Of a stretch of DNA of 64,000 nucleotides, positions 1 through 64,000 are shown one piece after another. Position 1 is the stretch's first letter. Every line of letters begins with the position of its first letter. Position numbers and translations under genes: made by a program. This DNA is from Oscillospiraceae bacterium (GTDB lineage: Bacteria; Bacillota; Clostridia; Oscillospirales; Ruminococcaceae). The stretch spans positions 17,829 to 81,828 of the forward strand of contig JAFTYW010000036.1 of the NCBI GenBank assembly GCA_017461245.1, read 5' to 3'. A model generated the notes under the pieces. It was not told the origin of the DNA. It was given only the letters and a program-made list of their open reading frames with translations, and did not search any database.

Positions 1-1418
1 AACTGCTCTAACTCATCTCGGCTTTCAAACTTGTAGATAGGCAGGTGCTTTTGAGAGTCTTGATACATTTTTGAGATGTTGAGCGCCGATTCGTAGATCC
101 AGCTTTTAGTCGTATAATTTGCATAAGAGATCTTATAAGGAACGTCAACAGAGCCCGCTTCGACAAGATAGATTGCAAAAACATTGTTTATTTGGGCGGG
201 ATAGCTTTCTAAGATTTGTCCGTTATAAACTACCATTACCCTACTGCCGACCGCGAGATTAGGAATGGGAATTTGGGATATAACGTTCTTTGAAACAGAG
301 ATTTTATCCGAGGACCTAAATTCATTGCTATCCTTATCGGGCGATACCAAAATAGAATTTGAGCCTACCTCAAGAACAGTGGCGTTAAAAGAAGCGTTTA
401 CATTCTCCTCTTGACTAATACCACTACTTACGCCACCGCTCACATTACTGCCATTACTGCTTGACGGTTCTTTATTATCGTTTGTTTTGGGATTGGTGAG
501 CAGGCAGACTGCCGCTACGGACACAGCGAGGATCGATGCTATGATTATCCAAACAGCAGGCTTTTTAAAGCTAAGCACCGATTTAATGCGGCTCTTTACA
601 GAGGTCTCTCCGAATGCAAGCGGGCAAGCCGCAAGCATTTTGCGAGGCACGCTGCAATTTATAAGCGCGTCGGAGTAAGGCTTTTTAACCTCTGCACCGA
701 GAGAGCCGATAACCTTTTCGTCGCAGGCAAACTCAATATCTCTGCAAAGCAGGAAATACGCCAGCCACAATACAGGATTAAACCAGTAGACCGCCAAAAT
801 GAGAAAACCGAGAGGTTTCCAAAGATGGTCGAGGCGCTTTAGGTGTGCCTTTTCGTGCGCTATTACGTACTCTGCATCCGCCTCGCTCATTGACGAGGGC
901 AAATAAATTCTTGGGCGGAAAACGCCGAGGATAAAGGGTGTGTCAATATCGTCGCATATAAAGACATTTTCCTTTACACATATCGAGGCACTGACCCTTT
1001 TATAAATTCGCAGATAGCTTACCAAGGTATAAACGAGCATTACGGCTATTCCCGCGAGCCAAATCACTGCAAGAATACTCATAATATCATATCCGTTATT
1101 TGCAGGCACTGTTACACCCTCGTAATAATGGCTGCCAAGATAATCATTTACGCGGTCATCGACAAAATTTATTCCGGTGTTGATATCAAAGCTATTTTCT
1201 GTCAAAAGCTCATCGGGGATAGTCTGAGCGCTGGGTATAAGGCTGAAAATGCTCTCAATAGAAAACGGCAAAACCAGCCTTATGCCGACAAGTGCCCACA
1301 TAATGCAGTGAATAAACTTAGGCGCTTTTTTGAAAACAAGGCGCAGAACAACAACCGCCAGTACAAGCCAACTTGCCGTTATGCTTAAATTTACGAGTTT
1401 AAGAAAAATCTCACTCAT
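1..1418 (-). CDS. BlaR1/MecR1-family M56 membrane metallopeptidase-type signal transducer (C-terminus runs off the left edge)
   Basis: Absent from the ORF track because it is open to the window edge. My translation from the ATG at 1418 gives MSEIFLKLVNLSITASWLVLAVVVLRLVFKK... It has several TM segments and an HEKAH (HExxH) zinc motif encoded near 845-860. An ATGA start/stop overlap links it to the upstream blaI-like gene. The extracytoplasmic C-terminal part (Ser/Asn-rich linker, then ...VLEVGSNSILVSPDKD...) does not look like a penicillin-binding sensor. Confidence 0.8.
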   Translation of the reverse strand, partial: MSEIFLKLVNLSITASWLVLAVVVLRLVFKKAPKFIHCIMWALVGIRLVLPFSIESIFSLIPSAQTIPDELLTENSFDINTGINFVDDRVNDYLGSHYYEGVTVPANNGYDIMSILAVIWLAGIAVMLVYTLVSYLRIYKRVSASICVKENVFICDDIDTPFILGVFRPRIYLPSSMSEADAEYVIAHEKAHLKRLDHLWKPLGFLILAVYWFNPVLWLAYFLLCRDIEFACDEKVIGSLGAEVKKPYSDALINCSVPRKMLAACPLAFGETSVKSRIKSVLSFKKPAVWIIIASILAVSVAAVCLLTNPKTNDNKEPSSSNGSNVSGGVSSGISQEENVNASFNATVLEVGSNSILVSPDKDSNEFRSSDKISVSKNVISQIPIPNLAVGSRVMVVYNGQILESYPAQINNVFAIYLVEAGSVDVPYKISYANYTTKSWIYESALNISKMYQDSQKHLPIYKFESRDELEQ

Positions 1419-1783
1419 TTTCTCCCCTCCTCATACTCTTTGACCATTCGGCGAAGCTCGTTAACCTCCTCGTCTGTAAGGGCTTTTCTTGCAGTAAAGG
1501 CGGCAAGAAATGCGGGAAGCGAGCCGTCAAAGGTGTCCTCAACGAACTTCTCGCTCTGAATGGCGTAAAACTCCTCTCTCGAAATGAGAGCGGTAACTGT
1601 GCTGTTCTCGGTTAAAAAGATACCTCTCTCGCAGAGCTTTTTTAAGACTGTATAGGTAGTAGTTCTCTTCCAGTTTAAGTTTTCCTCGCAAAGTTTTATA
1701 AGCCGTTTTGTTGTAAGCGGCTGATTCTGCCATACAATATCGGCGAACCTTGCCTCAACTGCTCCGAGTTTTGCGTTTTCCAT
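1415..1783 (-). CDS. BlaI/MecI/CopY-family winged-helix transcriptional repressor
   Basis: 122 aa with the typical length and N-terminal wHTH region (ARFADIVWQNQPLTTKRLIKLCEENLNWKRTTTYTVLKKLCERG). It is translationally coupled to the M56 gene downstream. Confidence 0.85.
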   Translation of the reverse strand: MENAKLGAVEARFADIVWQNQPLTTKRLIKLCEENLNWKRTTTYTVLKKLCERGIFLTENSTVTALISREEFYAIQSEKFVEDTFDGSLPAFLAAFTARKALTDEEVNELRRMVKEYEEGRK

Positions 1784-1859
1784 TTTTCTGCCCCCTTTAT
1801 TTAAAAGCTACAAGAACTACATTATCAAGCTTTGTATGCTTTGTTTTATCTTTAATTTT

Positions 1860-1888
1860 AGTCTATCACCAATAGACAGATTTGTCAA
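1860..1888 (-). promoter_or_regulatory. Sigma-A-type promoter of the blaI/blaR1-like operon with an embedded palindrome
   Basis: The minus strand reads TTGACA (1888-1883), a 17-nt spacer, then TAGACT (1865-1860). The perfect inverted repeat GTCTAT-N5-ATAGAC (1861-1877) fills the spacer and -10 region. Two direct CTACA copies lie further downstream, near 1808-1822. Confidence 0.5.
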
Positions 1889-1923
1889 TACCTTTTTCTC
1901 TGCCCAAAAACCAGTTAAAATTG

Positions 1924-1962
1924 CACAAAAAACGGCAGGTCGCAAAGACCTGCCGTTTTTGT
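1924..1962. terminator. Bidirectional intrinsic terminator ending the giant-gene transcript
   Basis: Stem AACGGCAGGTC / GACCTGCCGTT (1931-1941 / 1947-1957) with a 5-nt loop and T-runs on both strands. Confidence 0.8.
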
Positions 1963-2013
1963 TGTTTAATTATCTCCCGCGGGATTTGGCTTGTTATTTA
2001 AGCAAGCTCCTTT

Positions 2014-2133
2014 TTATTCCCAATCATCATCAGGAAGCACTACCTCATTTTTACCACCGCTTGTTCGGATAACATCACGCGCGGTTATTAGGGTTACCTC
2101 CATCTCGGGCTCAATATACTGTTTAGTTTCCAT
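2014..2133 (-). CDS. Unannotated 39-aa acidic small protein, co-transcribed with the giant gene
   Basis: It falls below the ORF-track size cutoff. ATG at 2133, TAA at 2016-2014. The SD AGGGAGAG sits 5 nt upstream, within the 12-nt gap after the giant-gene stop. The peptide is METKQYIEPEMEVTLITARDVIRTSGGKNEVVLPDDDWE. The terminator follows about 50 nt downstream. Confidence 0.55.
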   Translation of the reverse strand: METKQYIEPEMEVTLITARDVIRTSGGKNEVVLPDDDWE

Positions 2134-2145
2134 CGTTCTCTCCCT

Positions 2146-5100
2146 TTATTGATTTATAAGTTCGTAATATACACATGCAGAATTTCCGTATTTCATCATT
2201 GCTTTTACAAGCTTACTCAGATTTTCATCCTCATCGTTTTGCTTTGTATATGCGTATGACTCAATACTATAGCATATCGTGTTACTTACAGCTACATCTC
2301 CGTTGTATACAGTTACATAAACTGCTTCACTCATCTGTGCGGCGCTTAAACAATCAAAGTAGACATAATAGTTATCTTCTGTCTTTTCAAATTCTCTACT
2401 CTTAATTGTCCATTTTTCTCCGTCTTCTGTTGTTATTTTAACAGTAAGATTTTGAATGTTCTCAGCATAAAGCTTGAATCTCAATGTTATTGAATCTCTA
2501 AGATTTAAGCCTGCGCCCTTCCATGTAACTGTGGGATTTTCTATTGTAGCGTATTCTTTATTCATTACTGATTCGAGCGTCGGGTCTTCTGCTGTTCCCC
2601 AAGCCTTTTGAGTTTCTGTGAGCGAAGCATTTACCAATGCATCTGTTCTATAACTCTGGTATGTCTGTGTTTCTGCTCCGTAATTAAGCAGATCTACAAG
2701 CAGGGTTCTGAATTCTGCATAGGCATCTGCCGAGTACTTGTTGAGCATATTGTAGCAGTATTCTGCTACGCTGTATTCTCTTGTTTCACTTTCATTTAAG
2801 GTGTTTCCGAAGTTTGCATAAAGGGTTGCATAAATAGTGTCGTTCATCTGGTAGGGTGCAATATCTGTAAAGTCAAATATATATTTGTCACCATCTACTC
2901 TGTATTCACTTACTACTGTTTCTTTACCATTTAATACAAACTTAACATAAGGATCTGAATATCCGTTCTCCTCAAACAAGGATTTTTTGACCTTATAGTT
3001 TATTGCAAGATTATCCTGTAATGTAAGTGATGCGCCTGAGAATTTAAGGTCTGCACCTTCTACGCTCAAGGTCTCGTCGGTTGCTGTTAATGCAAAGGTT
3101 GAGAATCTGTCGACCTCGAAGGTTATGGTATTAGGATCGTCGTCAAGGTCTGCAAGTGTTACTACCTCTCCGTTATGAACGTGAAGCATATTGTAATGCT
3201 TGTATCCGCGGTATTCCTCGGGAATATCCATTGTGATGCGGAATTTGCCCTTTGCTCCTGTATCCTTATACACATTTGTGATCTTGGTTTCCTCATCACC
3301 GCTGGTCTTAGTCATTGAGATCTCGTAATACTGCTTGATCTCTTTCTCTCCTGCGGTGTCCTGCATTGAATGGTGTATAAAGTCTTGCTCGTTCTTTATT
3401 CCATCAGTGCTTGCGGTATGTCCGTCTGTCTTGGTTACATTGATCGTAAAGGTTATTTCTTCTTTATTCTCAATGTTATCTCCGGAAAGGGCCAGACCTC
3501 CGTTTTCTACAGTTACCTTCTCGTTTTCGTTATCGGTTACTGCGTTGTAGGTTACGTTTGACAACCATTCCAGATATTTATTAAGGCGGTCAACATACTC
3601 CTTGGAGAGCTGTTTCTTTTCCTTATCAGAAAGTGCGTCGTAATGACGTTTTTCTTCTGCTATTCTATCTCTATAGTTTGCTGCCTCATTTCGATCCTTA
3701 AGCTCGGGGATATCGTTTTTAAACTTATCTTCTCTATCCTTGATCTTATCGCTCTTCTTAACAAATATATCGGTATTTCCATATACCTTACCGTCGCGTA
3801 CGACAACAACTGCAAAGCTCATTCCGTAGCTTTCTGTTATTGCGGTGACGAAGTACATTCCGTCTCTTACGTTTTTGAATACATATTTACCGTTATTTGT
3901 TGTTGTGCAGCGTGCTATTTCGTTATAGAATACATCGCGCAGGATAACCTCGCTTATCTGAGCCTCGCCCTGTGCTGTTACCTTTCCTGCAACTGTTGCA
4001 AGGTGGTCGTTCTCCTCATACAGAACTATTGTTTCTGCCTGGATGAGTCCGACTGCCTCTACGGTTACATAGGCGTAGCCCTTTAAGGCGTGGTTTCTGT
4101 CAAAGCCGTGTTTTTTATCCGGGCGCATTTCTGCAGTTTCTGCTACTATACTATAATTTCCGAGGGGAACATTTTCAAAGCGATATTCTCCTTGGCTATT
4201 GCTCTTGCACTGTGCAACGGCCACACCATCCTGATTATACAGGGTTACCTGTATCCACTTACGGCGGTTATGTCCTTTATCTCTGTCCTCTATCTCTACA
4301 TATCCCCAGATGGTTGCTGACTCTGCAGGAATTTCAAGGGTTATATCCGTTACTGTTCCGTTATGAACGGTAATTTCCTGTGTTACGCTTCCATTTTCGG
4401 TTTCTGCAGTTATTACATAGCTACCGTTGGGCAGGTTGTCTATTGTGAAGTTTCCGTTTGCATCGGTTGTAACGCTGACTATTACGTTTCCGTTTTCATC
4501 GGTTACTGTTACCTTTGAATTTCCTTCACTTACTGTTCCGCTGATGCTATAGCTCTTTTCGAGCTTAAGCTCTACATCTCCCTCTACGAAAACATCTGTA
4601 TCGTTCATTCTCTTTACAGAGATCTTACTTGATGCGCTGTTTCCGTTTACATCGGTTACCTTTATGGTATAATCTCCGATCTCTACATAGGTAAACGAGA
4701 ACTTACCTGTTGCATCGGTGGTTACTGTTTCCTTAACCTTTCCGTCTGCATATACCATCTGAACTGTTAAGCCTGTTGCTGCGGTTCCGTCGGTATATTT
4801 TACGGTTCCGCCAACCGAGGTTCCGTAGGAAACGTCGGGGTTCTCGGTCTTATTAATTACATGATAGGGATGATCAAACTCAACTGCATAGTTATGTGCG
4901 GGTGAGTTTTCATATACCATAAGCACTGTTGTTAACGGGAACAGCTCTGCTGCGCTCTCCAATACTGTATTCTCGGGAATAACTACGTTATCCAGTGAGC
5001 TACAGCCTGTGAATGCTGAATAGTATATATACTCTACACTGTCGGGCAGGGTTAACTGGGTCAGTGCGCTACAGCCATAAAACGCGTTGTCATATATGGT

Positions 5101-8100
5101 TGTTACAGCCTCGGGAATAACTATGCTTGTAAGGTTAGGACAGTTAGAGAAGAGCGAGGCGCTGATATTGTCAAGCTTACTTGAAAGCTTAACGGTTATA
5201 AGCGAACTACAGTTCTCAAATACTGCTACACCCATACTTGTTACGCTATTGGGAATGGTAACTCTTTTAAGTGAAGTACATCCGTAGAATGCAAAGTCAT
5301 CTACAGTTTTAACGCTGTTTGGAATAACTACCTGAGCTAATGCTGTACATTCATAGAATGCCTGCGAGTTAAGTATGGTAACTCCATTAGGAATAACCAC
5401 CTTAGTAATTGAGTCATTATTGTAGAATGCCGCAACTCCAATACTGGTTACCTTGTGTCCGTCTAAGCTCGGGGGGATTATGACCTCGGTTGCATCGCCG
5501 ATATATCCAGTTATCTCGGCTGTGCCGTTTGCAAGGATGGTGTACTCGAAGTCTGCCTCGTTTGAGTAATTGCCGTAAGACGCGCCGCAGACCTCACAAA
5601 CAGCCTTCTCGGTTTCTGTTGCGGTGCCGCCTGTGTGGGCGCCTGTTGCAGAGATTACTGTGCCCTTTTCTAATATAGTGCCGCAGTCCTTACATACAAC
5701 GTTGCCGGTGTATCCGTCTGCGCCGCAGGTTTCTTCTACAGCATTTCTGAGTTCGGTATTTGTGCCGTGGTTTGCGGCATCAAGCTCTCCGTAGGAAACG
5801 CCGCAAACCTCACAAACAGCCTGCTTGCTACAGGTTGCATTTCCGCCGGTGTGTCCAGACACCTCTCTTGTATTACCGCATGCATTACATACAGCATCGC
5901 AGGCATTATCATAGGTATGATCTACCTCAACAGTTCGAGTCCAACCACAGTTGTTACAGCTGCTGTCACAATCGCCGCTGTAGGTATGCTCGCCTATGCA
6001 GGTGTTGTAATGCCAGGTTGCATTAAGAAGATATTCATTATCTGTACCAAAGGTGATATTTTCTTTATCTGCCTCGGTGCCATCATACCAAACATCTGTA
6101 AGTGATACACATTCACTAAATGCATATTCGCCTATGGTTGTTACGCTATTGGAAATTGTGATGCTTGTAAGAGAAGTACAATTACAAAATGCATAATCGC
6201 CTATGCCGGTTACACTATCGGGAATTGTAATGTCTTTAAACGCGCTGCATTCACAAAATGCAAAATCACCTATGCTTGTTACGCTATCGGGAATTGTAAT
6301 GTCTTTAAGCGCGCTACACCCCTCAAATGCACTATCACCTATACTTGTTACACCATCAGGAATTGTGATGCTTGTAAGCGAATAACAACCATAAAATGTG
6401 TTGTCGTATATGGCTGTTACAGCCTCGGGAATAACGATGCTTGTAAGCGAATAACAGCCTCCAAATGCATCAGAGCCTATAGTTGTTACGCTATCGGGAA
6501 TTGTGATGCTTGTAAGCGAGCTACAATTATAAAATGCATAATCGCCTATGCCGGTTACGCTATCGGGAATTGTGATGCTTGTAAGCGAACTACAGTTATA
6601 AAATACGCTTACGCCTATACTTGTTACGCTGTCGGGTATTATAACACTGGTAAGAGCAAAACAATTCAAAAATACGCCATTGCCTATGCTTGTTACACTG
6701 TCAGGGATAGTGATGCTTACGAGTGAACTGCATTCACCAAACGTTCCACCGCCTATGCTTGTTACGCCATCAGGAATTGTGATGCTTGTAAGCGAATCAC
6801 ACCTATAAAATGCCTCATTTCCTATGCCGGTTACCTTATAGCCGTCGATAGTTGAGGGAATGGTAAGCTCGGTTTCTGAGCCTGTGTAGCCTGTTATCTC
6901 GATAGTTCCGTCTTCTAATACATTGTAGGTGTAATCAGAGGAAACAGCATAATCACCATACTCCTGTCCGCAGACATCACAAACAGCCTTCTGGGTCTCG
7001 GTTGCGCTGCCGCCTGTATGCTCGCCTGTTGCGGCAATAGTTGTGCCTGTTTCAATCACTGTGTTACAGTCAAGGCACCAGGTGTCGCCTGTATAGCCCT
7101 CATCGACACAGGTTGCATTTACTGCATCTCTGATCTCGGTGTTTGTGCCGTGAGCTGATGCATCAAGCTCTCCGTAGGACGTGCCGCAAACGGTACATAC
7201 TGCCTTATTTATACAGGTTGCTGTGCCGCCGCTGTGAGCGCCTGTTGCAGCAATAGTTGTACCTGTTTCAATCACTGTGTTACAGTCATAGCACCAGGTA
7301 TCGCCTGTGTAGCCGTCCTCACCGCAGGTTGCTTCTATTCTGCCTTTTATGGCAGTGTTAGGACCGTGGCCCAGTAAAGGAACTATATTACCCTCTTCAA
7401 TAATAGTGTTACAGTCAAGACACCATGTATCTCCCGAGTAACCATTTTCCAAACAGGTTGCCGCTAATTGATCTCTGATCTCGGTGTTTGTGCCGTGGGC
7501 TGTAGTGTCAAGCTCGCCGTATTCCTCGCCGCAAACAGCACATACTGCCTTTTTGCTACAAGTTGCGGTGCCACCTGTATGTTTACCGTTTTCACAGCCG
7601 GTGTAGTCACCCTTAAACTCGTCAAGGGCCTTAACGATCTTCATATCGCCTGTGTAGAAGGTTTTACCGTTTGTGTCAGAGAGATATCTGAATCCAACGG
7701 CTGTAACATTCTCTATAGCGGTAGAATTATAGAACTGCGACTGCGGAACTATGATCCAACCATCAAAGTTTGCGGGAATATTATAGGTTGTTGATGATTC
7801 TGTTATGGTTATGCAGGTATTATCTGTGTAGTTGATCAAAACTACATTCTGCCAATCGCATTTTCCGGTATTAGCATTTGTTGTGCCAACATGGATGTAG
7901 GCAGGAGTTTCTGTATCGCCAACGATCTTATGGCGAATTGCAACATAGTTGTAATCAGCAGCATCTGAATAAAGTGCGCTTATAGGCTGAACGCCGTAAA
8001 GCTCGCCTTCGTACGTGCCGCCTGCAGCGGTATTATCTGCTGTAGCGTTATAGCAAACGTTAAGCTCATAGGTTACAGGGAGATATGTTACCTGAGCAAC

Positions 8101-11100
8101 CTGCTCTTCAGTAACCTCGGTCTTAAACATATACTCTCCGTTTACATCTACACTGTCCTGATTATAGAACTTAGCGGTAGCTTTTTCGGTTGTTGTCCAT
8201 CTGGCCATACCCCAATAATATCCTGTTCCCTGAGGCTTATTCCAGCCGGTGTTATTATAGCTGATATTACCATCATCGCCAGGCTCGGGAACGGTAAAGA
8301 TATTTTTGTGATTTACAAGTGCAGGCTTAAGCTCGCCGTAGGCCTCGCCGCAGACATCGCATATTGCCTTCTCGGTCTCGGTTGCGGTGCCGCCTGTGTG
8401 GACGCCTGTTGCTGCAATGGTCGAACCTGTTGCGATCTTGGTGTTACAGTCAAGGCACCAGGTGTCGCCTGTATAGCCACCATCAACACAGGTTGCATCT
8501 GCTGCATCTCTGATTTCGGTATTCGCGTGATTAGTTGTGTCTACCTCACCGTATTCCTCACCGCAAAGTGCACAAACTGCCTTATTTATACAGGTTGCTG
8601 TTCCGCCTGTATGCTCGCCTATTGCAGAGATTACAGTGCCCGTTGCTATCTGGGTGTTACAGTCAATACACCAGGTATCGCCTGTATATCCATCATCGAC
8701 ACAGGTTGCATCTACTGCATCTCTGATCTCGGTGTTTGTGCCGTGAGCTGTAGTGTCAAACTCACCGTATTCCTCACCGCAAATCGTACAAACAGCCTTT
8801 TTGCTACAAGTTGCAGTTCCGCCTGAGTGAACTACATCTGCAAAGGCAACGGCGTGAACACTGTTAAACTGCTCTTTGTCGCTGAATACTACAATATCGC
8901 CGAGATAGAGAATCTTGTTGTCCCAGTCGCTGACACTATCATCAAATAAATGGGTGTCCGCACAGGTAGACTCATCATGCATAAATATCTGAATGCTTGC
9001 GACGCTTTCAGTCCAGATAGTTTTGCCATCATAGGTTTCGCTACCATAAGTCACACCGTCAGAAGCACTCATCGGGAATACTACCCAACCGTCAAACTCG
9101 CCCGTAAAGACGAGGTTGTATCCAGTCCATTCGGGGTCAATAACGGCTCCCGTCACCTTGTCAATGAGATAGGCTTCACTTAAATCTTGGATAAGCCTAT
9201 TAGAAGTGATACTACCATCGAGATTTACACCACTCCATAAGAAGAATGAACTCTTCTTATTTTCATCATTAAGCTCATCGATCTTAACTCTTATACCAAC
9301 ATAATTAAGGTTAGTTCTATCGATAGAGCTATGAAGTCCTGCCTCTGTTTCGGTCGCTCCGTTAAGATTGGCAATGCCACCATTATATGTGATTGAGTTT
9401 ACAAGGAAAGCCTGGTTTACGCAGCCTCTATCGGTACCTGCTTTTTCGTGTCCATCAGGATAGACCTCGCATTTATCAAGCTCGATAAAGGTTTCGCCAT
9501 GGATATTTTTTAAGAACAATCGCGAATAAGATACTGTTGATGTATGGGTTCCGTCCTCATTTTTAGCAAGAGCATAACTACCAGGCCAGCCCATATCTCG
9601 TTTTCCTAAAAGGGATTCATTCCACGCAAGATAAGGATGAGCTGAAATATCGTCATAGACATTCATAAAATAGCTTGCGCCGTCGCCCTTATGTGTGCTG
9701 TAAGGCGCGGTCCAAACCTCTTTGGATACTATGTTTGTCGACTCGGGATATTTAGCATAAATGGTATACTTTACATCCTTAGGAAGACTTGTTAAGGTTG
9801 CATTAAATGCCTCAAGGCTGAGCCAATTCTCCTCTGCGGCATCCTTATCCAGCGAGTAAACAAGTCCGGTTTTTGTGCTGGATACTGTAATAGAGGTTTC
9901 GGTTGAGGTAACCTCAAATTCCACAGTGAGAAGCTCGCCGTAAGACGCGCCGCAGACCTCGCATATTGCCTTCTCTGTTTCTGTTGCGGTGCCACCTGTG
10001 TGAGCTCCTGTAGCTTCTCTTGTCCAATCACAGTTGTTACAGGTGGAATCGCAATCGCCGCTGTAGGTATGCTCACCTGTGCAGGTGTTGTAGTGCCAGG
10101 TTGCATTTAAGAGGTTGTTATTATCTGAATCCTCATAAATGTAAATTTCGGCTTTCTGTGCTTCGGTGCCGCCATACCAAACATCTGTAAGTGATACACA
10201 TTCACTAAATGCATATTCGCCTACGCTTGTTACGCTGGCGGGAATCGTGATGCTCTTGAGAGAGCTACAACCGTTGAAGGTCGTTACAGCTATTTCTGTT
10301 ACGCCGTCAGGAATTATAATGCTGGTAAGTGCAGAACAGTACACGAACAAGCCGCCGCCTATACTTGTTACACCATCAGGAATTATAATGTTTTCAAGAG
10401 ACGAACAGCCTTCAAATACCTGCCATCCTATACTTGTTACGCTATCGGGAATTGTAATGCTTGTAAGCGAAGTACAGAACTCAAATAAATCGTCTGATAA
10501 ATGTGTTATTCCGTTAGGAAGTGTAACGCTTGTAAGCGAGGTGCAGCCATCAAATGCAAGGCGTTCTATGCTTGTTACGCTGTCAGGAATTGTAACACTT
10601 GTAAGCGAGGTGCAGCCAACAAATGCCTCAACACCTATGCTTATTACGCTGTCAGGGATTGTGATGCTTGTAAGAGAATTACAATGCAAAAACGCAGAAT
10701 CGCCTATGCTTGTTACACCATCAGGAATTGTAACACTTGTAAGTGATTCGCAATAACTAAATGCATTATTGCCAATTGCGGTCACCTTATAGCCGTCGAT
10801 GGTTGAGGGAATGGTAAGCTCGGTTTCTGAGCCTGTGTAATCGGTTATCTCAATTGTTCCATCTTCTAATACATTGTAGGTGTACTCATTTAAATAATGC
10901 CAGGTTGCATTTAAGAGGTAGTCATTGCTTGCGCCAAAGGTGATATTTTCTTTATCTGCCTTGGTGCCGTTATACCAAACGTCTGTGATAGCGGTACAGC
11001 CTAAAAACGCGTATTCTCCTATAGATGTTACGGTATTAGGAAGCACTACGCTTGTAAACGAGGTGCATCCTTCAAATGCACAGGCATTTATGGTTGTTAC

Positions 11101-14100
11101 GCTATCGGGAATTACTAATTCAGTAACAAGTTCACCATTGAGGTAAAGATTTTTTGCATAATTTAACGGGTTATTGCCAAAAGTGCCATACTCAATAGCG
11201 CACCACGCTGCAAGGTCGGAGATATCCACCCTTGTAAGAGCAGTACATTCATCAAAAGCTCCGGCTATGCTTGTTACGCCTTTTCCAATAGTTATGCTTG
11301 TAAGCGAGCTACAAGAATGGAATGCCCATTCATCTATGCTCATTACGCTATCGGGAAGCACAATGCTTTCAAGCGAGCTACAACCATAAAATGCAGAATT
11401 GCCAATGCTCGTAACACTATTTCCAATAGTTATATTTTTAAGTGAACTACATTCTTGGAATGCATGGTCTCCAATGCTCGTTACACCGTTTCTAATGGTT
11501 ACACTTTTAAGTGTGTCACAACCCAAAAAATAACTATCGATATTGGTTATACCACTTCCAATTACAACTGTTTCGAGTTTGGGGAAATTCCAGAAAGCAT
11601 CGCTAATACTGTCGAGGCTTGTTACTCCATCTCCAATTACTAAACTTGTAACAGAATCGCAACCAGAAAATGCACTATCTCCTATTTCTGTTACGCCGTC
11701 TCCAATTACTAGGCTTGTAACAGAATCGCAACCCATAAACGCAGTGTCTCCTATACTTGTTACGCTGTCAGGGATTATGATGCTTTTAAGTGATTCACAG
11801 GAGCAAAATGCATCATAACCTATACTTGTTACGCCTTCAGGAATTGTGACACTCTCAAGCGACTTGCAATCATAAAATGCATTGGCTCCGATGCTTGTAA
11901 CTCCTTTTCCAATGGTTACAGTTTCAAGATGATAGCAAAGAGAAAATGCATCATCGCCTATACTTTTTATACCATCAGAGATCGTAACACTTTTAAGGGA
12001 ATCGCAATGACAAAATGCCTCTGAGCCTATGCTTGTCACTGTATATCCATCTATAGTTGAAGGAATAACAACTGCAGATGCCGATTTGCTCCATCCTGTA
12101 ATTTCTATGGTGCCGTCAGCAAGCACAGAATAGGTAAACTCTGAGGGCAACAGACCATATTCCTGTCCGCAAGCATCACAAACAGGCTTCTCTGTATCTG
12201 TTACTGTTCCACCTATATGTGCTCCTGTTGCAGCAGTAGTCGTACCGGTTCCAGTCTGTGTGTTACAATTAAGGCACCAGATGTCTCCTGTATAACCGGT
12301 TGCACCACAAGTTGCCTCTGCAATGTTTCTGCGTTCGGTGCGGGTGTGAACTGTAGTGTCAACCTCGCCATATGACATACCACAATCAGTACATACTGCT
12401 TTTTCAATACAGGTAGCCGTTCCGCCTGTATGGTCAGCTGCTCCAAAGATTTCTCCGCAGGAGCAGGTGTAGAAATGCTGAGTGTCGTTAGTTTCAAACT
12501 TATCGTCTGCATCAACGTGCACGCCTGTGGCTTCAATAACTGTACCGGCCGAGAGCTGTGTTTCGCAAACAGTACACCAGGTATCGCCTGTATAGCCATT
12601 TTCAGAGCATGTTGCAGCTGTCGCATTTCTGATCTCTGTTATGTGAGAGTCGGTATATTCAGCACCGCAAATCTCACATACTGCCTTTTCGGTACAGGTA
12701 GCATCACCTATGTGACCGTTTGAACCGCAGGCATATTCCTCTAAAAAGCCTGTAGTGTCCTTTAAAATATGCATATTGCCAAAGTAAACAGTTCTGTTAT
12801 CCCAGTTATCTGTTTCGCTGCTTACTCTGAGCGCAAATCCAATTCTCTTTACAGCAGTGATCTCTGTTTTGAACGAGGTTGAGGGCACAATGATCCAGCC
12901 GTCAAAATTATACGGAATCGCAAGTGTTGTTCCGCTTTCAACGGTTGTTATACTGCTATCGTTGAAATCAACAAGCTTTACATTTGTAAGATCGGCAGGA
13001 TAACCGTTAGCCTCATTCACGCCGCAATGCAATGACAATGTAGAGGTTGTGTCTGCGCTGCCGCCTGTCATCTTAAAGCGGATAGCTATAGCGTTATAGT
13101 CTGCCACATCAAAATGAAGTGCTTCAAGAGTCTGCTCACCGTAAAGCTGTCCCTCATATGTTCCGCCCGTTACTGTATTATCTGCATTAGCATTAAAGTT
13201 AACGCCAAGCTCATAGGTTGCGGGAAGGAAGGTTATATTATAGTTCTTTGCGCCCGCTGTTGCAAAGCTTAAGGTGTCATCCAAGGTCTTAGTAAAGAAA
13301 TTCTCGCCGTTTAAGGTTACACTGGTAAAACGGCTAAAATAATCTGCTGTTGTCCATCTTGTAAGACCCCAATAATAGCCCGCTCCTTTAGGTTTATCCC
13401 AGCCGGCATTGTTATAGCAAATAAAGCTATCATCGCTCGGCTCTGGAACTGTGAATATGGGTTTGTCATTTGTTACTGTTGCATCAAGCTCACCATAAGA
13501 TGCTCCACACACCTCACAGACCGCCAGTCTGATTTCGGTCGCAGTTCCGCCTGTGTGGTCAGCCACATCAAGCTTTCCGCCGCAGGAGCAGGAATGGTAG
13601 TGCTGGGTCTCGTCATAAGACCATTCGCTGCTTACGTCGATATGATTATCAGTGTCTAATTCGCCGTATGATACACCACAAACAGAACAAACTGCCTTTT
13701 CCTTACAGGTTGCAGCTTTGCCTGTGTGATCAGCTACATCAAAGGTCTCGCCGCAGGAGCAGGTATAGAAATGCTGGGTATCGCTTGTTTCAAGCTTACC
13801 GTCTACATCAATGTGCTCACCGGTCGACTCAACGACCTTACCTGTTGAAAGCTGGGTATTACAGTCAAGACACCAGGTATCTCCTGTGTAGCCGTCCTGT
13901 GTGCAGGATACCTGTGTTACGTTTCTGATCTCGGTGTTGGGGTGGGTCGTGCCGTAGGACTCTCCGCAAACCTCACATACCGCCTTTTCGGTACAGGTCG
14001 CAGTTCCGCCTGTATGGCCTACCGCGCCGCAAACGTGAACGCTCTTAAACTGTTTTTCATCTTCAAATACTACAATGTCACCAAGATAGAGGATCTTGTC

Positions 14101-15903
14101 GTCCCAACCATCGATACTATGGGACTTACTATCGTGGCAAGGAGTTTCAGCATTGATTCCATTATGCATATAGAGATGAACGGAAAGTGAGCCATTACTG
14201 CTGCTACCGTTAGTAATATTGTCCTTGCCGTAAATGTCAAGAGGAACAACTACCCATCCATCAAAAGCGCCCTCAAAGATATAGTCTTTAGAGTTCCAGT
14301 TTTTCCAACTGTCAGGAGTACTGACGGCACCTGTTGCCTTATCGATCATATAGGCAGTGCCCAAAGTAGAGGTCATATTTCTTGCATTGATATAGAGATA
14401 AAAGCCGCTTGTTTTATTGTTCTCGTCCTCAATCTTAATTCTGATTGCCATATAATTAAGATCAGTTCTATCAATAGAGCTGTGGAGTCCTGAGGTGCTA
14501 ACAGAACCGTATGTAATAGCATCAGCTAAAACAGCCTGGTTTACGCAAGATGTTATCTCTTCGTTCTTGTCGAACTCGATAAAGGTTTCTTTGTTTCCCT
14601 TTGCATCGGCAAACTCTCTTATATGCAGAGCAGCTTCGTTCTGACCCTTCATATATGTGGTTTCATCATTATAGTACTTACAGAGTGTACCACTGCTTGA
14701 AGGCCAGCCAAGCTCTTGTATTCCAGCAGGTGAGATGTTCGCTTTGTATGTGATATATGGATTCTTTGTGATGTCATCATAGACATTCATAAAGTAGCTT
14801 GCGCTATCGCCCTTATGTGTGCTGTAAGGAGAGGTCCATATTTCTTTAGATGCAATTTTTGTACCGCCCACATACTTTGCATATATGGTATACTTAGTAT
14901 CTTTTTCAAGATCCGTAAGTGTTGCATTAAATGCGTCAAGCGCAAGCCAAGCGCTATCCCCTGCATCTTTATCGAGCGAGAAAACAGCGTCAGCATCTGT
15001 GCTGGTTACTGTGATGCTATTATCTGTAGAAGTCAGTTCAAATGACGGCATTCCCATAACGGTCTTTCTGAATGCATCAGCGTCCTTGACTATCATCATA
15101 TCGCCGAAATAAACACTTCTATTGTCCCAGTTATCAGTTTCAGAATTTACCATAAATCTGGGCGCAACTCTTTTAACCGCGTCAATTGTTGTTGAAAACG
15201 CGCTTGAGGGCACTATGATCCAGCCATCAAAGTTATAAGGAATGCTTATTGTTGTAGCGCCGTCAGCAACAGTTGTTGTTTCATTGCTGTTTAAATCAAT
15301 AAGCTGTGTACCTGTGACGGCAGGCGCATTTCCCGTGCCTGTACCAAAATACAATTCCATAGTAGAGGCAGTTGTTTCCAAGCCGCCTGTCATCTTAAAG
15401 CGCAAAGCTATGTAATTGTAATCAGCAGCATTGCTGTAAAGCGCACTGATAGCCTGTTCACCGTAGAGTTCACCAGCATAGGTTCCTCCCTCTACAGTAT
15501 TATTCGCATTAGCGCTAAAATTAACATTGAGCTCATAGGTTACAGGAAGAAATGTAAGTCTATGATTTGTTGCTCCTGTTGTAGCAAAGCTACCTGCGTC
15601 ACCAAATGTGTACTTAAAAAAGTTTTCACCATTTTCGGTTACACTGGTTGTGTACCTAAAAATTCCTCCGGCTCCTTCAGATGTTGTCCATCTGCCAACA
15701 CCCCAATGATAACCGTTGGCTTCGGTCGCTCCGGAGGGACGCGAGTTGTTGTACGAAATATATCCGTCCACACCCTCGTCAGGAACAGTAAAGATGGTTG
15801 CAGCATTTTCAGTTGTTTCTACTGTGGCCGCAAAAACCGAAAAAGGAATTGCGTTAAGCAGCAGAACTACACTAAGAATAACTGCCAGAATTTTCTTCTT
15901 CAT
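2146..15903 (-). CDS. Giant (4,585 aa) secreted multi-repeat surface/adhesin-like protein with BspA-type LRR arrays, Cys-rich repeats and prealbumin-like repeats
   Basis: An uninterrupted 13,758-nt ORF with SD AAGGAGAGG before the ATG. Sec signal peptide MKKKILAVILSVVLLLNAIPFSVFA/ATVE. The modular repeat structure is described in the sub-features and findings. I saw no LPXTG, SLH, dockerin or C-terminal TM segment. Confidence 0.95.
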   Translation of the reverse strand: MKKKILAVILSVVLLLNAIPFSVFAATVETTENAATIFTVPDEGVDGYISYNNSRPSGATEANGYHWGVGRWTTSEGAGGIFRYTTSVTENGENFFKYTFGDAGSFATTGATNHRLTFLPVTYELNVNFSANANNTVEGGTYAGELYGEQAISALYSNAADYNYIALRFKMTGGLETTASTMELYFGTGTGNAPAVTGTQLIDLNSNETTTVADGATTISIPYNFDGWIIVPSSAFSTTIDAVKRVAPRFMVNSETDNWDNRSVYFGDMMIVKDADAFRKTVMGMPSFELTSTDNSITVTSTDADAVFSLDKDAGDSAWLALDAFNATLTDLEKDTKYTIYAKYVGGTKIASKEIWTSPYSTHKGDSASYFMNVYDDITKNPYITYKANISPAGIQELGWPSSSGTLCKYYNDETTYMKGQNEAALHIREFADAKGNKETFIEFDKNEEITSCVNQAVLADAITYGSVSTSGLHSSIDRTDLNYMAIRIKIEDENNKTSGFYLYINARNMTSTLGTAYMIDKATGAVSTPDSWKNWNSKDYIFEGAFDGWVVVPLDIYGKDNITNGSSSNGSLSVHLYMHNGINAETPCHDSKSHSIDGWDDKILYLGDIVVFEDEKQFKSVHVCGAVGHTGGTATCTEKAVCEVCGESYGTTHPNTEIRNVTQVSCTQDGYTGDTWCLDCNTQLSTGKVVESTGEHIDVDGKLETSDTQHFYTCSCGETFDVADHTGKAATCKEKAVCSVCGVSYGELDTDNHIDVSSEWSYDETQHYHSCSCGGKLDVADHTGGTATEIRLAVCEVCGASYGELDATVTNDKPIFTVPEPSDDSFICYNNAGWDKPKGAGYYWGLTRWTTADYFSRFTSVTLNGENFFTKTLDDTLSFATAGAKNYNITFLPATYELGVNFNANADNTVTGGTYEGQLYGEQTLEALHFDVADYNAIAIRFKMTGGSADTTSTLSLHCGVNEANGYPADLTNVKLVDFNDSSITTVESGTTLAIPYNFDGWIIVPSTSFKTEITAVKRIGFALRVSSETDNWDNRTVYFGNMHILKDTTGFLEEYACGSNGHIGDATCTEKAVCEICGAEYTDSHITEIRNATAATCSENGYTGDTWCTVCETQLSAGTVIEATGVHVDADDKFETNDTQHFYTCSCGEIFGAADHTGGTATCIEKAVCTDCGMSYGEVDTTVHTRTERRNIAEATCGATGYTGDIWCLNCNTQTGTGTTTAATGAHIGGTVTDTEKPVCDACGQEYGLLPSEFTYSVLADGTIEITGWSKSASAVVIPSTIDGYTVTSIGSEAFCHCDSLKSVTISDGIKSIGDDAFSLCYHLETVTIGKGVTSIGANAFYDCKSLESVTIPEGVTSIGYDAFCSCESLKSIIIPDSVTSIGDTAFMGCDSVTSLVIGDGVTEIGDSAFSGCDSVTSLVIGDGVTSLDSISDAFWNFPKLETVVIGSGITNIDSYFLGCDTLKSVTIRNGVTSIGDHAFQECSSLKNITIGNSVTSIGNSAFYGCSSLESIVLPDSVMSIDEWAFHSCSSLTSITIGKGVTSIAGAFDECTALTRVDISDLAAWCAIEYGTFGNNPLNYAKNLYLNGELVTELVIPDSVTTINACAFEGCTSFTSVVLPNTVTSIGEYAFLGCTAITDVWYNGTKADKENITFGASNDYLLNATWHYLNEYTYNVLEDGTIEITDYTGSETELTIPSTIDGYKVTAIGNNAFSYCESLTSVTIPDGVTSIGDSAFLHCNSLTSITIPDSVISIGVEAFVGCTSLTSVTIPDSVTSIERLAFDGCTSLTSVTLPNGITHLSDDLFEFCTSLTSITIPDSVTSIGWQVFEGCSSLENIIIPDGVTSIGGGLFVYCSALTSIIIPDGVTEIAVTTFNGCSSLKSITIPASVTSVGEYAFSECVSLTDVWYGGTEAQKAEIYIYEDSDNNNLLNATWHYNTCTGEHTYSGDCDSTCNNCDWTREATGAHTGGTATETEKAICEVCGASYGELLTVEFEVTSTETSITVSSTKTGLVYSLDKDAAEENWLSLEAFNATLTSLPKDVKYTIYAKYPESTNIVSKEVWTAPYSTHKGDGASYFMNVYDDISAHPYLAWNESLLGKRDMGWPGSYALAKNEDGTHTSTVSYSRLFLKNIHGETFIELDKCEVYPDGHEKAGTDRGCVNQAFLVNSITYNGGIANLNGATETEAGLHSSIDRTNLNYVGIRVKIDELNDENKKSSFFLWSGVNLDGSITSNRLIQDLSEAYLIDKVTGAVIDPEWTGYNLVFTGEFDGWVVFPMSASDGVTYGSETYDGKTIWTESVASIQIFMHDESTCADTHLFDDSVSDWDNKILYLGDIVVFSDKEQFNSVHAVAFADVVHSGGTATCSKKAVCTICGEEYGEFDTTAHGTNTEIRDAVDATCVDDGYTGDTWCIDCNTQIATGTVISAIGEHTGGTATCINKAVCALCGEEYGEVDTTNHANTEIRDAADATCVDGGYTGDTWCLDCNTKIATGSTIAATGVHTGGTATETEKAICDVCGEAYGELKPALVNHKNIFTVPEPGDDGNISYNNTGWNKPQGTGYYWGMARWTTTEKATAKFYNQDSVDVNGEYMFKTEVTEEQVAQVTYLPVTYELNVCYNATADNTAAGGTYEGELYGVQPISALYSDAADYNYVAIRHKIVGDTETPAYIHVGTTNANTGKCDWQNVVLINYTDNTCITITESSTTYNIPANFDGWIIVPQSQFYNSTAIENVTAVGFRYLSDTNGKTFYTGDMKIVKALDEFKGDYTGCENGKHTGGTATCSKKAVCAVCGEEYGELDTTAHGTNTEIRDQLAATCLENGYSGDTWCLDCNTIIEEGNIVPLLGHGPNTAIKGRIEATCGEDGYTGDTWCYDCNTVIETGTTIAATGAHSGGTATCINKAVCTVCGTSYGELDASAHGTNTEIRDAVNATCVDEGYTGDTWCLDCNTVIETGTTIAATGEHTGGSATETQKAVCDVCGQEYGDYAVSSDYTYNVLEDGTIEITGYTGSETELTIPSTIDGYKVTGIGNEAFYRCDSLTSITIPDGVTSIGGGTFGECSSLVSITIPDSVTSIGNGVFLNCFALTSVIIPDSVTSIGVSVFYNCSSLTSITIPDSVTGIGDYAFYNCSSLTSITIPDSVTTIGSDAFGGCYSLTSIVIPEAVTAIYDNTFYGCYSLTSITIPDGVTSIGDSAFEGCSALKDITIPDSVTSIGDFAFCECSAFKDITIPDSVTGIGDYAFCNCTSLTSITISNSVTTIGEYAFSECVSLTDVWYDGTEADKENITFGTDNEYLLNATWHYNTCIGEHTYSGDCDSSCNNCGWTRTVEVDHTYDNACDAVCNACGNTREVSGHTGGNATCSKQAVCEVCGVSYGELDAANHGTNTELRNAVEETCGADGYTGNVVCKDCGTILEKGTVISATGAHTGGTATETEKAVCEVCGASYGNYSNEADFEYTILANGTAEITGYIGDATEVIIPPSLDGHKVTSIGVAAFYNNDSITKVVIPNGVTILNSQAFYECTALAQVVIPNSVKTVDDFAFYGCTSLKRVTIPNSVTSMGVAVFENCSSLITVKLSSKLDNISASLFSNCPNLTSIVIPEAVTTIYDNAFYGCSALTQLTLPDSVEYIYYSAFTGCSSLDNVVIPENTVLESAAELFPLTTVLMVYENSPAHNYAVEFDHPYHVINKTENPDVSYGTSVGGTVKYTDGTAATGLTVQMVYADGKVKETVTTDATGKFSFTYVEIGDYTIKVTDVNGNSASSKISVKRMNDTDVFVEGDVELKLEKSYSISGTVSEGNSKVTVTDENGNVIVSVTTDANGNFTIDNLPNGSYVITAETENGSVTQEITVHNGTVTDITLEIPAESATIWGYVEIEDRDKGHNRRKWIQVTLYNQDGVAVAQCKSNSQGEYRFENVPLGNYSIVAETAEMRPDKKHGFDRNHALKGYAYVTVEAVGLIQAETIVLYEENDHLATVAGKVTAQGEAQISEVILRDVFYNEIARCTTTNNGKYVFKNVRDGMYFVTAITESYGMSFAVVVVRDGKVYGNTDIFVKKSDKIKDREDKFKNDIPELKDRNEAANYRDRIAEEKRHYDALSDKEKKQLSKEYVDRLNKYLEWLSNVTYNAVTDNENEKVTVENGGLALSGDNIENKEEITFTINVTKTDGHTASTDGIKNEQDFIHHSMQDTAGEKEIKQYYEISMTKTSGDEETKITNVYKDTGAKGKFRITMDIPEEYRGYKHYNMLHVHNGEVVTLADLDDDPNTITFEVDRFSTFALTATDETLSVEGADLKFSGASLTLQDNLAINYKVKKSLFEENGYSDPYVKFVLNGKETVVSEYRVDGDKYIFDFTDIAPYQMNDTIYATLYANFGNTLNESETREYSVAEYCYNMLNKYSADAYAEFRTLLVDLLNYGAETQTYQSYRTDALVNASLTETQKAWGTAEDPTLESVMNKEYATIENPTVTWKGAGLNLRDSITLRFKLYAENIQNLTVKITTEDGEKWTIKSREFEKTEDNYYVYFDCLSAAQMSEAVYVTVYNGDVAVSNTICYSIESYAYTKQNDEDENLSKLVKAMMKYGNSACVYYELINQ
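3775..4830 (-). repeat. Four tandem prealbumin / CarboxypepD_reg-like (Cna-B-like) beta-sandwich repeats inside the giant CDS
   Basis: Each unit carries G(T/K)V...(D/N)xxGxxxxxxxV.L......T(T/D)xxGxFxFxN(V/L)xxGxYxI, for example GTVKYTDGTAATGLTVQMVYADGKVKETVTTDATGKFSFTYVEIGDYTIKV. Confidence 0.7.
4860..5575 (-). repeat. LRR array 4 (BspA/LRR_5-type, about 23-aa / 69-nt period) inside the giant CDS
   Basis: Repeats of the form IPNSVTSxGxxAFxxCSSLxxVxI following ...FEYTILANGTAEITGYIGDATEVIIPPSLDGHKVTSIG. Confidence 0.8.
5575..6010 (-). repeat. Cys-rich repeat block V inside the giant CDS
   Basis: EHTYSGDCDSSCNNCGWTR, DHTYDNACDAVCNACGNTRE, GHTGGNATCSKQAVCEVCGVSYGE, TELRNAVEETCGADGYTGNVVCKDCGT, AHTGGTATETEKAVCEVCGASYG. 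Confidence 0.8.
6030..6950 (-). repeat. LRR array 3 (about 12 units, 69-nt period) inside the giant CDS
   Basis: IPDSVT(S/G)IG(D/N)xAFxxC(S/T)SLTSITI units. The array ends with ...VWYDGTEADKENITFGTDNEYLLNATWHY. Confidence 0.85.
6958..7610 (-). repeat. Cys-rich repeat block IV inside the giant CDS
   Basis: Alternating HTGG(T/S)ATCxxKAVCxxCGxxYGE and TEIRDxxxATCxxxGY(T/S)GDTWCxDCNTxIExG units. Confidence 0.8.
8312..8850 (-). repeat. Cys-rich repeat block III inside the giant CDS
   Basis: VHSGGTATCSKKAVCTICGEEYGE, TEIRDAVDATCVDDGYTGDTWCIDCNTQI, EHTGGTATCINKAVCALCGEEYGE, TEIRDAADATCVDGGYTGDTWCLDCNTKI, VHTGGTATETEKAICDVCGEAYGE. Confidence 0.8.
9935..10090 (-). repeat. Cys-rich repeat block VI (short) inside the giant CDS
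   Basis: NTCTGEHTYSGDCDSTCNNCDWTREATGAHTGGTATETEKAICEVCGASYGE. Confidence 0.75.
10110..10890 (-). repeat. LRR array 2 (69-nt period) inside the giant CDS
   Basis: The array starts at YTYNVLEDGTIEITDYTGSETELTIPSTIDGYKVTAIGNNAF and ends at ...LLNATWHYNTC. Confidence 0.85.
10915..12150 (-). repeat. LRR array 1 (about 16 units, 69-nt period) inside the giant CDS
   Basis: The array starts at FTYSVLADGTIEITGWSKSASAVVIPSTIDGYTVTSIGSEAF. The run cttgtaacagaatcgcaacc recurs exactly 69 nt apart, at 11645 and 11714. Confidence 0.85.
12153..12735 (-). repeat. Cys-rich repeat block II inside the giant CDS
   Basis: GHIGDATCTEKAVCEICGAEY, TEIRNATAATCSENGYTGDTWCTVCETQL, DTQHFYTCSCGEIFGAADHTGGTATCIEKAVCTDCGMSYGE, TERRNIAEATCGATGYTGDIWCLNCNT, AHIGGTVTDTEKPVCDACGQEYG. 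Confidence 0.8.
13470..14045 (-). repeat. Cys-rich repeat block I inside the giant CDS
   Basis: GHTGGTATCTEKAVCEVCGESYG, TEIRNVTQVSCTQDGYTGDTWCLDCNTQL, DTQHFYTCSCGETFDVADHTGKAATCKEKAVCSVCGVSYGE, ETQHYHSCSCGGKLDVADHTGGTATEIRLAVCEVCGASYGE. Confidence 0.8.
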
Positions 15904-15958
15904 AAAACCTCTCCTTAAAGTAATTTTATTTTTAGAAAATAATACTCCATTCTTGTAA

Positions 15959-15986
15959 ATTATACTCCTTTTGGTTTAATTTGTAA
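15959..15986 (-). promoter_or_regulatory. Candidate promoter of the giant gene
   Basis: The minus strand reads TTACAA (15986-15981), a 16-nt spacer, then TATAAT (15964-15959), about 55 nt upstream of the ATG in a very AT-rich 220-nt intergenic region. Other AT-rich hexamers nearby could serve equally well. Confidence 0.35.
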
Positions 15987-16077
15987 ATATATTTTTTGTG
16001 ATATAATATATTTTCCATTCTGATAATTACAAAAATATTTACTATTTATAACAAAATCAGATGGTTGTGTTATATTT

Positions 16078-16112
16078 AACAAAATCGGCAGGCCCTAAAA
16101 ACAAGCCTGCCG
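16078..16112 (-). terminator. Intrinsic terminator after the sdpI-like gene
   Basis: Stem CGGCAGGC / GCCTGCCG (16086-16093 / 16105-16112), followed on the minus strand by ATTTTGTT. Confidence 0.7.
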
Positions 16113-16121
16113 AAATTGGTT

Positions 16122-16757
16122 TTATTTACTGTGTTTTTTGTAATGAATATAGGAGTACGCTATGGGAACTACAAGCGCAGCAGCGATAACAGGAAAGAAT
16201 ATAAATGGATTTTGCAAAAATGCAGTCAAAAGCGTTATTAGGCCCGCTATTACCATACAAAATCCTGCAAGGCGGTGGGTCTTGTTCCAGTTATCCTCGT
16301 CGTCTAGCGCCCATGGCACCTTTATGCCAAAGGTATAATTCTGTTTTGCTTTAGGGAGCAGATTTCCCATCACCACAAGCAAAGCGCCTATCAGCAACAG
16401 ACAAACAAAGCCGACATTTATATTTACTCCCAAAGCCATAGCGTAAATTACCGACATAACAACAAGCGACACCGACGGGATTATCCAAAAAACCATACCG
16501 AGCGGCTTTTTGCCTATGTTTTTGTGCTTTGGGTCAAGCGAGGTTACTACAAGGCAGAAAAGATGCAAAGCCGCCATAACAAGCGGAATACCGAAAACCG
16601 CAAAGCCTTTACTGCTCCAGCCGTTTGCATTATTATCTATACCGAAATGGGTTGCAATGGTTTCGGGCAGTTTATCCCAAAGAATAAGTCCAACAAAGAT
16701 CGGCAAAAGAATTGCGAGCGTTGATATAACTGTTTTAAGCTTATTTTGTTTGATCAT
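16122..16757 (-). CDS. sdpI: SdpI/YhfL-family membrane immunity/signal-transduction protein (DUF1648 + SdpI domains)
   Basis: A polytopic membrane protein with ...HFGIDNNANGWSSK... and ...NYTFGIKVPWALDDEDNWNKTHRLAG... motifs typical of SdpI. I prefer the ATG at 16757 (MIKQNK...), which has SD GGAGGA 7 nt upstream, over the track start at 16772. Confidence 0.8.
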   Translation of the reverse strand: MIKQNKLKTVISTLAILLPIFVGLILWDKLPETIATHFGIDNNANGWSSKGFAVFGIPLVMAALHLFCLVVTSLDPKHKNIGKKPLGMVFWIIPSVSLVVMSVIYAMALGVNINVGFVCLLLIGALLVVMGNLLPKAKQNYTFGIKVPWALDDEDNWNKTHRLAGFCMVIAGLITLLTAFLQNPFIFFPVIAAALVVPIAYSYIHYKKHSK

Positions 16758-17025
16758 CGTTTTTTCCTCCATTCAGCTCTGAAATCCAGAGCATAATCTC
16801 TTCAAGCACCGAGGCATTAAGCTCATAGTAAATGAACTTTCCCTCCCGTTTATCTGAAACGAGGTCCGCCTCTTTTAAGACCGAAAGGTGCCTTGAAACT
16901 GCGGCGCCGCTGACCTCAAAACGATCGGTTATCTCCCCTGCTGACATTCTGCCCTTTTTGAGCATATTTAATATTTCACGCCTTACAGGGTCAGCAAGCG
17001 CTCTCAACGTTTGTTGCAGGCTCAT
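16741..17025 (-). CDS. sdpR: ArsR-family autorepressor, SdpR type
   Basis: 94 aa. LRALADPVRREILNMLKKGRMSAGEITDRFEVSGAAVSRHLSVLKEADLV is a classic ArsR wHTH. It overlaps the sdpI-like gene. Confidence 0.85.
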   Translation of the reverse strand: MSLQQTLRALADPVRREILNMLKKGRMSAGEITDRFEVSGAAVSRHLSVLKEADLVSDKREGKFIYYELNASVLEEIMLWISELNGGKNDDQTK

Positions 17026-17044
17026 TTTTTCTCCTCCTCATTTA

Positions 17045-17097
17045 ACATTTAACTTAATTGTTAAATGTATTATATGCTATTATAACAATTTTGTCAA
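17045..17097 (-). promoter_or_regulatory. Consensus promoter plus 9-bp perfect palindromic operator of sdpR-sdpI
   Basis: The minus strand reads TTGACA (17097-17092), a 17-nt spacer, then TATAAT (17074-17069). Immediately after comes ACATTTAAC-N6-GTTAAATGT (17045-17068), between the -10 and the SD. Confidence 0.65.
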
Positions 17098-17126
17098 CAG
17101 TTTGTTATAAAAAAATCGAAAAAAAC

Positions 17127-17154
17127 TGGACAACCCCCAAAAAAAGTGTATAAT
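17127..17154 (+). promoter_or_regulatory. Candidate extended -10 promoter of nagB
   Basis: TGGACA, a 16-nt spacer, then TGTATAAT (the TATAAT is at 17149-17154). Confidence 0.45.
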
Positions 17155-17211
17155 AATGTATGGAACAATTACATATTATTCCTTTATTATTTTTTGGAGC
17201 GTGACTTAAGA

Positions 17212-17997
17212 ATGAAACTTATCATCAAAAACGACTATGCAGAGATGTGCGCATGGGCAGCACAGCACATTGCCGATGCGATCAACAACCACAAAGAAGA
17301 CCGTCCCTTTATTCTTGGACTTCCCACCGGTTCCTCCCCTCTCGGAGTTTACAAGAACCTTATTGAGATGAACAAGGCTGGCAAGGTTTCCTTTAAGAAC
17401 GTTGTTACCTTTAATATGGACGAGTACGTTGGTCTTCCCAGAGAGCACGACCAGAGCTACTGGTACTTTATGCATGATAATTTCTTCAATCACATAGACA
17501 TTCCTGCTGAGAACATCAACATCTTAAACGGTATGGCTGAGGACCTTGAGGCCGAGTGCCAAAGATACGAGGACAAGATCGCTTCCTACGGCGGCATTGA
17601 CCTTTTCCTCGGCGGTAGCGGCGTTGACGGACACATTGCATTTAACGAGCCCTTTACCTCGCTCGTTTCCCGTACAGGCGTCAGAGCTCTGACTCAGGAC
17701 ACACTTATCGTAAACTCAAGATTCTTTGACAACGATCCCAACAAGGTTCCCAAGACTGCTCTTTCAGTTGGTGTTGGAACTGTTTGTGATTCAAAGCAGG
17801 TTCTCTTACTTATCAGCGGACACAACAAGGCTCGTGCACTTCGCCACTGTGTTGAGGGCGGCGTTGACCACGCTTGGACCATCAGTGCACTCCAGCTTCA
17901 CCCCTGCGGAATCGTTGCTTGCGACGAGGATGCCTGCGGCGAGCTTAAAGTCGATACATACAAGTACTTCAAAGAGATCTACAAAGACGAGAAATAA
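17212..17997 (+). CDS. nagB: Glucosamine-6-phosphate deaminase
   Basis: [24 protein letters not shown]...[18 protein letters not shown]...FNMDEYVGL...[13 protein letters not shown] chose the ATG at 17212 (SD GGAG upstream); the track start at 17146 lies in the promoter region. Confidence 0.9.
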
Positions 17998-18010
17998 GTT
18001 TAAAAAGCAA

Positions 18011-18050
18011 AAAAGGCTTGAAACCGATTGGTTTCAAGCCTTTTTATTTT
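18011..18050. terminator. Bidirectional terminator between the convergent nagB and luxS genes
   Basis: A 15-bp stem AAAAGGCTTGAAACC / GGTTTCAAGCCTTTT with loop GATT. Confidence 0.85.
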
Positions 18051-18516
18051 ACACGGGATAGACAAAGCGTCGGTTTTCAACAAGGCTTTGCTTATATTTT
18101 TTGATATAATATTTTGCCATACTTAAGTTTTGCTCGCTGTAATTTCCGCACTCGGCGGGAGATGCCCCAGGTATATCGCCCTCGTAGCCAATAATAAAAT
18201 CGCACATCGAAACGACCAAATCAAAGACATCCTCACAGCTGAGCTTACCAAACATAATAAGGTAGCAGCCCGTTCGGCAGCCCATAGGGCCGAAATATAC
18301 GATTTTATCCTTTAAGGCGCTGTTTCTGAGATATGTTGCCGCAAGATGCTCTATTGTGTGAAGTGCAGGCACGTCGATAACCGGCTCTTTGTTGGGGGCG
18401 GTAATTCTCAGGTCAAAGGTAGTTACATAGCAGTCGCCCTGCTTGTCAATTCTTGAAACGTAGAGACCCGCCTCGAGCTTAAGATGGTCTATTGTAAAGC
18501 TTGCAATTTTTTCCAT
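18049..18516 (-). CDS. luxS: S-ribosylhomocysteine lyase
   Basis: 155 aa with the HTIEHL metal motif and GCRTG. Confidence 0.9.
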   Translation of the reverse strand: MEKIASFTIDHLKLEAGLYVSRIDKQGDCYVTTFDLRITAPNKEPVIDVPALHTIEHLAATYLRNSALKDKIVYFGPMGCRTGCYLIMFGKLSCEDVFDLVVSMCDFIIGYEGDIPGASPAECGNYSEQNLSMAKYYIKKYKQSLVENRRFVYPV

Positions 18517-18549
18517 TTTTTCTCCTTTTATAAGGAAACTAAGCGGTCT

Positions 18550-19530
18550 TTATTCAAATTCTATTGTGCCGACGGGCTTGGGAGTGATGTCCATAAGCAC
18601 GCGGCTGATGCCCTTTACCTCACTGGTTATGCGGGCGGTTATCTTATGGAGAAGCTCGTAGGGGATCTCCTCGATGGTTGCAGTCATAGCGTCGGTGGTG
18701 TTGACGGCACGGATGACGGCGCACCAGCCGTCAAGGCGCTTGCCATCGATAACGCCAACGGCGGTCATATCGGGAACGGCAATGAAATACTGCCAGACCT
18801 TTTCTGCAAGGCCGCTTATATCAAATTCTTCTCTTAAAATTGCGTCAGCTTCGCGCAGGGCGTTAAGCCTATCACGAGTGATTGCGCCGAGGCAACGAAC
18901 ACCGAGACCGGGGCCGGGGAAGGGCTGGCGGTAAACCATAGCGTGAGGCAGGCCGAGAGCCTCGCCGACAACACGGACCTCATCCTTGTAGAGAAGCTTG
19001 ACCGGCTCAACAAGTTCAAACTGCATATCCTCGGGCAGACCGCCGACGTTATGATGAGCCTTTACACCGTCGCTCTCAAGAATATCGGGGTAAATTGTTC
19101 CCTGCGCGAGAAAAGAAATGCCCTCAAGCTTTCTTGCCTCCTCGTCAAACACCTTTATAAACTCGCCGCCGATGATCTTTCTCTTTTTCTCGGGGTCGCT
19201 GACACCCGCAAGCAGATCAAGAAAACGGTCGGTAGCATCAATGTAAATGAGGTTAGCGTCCAGTTCCTTGCCGAAAACCTCGATAACCTGCTCGCTCTCG
19301 CCCTTTCTCATAAGGCCGTGATTAACGTGAACACAAACAAGCTGTTTACCGATAGCCTTGATCAAAAGCGCGGCGACTACAGACGAATCAACACCGCCCG
19401 AAAGTGCAAGCAGAACCTTTTTATCTCCAACCTGCTCCCTTATCTCCTTTACCTGCTCCTCAATAAAAGCATCGGCAAGGGCCTTGGTTGTAATTCTTTC
19501 CATTGAATCGGGACGGACATTGTTTTGCAT
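18550..19530 (-). CDS. GMP synthase ATP-pyrophosphatase + dimerisation domains only (no glutamine amidotransferase domain)
   Basis: LALSGGVDSSV PP-loop, ...GTIYPDILES..., ...PFPGPGLGVR..., and a C-terminal ...KPVGTIEFE. The protein is 326 aa with a strong SD (GGAGGAG) before the first ATG. Confidence 0.8.
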   Translation of the reverse strand: MQNNVRPDSMERITTKALADAFIEEQVKEIREQVGDKKVLLALSGGVDSSVVAALLIKAIGKQLVCVHVNHGLMRKGESEQVIEVFGKELDANLIYIDATDRFLDLLAGVSDPEKKRKIIGGEFIKVFDEEARKLEGISFLAQGTIYPDILESDGVKAHHNVGGLPEDMQFELVEPVKLLYKDEVRVVGEALGLPHAMVYRQPFPGPGLGVRCLGAITRDRLNALREADAILREEFDISGLAEKVWQYFIAVPDMTAVGVIDGKRLDGWCAVIRAVNTTDAMTATIEEIPYELLHKITARITSEVKGISRVLMDITPKPVGTIEFE

Positions 19531-19619
19531 AGATACTCCTCCGTTTTGTAACTTAAATTATAATACCGTATTATATACTATTTTTTTGCGAATTTCAATA
19601 GCAATTCAGAGCTTTTATT

Positions 19620-20153
19620 TTACTGCTTTGAAATATAAACTCCGCTCTCGCCGTCAATTTCCTCAAGCTTTACCGAAACCCGCTCCTCGCGCGAGGTGGG
19701 GATATTTTTGCCGACGTAATCTCCACGGATGGGGAGCTCGCGGTGTCCCCTATCGACCAGAATTGCAAGCTGAATAGACGAGGGCCTACCAAGAGAAAAG
19801 AGCGCGTCGATTGCGGCTCTTACGGTTCTCCCTGTATAAAGCACGTCGTCAACAAGGACGACCTTTTTACCCTCTACCGAAAAAGGCAGAGCAGTTTCGT
19901 TAAGAACAGGGTCAACTGAGATCTCTGAAAGGTCATCTCGATAAAGGGTTATATCAAGAACACCCATCGGAAGCTTTACACCCTCTATACTGAAGATGTT
20001 ATCGCAGATCTTTTCGGCAATAGGAACGCCTCTGCGGCGGATACCTATAACGCAAAGATTTTCAAAATCGGGGTTTCTTTCCACAATTTCATGAGAAATT
20101 CTTTTGAGTGCGCGGTTGACGGCATCTGCGTCCATAATTTTTGTTTTAAACAT
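19620..20153 (-). CDS. pyrR: Bifunctional pyrimidine operon regulator / uracil phosphoribosyltransferase
   Basis: 177 aa with VLVDDVLYTGRTVRAAIDAL PRPP-binding and ...ILVDRGHRELPIRGDYVGKN motifs. Confidence 0.9.
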   Translation of the reverse strand: MFKTKIMDADAVNRALKRISHEIVERNPDFENLCVIGIRRRGVPIAEKICDNIFSIEGVKLPMGVLDITLYRDDLSEISVDPVLNETALPFSVEGKKVVLVDDVLYTGRTVRAAIDALFSLGRPSSIQLAILVDRGHRELPIRGDYVGKNIPTSREERVSVKLEEIDGESGVYISKQ

Positions 20154-20175
20154 AATACTGCCTCTTTAAAACAAT

Positions 20176-20433
20176 TTATTTTCTTTTCTTAACAAGCTCG
20201 ATAATTGCCTTTGCAAGCTGGTCGGGGCAGGAAGTTCCCTTTCTGCCGCATTCTATTCCCTCAAGTCTTGTTACGGCTTCCTCTATTGTCATTCCCTCAA
20301 CAAGTCGGGCAACGCCCTGGGTGTTACCCATACAGCCGCCGAGAAACTCGACTCTTTTTATAACATCTCCATCTACGGTGACCTCAATTTGTCTTGAGCA
20401 GACGCCGCGCGGGGTATATGTAATTTTTTCCAT
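20176..20433 (-). CDS. TSCPD-domain small 4-Cys protein (TIGR03905-like)
   Basis: 85 aa. ...GVCSRQIEVTVDGDVIKRVEFLGGCMGNTQG...GIECGRKGTSCPDQLA. Confidence 0.7.
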   Translation of the reverse strand: MEKITYTPRGVCSRQIEVTVDGDVIKRVEFLGGCMGNTQGVARLVEGMTIEEAVTRLEGIECGRKGTSCPDQLAKAIIELVKKRK

Positions 20434-20445
20434 TTTATTCTCTCC

Positions 20446-20817
20446 TTATTTTGAGCAGCCTTTGCAGACAGAAAACAGCTGCTTTATGCTATGATGGCTT
20501 GTCCCCTGGCATTTTCTAAATCCGATAGGCAGCAGCTGTTTTGCAACCTTATCGTTTACCTCAAAATCGTAGGTCTCGGCGCCCATATCCTCGCCGCCTG
20601 CAATAGATGCGCGGACAACTCCGTCAAGAATCTGATAGTGAGTGGCCTGGGCGTAGGTTATCACAACGTTTTTATCCTGCAGCTTAAACTCGCAAAAACC
20701 GCAGATGTCCCATTCTTCTCTTGCCGCGTAGTAAAATTTATTTTCATCATAGGCAAGTCCCGCATTTTCGCAAAGCAACTTTGCAATATAGGGCGGAGCC
20801 TTTCTTATCGTAAGCAT
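20446..20817 (-). CDS. Hypothetical protein (123 aa)
   Basis: ATG at 20817 preceded by AAGGAGGAAG. I recognise no family. The C-terminus carries a CKGC motif. Confidence 0.6.
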   Translation of the reverse strand: MLTIRKAPPYIAKLLCENAGLAYDENKFYYAAREEWDICGFCEFKLQDKNVVITYAQATHYQILDGVVRASIAGGEDMGAETYDFEVNDKVAKQLLPIGFRKCQGTSHHSIKQLFSVCKGCSK

Positions 20818-20871
20818 TTTAACTTCCTCCTTAGAAATGGGGATAAAAGACCGCATCTAAACTGCGGTCTT

Positions 20872-21306
20872 TTATAATCTTCTGTTTACCATAATTATAT
20901 CGGCAATCGGAACTGCAATCGGCGTAACGTAAGAAACGATTATCTGCATAACGTTCATTTGGCTGGTGTTTATTGCACTTTCATAGCCCGCGTAAATAAG
21001 GGCACAGAAAAGCAGAATAAGACCCGCCGAAATGCAGCTTACTATAATGCTGGCTCTCCTTTTATCAAAGGCGAGGAGCAATACAGTTGTAAGAAATCCG
21101 ACAACCGAAACCACAAGCATAAAAATTCCGTAGGAATTAAAGTGCGCGCGGCTGTCGCTTAAGAGCAGACCCGCAATAGCAGGCGCCTCCAAAAGCCATA
21201 CAAGAACTACGATCAGCAAAAGAAACAGGTAATCCTTATATCCCCTGTTTTTGCGCTCTTCTTTTTCTCTTAATATTTCCTTTTCTTTTAAAGTCTGTTT
21301 TGGCAT
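20872..21306 (-). CDS. Hypothetical 4-TM membrane protein
   Basis: 144 aa with a Lys/Glu-rich N-terminus followed by four hydrophobic segments. SD AAGGGAGAA. Confidence 0.6.
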   Translation of the reverse strand: MPKQTLKEKEILREKEERKNRGYKDYLFLLLIVVLVWLLEAPAIAGLLLSDSRAHFNSYGIFMLVVSVVGFLTTVLLLAFDKRRASIIVSCISAGLILLFCALIYAGYESAINTSQMNVMQIIVSYVTPIAVPIADIIMVNRRL

Positions 21307-21444
21307 ATTGTTCTCCCTTATGTATCGTCGTCTTCTTTTTTAATTCCGAAAATAAGCCTTAAAAGCCCTTTAAGTATTTTCGGACTTTTGACAACAACTA
21401 TTTTCATAAAGCTCATACCCCGTTTCCGTTTTAGTTTACGGGGG

Positions 21445-21597
21445 CTATCTACAAAGTAGCAGCCGTATTCCTAAGATCACAAAAACAACTGCCGCGACTG
21501 TGCAGATAAAGCGAAATGAGCAAAAGGTCAGCATTAAGATAACAAGACCCGTATAAAGCAATGTTTTACCTATAAGGCAATGTCTTCTTCTACCCAT
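21445..21597 (-). CDS. Candidate 50-aa two-TM small membrane protein
   Basis: Below the track cutoff. SD GGGGGAGAG. The peptide is MGRRRHCLIGKTLLYTGLVILMLTFCSFRFICTVAAVVFVILGIRLLLCR. A possible TTAACA-18-TATAAT promoter overlaps the thiN stop. Confidence 0.4.
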   Translation of the reverse strand: MGRRRHCLIGKTLLYTGLVILMLTFCSFRFICTVAAVVFVILGIRLLLCR

Positions 21598-21668
21598 AAC
21601 ACTCTCCCCCGCATTTAATTGTGAGCATAAAATGCTTACCCTATTATACGCAAAGGGGGATTTTTTTG

Positions 21669-22301
21669 TTAATGGTCCTTCTTGGACTCTATTACTAAAA
21701 CTCGGCTCTCGCCCTCAGACTGTTTTACCGTTATGACCGCCTCGTCCTTTGCAATTTCGTTGCTTACTCCGAGCGGGAAAGACGATGTTAAAAGCGCGTC
21801 TCCGTCATAGGCCGTTCCGGAAAGGGAAACTTCGGCAAAGTCGCACCCAAAGGGGAAAAGCGAAAGGTATCTGCCGGTATTTTTTATTCGGTGCTCGCCG
21901 ACGCCCAAAAGGCTAACAGTTGTTTTTTGGTCAATAAGGCGTGCGGTTTTTCCGTTGTCGAGTAAATAGCCAAGCGCCGAAAAGGATGCGAAAGTGTGGT
22001 CAAGGCGCTCTCCTAACGCGCCGTAAATGGTAAAGTCATCACAACCCGACTCAATACCATACTTTATAGCAAGCATCAGATCGGTATCGTCCTTACGGCT
22101 GGGGAAGGTTACCCTTGCATAACCGTCACTCTCACTTTTATCGCAGGAATCAAAATCGCCAAGCACAAGGTCGGGCTCAATATTTAGAGCCTTGGCGTGT
22201 CTTATTCCTGCATCGGCGCAGATAACAAAGGCATCGTTATCTACCTTTATATAGCTTAAATCTTGTATGGGGGCGGCGGCAAAAATTACACATTTTTTCA
22301 T
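21669..22301 (-). CDS. thiN: Thiamine pyrophosphokinase
   Basis: MKKCVIFAAAP...LVLGDFDS... ATGA overlap with the rsgA stop, and SD GGGGAGGAG. The track start at 22328 is a TTG inside rsgA. Confidence 0.85.
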   Translation of the reverse strand: MKKCVIFAAAPIQDLSYIKVDNDAFVICADAGIRHAKALNIEPDLVLGDFDSCDKSESDGYARVTFPSRKDDTDLMLAIKYGIESGCDDFTIYGALGERLDHTFASFSALGYLLDNGKTARLIDQKTTVSLLGVGEHRIKNTGRYLSLFPFGCDFAEVSLSGTAYDGDALLTSSFPLGVSNEIAKDEAVITVKQSEGESRVLVIESKKDH

Positions 22302-23203
22302 TTTTTGCTCCTCCCCTGCTTTTCCCAAGGTTTTATTTTTTCCGCCTCTTTACAAAGTGCGACATAGCTTTCATATCTCGAAGGCGAAATCTCACCGTTT
22401 TCCACCGCCTTTTTAAGCGAGCAGTCCCTCTCGCCTATATGCAGGCAGTCGGGAAAGCGGCAATCTGAAATATAAGGCGCAAAGTCAGGAAAACAGGAGA
22501 TGACCTCGTCCTTTTCTATCTCAAGGTTTTGCTCAAAATCTATGCTTGAAAATCCAGGGGTATCGGCAAGATAACCACCATTTTCAATCGGGAAAAGCTC
22601 AACGTGCCTTGTTGTGTGTCTGCCTCTTGATAATTTCAGCGAAACCTCGCCCGTTTTTAATAGAAGCTCGGGAAACATAGCGTTTATAAGGGTAGATTTG
22701 CCGACGCCCGAGTTGCCTGTAAAGACGCTTATCTTATCGCTAAGGCTGTTTTTTATCTGCTCTGCGCCCGATTTGTCGTCGGGGTTTGTTTCATAAACGG
22801 AAAATCCTGCCTTTTGGTATATCTCACGCAGAGAATGGGCCTTGCCCAAATCGGTCTTGCTTATTACCAGAACAGGCTCGATATTATTATGCAGCGCAAT
22901 CGCAATAAGCTTATCAATATTAAAAAGGTTAGGCTGGGGCAAAACTGTTGAGCAGACGATATAAAGCTTATCAACATTACTGACGGCAGGGCGAACAAGA
23001 GCATTTTTTCTCTCCTCTATCGCGTTGACAACGCCCTTCATTTTATCAGCATCATATTCGATTTCAGCCATATCGCCGACAAGCAGAGTCATATCATCAT
23101 TGCGAAAATGACCTCTTGCCCTACACTCGACAAGTCCATCCTCGGTTTCTACATAGTAAAAGCCGCCGATGCCTTTCAAAATTCGTCCCTGAGCAGTTTT
23201 CAT
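22298..23203 (-). CDS. rsgA: Ribosome small-subunit-dependent GTPase A
   Basis: Circularly permuted GTPase motifs (ISKTDL ... GNSGVGKSTLIN) and a C-terminal Cys cluster, CRFPDCLHIGERDC. Confidence 0.9.
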   Translation of the reverse strand: MKTAQGRILKGIGGFYYVETEDGLVECRARGHFRNDDMTLLVGDMAEIEYDADKMKGVVNAIEERKNALVRPAVSNVDKLYIVCSTVLPQPNLFNIDKLIAIALHNNIEPVLVISKTDLGKAHSLREIYQKAGFSVYETNPDDKSGAEQIKNSLSDKISVFTGNSGVGKSTLINAMFPELLLKTGEVSLKLSRGRHTTRHVELFPIENGGYLADTPGFSSIDFEQNLEIEKDEVISCFPDFAPYISDCRFPDCLHIGERDCSLKKAVENGEISPSRYESYVALCKEAEKIKPWEKQGRSKK

Positions 23204-23222
23204 ATATCCCTCTCAGATTTTT

Positions 23223-23250
23223 AAAGCGGCGGTAGTTATGCCGCCGCTTT
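23223..23250. terminator. GC-rich hairpin between prkC and rsgA (possible partial terminator or processing site)
   Basis: AAAGCGGCGG / CCGCCGCTTT with an 8-nt loop. The T-run is weak on the minus strand. Confidence 0.35.
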
Positions 23251-23260
23251 ATGTTTTTAA

Positions 23261-25303
23261 TTATTCTTGTGTTTCCGTTGTATCGGTTGTCGTTTCTTCC
23301 TCAGGCTGCGCAATAGCCGATTCTACTGCAGGCTCACTTGAAGGAGTGTCAGCAGGAGCGCTCGAAGAAACAGGATTATACTTGCTTTCCAAAGCAGCGG
23401 TGTTATCCTGAAGCAGAGTGCTGGTCTGCTTGTCAAAGTCTACATTATAAGCAAGGTAAACCGCCTCGTCAATTCTGATAACCAGTTTGCCTATACCTGT
23501 ACCTTCAATTGTAAGGGGCCATGTAGGAATATCAGCATAAATATTTGAAGTTTTTACTGTTTCACCGTTAAGCGTAACTTTAATCTCAATTTCTCCGGTT
23601 ATAAAACTAGGGATAGCTATATCCATTTTATAACTTGTTTTCTGAGCCTCGCCCGAACTTACCTTTAAGGTAACAGTTGTTCCCTGGTCTACCCAGGTTT
23701 CAGGAGTTACATCCTGGTAAACAACAACGCCCTTTGCCTTATCCGAAGCGACCTCTACAGGCTCGCCTACTACAAGGCCCTTTGCCTGCAGGATCGAGGT
23801 TGCCTGCTCAACGCTCATATCAAGAACATTAGGAACCTGAACCTTTTCAAGCTTTTCAACCGAATAGAATATCTGAACGGTTGTGGCTAAGGAAACCTCT
23901 TCGCCGCGCTGTGGGAAGGTTCTTACAACAAGACCGTCAGCAACGGTTGAGCTTTCTTCGGGAATCTCGGTCCAGTTGGTGAAGCCTGCTTTTTTAAGCG
24001 CGTCAATAGCGGCACCTACTTGGTACTCTGTAACATCGGGAACCTCGCCCTTTTTAGCACCAAGGCTTACCCAGACCTCAAGCTTGGGATTCTTGGTTTC
24101 CTGCCCCGCCTTTATCTCCTGCTTGAAGATTATTCCCTCTTCATACTCGTCATTATAAGCGGTCTGGTGACCCGAGAAATCAAACTCTTTATATTTCTCC
24201 ATTGCCTCTGTGATGCTCATTCCGACAAGCTCAGGAACCTCCATTGCGGGAGTACTTGAGAAGAGCTTGGGCAGGAGAAGGGCAAGCAGAACAACAACTG
24301 CAACAACAACTGTTGCGGTAACGCCGAGAAGGATGGGAATCATAGGCGATTTTGCCTCTTCCTCCTCTTCTTGTGCTACCTCTTTTTTCTTAGCCGCTGT
24401 TTCAACACTTACTGCACCGAAGTGGCGGGTGGGAGTTTCATCATCGCTTAAATATTTATAAGAGAACTGAATACTGGGGTTTTTCTTAAACTCGTCAATA
24501 TCGCGGAGCATTTCTGCGGCGCTCTGGTAACGAGCCTTTGTATCCTTCTGCATTGCTTTAAGGATAATTTCCTCAAGTCCCTCCGGGATGGTATCGTTAA
24601 GCTCGCGGGGTCTTGTAGGGGTTTTGCTGACCTGCATCATAGCAACAGAAACAGCCGCATCAGCCTCGAAAGGAAGGCGGCCTGTCAGCATTTCAAAAAG
24701 CATAACGCCGACAGAGTAAATATCGGTTTTCTGGTCAGTAACGTCGCCGCAGGCCTGCTCGGGACTGATATAGTGAACAGAGCCGACAACCTTGCCCGAA
24801 ATGGTTTTGGTTTCAAATCTTGCAAATCTTGCAATACCGAAATCCATCACCTTAATAGTGCCGTCCATAAGAAGCATAATGTTCTGCGGCTTGATATCGC
24901 GATGAACAATGCCCTTATCGTGAGCGTGCTGGAGAGCTCTCAATACCTGAACGGTATAGTGAAGGGCCTCTTTCCACTTTAAAATGCCCTCTCTCTCGAT
25001 ATATTCTTTAAGGGTAATTCCGTCAATATACTCCATAACGATTGCAGGAACGTCATCGTTATAAATAACATCGTAAACCTTTACGATATTGGGGTGGGAG
25101 AGACCTGCAATAGCCTTTGCCTCATTTCTGAAGCGGCGCAGAAATTCCTCATTCTGAATGTATTCATCCTTAAGGATCTTAACTGCGACTGTAATATCGT
25201 CAATAAGGTCTCTAGCCTTATAGACATTGGCCATTCCGCCTATGCCAACCTGCTCCTGAATTTCATAACGGCCCGCAAGCCTTACTCCGATGTACTTATT
25301 CAT
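23261..25303 (-). CDS. prkC: Ser/Thr protein kinase with a TM segment and three PASTA repeats
   Basis: Hanks kinase motifs (VAVK, HRDIKPQN, DFG, SPEQ), a TM segment (ILLGVTATVVVAVVVLLALLL) and PASTA-like repeats. Confidence 0.9.
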   Translation of the reverse strand: MNKYIGVRLAGRYEIQEQVGIGGMANVYKARDLIDDITVAVKILKDEYIQNEEFLRRFRNEAKAIAGLSHPNIVKVYDVIYNDDVPAIVMEYIDGITLKEYIEREGILKWKEALHYTVQVLRALQHAHDKGIVHRDIKPQNIMLLMDGTIKVMDFGIARFARFETKTISGKVVGSVHYISPEQACGDVTDQKTDIYSVGVMLFEMLTGRLPFEADAAVSVAMMQVSKTPTRPRELNDTIPEGLEEIILKAMQKDTKARYQSAAEMLRDIDEFKKNPSIQFSYKYLSDDETPTRHFGAVSVETAAKKKEVAQEEEEEAKSPMIPILLGVTATVVVAVVVLLALLLPKLFSSTPAMEVPELVGMSITEAMEKYKEFDFSGHQTAYNDEYEEGIIFKQEIKAGQETKNPKLEVWVSLGAKKGEVPDVTEYQVGAAIDALKKAGFTNWTEIPEESSTVADGLVVRTFPQRGEEVSLATTVQIFYSVEKLEKVQVPNVLDMSVEQATSILQAKGLVVGEPVEVASDKAKGVVVYQDVTPETWVDQGTTVTLKVSSGEAQKTSYKMDIAIPSFITGEIEIKVTLNGETVKTSNIYADIPTWPLTIEGTGIGKLVIRIDEAVYLAYNVDFDKQTSTLLQDNTAALESKYNPVSSSAPADTPSSEPAVESAIAQPEEETTTDTTETQE

Positions 25304-25332
25304 AATTTTTCACTCCTAAATTAAAAGGTATG

Positions 25333-26055
25333 TCATTTTATGATTACAGCGGTAATATTATCGGAACCGCCTCTATTTAAAGCAAGAGAAACAAGCAGGT
25401 CTACTGCGTCCTCCTGCGCATTGTTCTGGATTATCTCGAGCATCTCGTCATCTTCAAGATAGTTGCTCAGTCCGTCAGTACAAAGAAGGATTGCGCTGTT
25501 TTTGTTAAGTTTTACCGACGTTACATCGGGCTCAACATCACCCTTAACTCCGACCGCGCGGGTTATCATATTCTTTTCGGGGTGAACCCTTGCTTCCTCT
25601 TCAGTAATCTGACCGATATCCACAAGCTGCTGGACGACCGAATGGTCAGTCGTAACTCTCGTTATCTTTTTGCCGTTTATGTGATAGGCTCTGCTATCGC
25701 CGACGTGAACAACATAAGCGGTATCCCCTAAAACGAGGGCGGAAACAAGCGTTGTTCCCATTCCGCTTAGGTCACTCTGTTCGCAGGAGGTTTTATAAAC
25801 CGCCTCGTTGGCGCCTCTTACTGCCTCGACAAGAACATTCTCGATCTGCTTGGGCTTTAGGTTATCAAAGCTCATATCAAGACCATTTGAGAAAATTCCC
25901 ACCGTGGTGCTGCTGGCGTAATAACCGCCGTTAGCGCCGCCCATACCGTCGCAAACTACTGCCCAGACCGGCAGAGCGCCGTCGACCGACACCGCAAAAG
26001 AGTCCTGATTGGATTCTCTCACTTTTCCTATATCCGTTAAGCCGTACGCCTTCAT
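25333..26055 (-). CDS. stp: PP2C-family Ser/Thr phosphatase
   Basis: ...NQDSF...VCDGMGG...TDGLSN...GGSDNITAV. Confidence 0.9.
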   Translation of the reverse strand: MKAYGLTDIGKVRESNQDSFAVSVDGALPVWAVVCDGMGGANGGYYASSTTVGIFSNGLDMSFDNLKPKQIENVLVEAVRGANEAVYKTSCEQSDLSGMGTTLVSALVLGDTAYVVHVGDSRAYHINGKKITRVTTDHSVVQQLVDIGQITEEEARVHPEKNMITRAVGVKGDVEPDVTSVKLNKNSAILLCTDGLSNYLEDDEMLEIIQNNAQEDAVDLLVSLALNRGGSDNITAVIIK

Positions 26056-26123
26056 ACCGATCCTCCCTTCACGACGACAATTTACCGTTTAATAATACCA
26101 CTTTTAAGTACCATTTGTCAACA

Positions 26124-27158
26124 TTATCTGTCAAGTTGTTTACTTTCTCTTCTAAGTTGTCCGCAAGCGGCGTTTATATCTGCGCCGAGTTTCCTGCGCA
26201 CAGTTGCAGTTATCTTATGCTTTTCAATTATATTCTTAAATCTCTCTATTGCCTCTTTATCGCTCTTGCGGTAATCCGACTGCTCGATAGTGTTAACGGG
26301 AATAAGATTTACGTGGCAAAGCATTCCCCTAAGAAGCGCGCAGAGCTTTTCGGCGCACTCTGGGCTATCGTTTACGCCCTTTATGAGCGAATACTCAAAC
26401 GAAATTCTGCGGCCGGTTGTTTTTACGTAACTGCGGCAGGCCTCAATAAGCTCGCTTATGGGGTATTTTTTGTTTATCGGCATCATAGAGGTGCGCAGCT
26501 CGTCTGTAGGCGAGTGAATTGAAATGGACAGGGTTATCTGCAGATTACGCTTTGCAAGCTCGTAAATTTTAGGCACAACACCACAGGTGGAAAGCGAGAT
26601 ATTACGCTGACCGATATTAAGCCCCTGCTCGTTTGAGACCATATCGAGAAACTTCATAACATTGTCAAAGTTATCAAGCGGCTCGCCTATTCCCATCAGA
26701 ACGATATGGGAAATTCGCTCGCCTGTATCGGTCTGAGCTCTATAAACCTGTCCCAAAATTTCGCCTGCGGTAAGGTTTCTTACCCTGCCTGCCTTGGTTG
26801 AGGCACAAAAGGTGCAGCCCATAGCGCAGCCAACCTGAGTTGAAACGCAGATGCTGTTGCCGTACTTGTACTTCATAACAACGCTCTCGACGCACTCGCC
26901 GTCCGAGAACTCAAAGAGATATTTTACAGTTCCGTCAATTTTAGAAACAAGCTTTCTTGAAATGGTGGGAACGGCTATAAAAAACTCCTCATTAAGCTTC
27001 TGACGCAGAGCTTTGTCAAGGTTTGTCATTTTATCAAAGCTATCAACATTCTTTTTGTGAAGCCACTCATAGATCTGCTTTGCGCGAAACTTCGGCAGAC
27101 CCATTTGTGCTATCTTTTCCGAAAGCTCATCAAAAGAAAGCGAGCTGATTTCTATCAT
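26124..27158 (-). CDS. rlmN: 23S rRNA/tRNA A2503 C2-methyltransferase (radical SAM)
   Basis: CAMGCTFCAS radical-SAM motif, ...GIGEPLDN..., and a C-terminal ...ACGQL. Confidence 0.9.
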   Translation of the reverse strand: MIEISSLSFDELSEKIAQMGLPKFRAKQIYEWLHKKNVDSFDKMTNLDKALRQKLNEEFFIAVPTISRKLVSKIDGTVKYLFEFSDGECVESVVMKYKYGNSICVSTQVGCAMGCTFCASTKAGRVRNLTAGEILGQVYRAQTDTGERISHIVLMGIGEPLDNFDNVMKFLDMVSNEQGLNIGQRNISLSTCGVVPKIYELAKRNLQITLSISIHSPTDELRTSMMPINKKYPISELIEACRSYVKTTGRRISFEYSLIKGVNDSPECAEKLCALLRGMLCHVNLIPVNTIEQSDYRKSDKEAIERFKNIIEKHKITATVRRKLGADINAACGQLRRESKQLDR

Positions 27159-28429
27159 AGAATTTCGTCCTTTTTAACAAGTTTTGCGACGAAGAAGCCG
27201 TCGCACCCGTCTGTATCGGGGAAATATGTTTTTTGTGATTCTAAAGAAAACTCGATGTTTTGCTTTAAAAACTTTTCAACGACCGCCTCGTTTTCCCTTT
27301 TGTTAAGTGTGCAGGTGGAATAAACTAAGATTCCGCCGTTTCCAAGATATTTTGCCGAGGTACTAAGTATCGAATACTGAATGTCAAAAAGCTCGTTGGG
27401 GTCAATGTTTTTGTATCTGATCTCAGGCTTTTTGCCGATAACGCCAAGTCCCGAGCAGACCACATCGCAGAGAACTCTGTCAAATTTTCCAAGCTTCTCA
27501 TTATAAATGCTTGCATCATTAACGGTAGGCTCGATATTTTTAAGAGAAAGCCTTTCTGCACCTTTTTTGATAAGGTTTACCCTATTTTCATAAAGGTCGC
27601 AGGAAACGACTTTGCAATTATTCCCTGCCGAAAGAGCAAGCGTAAAGCTTTTGCCGCCGGGTGCGGCGCAGACGTCTAAAATGCGGCTCGCGCCTTTGGG
27701 ACTCAGCGCACTACAACAAAGTTGCGATGCCAAGTCCTGCACATAAAAATGCCCATCATTAAATTCTTTTGTTTGCAAAAGTGCTCCTACATTTGAAACA
27801 AGCGCACAGCCCTCTATATCACTAACAGCTTCAATATGTACGTTCTGCTTCGAAAGAGCCTCGGAAAGCTCGCTGAGTGAAGTCTTTTGAGTGTTAACTC
27901 TTATATAGGTCGGCGTTTCGCTGCTGAAAGCAGATAAAATCTGCTCTGCCCGCTCCTTTCCGTACTGCTCCTTTAAAAGCGCGTAGATGCTATTATCAAC
28001 TGACAAGGCAACGCTTTTATCTTTAGGCTGACATATTTCTTTGTTTTGTCTGATTTTTGCCCTTAGGAGCGCATTTACAAAGCCAGATGCCGATTTTTTC
28101 TTTGTAAAGTTACATAACTTTACACTTTCATTTACCGCCGCACTATCGGGAACGCTCTCCAAAAACAAAAGCTGATACATTCCCATTCTAAGAATGTTAA
28201 GAATATCTATATCGAGTTTTGCTATCGGGCGCTTTGAAAGAGGTGCTATATTGAAATCCAAAAGCAATTTCTTTTCAAGAACGCCGTAAAAAAGGCGGCT
28301 GGCAAACGACCTATCCTCGCGGGAGAGCTCGTTTTTTTCAAGCAGAGCATTAAGAACTATATTAGAATAGCCGCCGTCCTTTTCCATGCGGTTTAGCGCC
28401 ATTAAACTAATTTGTCTTGCGGTTTTCAT
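27155..28429 (-). CDS. rsmB: 16S rRNA m5C967 methyltransferase
   Basis: An NusB-like N-terminus plus ...DVCAAPGGKS... and ...CSGLG... motifs. Confidence 0.85.
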   Translation of the reverse strand: MKTARQISLMALNRMEKDGGYSNIVLNALLEKNELSREDRSFASRLFYGVLEKKLLLDFNIAPLSKRPIAKLDIDILNILRMGMYQLLFLESVPDSAAVNESVKLCNFTKKKSASGFVNALLRAKIRQNKEICQPKDKSVALSVDNSIYALLKEQYGKERAEQILSAFSSETPTYIRVNTQKTSLSELSEALSKQNVHIEAVSDIEGCALVSNVGALLQTKEFNDGHFYVQDLASQLCCSALSPKGASRILDVCAAPGGKSFTLALSAGNNCKVVSCDLYENRVNLIKKGAERLSLKNIEPTVNDASIYNEKLGKFDRVLCDVVCSGLGVIGKKPEIRYKNIDPNELFDIQYSILSTSAKYLGNGGILVYSTCTLNKRENEAVVEKFLKQNIEFSLESQKTYFPDTDGCDGFFVAKLVKKDEIL

Positions 28430-29121
28430 CGTCTGTCTCGTCCTCTTGCAAGAAGTATAAATCTAAGCAGGTTGGCAAGGGTTGATATAAGTGCAGCAAC
28501 ATAGGTCATAGCCGCCGCAGAAAGAACCTTTCTTGCGCCTTTCAGTTCATCATCTGAAAGGATTGCCATTGATGAGAGCGTGACCAGCGCTCTGCCGCTT
28601 GCGTTAAACTCAACAGGCAGGGTTACAAGCTGGAAAAGAGCGATAGCGCTGTAAAGTATTATACCTATCCAGACAAGCGGTTCAAAAGAAAATAAAATAC
28701 CAAAAATTATAATGATGGGAGCAAAGGAGCTGCCGAAATTTGCGATGGGAATTATACTGTTTCTAATCTTTATGGGCAGATATTTTTCGGCGTGCTGAAC
28801 GGCGTGACCCGCCTCGTGAGCGGCAACGCCTATCGCGGCAACAGAATTACTGCCATACACCGAGTCTGAAAGACGGATTACATTTGTTCTCGGGTCATAA
28901 TGGTCGGTAAGATTGCCGCTGACCCTCTCAACTGCGACATTATAAAGGCCGTTACTATCCAAAATCCTTCTTGTAACATCGGCGGCAGTAAAGCCCATGG
29001 CGCTTGCCTGCTTACTGTATTTTCTGAAGGTTGTGGTAACCTTAGTCTGTGCAATAAGCGCAATAATAATGGTTGGCACTACAAGGATAAGATACCAATA
29101 GTCCATATAAAAAAACGGCAT
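28426..29121 (-). CDS. Membrane zinc metallopeptidase (PF04298-like)
   Basis: HEAGHAVQH motif with flanking TM segments. Confidence 0.8.
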   Translation of the reverse strand: MPFFYMDYWYLILVVPTIIIALIAQTKVTTTFRKYSKQASAMGFTAADVTRRILDSNGLYNVAVERVSGNLTDHYDPRTNVIRLSDSVYGSNSVAAIGVAAHEAGHAVQHAEKYLPIKIRNSIIPIANFGSSFAPIIIIFGILFSFEPLVWIGIILYSAIALFQLVTLPVEFNASGRALVTLSSMAILSDDELKGARKVLSAAAMTYVAALISTLANLLRFILLARGRDRR

Positions 29122-29135
29122 TACAAATTTCCTTT

Positions 29136-30056
29136 CTACTCAAACTTGAGCCCAAGAGAAAGCCTTTTTCCTCTCAAAAACTCCTCGCCACTCTGCGCCT
29201 TGGAGCCCTCGATCTGCACCTCTAAAAACTCGACAGAGCCGTCAGCACAGCCTACTATAAACTTCTTTTCATCCAAAAGCGTGCCTATCTCACCGCTTTT
29301 ATCGCAAGGTGTGGCTCTATAGACCTTAAGCCTTTTTCCCTCAAGAGAGGTCAAGGCTATCGGCCAGGGATTAAGGCCGCAAACAAGCGAGCAGATCTCC
29401 TTTTTGGTTTTAGAAAAGTCTATAACCGCAAGCTCTTTGTTTAGCATTGGAGCATAGGTCGACTCAGCGTCGTTCTGCTTTTTTCTCGGCGCCTTTCCCT
29501 CTTTTAAAAGCTCAATAGTCTTAACTAAAAGCTCGGCGCCCATAGGAGCAAGGCGCTCGTAAAGCTCACCTGAGGTCTCTAAAGGGAGAATTTCGGTTTT
29601 CTCTGTTAAGATAATATCCCCCGTATCAAGCCCTTTATCCATATACATTGTGGTCACGCCAGCATACTTCTCGCCGTTTATGACCGACCACTGAATAGGT
29701 GCAGCTCCGCGAAGCTTTGGAAGTAGCGATCCGTGAACGTTTATGCAGCCAAGCGGCGCTAAGCTCAAAATCGACTCGGGGATTATTTTTCCGTAAGCCA
29801 CGACGGCAATAACATCGGGCTTTAGCTCCTTAATAATTCCCTCTGCAACGCCATCTTTCAGCATTTCGGGCTGATAGACAGGAATGTTATTTTCCTGTGC
29901 TAACACCTTTACGGGCGGCGCGGTCAGCACCCTTTTTCTGCCTACGGGTTTATCGGGCTGGGTGAATGCCGCTAAAATATTATATCCCGCATCAATGAGC
30001 GCTTTAAGTGATGCGGCGGCAAAATCGGGGGTTCCCATAAAAACTATATTCATCAT
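29136..30056 (-). CDS. fmt: Methionyl-tRNA formyltransferase
   Basis: IVFMGTPDFA...NVHGSLLPKLRGAAPIQ. Confidence 0.9.
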   Translation of the reverse strand: MMNIVFMGTPDFAAASLKALIDAGYNILAAFTQPDKPVGRKRVLTAPPVKVLAQENNIPVYQPEMLKDGVAEGIIKELKPDVIAVVAYGKIIPESILSLAPLGCINVHGSLLPKLRGAAPIQWSVINGEKYAGVTTMYMDKGLDTGDIILTEKTEILPLETSGELYERLAPMGAELLVKTIELLKEGKAPRKKQNDAESTYAPMLNKELAVIDFSKTKKEICSLVCGLNPWPIALTSLEGKRLKVYRATPCDKSGEIGTLLDEKKFIVGCADGSVEFLEVQIEGSKAQSGEEFLRGKRLSLGLKFE

Positions 30057-30068
30057 TTTTCTCCGTTT

Positions 30069-30527
30069 TTATTTTACAATATGAAGATCTCTTGCAAGGT
30101 CTATAAACACCTTGCCGTCAAGGTGGTCGGTCTCGTGGCAGAGAGCGCGAGCAAGAAGCTCCTGCCCTGTTATCTCAAACTGCTTGCCGTGTCTATCGAA
30201 GGCGCGGACGGTTACTTTATTGGGGCGCTTTACGTCTCCGTATTTTCTCGGGAAGGAAAGGCAACCCTCCTGCCCGTCCTGCTCGCCCGAGGTCTTAATA
30301 ACTTCGGGATTGATAAGCTCGATAAGTCCGTTCTCGTCCTCAATATCAATTACAACGGCACGGCGCAGAACGCCAACCTGAATTGCCGCAAGGCCGACAC
30401 CATTTGTACTATACATAGTTTCGGCCATATCGTCGAGAAGCATCCATAATTTTTCATCGAATTTTTCGACAGGCTTACATTTCTTTCTCAAAAATTCCTC
30501 ATCGGTCACGATCTGTCTTATAGCCAC
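30069..30527 (-). CDS. def: Peptide deformylase
   Basis: GVGLAAIQ, EGCLSFP and HETDHL motifs. I prefer the GTG at 30527 (SD GGGAGA 7 nt upstream), which gives the canonical (M)AIRQIV N-terminus. The ATG at 30542 is an alternative. Confidence 0.9.
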   Translation of the reverse strand: MAIRQIVTDEEFLRKKCKPVEKFDEKLWMLLDDMAETMYSTNGVGLAAIQVGVLRRAVVIDIEDENGLIELINPEVIKTSGEQDGQEGCLSFPRKYGDVKRPNKVTVRAFDRHGKQFEITGQELLARALCHETDHLDGKVFIDLARDLHIVK

Positions 30528-30543
30528 AGTTATTTCTCCCATT

Positions 30544-32997
30544 CTACAAATTACCGACGTCATTTAAGTCGGCATAAACCGTTACATCGCGGTTAAGTCT
30601 ATTATTCTGAAAAGCCTTGAGCCACCTTAGCATAAAGGCGCGGAAGGTCTTATCGTTTCTGCATTTTATTATAAGGCGGTAGCGGTATTTTCCGCCAACC
30701 TTTACAACGTTCATAGGCGAGGGGCCGAGGACTCTGATAGGCACGCCCTGCTCCTCCAGATTTGACTCCTTTATAAGCTCTACAAACCTTTTTGCGCCCG
30801 CCTCAGCGTTTTTATGCGAGGGGGAAACAAAGCCGACAACGCAAAGGTCGCAAAACGGCGGGTAAAGCATAGCCTTTCTTGTTACTATCTCCTCATTGAA
30901 AAAGCCTTCGTAATCCTGCTCGGCTGCAAGGGCAATTACAGGGTTTTGCGGGGTCACGCTCTGTATAACAGCTCTTCCCGCGCTCTCGCCGCGCCCGCTC
31001 CTGCCGACTACTTGAGTTATAAGCGAGAAAGCTCGCTCGTAGGCGCGAAAATCATTGGAATAGAGCGTTTGGTCGGCGTTTAAAACGCCGACGAGGGTAA
31101 CGCGGGGAAAGTTTAGTCCCTTAGCCACCATCTGAGTGCCGACCAGAATGTCATACTCGCCGCGCTCAAAGGCATCAAACTGCTTTTGATGTGCGGCTTT
31201 TCCGCTTGTGTTATCCATATCCATTCTAAGAATTCTCGCCTCGGGGAACAGAATGGAAAGCTCATCCTCTACCCTCTGGGTGCCTTGGCCACGGTAAAAC
31301 ATTCGCTTACTGCCGCAGTTTTTACACTCGGTATGAAGCTCGGTGCTGTATCCGCAGTAGTGGCACATAAGGCGGTTGTTCTTTTTATGGTATGTAAGGG
31401 CAATACTGCAATTGGGGCAGGATACGACCTGCTTGCAGTCACCGCAGGAGGCTATTGTGTGGTAGCCGCGGCGGTTATATAAAAGGATAGTTTGTTCTTT
31501 ATTTTTAAGGTTTTTATCAATTTCCTCTAAAAGCGTACTGCTGAAAGCGGTATCTCGCAGAGCCAGATCTCTATCGCTCATATCAACGACGGTCACCTGC
31601 GGCAAAACGGCGTTTCCGTATCTCTCGCCGAGCTTAAAGAGGTGATACCTGCCGCTTTCGGCATAGTGAAAACTGTCTACCGACGGGGTTGCAGAAGCAA
31701 GCAGCAGAAGCGCATTGTTTTTAGCACATCTGAACTTTGCTACCTCGCGGGCGTGATACCTCGGGGAGCTTTCAGACTTATAGGTGTTCTCCTGCTCCTC
31801 GTCCATAACTATTATGCCGATATTTGAAAGGGGTGCAAAAACGGCCGAGCGAGTTCCAACAACAACGCTTACTTCGCCGTTTTTAATTCTCTTAAACTGG
31901 TCGTATCTCTCGCCTATCGAAAGGCCGCTGTGTATAACGGCGACCGACGAACCGAAATATCTGTAAAAGAGCTTTACCGTCTGGGGAGTCAGTGAAATTT
32001 CGGGCACCATAACGATTGCCTGCCTGCCCTTTTTGACCGTTTGGTTTATAAGATGCAGGAAAACCTGGGTTTTTCCGCTGCCTGTAACTCCGTAAAGCAG
32101 CGCCGCCTCGGGTTTGCCCGAGTTAAGCAGTTCTAAGATGCCGTTATAAGCCTTTTTCTGAGTTTCGGAGAGCTCAAGTTCGTCGAACGAGCCTTGCTGC
32201 TGGCCGCTTGGCTCAATGCGCATAACTTCCTCGTCAAAAAGCTCGACCACGCCTTTTTTGGAAAGAGTGCTCAAAACCGCAGGGGTAACTCCCGTAAAAT
32301 AGCAGACGTCCTTAACAGATGCCTGCCCGACATCGCGCAACACATTTACAACAGAAAGTTGCTTTGCGGTTAGACCTTCCTGTGAAAAGTCCTCGCAAAG
32401 CCTTGCAGTCTTTATAGTTTTGTCACCTATGCCTTTAGAGGCGGTGTCAATTTTGCGGATAACGCCCGCATTTATAAGGCTTTTTAAAACGTTGTCATTT
32501 AAATATCCAAAGCGCTCCAAGAGCTTTTTTTGCGCTATAGGCTTTGCCGCGGCGGCAATTTCCCTGTAAACTCGGAGTTCTTCCTCGGAAAGCTCGCTCA
32601 GGTTGCCTGCGTCGGTTTTTTCATAGCACTCCGTAAGGCGCAGGTGCATACCCGACGGAAGCTGGACCTTAACCGCCTCGTAAAGCGGGCAAAAAGTGTT
32701 TTGCGACATCCAGACAGCGAGCTTAAGCTGCTCCTCTGACATAACGGGCACCTCGTCCAAAACCGCGGTTATGGCTTTAAGGCTTGATATTTCTGCCTTT
32801 TGTGAAACCTCAAAGATCATTCCGATTTTTTTGATATTTGCTCTGCCAAACGGTACGAGAACCCTGCAGCCGACCTTTGCAAAGTCGCAAAGCTCGCTAG
32901 GCACAGAATAATCAAACAGCGCATCAAACGAAAGAGCGGTATTTTCTACCGCAACTTTAACAATTTTAAGTTCCGACAAAAAAACCGCCCTCCTCAT
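30544..32997 (-). CDS. priA: Primosomal replication-restart helicase PriA
   Basis: GVTGSGKT Walker A, DEEQ, and a Cys-rich zinc region CGDC...CPNC...CHYCG...CKNCG. The true start may be the TTG at 32979, which follows GAGGAGGG. Confidence 0.9.
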   Translation of the reverse strand: MRRAVFLSELKIVKVAVENTALSFDALFDYSVPSELCDFAKVGCRVLVPFGRANIKKIGMIFEVSQKAEISSLKAITAVLDEVPVMSEEQLKLAVWMSQNTFCPLYEAVKVQLPSGMHLRLTECYEKTDAGNLSELSEEELRVYREIAAAAKPIAQKKLLERFGYLNDNVLKSLINAGVIRKIDTASKGIGDKTIKTARLCEDFSQEGLTAKQLSVVNVLRDVGQASVKDVCYFTGVTPAVLSTLSKKGVVELFDEEVMRIEPSGQQQGSFDELELSETQKKAYNGILELLNSGKPEAALLYGVTGSGKTQVFLHLINQTVKKGRQAIVMVPEISLTPQTVKLFYRYFGSSVAVIHSGLSIGERYDQFKRIKNGEVSVVVGTRSAVFAPLSNIGIIVMDEEQENTYKSESSPRYHAREVAKFRCAKNNALLLLASATPSVDSFHYAESGRYHLFKLGERYGNAVLPQVTVVDMSDRDLALRDTAFSSTLLEEIDKNLKNKEQTILLYNRRGYHTIASCGDCKQVVSCPNCSIALTYHKKNNRLMCHYCGYSTELHTECKNCGSKRMFYRGQGTQRVEDELSILFPEARILRMDMDNTSGKAAHQKQFDAFERGEYDILVGTQMVAKGLNFPRVTLVGVLNADQTLYSNDFRAYERAFSLITQVVGRSGRGESAGRAVIQSVTPQNPVIALAAEQDYEGFFNEEIVTRKAMLYPPFCDLCVVGFVSPSHKNAEAGAKRFVELIKESNLEEQGVPIRVLGPSPMNVVKVGGKYRYRLIIKCRNDKTFRAFMLRWLKAFQNNRLNRDVTVYADLNDVGNL

Positions 32998-33016
32998 TTA
33001 AATTTAGGTTTGTTTA

Positions 33017-33223
33017 TTAGCCTTTGCTTTCCTCGGTTTCAACAAACTCATACTTTCCATCGTGAAACTCGTTAACAGCAAGGTCTACCGGCTTTTCGTC
33101 AAGAAGAACGCCGCTGTCCATAGCGGTTTCGGCAATATCTCTTGCTCTTTTTGCAACAGCTATTACAAAAGAATAATAGCTCTGTCCGTCTTTAAGAATA
33201 TCGTTCATAGCAGGTCTTAACAT
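33017..33223 (-). CDS. rpoZ: RNA polymerase omega subunit
   Basis: 68 aa. ...SYYSFVIAVAKRARDI... Confidence 0.8.
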   Translation of the reverse strand: MLRPAMNDILKDGQSYYSFVIAVAKRARDIAETAMDSGVLLDEKPVDLAVNEFHDGKYEFVETEESKG

Positions 33224-33242
33224 ATTTATTTACTCCTTTAAA

Positions 33243-33797
33243 TTAGTCTTTTAAAATATCAAGAATGCGGTTTGCCGCATTATCAACATCGTCATTGCAG
33301 ACGACGTAGTCGTACTCTTTGGCGTGAGCCATTTCGCCCTTTGCAATAGCGAGCCTTTTCTGTATTACCTCTTCGCACTCGGTATTGCGTTTTCTGAGCC
33401 TGCGCTCAACCTCTTCTTCAGAGGGGGCGACCATAAAAACAGTTATGGCGTCTGGTAGCTTTTTCTTTACCTGCATAGCTCCGTCGACCTCGATTTCAAG
33501 GATAACTGTCTTGCCGTTATTCTGAAGGTCACGAACGTGGCTCTTGAGCGTTCCGTAATAATTGCCGTTATACTGAGTATATTCAAGCATACGGTCATTT
33601 TTAATATTATCCTCAAACTCCTCACGGGTTATGTAGAAATAATGAACGCCGTGCTCCTCGCCCTCGCGCATCTGCCTTGTTGTTGCAGAAACCGAAACAG
33701 CGATCTTCTCGTCAAGGGTTAAAAGGTGCTTTACAACCGTTCCCTTTCCGACTCCCGAGGGGCCCGAAATAATTATAACCTTACCTTTATTCTCCAT
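33243..33797 (-). CDS. gmk: Guanylate kinase
   Basis: [12 protein letters not shown]-loop. ATG at 33797 ([10 protein letters not shown]) with SD GGAGAGGA. It overlaps the remA end. Confidence 0.9.
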
Positions 33798-34053
33798 CGG
33801 CTTCGTCCTCTCCGTCCTCTTTACTGCCAAATCTGTTTCCAATAGTTTCGGGCTGGAGCGCCGAAAGAATAACGTGCTCGCTATCGGTTATGATGACTGC
33901 TCTTGTTCTTCTGCCGTAGGTAGCATCAATAAGGGTACATCTGTCGCGAGCCTCTTGAATAATGCGCTTGATGGGCGCAGACTCGGGGCTTACGATTGCA
34001 ATAAGGCGGCTTGCAGAAACCATATTTCCAAAGCCTATATTGATAAGTTTCAT
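33787..34053 (-). CDS. remA: RemA/DUF370 family regulator
   Basis: [37 protein letters not shown]... Confidence 0.85.
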
Positions 34054-34074
34054 ATAAGTTACCTCCCCATAGGG

Positions 34075-34953
34075 CTACTGAACGTTCTGAATCTGTTCAC
34101 GGATCTTCTCTATCTCGGACTTAAGGCCGACAACGTATTTTGCGCCCTCGGCATCCTGGCTTTTTGAGCCTATGGTGTTAGCCTCTCGGTTAAACTCCTG
34201 AATGAGAAAATCGAGCTTTTTACCAATCGGCTCGTCATACTCGAGAATTTCTCGAAACTGCGCTATGTGGCTTCTGAGCCTTACAGTCTCCTCATCAACG
34301 GCAACCTTATCTGCAAAAATTGCAACCTCGGTTATGATTCTGCTCTCGTCAATTGACTTAGATTCCAGAACCTCGCTGATCTTTTTAAAGAGCCTCTCGC
34401 GGTATTCTTTTACTCTTTCGGGAGAACGCTTTTCAACCTCGCCTACAAGCTGTTCGATATTTACAAGGCGGGAGAGCAGGTCAGCCTTTAGGTTTTCGCC
34501 CTCGCGCATACGCATCTCGACAAATGCATCGACTGCCTTTTCGGCTACCGACTTAACGTCGTTCCAAAGCTCATCCTCGTCGGTATCGCCCTTTGTTACT
34601 GTGAAAACGTCGGGAAATCTTGCGACAGTTGAAAGTCTTATATCATCAGTTACGCCTAAAGGCTCGCAGAGCTCACGAAGCGCGTCAATATATCCCTTTG
34701 CGACAGGCTCGTTTACTGCTATCTTTGTGTCAGCGGTTTCAACGCTTATAATCGAAACTCCGACCTCTGTCTTACCTCTCGCAACCCTTGACTGAACATA
34801 GGATTTAATTTTCTCTTCCAAAAAGCCATATGCCCTCGGAATCCTTGATGAAAACTCAAAAAAACGGTGGTTTACCGATTTAATCTCAACGGTTATCTCT
34901 CTACCGTTTAGTATTTCGGTATGCTTACCATACCCCGTCATACTGCTTATCAT
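34075..34953 (-). CDS. yicC: YicC-family stress-induced protein
   Basis: MISSMTGYG N-terminus and a C-terminal ...EFNREANTIGSK... motif. Confidence 0.85.
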   Translation of the reverse strand: MISSMTGYGKHTEILNGREITVEIKSVNHRFFEFSSRIPRAYGFLEEKIKSYVQSRVARGKTEVGVSIISVETADTKIAVNEPVAKGYIDALRELCEPLGVTDDIRLSTVARFPDVFTVTKGDTDEDELWNDVKSVAEKAVDAFVEMRMREGENLKADLLSRLVNIEQLVGEVEKRSPERVKEYRERLFKKISEVLESKSIDESRIITEVAIFADKVAVDEETVRLRSHIAQFREILEYDEPIGKKLDFLIQEFNREANTIGSKSQDAEGAKYVVGLKSEIEKIREQIQNVQ

Positions 34954-35033
34954 AAATTCACCCACTTTTAACTGGTTAGTACCTTAAATTTTATCATTTT
35001 CGCTCGCAGAGTGTCAACAAAAATGCAACAAAT

Positions 35034-35822
35034 TTACCTGTTTTCTGCAACATCTGTTATTTCAAAAGATTTTATCTCAAGCGTTTTGCCGCTTTTCTCG
35101 TCTATTTTAAGAAAAACGCAGTCCATCTTGCAGTCGCCCTCAGCGGCATAAAACCTTACAGGAGTGCTATTTTTCATTCTGTCAATGGCGCAGTCGGGTC
35201 TGATGCCGAGAACAGAACATTTAGGCCCCGTCATACCCGCATCGGTTATAAAGCCGAGACCTTTCGGGAATATGGTTGCGTCCGCAGTTCTGACGTGGGT
35301 ATGGGTGCCTATAACGGCGGTTACCCTACCGTCAAGATAATGTGCGAGGGCGGCTTTTTCGCCCGTTGCCTCGGCGTGAAAATCAATTATTATATTTTTG
35401 CAGTTAATTTCTTTAAGGAGTTCATCTATAGCATAAAAAGCATTTGCGTATCCGTCAATATAGGCGTTTCCTATAAGGTTTACAACGCAGACCTGCGTTC
35501 TGCCCATATCGTAAATCACATATCCCCTACCTGCCGCATCACGATTTAATAGGTTGTAGGGGCGGAGCGCATACTCATTTTCTTCCAAGTAATTTAAAAT
35601 TTCGTGGCGGCGGAAGGTGTGATTTCCGCCCGTTATAACGTCGGCACCGCAGGCAAAAAGCTCATCGGCCGACGAGGGCAACATTCCGTTTCCGTTAGCA
35701 GAATTTTCTCCGTTTACTATGCACAGATCAATATTATATTCCTTTTTAAGACGCGGCAGATGCCGTCTTAACATTTTTCTTCCTATATCTGAAACAACAT
35801 CTCCAACAAACAGAATATTCAT
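35034..35822 (-). CDS. ymdB: YmdB-type metallophosphoesterase (2',3'-cyclic-nucleotide phosphodiesterase family)
   Basis: MNILFVGDVV...NGENSANGNG...GNH...DFHAEATGEK. The ATG at 35822 has SD AGAGGTG. The longer track ORF would run through the promoter. Confidence 0.85.
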   Translation of the reverse strand: MNILFVGDVVSDIGRKMLRRHLPRLKKEYNIDLCIVNGENSANGNGMLPSSADELFACGADVITGGNHTFRRHEILNYLEENEYALRPYNLLNRDAAGRGYVIYDMGRTQVCVVNLIGNAYIDGYANAFYAIDELLKEINCKNIIIDFHAEATGEKAALAHYLDGRVTAVIGTHTHVRTADATIFPKGLGFITDAGMTGPKCSVLGIRPDCAIDRMKNSTPVRFYAAEGDCKMDCVFLKIDEKSGKTLEIKSFEITDVAENR

Positions 35823-35841
35823 AGAATCACCTCTTGCTAAA

Positions 35842-35870
35842 ATTATACCACAGTATAAATAAGGTTTCAA
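35842..35870 (-). promoter_or_regulatory. Consensus extended -10 promoter in front of ymdB
   Basis: The minus strand reads TTGAAA, a 17-nt spacer, then (TGg)TATAAT. Confidence 0.6.
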
Positions 35871-35889
35871 CAGTTTCATCACCTTACAA

Positions 35890-36017
35890 AAGGCCCCTTT
35901 GTGTAAAGGGGGCTGTCTGCGAAGCAGACTGGGGGATTGTTTCTGATAATTTCAGTGTTGCAATCCCTCCGTCATTTTCTTACGAAAATGCCACCTCCCT
36001 TTGCACAAGGGAGGCTA
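35890..36017. repeat. Cluster of five short GC-rich hairpins (REP-like intergenic element)
   Basis: CCCCTTT-gtgt-AAAGGGG, GTCTGC-gaa-GCAGAC, GGGATTG...CAATCCC, CATTTTC-tta-GAAAATG and CCTCCCTT-tgcac-AAGGGAGG lie back to back between the rny terminator and the ymdB promoter. Confidence 0.6.
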
Positions 36018-36019
36018 TG

Positions 36020-36051
36020 AAAAATCCCCACCTAAACGGTGGGGATTTTTT
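36020..36051 (-). terminator. Intrinsic terminator of rny
   Basis: AAAAATCCCCACC / GGTGGGGATTTTT with a 5-nt loop. Confidence 0.85.
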
Positions 36052-36060
36052 ATCCTAGTC

Positions 36061-37617
36061 TTATTTTGCGTAGGCAATGGTGCGGTTTTCACGGATAACG
36101 TGAACCTTGATCTGACCGGGATATTCCATTTCCTTTTCAATACGGTCAACAATATCCTTGGCGATAAGCACCATCTGGTCATCAGACACAGACTCGGGCT
36201 TTACCATAATGCGAATTTCACGGCCTGCGGAAATTGCAAAGGATTTCTCAACGCCGCCGAAGCTATTGGCGATCTCCTCAAGCTTTTCAAGGCGCTTGAT
36301 ATAGTTTTCAAGGTTTTCACGGCGAGCACCGGGACGGGCTGCTGAAATAGCGTCTGCCGCTTGAATGAGGCAAGCAACGATGGTCTTACTTTCAACGTCT
36401 CCGTGGTGAGCCTCGATAGCGTGAATAACGTCAAAGCCTTCCTTATACTTCTTGGCAATATCAACACCGATCGCAACGTGCGATCCCTCGATCTCACGGC
36501 TGAGTGCCTTACCGATATCGTGAAGCAGGCCTGCTCTTTTTGCAATAGTGGGGTCAATACCGATCTCAGAAGCCATAACACCTGCAAGGTGTGCAACCTC
36601 GATAGAATGGTCAAGAACATTCTGACCGTAGCTTGTACGGTATCTTAAGCGGCCGAGGAGCTTGACGAGCTCGGGATTGATTCCGTGAACGCCGGTTTCC
36701 ATAACGGCGCGCTCACCCTCTTGGCGAATCTTATTCTCGACCTCACGCTTTGCCTTTTCAACCATTTCCTCAATTCTTGCGGGGTGGATTCGACCGTCAG
36801 CAATAAGCTTTTCAAGCGAAATTCTCGCAACCTCACGGCGAATGGGGTCAAAGGACGAAAGTGTAATGGCCTCGGGGGTATCATCAATGATAAGGTCAAC
36901 ACCGGTAAGGGTCTCAAGGGTTCTGATGTTTCTACCCTCTCTACCGATAATTCTACCCTTCATTTCGTCTCCGGGCAGGGGAACGACCGATACAGTTGCC
37001 TCAGAAACGTGGTCTGCGGCGCATCTTGTAATGGCACTGGAGATAAGCTCTCTTGCAATCTGATCCGACTCGTCCTTGATCTGCTGCTCATACTGAGAAA
37101 TGCGGACAGCCTTATCGTGAGTCAGCGAATCGTCAAGGGTTTTTAAGAGCATTTCCTTAGCCTGCTCAGTTGAAAGACCTGAAATGCGCTCAAGCATTTC
37201 AAGCTGACTTCTTTTAATGGTTTCTGTTTCGGCGAGCTTTTCCTCAGCCTCTTTGATTTTTCCCTGTAAAAACTCCTCTTTCTTTTCGAGATTTTCGGTT
37301 TTCCTATCGAGATTCTCCTCTTTTTGCTGGAGCCTTCTCTCCTGATGGGTTACCTCATTTCTTCTCTCTTTGAGTTCTCTTTCCTGCTCACTGCGAAGTC
37401 TGTGCAGTTCATCTTTAGCTTCAATAAGTGCTTCTTTTTTAGCTCTCTGTGCTTCTGACGCAGCTTCTTTTTTAATTTTTTCTGCTTCCTGCTCGGCTGA
37501 GCCGATCTTACTCTCAGCAGTTTTCTTTCTATAAGCAACACCGACAAAGAATGCGGCGATAACCAAAACAAGCGCTGCAGCAGCTACACAGATCAAAATA
37601 ATCTGTTCTTGTGTCAT
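36061..37617 (-). CDS. rny: Ribonuclease Y
   Basis: An N-terminal TM segment, a Lys/Glu coiled coil, then KH and HD domains (...LLHDIGKA...). Confidence 0.95.
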
Positions 37618-37702
37618 AAGATTTTTAAAAACCTCCCTTTCTGCTTATTTTCCTATCTGTAAGTTGAAAAATCAAAAAAACCACAAAATACAGTATAGAT
37701 AT

Positions 37703-37731
37703 ATTGTATAACATTTCCTCTATTGTGTCAA
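37703..37731 (-). promoter_or_regulatory. Candidate promoter of rny
   Basis: The minus strand reads TTGACA, a 17-nt spacer, then TACAAT. Confidence 0.55.
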
Positions 37732-37859
37732 GGAAACTTTGCCGTTTTTCTAAATTTTTTGTGACTGTTTTTCACTTAAACTTCCTCGATTTAATATACT
37801 GTAATGAAGCGGTATTTATATTCATTTTCCGCTTCAAATAACCAAAGGGAGCAGTTTAT

Positions 37860-38630
37860 ATGAACAAAATTCTGGAAGTCTCGCACATCAAGGTTTGCTA
37901 CCAAGCGGTAAACGGCGAGGTCGAAGCGATCCGTGACGTAAGCTTTTCGGTTTCAGAAGGCGAGTTTATAAGCATTGTCGGTCCCTCGGGCTGCGGAAAA
38001 TCCACTCTGCTCTCTGCCGTTGCCGGAGTTACACCCGTTTCAGAGGGAAAAATTCTACTCTCCGGTCGAGAAGTTTCTGAGGTTTCGGACGACATTGCAT
38101 ATATGCTCCAAAAAGATAATCTTTTGCCGTGGCGTTCCATCCGCAAAAACGTTCTGCTCGGGCTTGAAATACGCGGTATGATAACCGAGGAAAACCTAAG
38201 TTACGCCGACAACCTCTTAAAAGCCTACGGTTTATGGGAGTTTCGGGACAAATACCCCTCTCAGCTCTCTGGCGGAATGAGACAGCGCGCCGCACTTATC
38301 CGCACGCTTGCAGTTCGCCCTAAGGTATTGCTTTTAGACGAGGCGTTTTCGGCGCTCGATTACCAGACAAGGCTTGCAGTTACAGACGACGTTTACAAAA
38401 TACTCAAAAAAGAAAAGCAGACGGCGCTTATAGTTACACACGACATTCCCGAAAGCATAAGTATGAGCGACAGGGTAATCGTGCTCTCAAAGCGGCCTGC
38501 TGTTATAAGAAATATATACACAACCGAGTTTGATATTCCTGATCGCAGCCCGCTCCTTTGCCGCGACCACGCTGCCTTTGGGGAATATTTCAATCAAATC
38601 TGGAAAGAGCTTGATGTTCATGTATCATAA
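37860..38630 (+). CDS. ABC transporter ATP-binding protein (NitT/TauT family)
   Basis: GPSGCGKST, LSGGMRQR, LLLDEAFSALD, VTHD. Confidence 0.9.
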   Translation: MNKILEVSHIKVCYQAVNGEVEAIRDVSFSVSEGEFISIVGPSGCGKSTLLSAVAGVTPVSEGKILLSGREVSEVSDDIAYMLQKDNLLPWRSIRKNVLLGLEIRGMITEENLSYADNLLKAYGLWEFRDKYPSQLSGGMRQRAALIRTLAVRPKVLLLDEAFSALDYQTRLAVTDDVYKILKKEKQTALIVTHDIPESISMSDRVIVLSKRPAVIRNIYTTEFDIPDRSPLLCRDHAAFGEYFNQIWKELDVHVS

Positions 38631-39429
38631 CGAAATTTCAAAAGAAAGAAAAATATATCTAAAAAAAGAACGCAGAAACAAGATCGCCGTTACTCTCTGC
38701 AGGGTGTTTTTTATAGTCGCGTTTATCGCAGTATGGGAGATAGGCGGGCATTTGGGATTTATCGACACCTTTGTTTTAAGCCAGCCGTCGCGCATTTTGG
38801 GCGTTTTTGCCGATTTTAAGGAAAATCAGCTTCTCCTGCACATAGGAACGACACTTTTTGAAACGGCGGTCGGTTTTCTTCTCGGCGTTGTTATCGGCTG
38901 TTTTTTAGCGGTCTTACTATGGTGGTCGCCTTTTTTGTCAAAGGTAAGCGAACCGTATCTCGTTATCCTTAACAGTCTGCCCAAAATTGCACTCGGACCC
39001 GTTATCATAATCTGGGCGGGCGCAGGAACGCGAGCAATCATCTTTATGGCGCTTGCAATTTCGATGATAGTTACCGTTCTTGAGATGCTCAACGGCTTTA
39101 ATAACACCGACAAAGAGCTTATCAGAATGCTTGAGACCTTTAAGGCAAACAGACTTCAAATTTTTACAAAAATCGTTCTTCCCTACAACATCGAAACGCT
39201 GTTTAACTCGCTTAAAATAAACATCGGTCTTTCGCTTGTCGGCGTTATAGCGGGAGAGTTTCTTGTTTCAAAAGCAGGTCTCGGCTACCTCATAGTCTAC
39301 GGCGGTCAGGTATTTAAAATGGATCTTGTTATGGCAAGCGTTTTAATTCTCGCTGCTGCCGCCGCAATTCTTTACGAGGTCATAGTTATAACCCAAAAGC
39401 TTGCCCTAAAATATATAAATCACAGATAA
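38614..39429 (+). CDS. ABC transporter permease (NitT/TauT family)
   Basis: A six-TM BPD-type permease. The ATG at 38614/38620 overlaps the ATPase stop. Confidence 0.85.
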   Translation: MFMYHNEISKERKIYLKKERRNKIAVTLCRVFFIVAFIAVWEIGGHLGFIDTFVLSQPSRILGVFADFKENQLLLHIGTTLFETAVGFLLGVVIGCFLAVLLWWSPFLSKVSEPYLVILNSLPKIALGPVIIIWAGAGTRAIIFMALAISMIVTVLEMLNGFNNTDKELIRMLETFKANRLQIFTKIVLPYNIETLFNSLKINIGLSLVGVIAGEFLVSKAGLGYLIVYGGQVFKMDLVMASVLILAAAAAILYEVIVITQKLALKYINHR

Positions 39430-39492
39430 CTGTAACAAAAAAGCTCCTTTTTGCATTTGATATAAGGAAATCACTAAAAAAGGAGACTTTTT

Positions 39493-40494
39493 ATGCTTAA
39501 AAAAGTTTTAAAGGCTACCGCACTTATGCTTGCAGTCTGCCTTCCCATCATCTGTTTCTGCTCCTGCAAAAATGACGAGGAAGGGCTTAAAAAGATTACT
39601 TTAAGCGAGGTTACACACTCGGTTTTCTACTCTCCGCAGTACGCCGCCATTGAGCTTGGCTTTTTTGAGGAGGAGGGCTTAGAAATTGAGCTTTCAACCG
39701 GTCAAGGTGCCGATGCCGTTGCCGCCGCCGTACTCTCGGGGCAGGTCGACATTGGCTTTGCAGGTCCCGAAGCGGCAATCTACGTTTACAACGAGGGCAG
39801 GGATAACTACTTAAAGGTCTTTGCCCAGATGACCCAGCGCGACGGCTCTTTCTTAATTTCGCGAGAGAAAAACGACGATTTTAAGTGGACCGACCTTGCG
39901 GGCGCTCATATTCTGCCCGGCAGAAAGGGCGGCGTTCCCTACAGGACATTTGAATACGTTTTAAAGCAGAACGGCATTGATACCCAAAACGGCGTTTACC
40001 TTGACAACAGCGTTCAGTTTGCCATGATGACAAGCGCGTTCGTTGCAGGCACAGGCGACTACGTTACCGCTTTTGAGCCTACGGGCTCTATGCTTGAAAG
40101 CGAGGGCAAGGGCTACGTTGTGGCAGCGGTCGGCGACGAGGCGGGCGAGATTCCCTACACCGCCTACTTTACAAGCAAAAAGTTTATCGAGGAAAACCCC
40201 GACACAGTTCAGTCATTTGCCAACGCAGTTGCCAAGGGCGAAAAGTGGTGCGCCGAGCATACTGCGGCCGAAATCGCCGAAGTTGTTGCACCCGCCTTCC
40301 CCGACACCGAGTTAGGATTACTGACCTCATCAATTCAGCGCTACATTGACATTGACGCCTGGTGCGACACCCCCGTTATGAAGGAGGAGGCATTTAACAG
40401 ACTTCAAGACGTTATGACCTCTGCGGGCGAGCTTGAAAAGCGCGCAGACTTTAGCGACGTTGTTGACAATTCCTTTGCAAAAAAGGCTTCCTAA
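39493..40494 (+). CDS. ABC substrate-binding lipoprotein, NMT1/THI5-like
   Basis: A signal peptide with Cys-containing lipobox region (...ICFCSCKND), followed by ...SPQYAAIELGFFEEEGL... Confidence 0.8.
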   Translation: MLKKVLKATALMLAVCLPIICFCSCKNDEEGLKKITLSEVTHSVFYSPQYAAIELGFFEEEGLEIELSTGQGADAVAAAVLSGQVDIGFAGPEAAIYVYNEGRDNYLKVFAQMTQRDGSFLISREKNDDFKWTDLAGAHILPGRKGGVPYRTFEYVLKQNGIDTQNGVYLDNSVQFAMMTSAFVAGTGDYVTAFEPTGSMLESEGKGYVVAAVGDEAGEIPYTAYFTSKKFIEENPDTVQSFANAVAKGEKWCAEHTAAEIAEVVAPAFPDTELGLLTSSIQRYIDIDAWCDTPVMKEEAFNRLQDVMTSAGELEKRADFSDVVDNSFAKKAS

Positions 40495-40526
40495 AAAGTT
40501 TTCTAATAAAAATACCCAAATTAAAG

Positions 40527-40575
40527 CCCCGCTCGGCAATACACCGAGCGGGGTTAAATAATTATTTTTGTTAAT
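40527..40575 (+). terminator. Intrinsic terminator of ABC operon 1
   Basis: CCCCGCTCGG / CCGAGCGGGG followed by a T-rich tail. Confidence 0.75.
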
Positions 40576-40591
40576 AAAAAACACAAAACAA

Positions 40592-40620
40592 TTGATAAAA
40601 TTCTTTTTTTGTGTTATACT
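40592..40620 (+). promoter_or_regulatory. Candidate promoter
   Basis: TTGATA (40592-40597), a 17-nt spacer, then TATACT (40615-40620). Confidence 0.5.
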
Positions 40621-40806
40621 GCGAATACCATACTTAAAACTGCACATATTTTATACTGTAGAAGTCTGTCAATTTTGACAAAAATGCAGGCTTCAAATTT
40701 TTGCTTGTACTTCTATGGTATTATATGTGAATGATTTTTTGTGTGGTAGCAAATCGAAGTCGTGCATTTTTTGGTGTGTGCAACTTCGGTTGCACACACT
40801 TTTTTG
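40621..40806 (+). ncRNA. Structured leader or small RNA of about 185 nt ending in an intrinsic terminator 18 nt before the lipoprotein RBS (class unknown)
   Basis: Long-range helix: AATACCATA (40624-40632) plus TAGAAGT (40659-40665) pair with ACTTCTATGGTATT (40709-40722). Terminator GTGTGTGCAAC-ttcg-GTTGCACACAC + TTTTTTG lies at 40774-40806. Confidence 0.4.
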
Positions 40807-40824
40807 TTTATAGGAGATGTTAAA

Positions 40825-42315
40825 ATGAGAAAAATAATCTCAGTCTTGCTAGTTGCAATTCTTGTTTTTACACTTTCTGCTTGCAGCAACAAAAACACAG
40901 ATTCAAGCATCACAACGCAAAGCGAAATATCTGTTAAACCTAAAAATTACACTTCTGTCCTGCTTGTCAGTATTAATCCACAGTTTAAACTATATCTTGA
41001 TGCAGACAATAACGTTTTGGCAGTCGAACCAATTAATGACGACGCTGAAACCTTCTCCGAAAACATAGATTTTAAAAATAAGTCTGTGGAAGTCGTAATT
41101 GAAAACATTCTTGAACAAGCGCATATGAACGGATTTATTGAAAAAAATGTTACTGTACTTTTTGAAATCACCGAACAACAAGATGACGCTAATAATAACA
41201 TTTTAACAAAAGCTGTTTCAGCAGCACAACAAAAAGCAGAAGATTTAAAAATTGAAATTAAAACCCAAGTTAAAGAATATAATAAAATAGAAACAACCGA
41301 AAACAAAAAGCCCACTGCTACCATCACCTCTTCGGAGTTAACATCAAATCAAGATAAAAACACTTCTTCCGAAAAAGAAACAGGTACTTCATCAAGCTCT
41401 ACAGAGAGCAAAAAACCTACTACTACCGTCACCTCTTCGGAGTTAACATCAAATCAAGATAAAAACACTTCTTCCGAAAAAGAAACAGATACTACATCAA
41501 ACACTACAGAAAGCAAAAAACCTACTGCAACAAGCAAACCCACAGAAACAATAATCCCTGACCACAAGCATAATTACAGTTCATTAATAACAGTAGATGC
41601 TACCTGCGACAAAAGTGGTTTGAAAACTTTTACATGCCATTGCGGTCATTCCTATACCGAGAAAATCGCCGCAACAGGTCATGAATATAACGAATGGAAG
41701 CAAACTGCCGCGCCGTCTTATACCGCAAAGGGACAAGAAACAAGAACATGTAAAAAATGTTCTAATTCCGAAAAGCGCGAAATCGCACAACTTTCTCTAG
41801 ACAGTCTCTTTGAGGAGTATACAAAGACAGTAATTAAGTTTAATTCATATTTTAATTCTACAAATGAATTATCCAACATAACATCCTTAGAAGCTTTATC
41901 TGCACTCATCGATCATAGCAGAGGACGCCTAGTTGAACCAATAGATATAAAAGAAATTAAGGGAGAGTACGGCGATTATGAAACGTGTATGACCTTTGAT
42001 ATAAGAGATTTTGACAAATTCACTTTAGAACATTTCGGTTACACATGGGATTATTCCACTCTTGATGGCAAAATCATTGCCAATATGTATGAATGTTCTT
42101 ATAACAAAACAAAAAACACCCTTAGTCTCACTGCTCCTGATGGCTGGGGAGGTCCATCTCCTTGGGCAGAATATAAAGGATATACCAAAATTGACAGTAC
42201 TCATTTTATAATTACTTATGACTACAAGTTTGAAGGCGAAATACTATTTAACAATGTTAAAATTGAAGTGGAATTAATTAACGATAAATATATCATCATT
42301 GCGCATTACAAATAA
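40825..42315 (+). CDS. Lipoprotein with tandem Ser/Thr-rich repeats, a Cys-rich motif related to the giant protein, and an unknown C-terminal domain
   Basis: The ATG at 40825 follows AGGAGA. Lipobox in MRKIISVLLVAILVFTLSAC. The track start at 40762 would read through the terminator hairpin. Confidence 0.85.
   Translation: MRKIISVLLVAILVFTLSACSNKNTDSSITTQSEISVKPKNYTSVLLVSINPQFKLYLDADNNVLAVEPINDDAETFSENIDFKNKSVEVVIENILEQAHMNGFIEKNVTVLFEITEQQDDANNNILTKAVSAAQQKAEDLKIEIKTQVKEYNKIETTENKKPTATITSSELTSNQDKNTSSEKETGTSSSSTESKKPTTTVTSSELTSNQDKNTSSEKETDTTSNTTESKKPTATSKPTETIIPDHKHNYSSLITVDATCDKSGLKTFTCHCGHSYTEKIAATGHEYNEWKQTAAPSYTAKGQETRTCKKCSNSEKREIAQLSLDSLFEEYTKTVIKFNSYFNSTNELSNITSLEALSALIDHSRGRLVEPIDIKEIKGEYGDYETCMTFDIRDFDKFTLEHFGYTWDYSTLDGKIIANMYECSYNKTKNTLSLTAPDGWGGPSPWAEYKGYTKIDSTHFIITYDYKFEGEILFNNVKIEVELINDKYIIIAHYK
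41305..41550 (+). repeat. 2.3 copies of a 105-nt (35-aa) tandem repeat
   Basis: KKPTATITSSELTSNQDKNTSSEKETGTSSSSTES / KKPTTTVTSSELTSNQDKNTSSEKETDTTSNTTES / KKPTATSKPTE. The first two copies share a 59-nt exact core. Confidence 0.9.
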
Positions 42316-42328
42316 AACAAATATACAA

Positions 42329-42375
42329 GAGGATGCTCTATGCTTTTACAGTCATAGGGCATCCTTTTTTACAAG
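42329..42375 (+). terminator. Intrinsic terminator of the lipoprotein gene
   Basis: AGGATGCTCTATG / CATAGGGCATCCT (one G-U pair) followed by TTTTTTAC. Confidence 0.7.
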
Positions 42376-42584
42376 GACAACCAATTTTTAGTATTTGCCC
42401 AGTGAGGACCCCATTTAGATAAGAATGGGTTATGTTTATTTGACCTGTAGAAACATTATGGTATATTTTATTTATAGATTTTGCACTTTTTGTCCGAAAA
42501 TGCATTGTTTTTTTCTTGAAGAAAAGCATTTTTAATCTTATTATTTGATTAAACCACTCTCATGAAAGGGAAAGGGAAATCAAA

Positions 42585-45500
42585 ATGAAAAAAGACTATT
42601 CTTATCTTTCAGAGGCTGCTGAGCGCAGAAGCCTTATTCGCAGGGTTTCAGAGGAGGGCTTTGTTCTGCTTAAAAACGAGTGGGACGTTCTGCCCTACTC
42701 AAAAAATGACAAAATTGCAGTTTTTGGCAGAACGCAGGTTGATACTATTAAGAGCGGAACGGGCTCTGCAAGCATCACCGCCGAGCAAAACCTCACCCTT
42801 ATAACTGCTCTTGAGGCTTCGGACATTAAAATACATACACCCCTTGCTGAGAAATACAAAAAATGGGCGGGTGAAAACCCCATTCCCAACTACGGAGTTT
42901 GGGGCAGCGGAATGCACTCCACCCCCGAAATGCCGATTGATAAAAGTGACATAGATAGCGCGCTTAAAAGCGGCGCAAACAAGGCGATCATCATTATCGG
43001 CAGATCGGCGGGCGAAAACGAGGACACCCTACTTACCAAGGGCGACTTTTACCTTTCCGACGAGGAAGAGGAACTTTTTAAAGCCGTTACCTCGGTTTTT
43101 TCTGACGTAACCGTCATTTTAAACACAACGGGAATTATTGATTTTTCCTTTATAGACAAATACAATATTAAATCGGTATTATACGTAAATATGCTTGCAA
43201 ACAGCGCAATTCCCGCTGTTGCCGACGTTCTATCGGGAAAGGTAAATCCCTCGGGCAAGCTTACAAGCACGGTTGCATTCGACTATTTCGATTATCCAAG
43301 CAGTCAGCACTTTGGGCAAAACCGTGGTGGAACTTTGCAGGACTATTTTGAGGACATCTACGTCGGTTACCGCTATTTTGAAACCTTTGAGGGTGCAGAC
43401 AAAAAGGTGCGCTTTCCCTTTGGCTTTGGCCTTTCTTACACCACCTTTAAAATAGACAATTTCTGCTTTAAAGACGAGGGCGAAAGCATCTTTGTTTCCG
43501 CAAACGTTACAAACACAGGCAAAGTGGCGGGAAAAGAAACTGTTCAGCTCTATTTCAGAGCGCCCGATGTATGTAAAGGAGCAAAGCTTTACAAACCTCT
43601 GATGAATCTTTGCGCATTTGAAAAGACAAACCTTCTTGCCCCGAGCGAGAGCCGAACTGTTTGTTTTACCGTTTCAAAGGACAAGCTTGCAAGCTTTGAC
43701 GACACGGGAATTACAGGTCACAAGGATTGCTGGGTTTTAGAGGCAGGAGAATACTCTCTTTATATAGGAAACTCTGTTAAAAACGCCAAGGAAAACTGCG
43801 TTGGCGGCTTTACTCTTGAAACGCTTAAGATAGTGGAACAATGCCACAATATCCCTACCGCTCTGCCTCAAAGGCTTTTAGGAAACGGCGAAACAGAAAA
43901 GCTCGAGACCATCCCCGTTGATGTTCTTGAGGGCGTGCGGATAGGCATCGAGCCGCAGGAGATCGACGCCTTGCTTTTTGCTTACTGCGACGGTAATATT
44001 GATGCGCTTAAAAAGGGCGAGAGCGCCGAGTACAGACTTATCTTCTGCGCATCGGGCGGCTACAATCTAAAGATATTTATTGACAAGGCGCTTGCGGGAA
44101 AGAGCGCCGAAAGTCTTATTGAAATTTACTCAGACAAAAGCCGTATCGACCTATCGGGAATCTCGGTTTCCGAGGACGGCGCGATCGAACTATCTAACCT
44201 TATATTTCCCATTGGAAAGGCGACCCTTACCATCAAAGCGGTTTGCGACCTTGTTTCGATAAAGGGGCTTAACACCCAAAAGATCATTCATATTACAAAG
44301 GTTTTAAAAGACGGCGTTACCACCATTGAAGCCGAAAGATTTTACGAGTGCGCCTTTATGGTTTTGGCAAAAAGCTTTTGCGACAAGCAAAACAGCCGAG
44401 GCGGCTACCTTTCAAACATGGCAGTTCCCGGCAAATTTGCCACATACAAGCTAAACGCCGAAGCGGCGGGAGTTTACGAGCTTCGTTTCAGATATTCCAA
44501 CAGCCGTAAAGCTGTAAACCTTAACAGCGTTATGGCGGTGTTTGTTTCAAACGTTGGACAGAGCGTTGAGGATATTCCCTTAAAAGCTACCTGCAACAAG
44601 GGCGAATTTAACTTTGTTTTGTCCGACCCCATTAAAATAACCCTGCCGCAAGGCGAGAGCTACTTAAAGCTCGTTTCGGCGGGCTGGGATTTCCCCGACA
44701 TAGATTACTTTACAATAGAGCGCAGCAGCTCTGCCGCATCAAATGCGGGCAGTTCGCTTGTTGTTAAGGAAATTGACCAGAGCGAATTTGACGCAGAAAG
44801 TTTTGAGATAATAACCGAAGTAGAATGCGAAAAGAGGGGTATACAGCTCTCTGAGGTCTACAATGACGCTTCTCTTATGCCTGCATTTTTAGACCAGCTT
44901 TCTGACTATGAGCTTGCCCTCTTAATTTCGGGCAACTTTTCAAACCGCACAGCTACGGGAACAACGGGAACCACCTCTCCCCTTTTTGACAGAGGCGTCT
45001 ACCCCGTTCAGACCGCCGACGGACCTGCAGGACTCAGGCTTAGAACTGAGGCGCTTTCTTTCCCGAGCGGAACGCTTTTGGCATCAAGCTGGAACACCGC
45101 TCTCGCGGAGGAAATGGGCGCCGCAATGGCTTATGAGGCCAAACACCACGAGGTCGACTGCATTTTAGGCCCCGGACTTAACATTCACCGCGACATTCGC
45201 TGCGGCAGAAACTTTGAATATTACAGCGAGGACCCGCTGCTGAGCGGTAAATTCGCCGCTGCAGTTGTTATTGGTATGCAGGGTGAGGGAATTTCCTCAA
45301 TGGCGAAGCACTACGCCGCCAACAACTGCGAGTACGAGCGGCTTAAATCCAACAGCCGCGTTTCTGTAAGGGCTTTGCGCGAAATTTATCTGAAAGGCTT
45401 TGAGATAGTTATCAAGGAGGCAAACCCGCACGCCATAATGACCTCATACAACCACCTAAACAACACAAAGGTCTGCGAAAAGCACGAACTGATAACCCTT

Positions 45501-45740
45501 GTTCCCCGCGATGAGTGGGGATACGACGGCATTTTTGTTACCGACTGGCTTAACGATTCAGACCACGTTAAAGAAACTGCGGCGGGTCACGATCTTAAGA
45601 TGAGTCAAGGCAACCCCGATGCAATCTGCAAGGCAATAAGTGACGGTGTTCTCAGCCGTGAGCGAGTCAGAGAAAGCGCCGAAAGAGTTTTGAGATTTGT
45701 TATGAAATCGGATTATTTCCGTGAGAAAATAAAAGAATAA
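42585..45740 (+). CDS. GH3-family beta-glucosidase/xylosidase-like enzyme with permuted domain order and CBM6/35-like inserts, apparently cytoplasmic
   Basis: The N-terminal part matches the GH3 C-terminal alpha/beta sandwich (FVLLKNE...VNPSGKLT...YVGYRYF...FPFGFGLSYTTF) plus an Fn3-like domain. The C-terminal part matches the GH3 catalytic barrel (KHYAANNCEYERL...SVRALREIYLKGFE...MTSYNHLN...GIFVTDW). There is no signal peptide. Confidence 0.85.
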   Translation: MKKDYSYLSEAAERRSLIRRVSEEGFVLLKNEWDVLPYSKNDKIAVFGRTQVDTIKSGTGSASITAEQNLTLITALEASDIKIHTPLAEKYKKWAGENPIPNYGVWGSGMHSTPEMPIDKSDIDSALKSGANKAIIIIGRSAGENEDTLLTKGDFYLSDEEEELFKAVTSVFSDVTVILNTTGIIDFSFIDKYNIKSVLYVNMLANSAIPAVADVLSGKVNPSGKLTSTVAFDYFDYPSSQHFGQNRGGTLQDYFEDIYVGYRYFETFEGADKKVRFPFGFGLSYTTFKIDNFCFKDEGESIFVSANVTNTGKVAGKETVQLYFRAPDVCKGAKLYKPLMNLCAFEKTNLLAPSESRTVCFTVSKDKLASFDDTGITGHKDCWVLEAGEYSLYIGNSVKNAKENCVGGFTLETLKIVEQCHNIPTALPQRLLGNGETEKLETIPVDVLEGVRIGIEPQEIDALLFAYCDGNIDALKKGESAEYRLIFCASGGYNLKIFIDKALAGKSAESLIEIYSDKSRIDLSGISVSEDGAIELSNLIFPIGKATLTIKAVCDLVSIKGLNTQKIIHITKVLKDGVTTIEAERFYECAFMVLAKSFCDKQNSRGGYLSNMAVPGKFATYKLNAEAAGVYELRFRYSNSRKAVNLNSVMAVFVSNVGQSVEDIPLKATCNKGEFNFVLSDPIKITLPQGESYLKLVSAGWDFPDIDYFTIERSSSAASNAGSSLVVKEIDQSEFDAESFEIITEVECEKRGIQLSEVYNDASLMPAFLDQLSDYELALLISGNFSNRTATGTTGTTSPLFDRGVYPVQTADGPAGLRLRTEALSFPSGTLLASSWNTALAEEMGAAMAYEAKHHEVDCILGPGLNIHRDIRCGRNFEYYSEDPLLSGKFAAAVVIGMQGEGISSMAKHYAANNCEYERLKSNSRVSVRALREIYLKGFEIVIKEANPHAIMTSYNHLNNTKVCEKHELITLVPRDEWGYDGIFVTDWLNDSDHVKETAAGHDLKMSQGNPDAICKAISDGVLSRERVRESAERVLRFVMKSDYFREKIKE

Positions 45741-45759
45741 AACCGAAAGGATGCATTTT

Positions 45760-46236
45760 ATGTCTATTTCAAAGGTACGAGGATATTTAAAGGGTTTTAA
45801 TGCCGACGGAAGAATTATTGAGCTTTCTGAGTCGAGCGCTACCGTTGAGCTGGCGGCGCAGGCCCTTGGCTGTGAGGGCAAGCGAATTGCAAAAACGCTC
45901 TCATTTGCGGTCGGCGACGGCGCAATTTTAGTCGTTGCGGCGGGCGATGCCAAAATTGACAACCACTCTTTTAAGGAAACCTTTGGAGTAAAGGCGAAAA
46001 TGCTCTCCTTTGACGATGTTGAGGCAAAGATCGGGCACGCTGTCGGCGGAGTTTGCCCCTTTGCGATAAACGACGGCGTTAAGGTCTACCTCGACGAGTC
46101 CCTAAAAAGATTTGAAACGGTCTTCCCCGCCTGCGGCAGCAGCAACAGCGCAATAGAGCTCTCTCTGCCCGAGCTTGAACGGTTTTCACGCTTTGATGCA
46201 TGGGTCGACGTCTGCAAGGCGTGGAGAGAAGAATAA
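45760..46236 (+). CDS. YbaK/EbsC-type aminoacyl-tRNA deacylase domain protein
   Basis: ...RIAKTLSF......GHAVGGVCPFA... The start is either 45751 or 45760. Confidence 0.7.
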   Translation: MSISKVRGYLKGFNADGRIIELSESSATVELAAQALGCEGKRIAKTLSFAVGDGAILVVAAGDAKIDNHSFKETFGVKAKMLSFDDVEAKIGHAVGGVCPFAINDGVKVYLDESLKRFETVFPACGSSNSAIELSLPELERFSRFDAWVDVCKAWREE

Positions 46237-46322
46237 TTTTTAATTTTGTTGGAATTACAACATACTTTTATATTTCTTCATTGTATAATAGCCTCGAAGA
46301 AATATATTAGGAGGACTAATTT

Positions 46323-47335
46323 ATGAAAAACAAATTTTTAAAAACCATTTCTTTAATTCTTGCTGCCGCCATGCTTTCACTCTGCATCGCAGGCTGCACA
46401 CAGGACAAGGGAGGCGCTTCCTCTGCTATCGCATCGCAGGAGCCCAAGACCAAGGTCAACGTTGCTGTTCTTAAGGGACCTACCGCTCTCGGTATGCTCA
46501 AGCTTATGGACGACAACAACAACGGAAACGCCGCAAACGATTACAAGTTTGAGGTTTTTTCGGCTGCTGACCAGCTTGTTCCCAACATTGTAAACAAGTC
46601 TATCGACATTGCGGCTGTTCCGACAAACCTTGCCGCAACACTTTACAAGAAGACCGAAAAGAATGTAAGTATTATCGCGGTCAACACCCTCGGTGTTCTT
46701 TCGATTTTAACAAATGGCGAGGAAATTACCTCAGTTGCTGACCTTAAGGGCAAGACCATCTACGCAACAGGCAAAGGCTCAACCCCCGAATACGCTTTAA
46801 ACTACATTCTTGAGAAGAACGGCCTTAAGGTCGGCGAGGATGTTACCGTTGAGTACAAGGGCGAACACTCCGAACTTGCCGCACTCGTTATCTCCGGTGA
46901 GGCAAAAATTGCTATGCTTCCTCAGCCTTTGTAACTCAGGTTACAACCAAGAACGACAAGGTTAAGATCGCTCTTGATCTATCTGCCGAGTGGGCAAAGA
47001 TCGGCGAGGGCAGTGAGCTTGTTATGGGCTGCCTTATCGTAAGAAACGATTTTCTTAATGAAAACAAGGCCGTTGTTGACGCTTTCCTTAACGAATACTC
47101 CGCATCGACCTACAGCGCAAACGAAGAGCTTGACGAAACCGCAGAGCTTGCCGAGAAATTCTCGATCATGGATGCCGCTGTTGTTTCAAAGGCTCTCCCC
47201 TACTGCAACATTGTTTATATGGACGGTGCCAAGATGAAAGAAAGCGTTTCCAAATACTTAAACGTACTTTACACCGCCAACCCCGCATCTATCGGCGGAG
47301 CTGTTCCCGGCGATGATTTCTACTATGCTAAATAA
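46323..47335 (+). pseudogene. ABC substrate-binding lipoprotein gene interrupted by a 1-nt frameshift
   Basis: Frame 0 ends ...AKIAMLPQPL* at 46934. The same protein continues without stops in the adjacent frame from 46925 (AFVTQVTTKNDKVKIALDLSAEWAKIG...YYAK*), which includes track ORF 47024-47335. Lipobox LSLCIAGC. Confidence 0.75.
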
Positions 47336-48107
47336 GCTTACAAACAAAATCCCAAAGCCCGCGCGGCTCGCTTTAGCGCTTGTGTTCTGGCTATTTGTTT
47401 GGCAGATAGTCTATATGATAATCGGGAGCGACATAATTTTTGCCTCCCCCTTAAGCACATTCAAGCGGGTCTTTGAGCTTGCCGCGACCTTGGAGTTTTG
47501 GAAAAACTGTGCAAACTCGATTTTCCACGTCTTATTCGGATTTGTTGCTGCGCTCATAGTTTCCATTCCTCTTGCGGCTCTGACCGCTCGGTTTAAATTT
47601 ATAAACCTATTGTTTTCTCCGATTTTAAAGCTTATAAAGGCGACTCCCGTTGCCTCGTTTATAGTGCTTGCTCTGTTCTGGCTCAAAAATGGGGTCGTAT
47701 CCTTTATCGCCTTTCTGATGGTTGTGCCGCTTGTTTACTCAAATCTTTCCGAAGGCTTTGAGAATATGGACAAGGGCCTTATTGAAATGGCAAAGGTCTA
47801 TAAGTTTTCCTTTATCAAAAAGGTGCGGCTTATATACATTCCTTCGCTTATGCCCTATTTTGTGGCGGCCTGCAGTGTTGGCCTCGGCTTTGCCTGGAAG
47901 GCGGGAATTGCCGCCGAGGTTATAGCGCTGCCCGGCAGCACCTTGGGGCTTGAGATCTACAACGCTAAGATCTACATCGAAACGGTTGACCTTTTTGCCC
48001 TCACCGTAGTTATAATTGTTTTGAGCATCATAATGGAAAAGGCGTTTATGTGGCTGCTTAAAAAGCTTTCGCAAAAGATTTTGAGGGGCGGTGGCAAAAA
48101 TGCTTAA
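47313..48107 (+). CDS. ABC transporter permease
   Basis: 264 aa, six TM segments, BPD-type permease. Confidence 0.85.
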   Translation: MISTMLNKLTNKIPKPARLALALVFWLFVWQIVYMIIGSDIIFASPLSTFKRVFELAATLEFWKNCANSIFHVLFGFVAALIVSIPLAALTARFKFINLLFSPILKLIKATPVASFIVLALFWLKNGVVSFIAFLMVVPLVYSNLSEGFENMDKGLIEMAKVYKFSFIKKVRLIYIPSLMPYFVAACSVGLGFAWKAGIAAEVIALPGSTLGLEIYNAKIYIETVDLFALTVVIIVLSIIMEKAFMWLLKKLSQKILRGGGKNA

Positions 48108-48669
48108 ACTCACAGGCATTTCAAAATCCTTTGGCGAAAAAAAAGTTTTAGAGAATTTTTCGTATGATTTCGGCGAAAAAGGCGTCGTTTGCATAAGCGG
48201 AGCCTCGGGATGCGGAAAAACCACCCTGCTGAGAATTATTTCGGGACTTGAAAAATCCCAAAGTGGTGATATACTATTAAGTGGAACTGTTTCCTTTATG
48301 TTTCAGGAGGACAGGCTTCTGCCCTGGCTTTCCGCTTGGGAGAACGTCGCCTGCGTTCTAAACAAGAAAAGCGCTGAGAGAAAGGCTAGAGCTTTTGAGC
48401 TTCTTAAGCTTGTCGGACTTGAAGGAAACGAAAACGAGCAGATACCTAATTTGAGCGGAGGAATGAAGCGGCGGGTCGCTTTTGCAAGAGCAATAGCAGT
48501 TGAGCCTGACATTCTGCTGCTTGACGAGGCCTTTACGGGTCTTGACGAGGAAAACCGCAAAAAGCTCTCCTCGCTGGTGAGCGAGGCAGCAAAGGATCAC
48601 CTTGTGATTATGGTCACACACGACAGTGAGGACATAGATAGCCTTGCCGACCGCGTAGTTGCTCTTTAG
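48100..48669 (+). CDS. Compact ABC transporter ATP-binding protein
   Basis: GASGCGKTT, LSGGMKRR, LLLDEAF, VTHD. It is only about 190 aa, with no C-terminal extension. Confidence 0.85.
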   Translation: MLKLTGISKSFGEKKVLENFSYDFGEKGVVCISGASGCGKTTLLRIISGLEKSQSGDILLSGTVSFMFQEDRLLPWLSAWENVACVLNKKSAERKARAFELLKLVGLEGNENEQIPNLSGGMKRRVAFARAIAVEPDILLLDEAFTGLDEENRKKLSSLVSEAAKDHLVIMVTHDSEDIDSLADRVVAL

Positions 48670-48703
48670 TTCCAATCTAAGACTCTTTAAAAGGAGAAAA
48701 GGT

Positions 48704-49252
48704 ATGGCTAAGAATAAAATAGTTGCGCTTGTTGGAATGTGCGGCTGCGGAAAAAGCGTTGTATGCGATATGTTCGTAAGTCGTGGCTGGAACCGAATTT
48801 ATTTCGGCGGAGTTACCATGGACGAGCTTGCAAAAAGAGGTCTTGAAAAGAACGAGAAAAACGAAAGGGCTATCCGTGAAGAGCTTCGCAGAGAGCACGG
48901 ACCTGCCGCTTTTGCAAAGATTCTGCTCCCCTCTATAGAAAAAGCCGCTCAGAACGGCAATGCTATTCTCGACGGTCTTTATTCCTGGTCGGAATACAAA
49001 TGCTTAAAGGAGCATTTCGGTGATGACATAAAGGTTATTGCAATCGTTGCCGACAGAGCTATCCGTTACGAAAGGCTTACAACAAGGGTCGTACGCCCCC
49101 TTACCAACGCCGAGGCTGAGAGTCGCGACTGGGCTGAAATAGAAAAGCTTGAAAAGGGCGGCCCTATCTCAATAGCCGACTATTTCGCTTTCAACAACGG
49201 AAGCGTTGAGGAACTCACAAATCAGATTGAAGCCATTATTGAAAAATTATAA
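48704..49252 (+). CDS. P-loop nucleotide/nucleoside-kinase-like protein (dephospho-CoA-kinase-like / UPF0200-type)
   Basis: ATG at 48704 after AAGGAGAAAAGGT. Walker A GMCGCGKS. The fold assignment is from memory of archaeal UPF0200 proteins. Confidence 0.5.
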   Translation: MAKNKIVALVGMCGCGKSVVCDMFVSRGWNRIYFGGVTMDELAKRGLEKNEKNERAIREELRREHGPAAFAKILLPSIEKAAQNGNAILDGLYSWSEYKCLKEHFGDDIKVIAIVADRAIRYERLTTRVVRPLTNAEAESRDWAEIEKLEKGGPISIADYFAFNNGSVEELTNQIEAIIEKL

Positions 49253-49267
49253 ACCTTTAAATAAAAA

Positions 49268-49305
49268 ATAAGCTTCGGGATTTTTCCGAAGCTTATTTTT
49301 TTATT
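49268..49305. terminator. Bidirectional terminator between convergent operons
   Basis: AATAAGCTTCGG / CCGAAGCTTATT followed by TTTTTT. The minus-strand peptidase stop codon (49293-49295) lies inside the stem. Confidence 0.8.
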
Positions 49306-49733
49306 ATTTTGTGATAAATTCTGCTTAAAAATGACCTTGCTTTTTTAAACGCAATCAGCGCAGGACTTATGAAAACCCACAGCCTTGAATAGAGCCGATA
49401 ACTAAAATCATTTACGGTGTAGTGCTTGTCCTTGCGGTAAAACTCGCAAAGAACTCCTACGATCTGCTCGTCTTTGACTGTTTCGCGCTCGATGCAGTTG
49501 TCGCCGCGGATTATGTAGTGGTTTTCCCTTACCCCGATAACGCGGTGAAGCACAAGGCTTTCTCCCCTGCGGTAAAGCGGAACATCGTATTTTTTAAGTC
49601 TGTCGGCGACAGGCCTTATAACAATTCTGTCGCGCCTATCGCTAAAAAGCGGCAACATACTGACGCCGCTTGTGGTGGTCACAAAAAAGCCTTTTTCCTT
49701 TAAGACCTGCTCGGCAGAAAGCTGCTCATTCAT
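49293..49733 (-). CDS. S24/S26-family peptidase, Ser/His (SipW/ER-type-like) signal-peptidase homologue with a C-terminal TM helix
   Basis: SGVSMLP (Ser27), LHRVIG (His65, where P-type enzymes have Lys) and RGDN (Asp80). A C-terminal hydrophobic segment, LWVFISPALIAF. The first ATG at 49733 overlaps the pqqD-like stop. Confidence 0.7.
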   Translation of the reverse strand: MNEQLSAEQVLKEKGFFVTTTSGVSMLPLFSDRRDRIVIRPVADRLKKYDVPLYRRGESLVLHRVIGVRENHYIIRGDNCIERETVKDEQIVGVLCEFYRKDKHYTVNDFSYRLYSRLWVFISPALIAFKKARSFLSRIYHKIIKK

Positions 49734-49995
49734 CTTCAAAAACTCCCGCCTGAAGCATTTTGTTTGCTATTTTCGCTATATCTTCCTGCGCCTTTTCTAA
49801 AGAAATTCCGTACTCCTCAGAAAGCTTTTTTGCAGCCTCTTCCTGACTCAAACCATCAGCAAAGTAGCTCCATATATCAGCAGCGGTCTGATTAAGTTCG
49901 ATCATTCCGTGAAACTCGCGGCTAAGCTCGCCTGTGCTGACAACGACTGTTGTATCCCCTATTTTTTGCATAACAAAGCCTTTTTTAATTTTCAT
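49726..49995 (-). CDS. PqqD-family protein (RiPP recognition element-type peptide chaperone)
   Basis: 89 aa. ...VVVSTGELSREFHGMIELNQTAADIWSYFADGLSQEEAAKKLSEEYGISLEKAQEDIAKIANKM... matches the PqqD wHTH size and pattern. Confidence 0.7.
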   Translation of the reverse strand: MKIKKGFVMQKIGDTTVVVSTGELSREFHGMIELNQTAADIWSYFADGLSQEEAAKKLSEEYGISLEKAQEDIAKIANKMLQAGVFEDE

Positions 49996-50728
49996 TATTG
50001 TTACCTCTATTCTTAAATTTCTGCCCGGTTAAAGCCTCAAACGAGGTTTTAACGGCGTGCTCTGATATATCACATTCCAAAACGTACACAGGCACAAGAT
50101 TTACAAGCCTTGAGAAAAGCTCAAGATTTTTCTTTGCAGCCTCTTCATTTATCGGCAGATAGATCTGATTTAATAAAACGGCGAAATACTCCTTGGGATC
50201 AACCTTGTATATTTTGTTTTCTTTTCCCCTTTTTAAAATGCAGATTGCTTTTAAAGGGGCGCTTGTGTTGCTGCCCAGCCCTTCTTTGCCTTTCCAGGCC
50301 GTTCCGTAGGCGGTAACCTCATCACTTTCAATTTTCAAAATCGGTTTGTCGCCGTTTATGACGCAAACGCTGTCGCCGAGATATTCTTGCCACAGCCTTA
50401 GGTGTGTTGTTTTTCCCGTTCCGCTCGGAGCGGTAAAAATATAAGCGCTCTCGCCGCACTTTACAGCGGCGCCGTGCATTACAAACCTGTCAAAAAGCGG
50501 CAGCTTTTCGGCAATATGGCGGTAAATACAGAGGATTTCAGCGTAGTCAAAGGTCGTTCTGACCTCTGCTTCCTCTATTTCCCTCAAAACCTCGTCGCGC
50601 TCCGCCTTTGCAAATATATCAGCATCGGTTTTCTGGGTTAAATAATCAGCACAAAACTTTTCTGCAAAGGGAGAACTACTTTGGATATTTACTGTTTTTT
50701 CTGCAAGCTCAATGTAAAAATCTGCCAT
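49985..50728 (-). CDS. HPr-kinase/phosphorylase-like P-loop protein (HprK-related peptide-kinase family)
   Basis: 247 aa with P-loop APSGTGKTTH, then ...INGDKP..., and a strong SD AAGGAGAGGGAG. Confidence 0.6.
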   Translation of the reverse strand: MADFYIELAEKTVNIQSSSPFAEKFCADYLTQKTDADIFAKAERDEVLREIEEAEVRTTFDYAEILCIYRHIAEKLPLFDRFVMHGAAVKCGESAYIFTAPSGTGKTTHLRLWQEYLGDSVCVINGDKPILKIESDEVTAYGTAWKGKEGLGSNTSAPLKAICILKRGKENKIYKVDPKEYFAVLLNQIYLPINEEAAKKNLELFSRLVNLVPVYVLECDISEHAVKTSFEALTGQKFKNRGNNNEN

Positions 50729-50743
50729 GATCTCCCTCTCCTT

Positions 50744-51736
50744 TTATTCTGCCGACAAAATAAGGTCGGCAAGCTCATTCTCATTTATTCCGCCAATATG
50801 ATCCGAAACGGTTATGTTTTTAAGGCGGGTCAAAATTTCTTCTCTTTCAAATTTTGCGTCTTTAAGCTCTGCTTCAAGAGCGTCTATGCTCTTAACGCCG
50901 AAAAAGTCACCAAAAAAGCGAATGTCGCAAATTCTGCCGTCGTGGGTATTTAAGTGGCACTCGACTATGCCAAAGGGATATTTCTTCTCGGTTTTGAGCG
51001 AAAAGTCGGGCGAAAAGCCGAAGTTCCACTCCCATTTTGAGTGCTTTTCCTGCTCTATCTTTTTTGCCGCACCAATATCGGCGCCAGATAAGGTGTAAAG
51101 CTTGCAATCTTTACGGCTCAAAAAGTAGTCAGCAAGCGCTTTCATAAACTGCTCGGCCGTGAGGGCACTTTTGCAAAGCTCCTTGACGTTGGTTACCCTG
51201 CTTTTTACGGAGCGCACCGCCTTATCTTCGAGCTTTTTAATATTTGGGCGCAGAGCCTTTGAAAGCGCCGAAATGTCGGCATCATAAAGCAGCGTTCCGT
51301 GCGCGAGATTTCTACCGTTTTTTACAGTCTGTGCCGTGCCCGAAATTTTCGCACCGTTTACTGTAATGTCATTTCTGCCCGAAAGCGCGGCAGAGACACC
51401 AAACTGCGAAAGAAACTCGCAAATGGGTGCAGCAAGTCGGCTGAAATCGCCGAAGCTCTCATTTTTATAGTCTGAAATCAAGGTGTAATTTATATTGCCA
51501 AGATCGTGAAAGACCGCTCCGCCGCCCGTAACCCTTCTTACAACTGTAATGTTGTTTTGCTTTACATACTCGCTATCAATCTCAGCGTAGGCGTTCTGGT
51601 TTTTACCGATTATAACAGACGGCTCATTGCGCCAAAGCATTATGATCTCGCCCTCTGTAAAGTTGTTTAAAAGGTATTCCTCAAGCGCAAGATTGAAGCT
51701 CGGCGAGGTAAACTCATTTAAGATAAATTTAGTCAT
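50744..51736 (-). CDS. lplA: Lipoate-protein ligase A
   Basis: ...RRVTGGGAVFHDLGN...GRNDI...GAKISGTAQ...HGTLL..., plus the LplA C-terminal accessory domain. Confidence 0.85.
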   Translation of the reverse strand: MTKFILNEFTSPSFNLALEEYLLNNFTEGEIIMLWRNEPSVIIGKNQNAYAEIDSEYVKQNNITVVRRVTGGGAVFHDLGNINYTLISDYKNESFGDFSRLAAPICEFLSQFGVSAALSGRNDITVNGAKISGTAQTVKNGRNLAHGTLLYDADISALSKALRPNIKKLEDKAVRSVKSRVTNVKELCKSALTAEQFMKALADYFLSRKDCKLYTLSGADIGAAKKIEQEKHSKWEWNFGFSPDFSLKTEKKYPFGIVECHLNTHDGRICDIRFFGDFFGVKSIDALEAELKDAKFEREEILTRLKNITVSDHIGGINENELADLILSAE

Positions 51737-52295
51737 TTTTCAGTTCCTCAGAAAAGGTCCTAATAAACTCGGCGGCAGGAAAGCCGACAACGTTAAAGTA
51801 ATCGCCGACGATACCCTTTACAAAACGCACACCCTTGCGTTGAATGCCGTAAGAGCCCGCTTTATCCATAGGTTCGCCCGTTTTTACATACCAGTCTATT
51901 TCCTCATCAGAAAGCTTGTAAAACTCAACCTTTGTAGAGGCAACAAAGCCCTTTTTGGTGTCCTTTGAGCAAACGAAAACCCCCGTTAGCACCTCGTGAG
52001 TCCTACCCGAGAGAGTTCTCAGCATATTTTTAGCGTCCTCTTGGTCCTTGGGTTTGCCGAGAGCCTTTGAATCGAGCACAACAACGGTATCCGCACCGAC
52101 AACGACGGCATCGGGATCACCTTCAAAAATATCCTCTGCCTTTGTGCGAGCCGAATTTAAAACAGCCTCTTTTACATCCTCGCCGTCTTTCATTGGCGGC
52201 TCTTTTGATGAGGGCTTTATCTCAAAAGACAGCCCCAGCTGCTCAAATATTTCTTTTCTTCTCGGCGACGCCGATGCCAAAATGAGCCTTTTCAT
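51729..52295 (-). CDS. maf: Maf-family nucleoside-triphosphate pyrophosphatase
   Basis: LILASASPRRKEI...GADTVV...AGSYGIQ. Confidence 0.9.
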   Translation of the reverse strand: MKRLILASASPRRKEIFEQLGLSFEIKPSSKEPPMKDGEDVKEAVLNSARTKAEDIFEGDPDAVVVGADTVVVLDSKALGKPKDQEDAKNMLRTLSGRTHEVLTGVFVCSKDTKKGFVASTKVEFYKLSDEEIDWYVKTGEPMDKAGSYGIQRKGVRFVKGIVGDYFNVVGFPAAEFIRTFSEELKND

Positions 52296-52328
52296 CTTTT
52301 CACCTTTTAAAAATCAAATATATAATTA

Positions 52329-52357
52329 ATTGTATCATACACTTATTCATTTTTCAA
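52329..52357 (-). promoter_or_regulatory. Candidate promoter of the maf-lplA-(kinase-pqqD-peptidase) operon
   Basis: The minus strand reads TTGAAA, a 17-nt spacer, then TACAAT, directly after the ferredoxin terminator. Confidence 0.55.
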
Positions 52358-52377
52358 GGGCAAGGTGATACAAAGCA

Positions 52378-52412
52378 AACGGGCTCCTGCCACACGGCAG
52401 GAGCCCGTTTTT
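52378..52412. terminator. Intrinsic terminator after the ferredoxin gene
   Basis: AAACGGGCTCCTGCC / GGCAGGAGCCCGTTT with a 5-nt loop. Confidence 0.75.
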
Positions 52413-52426
52413 AAGTATTTTTTCTG

Positions 52427-52597
52427 TTAGTCCTCAACGATAGCAGAAACGGGGCAGGTTGCAACGCAAGCGCCGCACTCGATGCAGGTATCCTGATCGA
52501 TAACGTATTTTCCCTCACCCTCAGAGATTGCTTCTACGGGGCACTCACCTGCGCAAGAGCCGCAGCCGAGGCACTCATCAGTAATTTTGTATGCCAT
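52427..52597 (-). CDS. fdx: 2x[4Fe-4S] clostridial-type ferredoxin (56 aa)
   Basis: Below the track cutoff. MAYKITDECLGCGSCAGECPVEAISEGEGKYVIDQDTCIECGACVATCPVSAIVED, with SD GAGGAGG. Confidence 0.9.
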   Translation of the reverse strand: MAYKITDECLGCGSCAGECPVEAISEGEGKYVIDQDTCIECGACVATCPVSAIVED

Positions 52598-52679
52598 GAT
52601 ATACACCTCCTCAAAGCATAATTGCTTTTGTGCTTATATTCTATCACACCGCTTTTCAAAAATCAACATATTTTTTATG

Positions 52680-53549
52680 TTAATCATTCTCTTTAATGTT
52701 AAGCTCTTCCTCCCCGTCCTCCTTTTTTGGCTTAGGAGAGCGGATAAGGCGGACATCATCGCGGTTTGCGCTCACAATAGTTGTATGCTCATCATTAGAG
52801 TCAAGGCGCACTCTCAGTTCGCCTTTTAAGACGTTTACGTCGCAGACAGTTCCCTTACCGTCACGGGTTGAAACGTAGCTGCCGACTCTGGGGGTGATCT
52901 TTAAAAGCTCATCGTAGACCGACTGCTCATATTTAAGGCAGCACATAAGTCTGCCGCAGGTGCCCGAAATCTTGGCAAGGTTTAAAGAAAGTCCCTGATC
53001 CTTTGCCATTTTGATTGAAACCGGCTGAAAATCCGAAAGGAAGGATGAGCAGCAGAAAGGCCTGCCGCAAACGCCGAGGCCACCGAGCATCTTAGACTCG
53101 TCACGCACGCCTATCTGGCGAAGCTCTATCCTTGTTCTGAAAACAGAAGCAAGGTCCTTAACAAGCTCTCTGAAATCAATTCTACCGTCGGCAGTAAAGT
53201 AAAAGAGGATCTTACTGTTATCAAAGGCAACCTCAACGTCAACAAGCTTCATTTCAAGGTTGTGCGCCAAGATCTTTTCAGAGCATATATCAAATGCCTC
53301 TTTTTCTTTTTGGCGGTTTTTCTCAAGCTGGGCAATATCCTTTTCTGTTGCAAGCCTTACGACCTGCTTTAAGGGAGATACGACCGCGCTATCCTCGACC
53401 TCACCCTTTTCCATTGCGACAGTTCCGCACTCAAGGCCTCGGGCGGTCTCAACTATCACATATTGATTAAGCTTTGGTGCAAAATCCTTAGGGTCAAAGT
53501 AGTACACCTTGCCTCCGTCTTTGAAACGGATGCCGATTACCGTAGTCAT
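52680..53549 (-). CDS. ricT: PSP1-domain protein RicT/YaaT
   Basis: ...YYFDPKDF...CGRPFCCSSFL...CGRLMCCLKYE... Confidence 0.85.
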   Translation of the reverse strand: MTTVIGIRFKDGGKVYYFDPKDFAPKLNQYVIVETARGLECGTVAMEKGEVEDSAVVSPLKQVVRLATEKDIAQLEKNRQKEKEAFDICSEKILAHNLEMKLVDVEVAFDNSKILFYFTADGRIDFRELVKDLASVFRTRIELRQIGVRDESKMLGGLGVCGRPFCCSSFLSDFQPVSIKMAKDQGLSLNLAKISGTCGRLMCCLKYEQSVYDELLKITPRVGSYVSTRDGKGTVCDVNVLKGELRVRLDSNDEHTTIVSANRDDVRLIRSPKPKKEDGEEELNIKEND

Positions 53550-53576
53550 AAAAACAAAAACCTTCCTATCTATTAT

Positions 53577-54563
53577 TTACCGCCGCGCTATTTCGCCCAA
53601 ACGAATTTCGAGCGAAGCCAGCGCCAGCGCGAGATTTGCATTTCCATTTACTGCAGAAATAAATTTCTGACACTCGTCTACTCCCTCGAGCGCCGCGCGC
53701 ACCGAAAGATACTTTGACAAGCATTTAACCGCCTCGTCGCAGCCGCTGAGGCGTTCTTTTGCGCCTGCAAGAGCGGCGCAAACATCTCTGAAAAGCAGCA
53801 GCATAAGCTCTGCAAGTCTTAATGCCGCTTCCTTTTTCTTTGAAAATTTTCCAAGCTCTAGGCAAAGCAAGGCCCTGTCTTTATCGCAGATTGCATTTGC
53901 AATGCGCTCTATAGCCTCGTAAAGCTCGGAAAGCTCTTTGCCCTCTGCAATTTCAAGGGCTACGCCGATATTCCCGCCCGCAAGGAGAGCAGCGCGCTCT
54001 GCCTTTTCCTTAGAAATTTCGGGAAATCTTTTTAAAACCTCTTTCTCTACCTCGTTCTTTGCGGCAGGGGTGAGCGAAATCTCGGTAACCCTCGAGCGAA
54101 CAGTGGGAAGAAGTGCCTGACTATTTTGGCAGGTTAGGATAAAAAAGCTATCCTCGGGCGGCTCCTCGATCATTTTAAGAATTGAGTTTTGGGCAAATCG
54201 GTTCATACGCTCGGCATTATAGATTATAAAGATCTTTTTATCTGCGTCGTTAGGCTTTACAAAAAGATTGGTTTTTAAAGGCGCAATTTCCTTAACGCCT
54301 ATAGTTTCGGACTTGCCCGCGGGGTAAATTTTAAAAACATCGGGGTGGATATTTTTAGATATTTTCAGACAGGCGGGGCATGCACCGCACGGCTCGCCGC
54401 CGTTTTCGCATAAAAGCATTTTACAAAGGTAATCGGCAAAGGTCGATTTACCTATACCCTTTGCGCCCGACAAAACAAGAGCGTGAGAAAGCCTGCCGCT
54501 TTTTACAGCAGCAGAAACAGACTCTATTGCTCCCTCTTTACCGATAAGCTGTGGCTCAGCCAT
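53577..54563 (-). CDS. holB: DNA polymerase III delta-prime subunit
   Basis: SHALVLSGAKGIGKST, a zinc-module-like CGACPAC, and ...IEEPPE... Confidence 0.85.
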   Translation of the reverse strand: MAEPQLIGKEGAIESVSAAVKSGRLSHALVLSGAKGIGKSTFADYLCKMLLCENGGEPCGACPACLKISKNIHPDVFKIYPAGKSETIGVKEIAPLKTNLFVKPNDADKKIFIIYNAERMNRFAQNSILKMIEEPPEDSFFILTCQNSQALLPTVRSRVTEISLTPAAKNEVEKEVLKRFPEISKEKAERAALLAGGNIGVALEIAEGKELSELYEAIERIANAICDKDRALLCLELGKFSKKKEAALRLAELMLLLFRDVCAALAGAKERLSGCDEAVKCLSKYLSVRAALEGVDECQKFISAVNGNANLALALASLEIRLGEIARR

Positions 54564-54571
54564 TTTACCGA

Positions 54572-54898
54572 TTAAACCTTTTCAAAGCGTTCAATATCCA
54601 TAACAAAGATGGAAGCGCCGCCGACTGTGACCTCTATAGGCAGGGGATCATACATACCTACACCGTAGCTTGTGGCGGCGGGCATAACCTGCTTTCTCTT
54701 CTTACTGTGGGAAGAGATGAGGGAAATAACATCGTCAACCTTATCCTCGTCGATACCGATGAGGAAGGTGGTGTTACCCATCATAAGAAATCCGCCGGTC
54801 GTTGCAAGCTTTGTTGCAGAGTAACCGTTTTTAGTAAGTGCGCGCATTACGGCGTTGCTGTCATCACTATTGACAACTGCGATAACCATTTTCATCAT
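54572..54898 (-). CDS. darA: PII-like cyclic-di-AMP receptor (YaaQ/DarA, DUF970)
   Basis: ...VIAVVNSDDSNAVMRALTKNGYSATKLATTGGFLMMGNTTFLIG... Confidence 0.8.
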   Translation of the reverse strand: MMKMVIAVVNSDDSNAVMRALTKNGYSATKLATTGGFLMMGNTTFLIGIDEDKVDDVISLISSHSKKRKQVMPAATSYGVGMYDPLPIEVTVGGASIFVMDIERFEKV

Positions 54899-55028
54899 AA
54901 CTAGTACCCCCTATATCTTGTGCGAGTAATTATATTTAATAATATTTTAACACATATTTTTTTTAGTTGCAAGAAGCTTTTAAATAATATATACTTATTT
55001 TATAGAAAAAATTGAAGGGAAAGGTGTT

Positions 55029-55865
55029 ATGAAGGGCAAAATCAGTAAATTTTTTGAAAAACACGGCTTAAACATATACGGTTTTTGCCGTTTTGATGCT
55101 CTTTCCGAGCCTTTTAAAACGAGAAACGCTTGTTTGATTCCGGAAAACGCCAAGAGTGTTATAACATTTTTGTTCCCGTACAAAACTCCCGCTCCGAAAA
55201 AGCGCAACCTCTCGCTTTACTGCATAGGCTTAGATTACCACACAATTATTCAAAACAAGCTCTCGGCGGTCTGCTCAGAGCTTTCAGAGCTTTTTCCGAA
55301 AAATACGTTTGTTTCGTTTTGCGACAACTCCCCTATTCACGAAACGCAGGCAGCTTACCTAAGCGGCCTTGGGTATCTGGGTAAAAACTCGCTTATCATT
55401 CACAGAAAGTACGGCTCGTTTTGTTTTATCGGCGAGATAGTCACAGATTTAGAATTTGACTCATATTCTTCCCCGCTTGGTTTTTGTTTAGGGTGTGGAG
55501 AGTGCCTTAACGCCTGCGCGGGCGGCGCCCTCAAAATTTCTGACGGGCAGGTCTATCTCTTGGAAAAGGAAAGCTGTGTTTCGCACATCACGCAGAAAAA
55601 GGGTGCGCTTACCGAAAGGCAGGTCGATTTAATTTCTGAAAACGGACTTGTATGGGGGTGCGACAACTGTTCGATCTACTGCCCTATGAATAAGCAGGCC
55701 GAGGACACATATATAGACGAGTTTTACCTCTCGCAGATGCCGGTTCTAAGCGAGCAAAACGTAGACGACATTAGCGAGCGAGCCTACGCCTACAAGGGAA
55801 AGGAAATTTTACTTAGAAATCTTGGAATAATCGGGCAAAAAGGCGGCAATAATAAGGGAAAATAA
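55029..55865 (+). CDS. Epoxyqueuosine-reductase-like 4Fe-4S protein (short QueG/DUF1730 type)
   Basis: ...YLGKNSLIIHRKYGSFCFIGEI..., CLGCGECLNAC and WGCDNCSIYCP. Confidence 0.55.
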   Translation: MKGKISKFFEKHGLNIYGFCRFDALSEPFKTRNACLIPENAKSVITFLFPYKTPAPKKRNLSLYCIGLDYHTIIQNKLSAVCSELSELFPKNTFVSFCDNSPIHETQAAYLSGLGYLGKNSLIIHRKYGSFCFIGEIVTDLEFDSYSSPLGFCLGCGECLNACAGGALKISDGQVYLLEKESCVSHITQKKGALTERQVDLISENGLVWGCDNCSIYCPMNKQAEDTYIDEFYLSQMPVLSEQNVDDISERAYAYKGKEILLRNLGIIGQKGGNNKGK

Positions 55866-55885
55866 TCCACTTAGGAGGCCACCTT

Positions 55886-56296
55886 ATGCTTGTCAAGGAT
55901 ATTATGAGCAAAAACTTAATTACCGTTAAGGAGAGCGATACTCTCCAGCACGCCGCCGAGCTTATGCAGCAATACGACATCGGTATTCTCCCCGTTGTCT
56001 GCGACGGAAAGTTGTGCGGAGTTATCACCGACCGAGATATCGTCACGCGCGGCGTTTGCAAGTCAAAGGACGTTTGCGACATTCCCGTTTCGAACTGCAT
56101 GAGCAAGAGCACGGTCTGCGCTAATCCCGACCAGCAGGTCGAGGAGGCAGCAAAAACAATGGCAGCTCAGCAGGTGCGGCGCGTTCCCGTTACGGAAAAC
56201 GGCTGTCTGTGCGGTATTCTCTCCATCGGCGACATTTCCAAAAACAGTTTTGACACCGAAGTTGCAAAAGCAATGTGCGAAATCTCAAAGCCTTAA
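55886..56296 (+). CDS. CBS-pair domain protein
   Basis: 136 aa containing two CBS motifs (MLVKDIMSKNLITV... / ...VRRVPVTENGCLCGILSIGDI). Confidence 0.8.
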   Translation: MLVKDIMSKNLITVKESDTLQHAAELMQQYDIGILPVVCDGKLCGVITDRDIVTRGVCKSKDVCDIPVSNCMSKSTVCANPDQQVEEAAKTMAAQQVRRVPVTENGCLCGILSIGDISKNSFDTEVAKAMCEISKP

Positions 56297-56346
56297 AAAG
56301 TTCAGTCTTAAAAACGCAGTCTAAAAAATCACAACCGCAAAAGCAT

Positions 56347-56386
56347 AAAACCGCTCGGCACACGCCGAGCGGTTTTATTGTTTTGT
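56347..56386 (+). terminator. Intrinsic terminator
   Basis: AAAACCGCTCGG / CCGAGCGGTTTT followed by ATTGTTTT. Confidence 0.8.
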
Positions 56387-56444
56387 GCAGTTAATTTAAA
56401 ACTGTATAACAGTACAATAAAAATACAACTATTAGGATTAATTT

Positions 56445-56517
56445 TGTAGGGACCGACCTGCGTGTCATGCCGCAAAACAGCGCCGCAAACGGAACGACAC
56501 ATAGGTCGTTCCCTACA
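56445..56517. repeat. Palindromic TGTAGGGA(C/A)CGACCT element (two inverted copies)
   Basis: TGTAGGGACCGACCT (56445-56459) pairs 14/15 with AGGTCGTTCCCTACA (56503-56517). There is an inner hairpin GGAACGAC-acatag-GTCGTTCC, and a T-run follows. Confidence 0.65.
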
Positions 56518-56645
56518 TTTTTTATCAAAAGTATTATGTATAGCGGAGGATTTTTGAGTTTTTGGGAGGATTTGGGCGAATTTTGCATAAAAATACAGTT
56601 TAGCTTTATTTTTTAAAATTTTATTTAGAATTTTCGCAAAAGATA

Positions 56646-56674
56646 TTGACCTTTTTGCATTTTCCCACTATACT
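56646..56674 (+). promoter_or_regulatory. Candidate promoter of the pot operon
   Basis: TTGACC, a 17-nt spacer, then TATACT. Confidence 0.5.
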
Positions 56675-56679
56675 TAAAA

Positions 56680-56900
56680 TGTTATTTTGCGTCTATATGC
56701 AAAAACAAGTGCACCATAGCTTTCAAGTTCCGTTGTTTGCTCTTTTTTCCTTAAAAGAGTGAAATAAAAATCCTTTTGCGGGGTGCGGTTTCAAAAGAGC
56801 TATGGGTTAGCAGGATATTGCGCCGTTATCCGAAAAGTTTTGGCGCAAACAGCTAATGAAAGACCGAGGGAAAGTCCGCTCGGTTAAAAACCGCAAAGGG
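56680..56900 (+). promoter_or_regulatory. Long structured 5' leader of potABCD (class unknown)
   Basis: ACCATAGCT (about 56714) pairs with AGCTATGGGT (about 56799). Inner hairpins are CTCTTTT/AAAAGAG, TTGCGCC/GGCGCAA and ACCGAG/CTCGGT. Confidence 0.4.
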
Positions 56901-56910
56901 AGGATGCAAA

Positions 56911-58314
56911 ATGGGAAGTGTCCCTATTATTGAACTGAAAGACGTTGTATTTGAATACGACGGCGAAAGGGTTTTGGACGGAATAAATCTGTCTATCCGC
57001 GACAAAGAGTTTGTTACATTCCTCGGCCCCTCGGGCTGTGGAAAAACTACCACGCTTCGCATTATCGGCGGCTTTATGAACGCCAAAAGCGGCGAGGTTT
57101 ATTTTGACGGAAAAGAGTGCAGTTCTGTTCCCCCGCACAAGAGGAATATCAACACAGTTTTCCAGAAGTACGCTCTTTTTCCCCATCTTAACGTTTTTGA
57201 GAATGTTGCATTCGGACTTAAAGTTAAAAAAATGCCGAATGATGAAATTAAAAAGCGTGTTTCCAAAATGCTTGAGCTTGTAAACCTCAAGGGTTTTGAC
57301 AAGCGCAAGGTAAATCAGCTTTCGGGCGGTCAGCAGCAGAGAGTTGCTATTGCAAGAGCACTTGTAAATTACCCCAAGGTGCTGCTTCTTGACGAGCCTC
57401 TCGGCGCCCTTGACTTAAAGCTTAGAAAAGAAATGCAGCTTGAGCTTAAGAAAATTCAGCAGAGCCTTGACATAACCTTTATCTACGTTACTCACGATCA
57501 GGAAGAGGCTCTCACAATGTCCGACACCGTTGTTGTTATGAAGGACGGCGTTATTCAGCAGATAGGAACTCCGCAGGACATTTACAACGAACCTAAAAAC
57601 GCTTTCGTTGCCGACTTTATCGGCGAAAGCAATATTATAGACGCCATTATGGTAAAGGACTTTCTTGTCCGTTTCCAAGGCTGCGACTTTACCTGCGTTG
57701 ACAAGGGCTTTGCACCCATGCAGCCCGTTGACGTTGTTATTCGCCCCGAGGACATCAAGCTCTCCCCCGCCATTATGGGTATGAAGACCGGCATTGTCGA
57801 GTCGGTCGTTTTCAAGGGCGTTCACTACGAGATCTCCGTCGACTGCGACGGATATCACTACATTGTTCACTCTACCGCTAAGCAAGAGGTTGGCGACAGA
57901 GTGGGCCTTAGCGTTGACCCCGCCGACATTCACATTATGCAGAGGCTTTTTGCCGACGACAAAAACACGGTTTACGGCGAGGTTACGGGCGAGAACACGG
58001 TTGAGTTCTGCGGCTTCTCCTTTGAAAGAGAAAATCTATCTCTTCCCGAAGGCACCCGTGTGCAGCTTACAATTTATCCTCAGGACATCGAGGTCGTTTC
58101 TGAGGACATTGCCGATTCAAAGGCATACTTAGAGTCGCTTGTCTACAAGGGCAAGCACAACGAGCTCATCGTCTGGATGGCTGAGCGCCAGTGGCTCATC
58201 CACTCCCAGATTGACGAGCAGGTTGCAACCGACATTGGAATCAAATTCGATTTTGACAAGATCGAAATCACCCCCGTCTTAACTGATGAGGAGGTGGCAG
58301 ACAGTGAAAAATAG
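56911..58314 (+). CDS. potA: Spermidine/putrescine ABC transporter ATP-binding protein with an extended C-terminus
   Basis: [36 protein letters not shown]. It is 467 aa, about 100 aa longer than I expect for PotA. Confidence 0.85.
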
Positions 58315-59110
58315 GGCGCTTGCCATTCCTCACATTGTTTGGGCGCTTGTTTTCATTGTTATTCCCATCTGCTTTGTGCTTTATTTCGCATTCACCGACG
58401 ACAGCGGCGCTTTTACGCTTATGTGGGTCGGTCAGATCGGGAAATACTGGGGAGTTTTTGCCCGCTCCTTAAAGCTAGCGCTTATTGCAACGGTTATCTG
58501 TCTCTTAGTTGGTTATCCTATGGCATATATCATTTCAAGGTGCAACTGGCTTACCCAGCGCACCCTCACAATGCTCATTATGCTGCCTATGTGGATGAAT
58601 TTTCTTCTTCGCACATACGCTTGGATGACGCTGCTCGAGAGAAACGGAATCATAAACAACTTTTTAGAGTCAATAGGGCTTATTTCAGAGCCTCTTAAGA
58701 TGATCAACACCGAGGGCGCAGTTGTTATCGGTATGGTCTACAACTTTCTGCCCTTTATGATCCTGCCGCTTTACAACATTATGGTTAAGATCGACAACTC
58801 TCTTATCGAGGCGGCGCAGGACTTAGGCTGCAGCTTTCCCAGCGTTTTAAGGCGGGTTCTCTTCCCCTTAAGCGTTCCAGGAATTATAAACGGAATTACG
58901 ATGGTTTTTGTTCCTGCCGCATCCACCTTTGTTATATCGCAAAAGCTCGGCGGAGCAAAAAATATGCTTATTGGCGACCTTATCGACACCTATTTTATGG
59001 GCGGCGAGCCTAACTTCCACGTTGGCTCTATGCTCTCTTTAGTGCTTATGCTGATAATTCTTATCTGCATGGCATTTATGAATCAGGACGACGAGGAGGT
59101 TATGCTGTAA
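58304..59110 (+). CDS. potB: Spermidine/putrescine ABC permease
   Basis: BPD permease. The GTG at 58304 follows GAGGAGGTGG. The ATG at 58286 is the alternative start. Confidence 0.85.
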
Positions 59111-59907
59111 TGAAAAAGGCCTTCTCAAAAATCTATCTTAGTTTAGTTTATCTGTTCCTTTACGCACCTATTATTGTTCTTATAGTTTTCTCGTTTAACG
59201 AGAGTAAGAGCAAATCGCATTTCTCGGGCTTTTCGCTTAAATGGTACATCGAGCTTTTTGAAGACGAGCTTATTATGACCTCGCTTTTCAACACCCTTAT
59301 TCTCGCCTTGGTTTCGTCGGTTATTGCTACCCTTATCGGAACTATGGCAGCAATAGGCATCTACAGCATGAAAAAGAAAAGCCGTAGCGCAATTATGTGG
59401 GTCACAAATCTGCCGATGGTAAACCCTGAGGTTGTAACGGGTATCTCGATGATGCTTCTCTTTGTTGCATTTTCCTCTATCTTCGGCATTCAGCAGGGCT
59501 TTTACTCTGTTCTTATCGCCCACATAACCTTTAATCTGCCCTACGTTATTCTTAACGTTCTGCCAAAGCTTTATCAGGTCAACAACAACCTGTTTGAAGC
59601 GGCGCTGGACTTAGGATGCACGCCGAGGCAGGCATTTTTTAAGGTTATCATTCCCGAAATTATGCCCGGCATCTTCTCGGGATTTCTTATGGCAGTAACC
59701 CTTTCGCTTGACGATTTTATTATCAGCTACTTTACAAGCGGAAGCGATTTTCAGACCCTGCCCGTTACCATCTACAGCATGCTCAGAAAGCAGGTTCCGC
59801 CCTCGCTTAATGCTCTGTCGGCTCTGCTGTTTGTAGCGGTGCTTGCTATCCTGCTTATTTCCAACATTACGGCTATCAGAAAAGAAAAGGCCGAAATGAA
59901 ACGGTAA
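59110..59907 (+). CDS. potC: Spermidine/putrescine ABC permease
   Basis: BPD permease with a TAATG overlap with potB. Confidence 0.85.
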   Translation: MKKAFSKIYLSLVYLFLYAPIIVLIVFSFNESKSKSHFSGFSLKWYIELFEDELIMTSLFNTLILALVSSVIATLIGTMAAIGIYSMKKKSRSAIMWVTNLPMVNPEVVTGISMMLLFVAFSSIFGIQQGFYSVLIAHITFNLPYVILNVLPKLYQVNNNLFEAALDLGCTPRQAFFKVIIPEIMPGIFSGFLMAVTLSLDDFIISYFTSGSDFQTLPVTIYSMLRKQVPPSLNALSALLFVAVLAILLISNITAIRKEKAEMKR

Positions 59908-59931
59908 TTTTAACACGAAAGGTTTTGAAAA

Positions 59932-61005
59932 ATGAAAAAAATAGTTTCGCTTATTCTCTCTGTTTTTGTTATTGTTTCGCTCTTTTGCTCGGTAGGTTGC
60001 GGAAAGAAATATGACGCTACCCTTATCGTTTACAACTGGGGCGGTCCTTATATGGCTGAAGGCTCAAACGACAGCATCGACATCAACAAGATGTTTGAGG
60101 AAAGATACAACGTTAAGATAAAATACCGCACATACGACTCCAACGAGGCTATGTACGCCAAGCTTAAAAACGGCGGTGCGGAGTACGACATAATTATCCC
60201 CTCTGACTATATGGTTGCAAGGCTTATTGAGGAAGGTCTTGTTGAAAAGCTTGATTTTTCAAACATTCCCCTCTTTGAATCTAATATTATGGACAACTTC
60301 AAAAATCCAACCTACGACCCCACAAACGAATACTCTGTTCCTTATTCCTGGGGAGCTGTTGGTATCATCTACAACAAAGAGGTCGTAAAAGAAGAGGTCA
60401 AGAGCTGGGACATTCTTTGGGATGAAAAATACAAGGACAACGTCCTGATGTTTAACAACAGCCGTGATGCTTTTATGGTCGCGCAGACCATGCTCGGCTA
60501 CTCGCAGAACACCACAAACAAGGACGAGATAAAGGCCGCCGCTGACAAGCTCTCTGAGCAGAAAAGCGTTGTTCAAGGCTATTATATGGACGAGATCTAC
60601 GACAAGATGATCAACGAGGACGCCGCGATCGCAACCTACTATGCAGGCGACGCGCTTGTTATGATGGAGGAAAATGAAAATCTCGCCTTTGCCTATCCCG
60701 AGGAGGGCACAAACCGCTTTGTTGATGCAGTTTGCATCCCTAAAGGCAGCAAAAACAAGAAGTACGCTGAAATGTATATAAACTTCCTGCTTGAAGCCGA
60801 GATTGCGCTTGCAAACAGCGAGGTCACAGGCTACTGCACACCCAACAGCGCCGCATTTGAGCTTCTCGACGAGGACACAAAAAGCAACAAGATAATGTAC
60901 CCCGACGACGAGTATCTTAAAAAATGCGAGTCCTATATCCACCTACCCTCTGAAATAAACACCTACGTTCAAGAGCTTTGGATAAACATTAAGACCGAAG
61001 GTTAA
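59932..61005 (+). CDS. potD: Spermidine/putrescine-binding lipoprotein
   Basis: Lipobox region FCSVGCG, with PotD-like ...YDIIIPSDYM... and ...YSWGAVGIIYN... Confidence 0.85.
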   Translation: MKKIVSLILSVFVIVSLFCSVGCGKKYDATLIVYNWGGPYMAEGSNDSIDINKMFEERYNVKIKYRTYDSNEAMYAKLKNGGAEYDIIIPSDYMVARLIEEGLVEKLDFSNIPLFESNIMDNFKNPTYDPTNEYSVPYSWGAVGIIYNKEVVKEEVKSWDILWDEKYKDNVLMFNNSRDAFMVAQTMLGYSQNTTNKDEIKAAADKLSEQKSVVQGYYMDEIYDKMINEDAAIATYYAGDALVMMEENENLAFAYPEEGTNRFVDAVCIPKGSKNKKYAEMYINFLLEAEIALANSEVTGYCTPNSAAFELLDEDTKSNKIMYPDDEYLKKCESYIHLPSEINTYVQELWINIKTEG

Positions 61006-61040
61006 TAAAAAATCGGCAGATTTTTCTGCCGATTTTTTTA
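61006..61040 (+). terminator. Intrinsic terminator of the pot operon
   Basis: ATCGGCAG / CTGCCGAT followed by TTTTTT. Confidence 0.8.
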
Positions 61041-61042
61041 TG

Positions 61043-61070
61043 TTGACAAAATGGAAAAGAATGGTATAAT
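61043..61070 (+). promoter_or_regulatory. Promoter of the riboswitch-mntP unit
   Basis: TTGACA, a 16-nt spacer, then (TGg)TATAAT. Confidence 0.6.
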
Positions 61071-61073
61071 AAG

Positions 61074-61200
61074 TGCTATGAGGGAGTAGCAAGCGCACTC
61101 TGCGTAACAAGTCAACATACTGGCCTTTGGCCTGGCTTGTTTTAATTTGCGAGACTCATGTATGCTAAGGGATAGCCATACATGCAGTCTTTTATTGCCA
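61074..61200 (+). promoter_or_regulatory. yybP-ykoY (Mn2+) riboswitch with terminator expression platform
   Basis: Conserved cores GGGAGTAGC (61082-61090), GTCAACATAC (61111-61120) and TTGCGAGACTC (about 61147-61157). P1 is ATGAG/CTCAT. Terminator CATGTATG/CATACATG + CAGTCTTTT. It sits upstream of an mntP-family gene, the classic context. Confidence 0.85.
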
Positions 61201-61248
61201 AGTATGGTTATGCCGTGCTTGGATTTTTTATTTTTTGGAGGAATTGTA

Positions 61249-61833
61249 ATGGAACTCTCATTTACCTTCTTTTTTAACAGTATTTTGCTCGGTATCGGGC
61301 TTGCTATGGACGCATTTTCGGTCTCGCTTGCAAACGGACTTAACGAGCCGTGTATGAAAAAGGCCAAGATATGCGGCGTTGCAGGCGTTTTCTCGGTTTT
61401 TCAGTTTGCTATGCCAATGATCGGCTGGATATGCGTTACCACCATTGCACAGTATTTTACAGTTTTTGAAAAATGTATCCCCTATATCGCACTTATTCTT
61501 TTAAGCTACATAGGCGGCAAGATGCTCTACGAGGGCATAAAAAACAAGGAATCCTGCGAGGAAAAGGCATCTGTTGGCCTTACAGCGCTTATAGTTCAAG
61601 GAATTGCAACCTCTATTGATGCCCTTTCGGTCGGCTTTACTATCTCAGAATACAAGGCGCCGGAGGCTCTGCTCGCCTGCCTGCTTATCGGAGTTGTAAC
61701 CTTCTTTATCTGCCTTGCGGGAATTTTGATCGGCAAAAAAGCCGGAACAAAGCTCGCAGGAAAAGCGGGAATTTTGGGCGGTGCAATTCTGATATTTATA
61801 GGTCTTGAAATCTTTATTACAAGTTTCTTTTAA
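61249..61833 (+). CDS. mntP: Manganese efflux pump MntP
   Basis: The ATG at 61249 follows TGGAGGAA. ...LGIGLAMDAFSVSLANG... and ...ATSIDALSVGF... are the duplicated MntP motifs. Confidence 0.85.
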   Translation: MELSFTFFFNSILLGIGLAMDAFSVSLANGLNEPCMKKAKICGVAGVFSVFQFAMPMIGWICVTTIAQYFTVFEKCIPYIALILLSYIGGKMLYEGIKNKESCEEKASVGLTALIVQGIATSIDALSVGFTISEYKAPEALLACLLIGVVTFFICLAGILIGKKAGTKLAGKAGILGGAILIFIGLEIFITSFF

Positions 61834-61840
61834 AAAAATA

Positions 61841-61872
61841 AAAACCAACCTCTCTTGAGGTTGGTTTTTTTA
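61841..61872 (+). terminator. Intrinsic terminator of mntP
   Basis: AAAACCAACCTC / GAGGTTGGTTTT followed by TTTT. Confidence 0.85.
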
Positions 61873-61873
61873 A

Positions 61874-62089
61874 TGTAGGGACAGGCCAGCTCCGCTTTGC
61901 TACTGCATAAGTTCGGCTTGCCAAATCATAGATTTGGACCCTCACTTATCCGGACTGTCCGTGGTCGTGTTCAGCAAGCATCCTGCGGACCGTCGGGTAC
62001 GGAGCGAAGCGCCGAACGGGAGTGAATGACAGTCCTGCGGACTGTCAGAGCCGTGAGGAGACCAAGCCGCAGCGAGAACGGTCTCTACA
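61874..62089. repeat. 216-nt GC-rich structured intergenic element with TGTAG(G/A)GAC terminal inverted repeats
   Basis: The 5' TGTAGGGAC pairs with the 3' GTCTCTACA. Internal hairpins: ATAAGT[...CCAAATC-ata-GATTTGG...]ACTTAT, GACAGTCC-tgc-GGACTGTC and GAGACC...GGTCTC. The motif CCTGCGGAC(C/T)GTC occurs twice. All frames contain stops. Confidence 0.6.
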
Positions 62090-62100
62090 ATTCTATACAC

Positions 62101-64000
62101 TTATTTTATTTCGGTTACTTTATAGCCGTTTTGCTCTATAAGAGTTTTAAGAGCGTCGTCTGAGATCTCAGCGTTTAAGGTTAAAACTGCGGTGCCGCTC
62201 TTGTGGCTGACCTCTGCGCTATCTACCTCGCTCAGCGCTTCAAGAAGTCCCTTTACTCTTGCCTCGCAATGAGGGCACATCATTCCTTCGATTTTCATTG
62301 TTTTTGTCATTTTCTTTTTCTCCTTTTTGTTTGTTTTTTCTGCTTTAAAGAAGTTAAGTCTTAACGCATTGGTTACAACGCAGAAGCTCGAAAGGCTCAT
62401 TGCCGCCGCGGCAAACATTGGGTTTAGCTGCCAACCGAGCAGACCTATAAATGCGCCTGCGGCAAGCGGAATGCCGATTATGTTATAGATAAACGCCCAG
62501 AACAGATTTTGCCTGATATTCGTCAGCGTTTTTCGGCTGAGTCTGATAGCAGTTACAACGTCCATAAGGCTGCTGTTCATCAGCACTATGTCGGCAGAGT
62601 CAATAGCAATATCAACTCCCGCTCCGATCGCAATTCCTATATCGGCGCTGGTGAGGGCGGGCGCATCGTTAATTCCGTCGCCAACCATTATCACCTTGCC
62701 CTGCTCTTTAAATCGGGAGACCTCCCTTTCCTTTCCGTCGGGGAGAACGCCTGCAATGATCTCGTCAACGCCCGCCGCCTTGCCTACAGCATTGGCGGTT
62801 TTTTGGTTATCACCGGTAAGCATTACTACCTTAAGACCAAGCGCCTTAAGCCGTTTTATAGCCTCTGCGCTATCCTCTTTTATCTTGTCTGCTACCGCAA
62901 TAATTCCAAGCATCTTGCCGTCAAGGCTGAAATAGAGCGGTGTTTTGCCCTCTGATGCGAGTGCATTTCCCTTAGTGAGCAAGTTTTCGGGGAGATTTTC
63001 TATATATTCAGCGTTTCCGCCGACAAGCTTTTTGCCGTCAAGGGTAGCGGAAAGTCCCCTGCCCGACACGACCTCTAAATTATCCACGTCTTTAAGGGGG
63101 CAGCCTTTTTGCTCTGCGTATCTTATTACGGCATCTGCAAGCGGATGCTCGCTTTTTTTCTCAAGAGCGTAGGCAGCGGCAAGAAGCTCAGCCTCATCTA
63201 CGCCGTCTGCCGCAATTATATCGGTTACGTCGGGTCTGCCCTGCGTTATTGTGCCCGTTTTATCAAGCACGACTATATTGGTTTTGCCTGCCGCCTCTAA
63301 GGATGCGGCGGTTTTGAAAAGAACTGCGTTTTTGGCTCCGACGCCGCTTGCAACCATAATTGCAACGGGCGTTGCAAGGCCGAGAGCGCAGGGGCAGCTT
63401 ATAACAAGCACCGAAATTCCTCGTGCCAAAGCAAATCCGATTTCCTTATCTAAAAGCAGCCAAACAACTGTTGTTATCGCCGCAATGGCAAGCACCACGG
63501 GAACAAAAATCCCCGAAACCTTATCGGCAATTTTGGCAATGGGCGCCTTCGAGGCTGACGCCTGCTCCACCATTTTGATTATCTGCGAAAGTGTGGTCTC
63601 CTCGCCGACTCGCTCGGCTCGGCACTTGATATATCCCGTTTTATTAACGGTTGCGGCGGAAACTCTGTCGCCAACGCTCTTTTCTACGGGTAAGCTCTCA
63701 CCCGTCAGCGCCGACTCGTCAACGCTGCAGCCGCCCTCTATAACTACTGCATCGGCAGGGATATTTCCACCCGCTTTTACAACAAAAATATCGTCTTTTC
63801 TAAGCTGCTCGGTAGGTATAACTACCTCTTTTCCGTCACGAATTACAGTTGCGGTCTTTGGCGAAAGCTCCAAAAGGCCTTTTATGGCGTCGGTAGTTTT
63901 GCCTTTTGAATGAGCCTCCAAAAGCTTTCCGACGGTGATAAGAGTTAAGATCATAGCCGCCGACTCAAAATAAAGGTCGTGCAGTCCATGGGCCGCATCA
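62101..64000 (-). CDS. copA: Heavy-metal (Cu+-type, CPC) P1B-type ATPase with a C-terminal HMA domain; the N-terminus lies beyond the right edge
   Basis: [26 protein letters not shown]. The frame stays open upstream of the track Met at 63954 (...[21 protein letters not shown]...). The C-terminus carries [15 protein letters not shown]. Confidence 0.9.

What the first reader, a model, noticed from the sequence alone, without database searches (positions are those of the whole stretch)
2146..15903. 13.8-kb gene for a 4,585-aa secreted mosaic protein built from a duplicated super-module, with no recognisable anchor
One uninterrupted ORF occupies about 21 % of the window. After a Sec signal peptide, I read the following order by eye.
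- Module A (IFTVP...NFDGWIIVP...ETDNWDNRxVYFG, about 245 aa) occurs in 3 copies, at about 15060-15795, 12740-13465 and 7615-8306.
- Module B-C is an FN3-like unit (...SITVxST...YTIYAKY) followed by about 280 aa (SPYSTHKGDxASYFMNVYDD...FDGWVV.P...WDxKILYLGDIVVF). It occurs in 2 copies, at about 14045-15050 and 8855-9930.
- Six Cys-rich blocks and four BspA-type LRR arrays follow.
- Then come four prealbumin-like repeats, a Lys/Glu/Asp-rich probable coiled coil (3570-3775), and a C-terminal region of about 470 aa (2146-3560) that I cannot assign.
- The first half (A, B-C, Cys, A, Cys, LRR, LRR) is echoed by the second half (Cys, B-C, Cys, A, Cys, LRR, Cys, LRR). This suggests an ancient internal duplication of several kb.
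Modules A and C share a FDGW(I/V)(I/V)(V/F)P ... W D(N/D)(R/K) ... Y(F/L)G(D/N) signature and may be one unknown beta-sandwich (CBM-like) family. I found no LPXTG, SLH, choline-binding, dockerin or terminal TM segment, so how it is retained on the cell is open. By eye the gene also looks more AT-rich than the flanking housekeeping genes (not computed).
Basis: partly seen in the sequence, partly recalled or inferred. Interest (0 to 1): 0.75.

Follow-up and report, generated by a model that had tools for sequence, protein, structure and literature searches.

The report
Giant gut-bacterial adhesin, candidate new anchor
This is a real 4,585-residue secreted surface protein of an uncultured ruminant-gut Oscillospiraceae bacterium; it is an ordinary kind of giant adhesin, but its last 306 residues are an undescribed module shared by hundreds of secreted proteins, which may be how it stays on the cell.

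Summary
The ORF is real. It runs 2146-15903 on the minus strand, encodes 4,585 aa (about 495 kDa), and has its own promoter-like site, RBS and flanking hairpins. The identical protein is encoded on four contigs, with at least two samples seen, and its DNA repeats are at most 88% identical, so it is not an assembly artefact.

The module map is confirmed: signal peptide, module A three times, B-C twice, six Cys blocks, four BspA-type LRR arrays and four prealbumin-like repeats. A 1,700-aa super-module [B-C-Cys-A-Cys-LRR-LRR] is duplicated (53% identity, collinear).

Modules A and C are homologous in their C-terminal halves (hhalign E 2.8e-23). Module A models as a CBM-like jelly roll. The family is rare: 39 of 1.84 billion representative proteins.

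The "unassignable" C-terminus splits into an unassigned 166-aa segment and a 306-aa module (CT). CT models at pLDDT 96 and has no Pfam, NCBIfam, PDB or BFVD counterpart. It is C-terminal in about 99% of the relatives examined and sits behind cohesins, LRRs and peptidoglycan hydrolases. It occurs at 272 loci in gut Clostridia genome assemblies (every listed one a MAG).

I infer that CT is a non-covalent surface-attachment module. That is not demonstrated.

The AT-richness claim is only marginal (GC3 0.40 vs 0.51).

The parts
2146..15903 (-). Whole gene: 4,585-aa (about 495 kDa, pI 4.4) secreted modular surface protein
   Evidence: ORF and translation. Identical protein on 4 contigs, with two samples shown. 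Mass and pI.
15959..15987 (-). Promoter-like site TTTACA-17-TATAAT (11 of 12 matches). The RBS AAGGAGAGG lies at 15908-15916.
   Evidence: This is a consensus match only.
16085..16113 (-). Terminator-like hairpin ending the upstream SdpI-like gene, which makes the giant gene its own transcription unit
1928..1960 (.). 14-bp-stem hairpin flanked by A and T runs, 186 nt downstream of the stop codon. Probable bidirectional terminator.
15829..15903 (-). Sec signal peptide (aa 1-25, probable cleavage after VFA)
   Evidence: Sequence. It is the only strongly hydrophobic segment in the protein.
15058..15807 (-). Module A1 (aa 33-282), jelly-roll CBM-like domain of an uncatalogued family
   Evidence: HMM hits. 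AF2 model pLDDT 80, pTM 0.84. Foldseek best matches CBM86/11/30/6. No Pfam or PDB sequence match.
14839..15051 (-). Module B1 (aa 285-355), FN3-like by sequence pattern only
   Evidence: 66% identical to B2. No Pfam match at E<=10.
14041..14835 (-). Module C1 (aa 357-621). Its C-terminal half is homologous to module A.
13489..14031 (-). Cys block 1 (16 Cys), made of C-x5-C-x2-CG..Y and C-x3-GYTGD-x2-C-x2-C units
   Evidence: Only sub-threshold zinc-ribbon hits.
12733..13470 (-). Module A2 (aa 812-1057)
12148..12726 (-). Cys block 2 (16 Cys)
10129..12141 (-). LRR arrays 1 and 2 (aa 1255-1925; about 13 + 8 units of 23 aa, BspA type)
   Evidence: Pfam LRR_5. 69-nt periodicity. Unit count.
9934..10128 (-). 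Cys block 3 (6 Cys)
8863..9927 (-). Modules B2 and C2 (aa 1993-2347)
8329..8850 (-). Cys block 4 (14 Cys)
7570..8313 (-). Module A3 (aa 2531-2778)
6949..7566 (-). Cys block 5 (17 Cys)
6034..6936 (-). LRR array 3 (aa 2990-3290, about 10 units)
5569..6033 (-). Cys block 6 (15 Cys)
4909..5568 (-). LRR array 4 (aa 3446-3665)
3784..4836 (-). Four prealbumin-like (CarboxypepD_reg / SdrD-B / SpaA type) repeats. Presumed stalk.
   Evidence: Pfam PF13620 89 bits, PF17210 81 bits, PF17802 53 bits. The fourth repeat was read by eye.
3565..3777 (-). Lys/Glu/Asp-rich segment (aa 4043-4113), presumed helical (not modelled), unassigned
   Evidence: No significant Pfam or PDB match
3067..3564 (-). Unassigned segment (aa 4114-4279) ending ...FEVDRFSTFALT. 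Fold not modelled; beta-rich and Ig-like is my guess from the sequence pattern.
   Evidence: No Pfam or PDB match. By eye, a similar segment precedes CT in P0086 and P0102.
2149..3066 (-). CT module (aa 4280-4585): two repeats of [beta-sandwich + helical hairpin]. Candidate cell-surface attachment module.
   Evidence: AF2 pLDDT 96.1, pTM 0.91. No PDB or BFVD analogue. 277 and 427 homologues, none annotated. C-terminal in all but one of 125 CT-bearing relatives. 272 loci in GTDB species genomes.

Best explanation
The gene encodes a giant, Sec-exported, cell-surface binding protein (adhesin) of an uncultured ruminant-gut Oscillospiraceae bacterium.

Its layout matches a Gram-positive surface adhesin read from the outside in:
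- **Distal binding head (about 3,650 aa).** It carries five jelly-roll CBM-like modules (A three times, C twice) that probably bind glycans. It also carries four BspA-type LRR arrays that probably bind proteins or cells. FN3-like units and Cys-rich mini-domains act as spacers.
- **How the head grew.** It arose by duplication of a 1,700-aa super-module.
- **Stalk.** Four prealbumin-like repeats, a charged Lys/Glu/Asp-rich linker and an unassigned 166-aa segment.
- **C-terminal CT module (306 aa).** I propose it holds the protein on the producer's surface non-covalently, by binding a conserved envelope component such as a wall polysaccharide or a surface-layer element. This would be the role that SLH or CWB2 modules play in other Firmicutes.

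**Shown:** the ORF, signal peptide, module map, duplication, A/C homology, fold predictions, and the distribution and partners of CT.

**Inferred:** ligand types, the stalk role, and above all the anchoring role of CT.
For: **The gene is real and self-contained**
- ORF and its own expression signals.
- The identical protein is encoded on four contigs, and the two places shown come from two different samples.
- DNA repeats are at most 88% identical over at most 300 nt.

**Binding head**
- LRR_5 scores E 2e-303, and there is partial similarity to the LRR adhesin HupY/LrrG.
- Module A folds as a jelly roll closest to CBM86, CBM11, CBM30 and CBM6.
- A and C are homologous.

**Stalk**
- CarboxypepD_reg, SdrD_B and SpaA hits lie just before the C-terminal region.

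**CT behaves like an attachment module**
- It is a compact, confidently folded unit (pLDDT 96).
- Different proteins and species share about 49% median identity in CT while their N-terminal parts are unrelated.
- Among 125 CT-bearing relatives examined, CT ends within 38 residues of the C-terminus in all but one (P0022).
- Its partners are cohesins, LRR_5, Glug, transglutaminase-like domains, CBM26, CBM96 and two peptidoglycan hydrolase types (glucosaminidase and CHAP). None of the partner lists contains SLH, CWB, LysM or an LPXTG anchor.
- Several paralogues occur per genome.
- No gene family recurs next to CT genes across different loci.
- Of the 39 proteins with A/C modules, 5 end in CT and 17 end in a TM segment plus basic tail. 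Six of those 17 have a clear sortase-type xPxTG motif just before the TM segment. Two appear by eye to end in dockerin-like repeats. These are interchangeable tethers in one architectural slot.
- 78 of 115 CT proteins have a signal-peptide-like N-terminus.
Against: - There is no experimental datum for any part, and the organism is uncultured.
- CT is acidic (median pI 4.55). Several classical wall-binding modules are basic, to my knowledge.
- Foldseek gives only generic Ig/FN3 and weak CBM39-like matches, so the fold says nothing about the ligand.
- In one relative (P0022) CT is N-terminal, directly after the signal peptide.
- Cohesin-plus-CBM is also a known scaffoldin layout. CT could therefore be a substrate-binding module rather than a self-anchor.
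- The module A model is only moderately confident (pLDDT 80) and its PDB matches are weak (E about 1e-3, TM 0.4-0.54).
Confidence: 0.55

Rival explanations
1. CT is a substrate- or ligand-binding module, a new CBM-like unit for a plant, mucin or foreign-cell-wall polymer. It is not a self-anchor. The giant protein would then be released, or would bridge particles rather than being displayed on its producer.
For: - The CT sandwiches resemble carbohydrate-binding Ig-like sandwiches weakly: the beta-GRP/CBM39 N-domain at TM 0.56, and pullulanase N-terminal domains.
- The aromatic fraction is high at 13% and the pI is acidic.
- From general knowledge, primary scaffoldins combine cohesins with a CBM. 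CT occurs alongside CBM26 and CBM96.
Against: - A substrate-binding module would not be expected to sit at the extreme C-terminus in about 99% of cases.
- It would not be expected to swap position with sortase signals in homologous passengers.
- CT is fused to peptidoglycan hydrolases, whose substrate is a bacterial wall.
- The giant protein already carries five CBM-like modules at the opposite end.
Confidence: 0.2
2. CT is a protein-protein docking module, functionally like a dockerin. It would plug secreted proteins onto a dedicated surface receptor or S-layer protein rather than onto a wall polymer.
For: - The best-conserved parts of CT are the helical hairpins (first hairpin 0.74, second 0.62), not the sandwiches (0.59-0.61).
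- By eye, CT co-occurs with cohesin and dockerin-like modules in the same protein families.
Against: - No gene family recurs next to CT genes across different loci in 79 loci.
- No candidate receptor was identified.
- Conservation at 45-65% across families from Oscillospiraceae to Lachnospiraceae-labelled MAGs would require an equally conserved receptor.
Confidence: 0.15
3. The ORF is an assembly chimera or repeat collapse, or a decaying gene. The apparent architecture would then be artefactual.
For: - The gene is highly repetitive.
- The NCBI copy of the MAG holds only a 924-aa C-terminal fragment (MBQ8869138.1), presumably because that assembly broke inside the gene.
Against: - The exact 4,585-aa product is on four contigs, and the two shown come from two samples in the same genomic context.
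- There are no near-identical DNA repeats: the maximum is 88% over 67 nt, and longer repeats are at most 78%.
- There are no internal stops in 13.8 kb.
- Relatives with the same module types exist (P0140, 3,057 aa).
Confidence: 0.02

Closest known systems
BspA-type LRR surface adhesins (Pfam LRR_5; e.g. Tannerella BspA, Streptococcus HupY/LrrG)
   Same: It has four LRR_5 arrays of 23-aa units (E 2e-303). It shows partial similarity to NF047961 HupY/LrrG. It is secreted, and a binding role is presumed.
   Different: - It scores 357 bits against the 1,250-bit equivalog cutoff, so it is not an orthologue.
- It is roughly 5 to 10 times larger.
- The LRRs make up only about a quarter of the protein.
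- From general knowledge, those adhesins are anchored by LPXTG or a T9SS CTD. Neither is present here.
MSCRAMM/Sdr-type Gram-positive adhesins (distal binding region, B-repeat stalk, C-terminal wall anchor)
   Same: The topology is the same: signal peptide, distal binding modules, prealbumin or SdrD-B-like repeats, and a C-terminal attachment region.
   Different: There is no LPXTG, TM segment or basic tail. The binding modules are unrelated to the MSCRAMM type. The attachment, if it exists, would be non-covalent.
Non-covalent wall-binding module families shared by paralogous surface proteins (SLH; CWB2 of the Clostridioides difficile Cwp family; choline-binding repeats)
   Same: The logic is the same. 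One conserved terminal module is shared by many secreted proteins with diverse functional parts, including wall hydrolases and scaffoldin-like cohesin proteins, with several paralogues per genome.
   Different: - There is no sequence match to PF00395, PF04122 or PF01473.
- No SLH, CWB2 or other wall-binding structure appears among the top 50 PDB matches.
- CT is acidic.
- Its ligand is unknown and binding is untested.
Jelly-roll carbohydrate-binding modules CBM6, CBM11, CBM30 and CBM86
   Same: The predicted beta-jelly-roll fold of module A is similar. The modules occur in multiple copies in extracellular proteins of gut fibre-associated Firmicutes.
   Different: - Foldseek E is only about 1e-3 with TM 0.4-0.54.
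- There is no sequence similarity: the only hit is CBM96 at E 0.029, below threshold.
- No binding-site residues can be assigned.
- The family is tiny (39 representatives).
P0140 and relatives (3,057-aa and smaller uncharacterised proteins found)
   Same: They share the same signal-peptide type, A, B-C and Cys modules. P0140, P0142 and P0144-P0146 also end in a divergent CT.
   Different: - Module order and number differ.
- They have no LRR arrays or prealbumin repeats.
- Some carry an extra ~450-aa N-terminal domain of unknown family.
- None has any Pfam hit at all.

Membership tests
BspA-type LRR (Pfam PF13306 LRR_5) | Score above the Pfam gathering threshold, with repeated 23-aa units | tested here: met
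   988 bits against a 27.7 cutoff, 11 stretches. 69-nt periodic DNA repeats.
HupY/LrrG adhesin equivalog (NF047961) | Whole-protein score at or above the curated cutoff of 1,250 bits | tested here: not met
   356.7 bits. Only the LRR parts match.
Prealbumin-like / CarboxypepD_reg, SdrD_B, SpaA repeats | Score above the Pfam gathering thresholds | tested here: met
   PF13620 89.4 against 32.3. PF17210 81.3 against 29.7. PF17802 53.5 against 23.1.
Sortase substrate (LPXTG-type sorting signal) | C-terminal LPXTG-like motif followed by a hydrophobic segment and a basic tail | tested here: not met
   No such motif apart from an internal LPNT at aa 1621. No hydrophobic segment other than the signal peptide. 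The protein ends ...CVYYELINQ.
SLH, CWB2, choline-binding, LysM or dockerin modules | Match to the respective Pfam models | tested here: not met
   None is listed at E<=0.01 for the whole protein, or at E<=10 for the C-terminal pieces.
T9SS C-terminal sorting domain (TIGR04183 / PF18962) | The domain lies at the extreme C-terminus of a protein from an organism with a T9SS (Bacteroidota) | tested here: not met
   TIGR04183 scores 23.7 bits against a cutoff of 23. The match is internal (aa 3790-3846), inside a prealbumin repeat with much stronger CarboxypepD_reg hits. The organism is an Oscillospiraceae.
Catalogued CBM families (via Pfam; fold via PDB) | Sequence match to a CBM model, or a close structural match with conserved binding residues | tested here: inconclusive
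   The sequence test fails: CBM96 at E 0.029, 14.6 bits against 26. The fold is a jelly roll with weak matches to CBM86, CBM11, CBM30 and CBM6. Carbohydrate binding cannot be tested here.
Fibronectin type III (module B) | Match to Pfam fn3-type models | tested here: not met
   No family at E<=10. The FN3-like label rests on sequence pattern only.
Superantigen beta-grasp domain (PF02876) for CT residues 168-236 | Score above the gathering threshold, shared by homologues, with a beta-grasp fold | tested here: not met
   - It scores 29 bits against 27 when CT is scanned alone, but 21-25 bits in other contexts.
- Only 1 of 41 CT homologues matches.
- The model is all-beta in that stretch.
- I treat it as a chance hit.
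Proposed CT module family (defined here) | A unit of about 300 aa with two [sandwich + YS(V/I)xxYxY ... LLxxLxxYGxxAxxY helices] repeats, at the C-terminus of a secreted protein | tested here: met
   The window protein is the query. Relatives are 45-65% identical over 95% or more of the module.

The most novel reading that the evidence does not exclude
The C-terminal 306-aa CT module is a previously undescribed family of non-covalent cell-surface anchoring domain in uncultured gut Clostridia (Oscillospiraceae, Acutalibacteraceae and relatives). It would define a whole 'CT-displayed' surface proteome of cohesin scaffolds, LRR adhesins, wall hydrolases and proteases. This 495-kDa adhesin is the largest CT-bearing protein recovered here. 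Modules A and C would in addition be a new CBM family.
Probability: 0.4. Interest if true: 0.7.

Novelty: new variant of a known kind. Interest (0 to 1): 0.5.

Why it matters
Giant LRR adhesins in gut Firmicutes are common, so the protein as a whole is not surprising. The value lies in its uncatalogued building blocks.

- **CT.** If CT is an anchor, it shows how many abundant uncultured ruminant and human gut Clostridia display enzymes, scaffoldins and adhesins without sortase or SLH. It would also give a simple sequence handle for predicting their surface proteomes: 272 loci in GTDB species genomes and more than 400 protein clusters. It could serve as a display tag for engineering such bacteria.
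- **Modules A and C.** If they bind glycans, they add a rare CBM-like family associated with fibre-rich gut habitats.
- **Annotation gap.** The public NCBI annotation holds only a 924-aa fragment of this gene. That illustrates how such proteins are under-represented in reference databases.

Tried and rejected
- **Word-indexed search with module A1.** It returned nothing. The cluster representative for this protein is the 924-aa fragment, which lacks module A.
- **Combined A-B-C profile.** My alignment became a profile of module A only (275 positions). B-C was therefore not searched exhaustively.
- **Pfam at E<=10 on each unassigned piece.** Only sub-threshold noise came back: CBM96, CIS_tube, zinc ribbons and Shr-like_HID.
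- **PDB sequence searches.** CT, the linker plus 166-aa segment, a Cys block and the module A profile gave nothing credible.
- **Foldseek with CT.** Against PDB and BFVD it gave only generic tandem Ig/FN3 alignments, with TM 0.2-0.35 and rmsd about 15 A.
- **CT as a phage endolysin wall-binding domain.** Only two 'Bacteriophage sp.' virome contigs match. The better one encodes a 1,182-aa secreted protein whose HELGH motif suggests a metallopeptidase, not an endolysin. It is probably bacterial DNA.
- **A conserved partner gene next to CT genes.** None was found in 79 loci.
- **Literature.** Searches for the motifs and for related descriptions found nothing relevant.
- **The ~450-aa N-terminal domain of P0140/P0147-type relatives.** I suspected a glycoside hydrolase. 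It has no Pfam or PDB match.
- **Horizontal transfer suggested by AT-richness.** This is not supported beyond a GC3 drop, which could equally reflect low expression. RSCU correlation with the neighbours is r 0.75.
Full report
**1.

The minus strand carries one uninterrupted ORF from 15903 to 2146, encoding 4,585 aa. The predicted mass is about 495 kDa and the pI 4.4.

The gene looks like its own transcription unit:
- A terminator-like hairpin at 16113-16085 ends the upstream gene.
- A TTTACA-17-TATAAT site lies at 15987-15959.
- An AAGGAGAGG ribosome-binding site sits just before the ATG.
- A 14-bp-stem hairpin at 1928-1960 follows the stop codon.

The N-terminus is a typical Sec signal peptide and is the only strongly hydrophobic segment in the protein. 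There is no LPXTG-type motif and no C-terminal TM segment.

**2. It is not an assembly artefact**

- The neighbouring genes match proteins of an Oscillospiraceae MAG (MBQ88691xx).
- In the NCBI copy of that MAG the giant gene survives only as a 924-aa C-terminal fragment.
- The exact 4,585-aa protein is on four ENA contigs, the longest 123.5 kb.
- The two places retrieved come from two different samples of a ruminant gastrointestinal metagenome series and have the same neighbours.
- The internal DNA repeats are old. The best is 88% identical over 67 nt, and the 200-300-nt families are 60-78% identical. There is nothing that short reads would collapse.

**3. Module map**

Self-comparison, HMMs built from the copies and Pfam/NCBIfam scans give this order:

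| Module | aa range |
|---|---|
| Signal peptide | 1-25 |
| A1 | 33-282 |
| B1 | 285-355 |
| C1 | 357-621 |
| Cys1 | 625-805 |
| A2 | 812-1057 |
| Cys2 | 1060-1252 |
| LRR1 | 1255-1668 |
| LRR2 | 1669-1925 |
| Cys3 | 1926-1990 |
| B2 | 1993-2063 |
| C2 | 2065-2347 |
| Cys4 | 2352-2525 |
| A3 | 2531-2778 |
| Cys5 | 2780-2985 |
| LRR3 | 2990-3290 |
| Cys6 | 3291-3445 |
| LRR4 | 3446-3665 |
| Four prealbumin-like repeats | 3690-4040 |
| Charged (Lys/Glu/Asp-rich) segment | 4043-4113 |
| Unassigned segment | 4114-4279 |
| CT | 4280-4585 |

- Only the LRR arrays (LRR_5, E 2e-303) and the prealbumin-like repeats (CarboxypepD_reg, SdrD_B, SpaA) belong to catalogued families.
- A, B, C, the Cys blocks, the charged segment, the 166-aa segment and CT have no Pfam hit even at E<=10, and no NCBIfam hit.
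- A borderline T9SS-CTD hit (TIGR04183, 23.7 bits against 23) lies inside a prealbumin repeat, not at the C-terminus, and the organism is a Firmicute. I discount it.

**4. The internal duplication is real and can be stated more precisely**

- A global alignment of aa 283-1995 with aa 1990-3665 is collinear. Identity is 53% over 1,432 columns.
- The offset stays between about 1705 and 1735 for most of its length.
- The alignment score is 3251, against 35-65 for shuffled sequence.
- The protein is therefore A1 followed by two copies of a super-module of about 1,700 aa, [B-C-Cys-A-Cys-LRR-(Cys)-LRR].
- Some sub-blocks are more similar than the average. Parts of LRR2/LRR3 reach 70-82%. This suggests later exchange between copies or unequal divergence.

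**5. Modules A and C**

- tblastn already links them weakly: 24.5% identity over 159 aa, E 4e-6 within the window.
- The A profile finds both C copies, and the C profile weakly finds A2.
- Profile-profile comparison of 14-sequence alignments gives 99.5% probability and E 2.8e-23 over 128 columns.
The N-terminal halves are not detectably related.
- An exhaustive HMMER search of 1.84 billion representative proteins with the A profile finds only 39 proteins at E<=1e-3 and 7 at E<=1e-30. The family is rare.
- Six of these relatives, including one of 3,057 aa, were scanned against Pfam. None has any match.
- The AlphaFold model of A1 (14-sequence alignment, pLDDT 80, pTM 0.84) is a beta-jelly-roll.
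- Its best PDB matches are CBM86, CBM11, CBM30 (TM 0.54) and CBM6, along with viral jelly-roll capsid proteins. All are weak, at E about 1e-3.
- 'CBM-like jelly roll of an uncatalogued family' is a fair description. Carbohydrate binding is an inference.

**6. The C-terminal region is the main new lead**

A search with aa 4114-4585 found 277 proteins. All align only to the last ~62% of the query, which is the CT module, at 43-65% identity. A profile of 17 diverse CTs found 427.

- None carries a functional name that fits, and none has a Pfam domain on the CT part.
- Their N-terminal parts are unrelated to each other. They include cohesin, LRR_5, Glug, transglutaminase-like, CBM26, CBM96, Flg_new, DUF6273, a glucosaminidase and CHAP-type amidases.
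- By eye there are also dockerin-like repeats (P0128, P0137) and a probable metallopeptidase with an HELGH motif.
- No SLH, CWB, LysM or LPXTG-anchor domain appears in any of these architectures.
- Among 125 CT-bearing relatives examined, CT ends within 38 residues of the C-terminus in all but one.
- Median pairwise identity among 121 CTs is 49%.
- In GTDB species-representative genomes there are 272 loci. All 79 listed come from gut MAGs, mostly ruminant, labelled Oscillospiraceae, Acutalibacteraceae, Faecousia, Ruminococcus, Eubacteriales and similar.
- Several paralogues occur per genome.
- No gene family recurs next to them across different loci.

**7. CT structure**

- The model is very confident (pLDDT 96.1, pTM 0.91). 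It shows two repeats, each a beta-sandwich of about 90 aa followed by a helical hairpin.
- The first helical hairpin is the best-conserved part, at 0.74 against 0.59-0.62 elsewhere.
- Foldseek against the PDB and BFVD returns only generic tandem Ig/FN3 alignments (TM 0.2-0.35, rmsd about 15 A). There is also a weak single-domain resemblance to the beta-GRP/CBM39 sandwich.
- There is no sequence relative in the PDB.
- A just-above-threshold Pfam hit to the superantigen beta-grasp domain occurs in only 1 of 41 homologues and contradicts the model. I regard it as chance.

**8. Why I read CT as an attachment module**

The argument is architectural.
- (a) It is a conserved terminal module shared by many diverse Sec-secreted proteins in several copies per genome. 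SLH, CWB2, choline-binding and dockerin modules show the same pattern.
- (b) It is the only candidate targeting domain recognised in the CT-bearing peptidoglycan hydrolases examined. From general knowledge, such enzymes normally carry a wall-targeting domain.
- (c) With cohesins it makes the layout of an anchoring scaffoldin.
- (d) Among the 39 proteins that share modules A/C, the C-terminus is CT in 5. In 17 it is a TM segment plus basic tail, and six of those have a clear sortase-type xPxTG motif such as SPETG, APETG, SPSTG or SPPTG just before it. In two it looks dockerin-like by eye. Known tethers and CT are therefore alternatives in the same slot.
- (e) In this protein CT follows a stalk-like run of prealbumin repeats, and the binding modules lie at the far end. 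This is the usual polarity of Gram-positive adhesins.

The counter-arguments are these:
- There is no experiment.
- CT is acidic (median pI 4.55).
- The fold gives no clue to the ligand.
- One relative carries CT at its N-terminus.
- A substrate-binding role or a protein-docking role would explain much of the same pattern.

I put the anchor reading at roughly 0.4-0.5, the substrate-binding rival at 0.2 and the protein-docking rival at 0.15.

**9. Smaller points**

- **Base composition.** The gene is only slightly AT-richer than its surroundings: GC 0.437 against 0.451 for the rest of the window and 0.472 for pooled neighbouring CDS. The difference is clearer at third positions, with GC3 0.40 against 0.51, lowest in CT at 0.31. 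RSCU correlation with the neighbours is 0.75. This is compatible with weak codon adaptation in a rarely expressed giant gene and is not good evidence for transfer.
- **Cys blocks.** They hold 84 of the 148 cysteines, in recurring C-x5-C-x2-CG..Y and C-x3-GY(T/S)G(D/N)-x2-C-x2-C units. The zinc-ribbon resemblance is sub-threshold only.
- **Module B.** It is FN3-like by pattern only.
- **'Coiled coil'.** It was not tested.

**10. Verdict**

The protein as a whole is a new variant of a known kind, the giant modular Gram-positive LRR adhesin. It is built partly from uncatalogued domain families, of which the CT module is the most consequential.

Noticed in passing
window 40762-42315 (+) and 42585-45740 (+): A low-GC stretch (GC 0.37-0.39, positive AT skew, about 40-43 kb) holds a 517-aa protein with an RsgI-like anti-sigma central domain. 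It is followed by a 1,051-aa GH3 enzyme whose Pfam C-terminal domain precedes the N-terminal domain, so the domain order is permuted.
   Followed up: partly
window 1415-1783 (-) and 1-1418 (-): A BlaI/MecI/CopY-type repressor lies directly downstream of the giant gene. Next to it is a BlaR1-like Peptidase_M56 sensor (847 aa on the longer contig) that runs off the start of the window.
   Followed up: partly
window 16122-16772 (-) and 16741-17025 (-): An ArsR-type HTH regulator (94 aa) overlaps the start of an SdpI/DUF1648 membrane protein immediately upstream of the giant gene. A terminator-like hairpin separates the pair from it.
   Followed up: partly
whole gene; NCBI protein MBQ8869138.1 (P0002): The public NCBI annotation of this MAG contains only the last 924 aa of the protein, named 'carboxypeptidase regulatory-like domain-containing protein'. 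That fragment is the 90% cluster representative, which is why a word-indexed search with module A found nothing.
   Followed up: yes
P0128 and P0137 (434 aa): These small secreted proteins combine two dockerin-like repeats (DLDGNGSIDNQDVEFLLWHTLFPEDYPL, read by eye), a short Cys motif and CT. If CT is an anchor, they would be adaptors that tether cohesin-bearing proteins to the cell.
   Followed up: no
P0140, P0147, P0153, P0154, P0157: Relatives with A/C modules share a further domain of about 450 aa (GLNFCNF...FWISPG...GFWWDEP...). It has no Pfam or PDB match. I suspected a glycoside-hydrolase-like catalytic domain but could not support it.
   Followed up: partly
L080 = MT838250.1, 1242-4790 (+): A human faecal virome contig labelled 'Bacteriophage sp.' encodes a 1,182-aa secreted protein with an HELGH motif, suggesting a metallopeptidase, that ends in CT (41% identical). 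It looks like bacterial DNA in a virome, and it shows that CT also occurs in human gut organisms.
   Followed up: partly
window 60532-60735 (-): There is a weak tblastn match of a Cys block (37% over 71 aa, E 3.5e-5). It lies antisense to a solute-binding-protein gene at 59932-61005 (+) and is most likely chance.
   Followed up: partly
aa 3790-3846 of the protein (window about 4366-4536): NCBIfam TIGR04183 (T9SS type A sorting domain) scores 23.7 bits against its cutoff of 23, inside a prealbumin repeat. This is an example of a curated cutoff being passed by a non-homologous beta-sandwich repeat in a Firmicute.
   Followed up: yes

Follow-up and report, generated by a model that had tools for sequence, protein, structure and literature searches.

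A kinase, RRE and peptidase cassette from Oscillospiraceae as the probable maturation core of an LPP-like ribosomal peptide pathway acting in trans

Gene arrangement of the cassette

A cassette coding for a P-loop kinase-like protein, a PqqD-family RiPP recognition element (RRE) and a leader peptidase, with no precursor gene adjoining it, raises the question of which substrate its products could act upon. The cassette lies within the window, i.e. the whole 64-kb stretch of Oscillospiraceae DNA analysed here, and consists of three overlapping, intact open reading frames (ORFs) on the minus strand, flanked as follows:

49985–50728, minus strand: HprK/PEPCK-fold P-loop protein, 247 aa (putatively LppK-like; ScmC / HprK-related family)
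49726–49995, minus strand: PqqD/RRE protein, 89 aa (LppB-like discrete RRE)
49293–49733, minus strand: LppS-like leader peptidase, 146 aa, archaeal/ER-type S26B (SipW/Sec11-type) with Ser-His
49263–49301, no strand: two-way hairpin terminator, 18-bp stem with A and T runs on either side
50744–52357, minus strand: upstream genes maf and lplA with a promoter-like site, identified by Pfam/NCBIfam and synteny

The ORFs overlap as described in the initial annotation, with the stop of the kinase gene extending 11 nt into the PqqD gene (49985–49995) and that of the PqqD gene 8 nt into the peptidase gene (49726–49733). The terminator downstream ends both the cassette and a convergent AAA_18 kinase gene. 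The kinase gene starts just 15 nt past the stop of lplA, and the promoter-like site (52329–52357, matching at 10 of 12 positions) is situated just past another terminator at 52377–52410. The genes maf and lplA and the trio probably constitute one transcription unit. The dN/dS against orthologues was 0.07–0.17 for each gene of the trio, similar to the neighbouring housekeeping gene lplA, and purifying selection acts on all three. The divergence of the cassette from that of strain L089 had raised the possibility of a hypervariable island, which was rejected; the unusual feature is a 1.4-kb perfectly identical tract that spans lplA and the 5’ portion of the kinase gene, the remaining sequence differing by ~10%.

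The ORFs of 150 aa or longer in the 64-kb window include neither a lasso cyclase nor a B2 protease, and no gene for a SPASM radical-SAM enzyme, an MsbA-type exporter (LppD) or an NTP_transf_5 protein (LppN) was found. This confirms the lack of lasso, radical-SAM and exporter genes initially reported for the cassette and its immediate surroundings. The sole radical-SAM gene of the window is RlmN, and by Pfam annotation the ORFs of this size outside the cassette and precursor loci are housekeeping and transport genes only.

The LPP system as a reference

The cassette had been thought to match no characterised system. Its composition does correspond to that of lppA-K-B-S-D-N, a gene cluster for linear polyphosphorylated peptides (LPP) in Paenibacillus alginolyticus DSM5050 (Popov et al., Nat Commun 2026; PMC13381572). 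A match to a characterised pathway with a known type of substrate had been named initially as grounds for refutation. The LPP family was first described in 2026, from Bacilli alone. There, LppK polyphosphorylates core Ser3 of the precursor LppA, and LppS (S29/H68/D93) cuts after T-1 only with LppB present, the RRE presenting the leader (PMC13381572). Unphosphorylated precursor is poorly cleaved, and deletion of LppN had no detectable effect (PMC13381572). The initial proposal of a module that recognises, phosphorylates and cleaves a substrate encoded elsewhere thus has an experimental precedent in this homologous system, by analogy with which it may hold for the cassette. Precursors encoded elsewhere in the genome are also recorded in the table of the same study, which assembles its ‘HprK kinase’ group from TIGR04249, TIGR04352 and TIGR04355 (PMC13381572). 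The RREs of SSN clusters 4 and 9, which are clostridial, were filed by Popov et al. as ‘RRE others’ and not as LPP, and the clostridial sister clade of SSN cluster 9 was listed but not studied (PMC13381572).

Much as in LPP, the cassette brings together a putative HprK-related kinase, a PqqD RRE encoded as a discrete protein and a Ser-His-acid peptidase of the archaeal SpI/SipW-like type, with no macrolactam cyclase. The LPP host is a member of the Bacilli, whereas the host here belongs to the Oscillospiraceae (Clostridia), and unlike the LPP cluster the window contains neither the LppD exporter nor LppN.

Assignment of the three proteins

Searches of PDB sequences with phmmer gave no meaningful matches for the kinase or the peptidase; their folds were therefore called from AF2 models with Foldseek. 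The kinase model (pLDDT 92.9) matched ATP-dependent PEPCK and HprK/P, and the Walker A sequence APSGTGKTTH was located at residues 100–109, in line with the HprK-type P-loop originally proposed. The motifs invariant in the family are H85-G86, S102..K106-T108-H109, N125-G-D127-K-P and G147-K-E149. With HprK/P proper, the protein shares the fold and P-loop layout only; it had no Pfam match at E ≤ 0.1, and Hpr_kinase_C (PF07475) is absent. Its homologues, which fill more than 1000 database clusters, carry Pfam PF27840 ‘ScmC’. Within the family, TIGR04249 was matched weakly by 16 of 21 members (best E 3e-6) and TIGR04352 by 13 of 21. SynChlorMet (ScmC, TIGR04249) and HPr-rel-A (TIGR04352/TIGR04355), both defined by comparative genomics, are the nearest curated models for this P-loop family, and their TIGRFAMs descriptions pair such P-loop proteins with PqqD-family proteins. 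A search of the literature on ScmC/SynChlorMet returned nothing relevant and no experimental characterisation. Unlike SynChlorMet proteins, the window kinase reached only 11.8 bits (E 0.11) against TIGR04249, for which the equivalog cut-off is 125, and the window encodes no radical-SAM/SPASM partners of the ScmE/ScmF kind.

The 89-aa protein matched Pfam PqqD (PF05402) above the gathering score (E 7.9e-12), upholding its initial family assignment, and was matched weakly by the lasso_PqqD models. Its best PDB sequence match was the lasso RRE TfuB1 (E 0.018). Given that the crystal entries of LppB with its leader (9x8z and 9x90) were absent from these matches, the RRE residues were mapped on the LppB sequence from the supplement of the LPP paper. 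In an ungapped alignment, N35, Y62 and D72 are kept (N33, Y60 and D70 of LppB), with LppB F74 replaced by I76. The window proteins share with LPP both the catalytic Ser, His and acidic residue of LppS and the RRE positions that secure Tyr and Pro of the leader.

The peptidase is 146 aa long from its ATG, the same length as NCBI MBQ8869175.1 (named ‘S24/S26 family peptidase’), or 148 aa from an upstream TTG at 49739. The length of 147 aa with Ser27 and His65 given initially mixes these two numberings; from the ATG, the catalytic residues are S25 and H63. Both belong to the positions invariant in 25 homologues (G23-x-S25-M-x-P28, H63-R64, G77-D78-N79-C80 and E84), and the AF2 model (pLDDT 88.4) has the S24/S26 fold of signal peptidase, LexA and UmuD, which agrees with the earlier S26/SipW-type Ser-His assignment. 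The family, again of more than 1000 database clusters, resembles SipW, Sec11 and archaeal signal peptidase I (MEROPS S26B) in this fold, in Ser within GxSMxP, in His within HR[VI] and in GDN. In contrast to those enzymes, the window protein scores below the TIGR02228 cut-off (E 1.7e-4, 21.5 bits against 51.85), has no N-terminal hydrophobic segment or membrane anchor and, by homology, would have as its target a cytoplasmic leader presented by the RRE, not Sec signal peptides. A C-terminal membrane helix had also been suggested; residues 110–144 do form a long helix, but its best 19-residue Kyte-Doolittle mean of 1.16 is weakly hydrophobic and lends the suggestion no support. The peptidase family profile matched LppS with 39.9 bits, aligning S25, H63 and E84 with S29, H68 and D93. 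In the set of PMC13381572, the closest SpI is an Oscillospiraceae (Ruminococcus) protein of SSN cluster 9 encoded beside an RRE (40% identity, E 1e-27), whereas the SpIs of LPP cluster 1 are 24–34% identical (E 1e-6 to 1e-11).

Taken by sequence, the trio appears to be a set of distant homologues of the LppK-LppB-LppS core belonging to a clostridial sister clade. The window proteins are only 22–24% identical to LppB and LppS, and the kinase is placed by family models and fold.

Occurrence of the trio in other genomes

In a survey of 45 ScmC-type loci, counted where at least 4 kb of flank was available on each side, the complete trio was present in 25, answering the initial call for a co-occurrence survey. 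The juxtaposition of the three genes is not due to chance. Within these 25 clostridial trios, an ABC exporter accompanied ten and an NTP_transf_5 gene eight. Ten of the 25, in other genomes, had neither a recognisable precursor nor an exporter or NTP-transferase gene up to 6 kb away. SPASM-type radical-SAM genes occurred together with Cys-rich cores in a few related loci.

Syntenic relatives have the gene order lplA-[big protein]-[peptide]-kinase-RRE-peptidase. In L001 and L088, a peptide gene is immediately upstream of the trio, and genes for a big protein and a peptide are inserted between lplA and the trio. L001, a relative of 60% identity, still has the peptide and NTP_transf_5 genes at the same chromosomal site, and the bare trio is kept in the relatives L087 and L089. 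Elsewhere, in other genomes, the trio is found in unrelated contexts without lplA.

A candidate precursor encoded elsewhere in the window

A tblastn search with the L001 peptide located a short ORF (E 4.8e-7; family HMM E 1.5e-15) in the window that contains the cassette, 47 kb away from it:

2014–2133, minus strand: candidate precursor (LppA-like), 39 aa, METKQYIEPEMEVTLITARDVIRTSGGKNEVVLPDDDWE, identified by tblastn and the family HMM
1928–1960, no strand: hairpin terminator after the precursor gene, 14-bp stem with A and T runs on either side
2146–15903, minus strand: giant secreted protein, 4585 aa, directly followed by the precursor gene

The ORF is predicted by the ENA/Logan gene calls and missing from the NCBI annotation. 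Its ATG is preceded at 5 nt by the Shine-Dalgarno sequence AAAGGGAGAG and is positioned 12 nt past the stop of the giant gene. The 39-aa peptide contains a YxxP motif and the invariant Ser of its family (S25), and a second leader-bearing peptide, the annotated IJ027_02570, is encoded in the same metagenome-assembled genome. The description of the cassette as ‘precursor-less’ is accurate for its immediate surroundings and overstated for the genome, and in relatives the peptide gene adjoins the trio. By homology and synteny, the 39-aa peptide is likely a substrate of the trio. Taken together, the initial interpretation of the cassette is partly supported.

The peptide family, for which NCBIfam and Pfam have no model, was searched with an alignment of 24 peptides and comprises 234 database clusters. 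Its members have a conserved leader, the invariant Ser and hypervariable cores, are encoded in up to four tandem copies and in many related loci are encoded directly upstream of the trio. One subfamily keeps a mature core ...[IV]xLPDD[DE]W. In 9 of 25 precursors, no Ser or Thr follows the invariant Ser, which makes it the sole acceptor able to stay in the product in those cases.

In architecture, the candidate precursor of the window resembles that of LPP: a leader with YxxP is followed by a variable core, and a conserved Ser is found close to where the two join. The LPP leader motif is YxxPxVLxHQxIxFETxxS, abbreviated Px9Fx[T/A] (PMC13381572). In the window leader, by contrast, Phe is found 7 residues after Pro instead of 10, so that Px9Fx[T/A] does not fit, and the junction of the window family reads ...FxxxDVIT-x-S as opposed to ...IxFET-xx-S in LPP. 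Given this difference in leader motif, the LPP cleavage site is not confidently transferable. The setting of the precursors also differs, being beside giant surface-protein genes here and in capsule loci for LPP.

Giant secreted proteins beside the precursor genes

The giant protein that precedes the candidate precursor has an N-terminal signal peptide, LRR_5 and Ig-like repeats, and a conserved unannotated domain formed by its last ~300 aa (2149–3078). This C-terminal domain is common to the peptide-linked proteins of L001, L088, L092, L035, L049, L025 and other loci. It had no match among PDB sequences and no consistent match in Pfam, where a borderline hit to Stap_Strp_tox_C was limited to the window protein (one of eight members). 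At E ≤ 1e-3, the domain was matched by 5571 representative proteins, and a metagenome scan with a four-sequence alignment of it returned 8 loci. The position of precursor genes immediately downstream of giant-protein genes that share this domain is a new observation.

The coupling of the precursor genes to the 3’ ends of genes ending in the ~300-aa domain, together with the conserved LPDD[DE]W core subfamily, forms the basis of a tentative reading. The LPP-like phosphopeptides of Oscillospiraceae and related Clostridia might possibly not be natural products in their own right but dedicated partners of a very large class of giant secreted proteins, with a role as ligand, anchor, signal or regulator, and a single unlinked cassette would then serve several such pairs at different chromosomal sites.

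Proposed pathway and alternative explanations

It is probable, and the explanation we favour with some confidence, that the trio forms the maturation core of an LPP-like pathway for ribosomal peptides and acts in trans, its substrates being leader-bearing peptides from other loci of the genome. Extrapolating kinase activity, phosphosite, RRE dependence and cleavage position from LPP, the PqqD/RRE protein would bind the YxxP of a precursor leader, for example that of the 39-aa product of 2014–2133. The HprK/PEPCK-fold kinase would transfer phosphate from ATP, possibly more than once, to the invariant Ser where leader and core meet (S25). With the leader presented by the RRE, the SipW-type peptidase may then cut a few residues N-terminal of S25, and the expected product would be a short acidic phosphopeptide, roughly (T)pS-GGKNEVVLPDDDWE. 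The locus itself has no exporter or NTP-transferase gene, and the precursor genes are dispersed, each beside a giant surface-protein gene.

The trio could instead tailor and process the peptides of another RiPP class with genes elsewhere in the genome, such as a paeninodin-type lasso or a radical-SAM peptide, with the dispersed peptides of 39–48 aa not being its substrates. Firmicutes lasso clusters typically have HprK-like kinases and PqqD RREs, and the paeninodin-type clusters (PadeK/ThcoK, split B1/B2, cyclase C) share with the cassette an HprK-like kinase phosphorylating a precursor Ser and a discrete B1 RRE binding a [Y/W]xxP leader, often with an NTP_transf_5 gene nearby. In PMC13381572, lasso genes accompany about one third of the SpI loci, the inspected part of the genome is 64 kb only, and the radical-SAM genes with Cys-rich cores noted above are also in favour of this explanation. 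Among its ORFs of 150 aa or longer, however, the window has no Asn-synthetase-like cyclase, transglutaminase-like B2 or SPASM enzyme, and its leader peptidase is of the serine SpI type. Its RRE aligns with LppB and not with paeninodin-type PbaB1, and the leader-peptide family adjoins the trio in many loci free of lasso genes, leaving this explanation unlikely. If the cassette were what is left, in inactive form, of a larger cluster of the lppAKBSDN type, this would account for the missing LppD, LppN and adjacent precursor, which L001 retains in part (peptide and NTP_transf_5). Such decay is very unlikely given that the three ORFs are intact with coupled starts and evolve under constraint like that on lplA. 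Moreover, L087 and L089 keep the bare trio, as do 10 of the 25 loci with all three genes, which come from diverse genomes. The genome studied here still has precursor genes at other sites, and in the LPP system itself the loss of LppN is without detectable effect (PMC13381572).

The last explanation, which we regard as highly improbable, is that the peptidase is SipW-like and dedicated to processing the signal peptides of the giant secreted proteins, or the trio part of maf-lplA housekeeping, with the small ORFs irrelevant. Archaeal/SipW-type signal peptidase I models are the closest to the peptidase by sequence, the giant proteins bear Sec signal peptides, and here maf, lplA and the trio are probably transcribed together. 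This explanation is nevertheless at odds with the lack of an N-terminal anchor, the weakly hydrophobic C-terminal helix and the translational coupling of the peptidase to a cytoplasmic RRE and an ATP-using kinase, and LppS cuts only RRE-presented LppA (PMC13381572). It is also opposed by the trios in contexts without lplA and by the big-protein and peptide genes that separate lplA from the trio in L001 and L088.

Implications

A sister clade of the LPP family, distinguished by a leader motif of its own, occurs widely among Clostridia of gut and rumen. If the trio acts as an LPP-like maturation core, a bare three-gene cassette can serve as the processing core. The substrates would be scattered and physically tied to giant surface proteins, with cores co-conserved with the C-terminal domain, and genome mining for such RiPPs would need to include a search for unlinked precursors. 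The pairing of peptide and giant protein is a lead on a cell-surface or adhesion function. Should the peptides prove to be dedicated partners of these proteins, this would be the first functional handle on the purpose of LPP-type peptides.

The kinase–RRE–peptidase cassette

The cassette consists of three intact minus-strand open reading frames that overlap one another at their start and stop codons, by 11 and 8 nt, confirming the three-gene arrangement described in the initial annotation. The NCBI labels (locus tags IJ027_...) are given in quotation marks:

49985–50728, minus strand, P-loop protein, 247 aa, 'hypothetical protein'
49726–49995, minus strand, PqqD-family protein (RRE), 89 aa, 'PqqD family protein'
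49293–49733, minus strand, peptidase-like protein, 146 aa from the ATG (the NCBI length), 'S24/S26 family peptidase'; an alternative TTG start two codons upstream gives 148 aa
49263–49301, hairpin terminator at the cassette end

The cassette starts 15 nt past the lplA stop codon, and a promoter-like site (52329–52357) is located ahead of the maf–lplA pair, directly after another terminator. Given the short gap, the flanking terminators and the promoter-like site, the trio is probably co-transcribed with maf and lplA. A 1426-bp tract (50373–51797), which takes in the whole of lplA and extends over the initial ~355 bp of the kinase gene, is 100% identical to the related strain L089, with roughly 8–25 differences per 100 bp in its flanks. 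The tract resembles one left by recent recombination, one of its ends falling within the kinase gene.

The 89-aa protein belongs to the PqqD family (PF05402, E 7.9e-12), as proposed initially, and gave weak matches to lasso-peptide RRE models. The peptidase has no Pfam match and weakly matches TIGR02228 (archaeal-type signal peptidase I, E 1.7e-4), with an AF2 model (pLDDT 88.4) showing the signal-peptidase/LexA/UmuD fold. The motifs GxS25MxP, H63-R64, G77-D-N-C80 and E84 are invariant among 25 homologues and bear out the suggested Sec11/SipW (S26B) Ser-His pattern. The proposed C-terminal membrane helix is not established, because the helix at residues 110–144 is weakly hydrophobic (Kyte-Doolittle maximum of 1.16 over 19 residues).

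A Pfam search of the P-loop protein returned no Hpr_kinase_C match. Homologues are assigned to PF27840 'ScmC', a recent Pfam family. Among 21 family members, weak matches to TIGR04249 (ScmC) were obtained for 16 and matches to TIGR04352 (HprK-related kinase A) for 13; in the search of these models the window protein reached E 0.11. The high-confidence structural model of the P-loop protein (pLDDT 92.9) resembles ATP-dependent PEPCK and HprK/P. The motifs HG, APSGxGK[TS]TH, INGDKP and GKE are invariant across the family, and their arrangement corresponds to the His-Gly, P-loop and acidic-motif layout of HprK.

Recurrence of the trio

A species-level scan, using one genome per species, yielded 80 loci, and co-occurrence was counted in the 45 where the kinase gene had flanks of 4 kb or more on each side. 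A PqqD gene was present within 4 kb of the kinase gene in 29 of these and a peptidase gene in 26, with the complete trio in 25, and the combination thus recurs. The complete trios are accompanied by an ABC exporter (10/25), NTP_transf_5 (8/25) or a SPASM-like radical-SAM gene (1/25), and seven of the 25 have a recognisable precursor within 6 kb. Ten loci are 'trio only', including the window and L087 (81% identical). Neither an exporter nor an NTP-transferase gene was found in the 64-kb window, and on the exporter the original reading stands. Compared with three orthologues, dN/dS was 0.07–0.12 for both kinase and RRE and 0.10–0.17 for the peptidase, similar to lplA, so selection is maintaining the cassette.

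Several loci depart from this arrangement. An added radical-SAM gene encoding about 450 aa (SPASM-like, with CxxxCxxC) is present in L027, L038, L040, L048 and L071, and L038 and L040 have Cys-rich cores (e.g. ...TTSGGCETWSSQNGYECYGG). At such loci, other chemistries appear to have been joined to the leader/RRE/kinase/peptidase chassis. Possible gene fusions are the longest ORFs of L064 (9809–10951) and L081 (4195–5346; kinase and peptidase), L015 (9986–11011; PqqD and kinase) and L029 (1143–2690; peptidase and NTP_transf_5), each of which matches two of the cassette families at once. Solitary ScmC-type kinase genes, with no accompanying RRE or peptidase gene, are found in L003/L004 (6001–6705) and about 15 further loci, one of them flanked by PGA_cap (capsule synthesis) and HAD hydrolase genes; the family is not restricted to peptide maturation cassettes.

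Candidate precursor peptides

In the syntenic locus L001 (60% identity) the gene order is PSP1, ferredoxin, maf, lplA, an 842-aa secreted protein, a 46-aa ORF, kinase, RRE, peptidase and NTP_transf_5, and in L088 (76% identity) it is lplA, ..., a 1564-aa protein, a 43-aa ORF, kinase, RRE and peptidase. The L001 46-aa peptide matched the window by tblastn at 2014–2133, minus strand (E 4.8e-7), and the C-terminus of the L001 842-aa protein matches the giant 4585-aa ORF adjacent to this site:

2014–2133, minus strand, candidate precursor, 39 aa, METKQYIEPEMEVTLITARDVIRTSGGKNEVVLPDDDWE, by homology to the L001 peptide
2149–3078, minus strand, C-terminal domain of the giant secreted protein, about 300 aa (gene 2146–15903)
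L091/L092 10001–10147, second orphan precursor P0260/IJ027_02570, MNKKYLDPEMNITLFESVDVITASGDPDTNLPGLDEDDTQNYDNLVNI

[quoted passage not shown] The ORF is present in ENA/Logan gene calls and missing from the NCBI annotation of the MAG; annotation-based mining would call this genome precursor-less.

Iterative searches defined a peptide family whose leader consensus is MKKxYxxPExE[VI]xxFxxxD[VI]ITxS; one Ser is invariant, and the core is hypervariable and mostly acidic. The peptides are encoded in up to four tandem copies, often directly 5' of the kinase gene. A 24-member profile retrieved 234 protein clusters, every one labelled 'hypothetical', among them IJ027_02570, which belongs to the annotation of the window's own MAG. 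In the closely related L091 and L092 it is found 5 nt after a 3077-aa gene, beside addAB and with no cassette nearby, and the 3077-aa protein carries the same C-terminal domain as the giant protein. With candidate precursors of this family at 2014–2133 and at IJ027_02570, the description of the cassette as precursor-less falls, and several dispersed precursors appear to share one cassette.

Comparison with the LPP system

The composition had been considered uncharacterised; however, it matches the LppK–LppB–LppS core of the 'linear polyphosphorylated peptides' (LPP) system (Popov et al., Nat Commun 2026; PMC13381572). The conserved genes of that cluster specify the precursor LppA, the HprK-like kinase LppK, LppB as a discrete RRE, LppS as an archaeal-type SpI/SipW-like peptidase, the MsbA-like exporter LppD and LppN, an NTP_transf_5 protein. 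In B. subtilis, core Ser3 receives one to four phosphates from LppK, and cleavage by LppS falls after T-1; deletion of lppK nearly abolishes cleavage and deletion of lppN has no visible effect. In vitro, LppS requires LppB and is inactivated by S29A, H68A or D93A (PMC13381572).

Sequences were compared with those of Supplementary Data 1 of that paper. The window peptidase and LppS share 24% identity, and the profile of the peptidase's family hits LppS at 39.9 bits with S25, H63 and E84 aligned to S29, H68 and D93. The RRE aligns ungapped with LppB (22% identity) and keeps N35, Y62 and D72 at the positions of N33, Y60 and D70, which in LppB fix the leader Pro kink and Tyr hydroxyl (PMC13381572); no similarity was found to the paeninodin-type lasso RRE PbaB1. 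The peptidase is nearer to SSN cluster 9 (Oscillospiraceae Ruminococcus SpI, 40% identity) and cluster 4 than to LPP cluster 1, and these clostridial entries were listed as SpI plus 'RRE others' and left unanalysed; the paper's 'HprK kinase' group comprises TIGR04249, TIGR04352 and TIGR04355 (PMC13381572). Unlike the LPP cluster, the window lacks both LppD and LppN counterparts. Judged from sequence, the locus is best described as a putative minimal form of the LPP system in Clostridia that acts in trans.

By homology to LPP, the RRE would bind the YxxP leader of the precursor, the kinase would phosphorylate the invariant junction Ser and the Ser-His peptidase would cut the RRE-presented leader. 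The earlier intuition of a recognise-phosphorylate-cleave module is to this extent right, and such a pathway has already been demonstrated in the sister family (PMC13381572). No Ser/Thr follows the invariant Ser in 9 of 25 precursors, that of the window included, so if the product keeps the phosphate, this Ser would have to be the acceptor and cleavage would have to occur N-terminal to it. The exact scissile bond (after DVI or DVIT) is not transferable from LppA because the leader spacing differs, the family being one to two residues longer from Pro to junction and not fitting the Px9Fx[T/A] leader of LPP.

Pairing of precursors with giant surface proteins

At 13 or more loci, a same-strand ORF of 468–4585 aa ends −6 to +46 nt away from the peptide gene, which is downstream of it in all except L064. 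A C-terminal domain of about 300 aa is common to nine of the 12 surveyed large proteins and also that of L092; loci carrying it include L001, L088, L092, L035, L049, L025, L014, L018, L085 and L093–L099. It has no consistent Pfam match (a borderline Stap_Strp_tox_C hit in the window copy alone) and no match among PDB sequences. Representative proteins carrying the domain number 5571 (E ≤ 1e-3), and in nearly all of them it occupies the extreme C-terminus. At the loci named above, a leader-peptide gene is almost always within about 50 nt 3' of the gene encoding it. In a small independent sample of eight metagenome contigs chosen by this domain alone, six had a leader-peptide ORF 8–25 nt downstream, and only one of the eight also had kinase and RRE. 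Five of the six peptides have window-like cores (SGGIELPDDEW, SGIELPDDQW, SGGGIVLPDDEW, SGGDGGVVLPDHDWE and SDGIELPDDEW; window core, SGGKNEVVLPDDDWE).

The window pair is flanked by genes for a BlaI/CopY-family repressor (1415–1783, minus strand) downstream and an SdpI/YfhL-family membrane protein (16122–16772, minus strand) upstream. In L001, a second, ordinary Peptidase_S24/S26 gene (SipW-like, 189 aa) is found a few kb downstream among unannotated 220–300-aa proteins, and this region (9405–12641) may be a TasA/SipW-type matrix module beside the LPP-like cluster.

Whereas family cores are elsewhere hypervariable, one precursor subfamily has a conserved core end, ...[IV]xLPDD[DE]W(E):

2014–2133, minus strand, window
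8904–9011, L093
5756–5860, L094
2681–2803, L095
321–473, L098
348–455, L099

This conservation suggests that the mature peptide of the subfamily has a conserved function linked to the neighbouring giant protein. The LPP paper appears not to report a link between peptide and giant protein, and notes only co-location with capsule loci and an unknown function (PMC13381572). It is the pairing of precursor and adhesin that merits follow-up.
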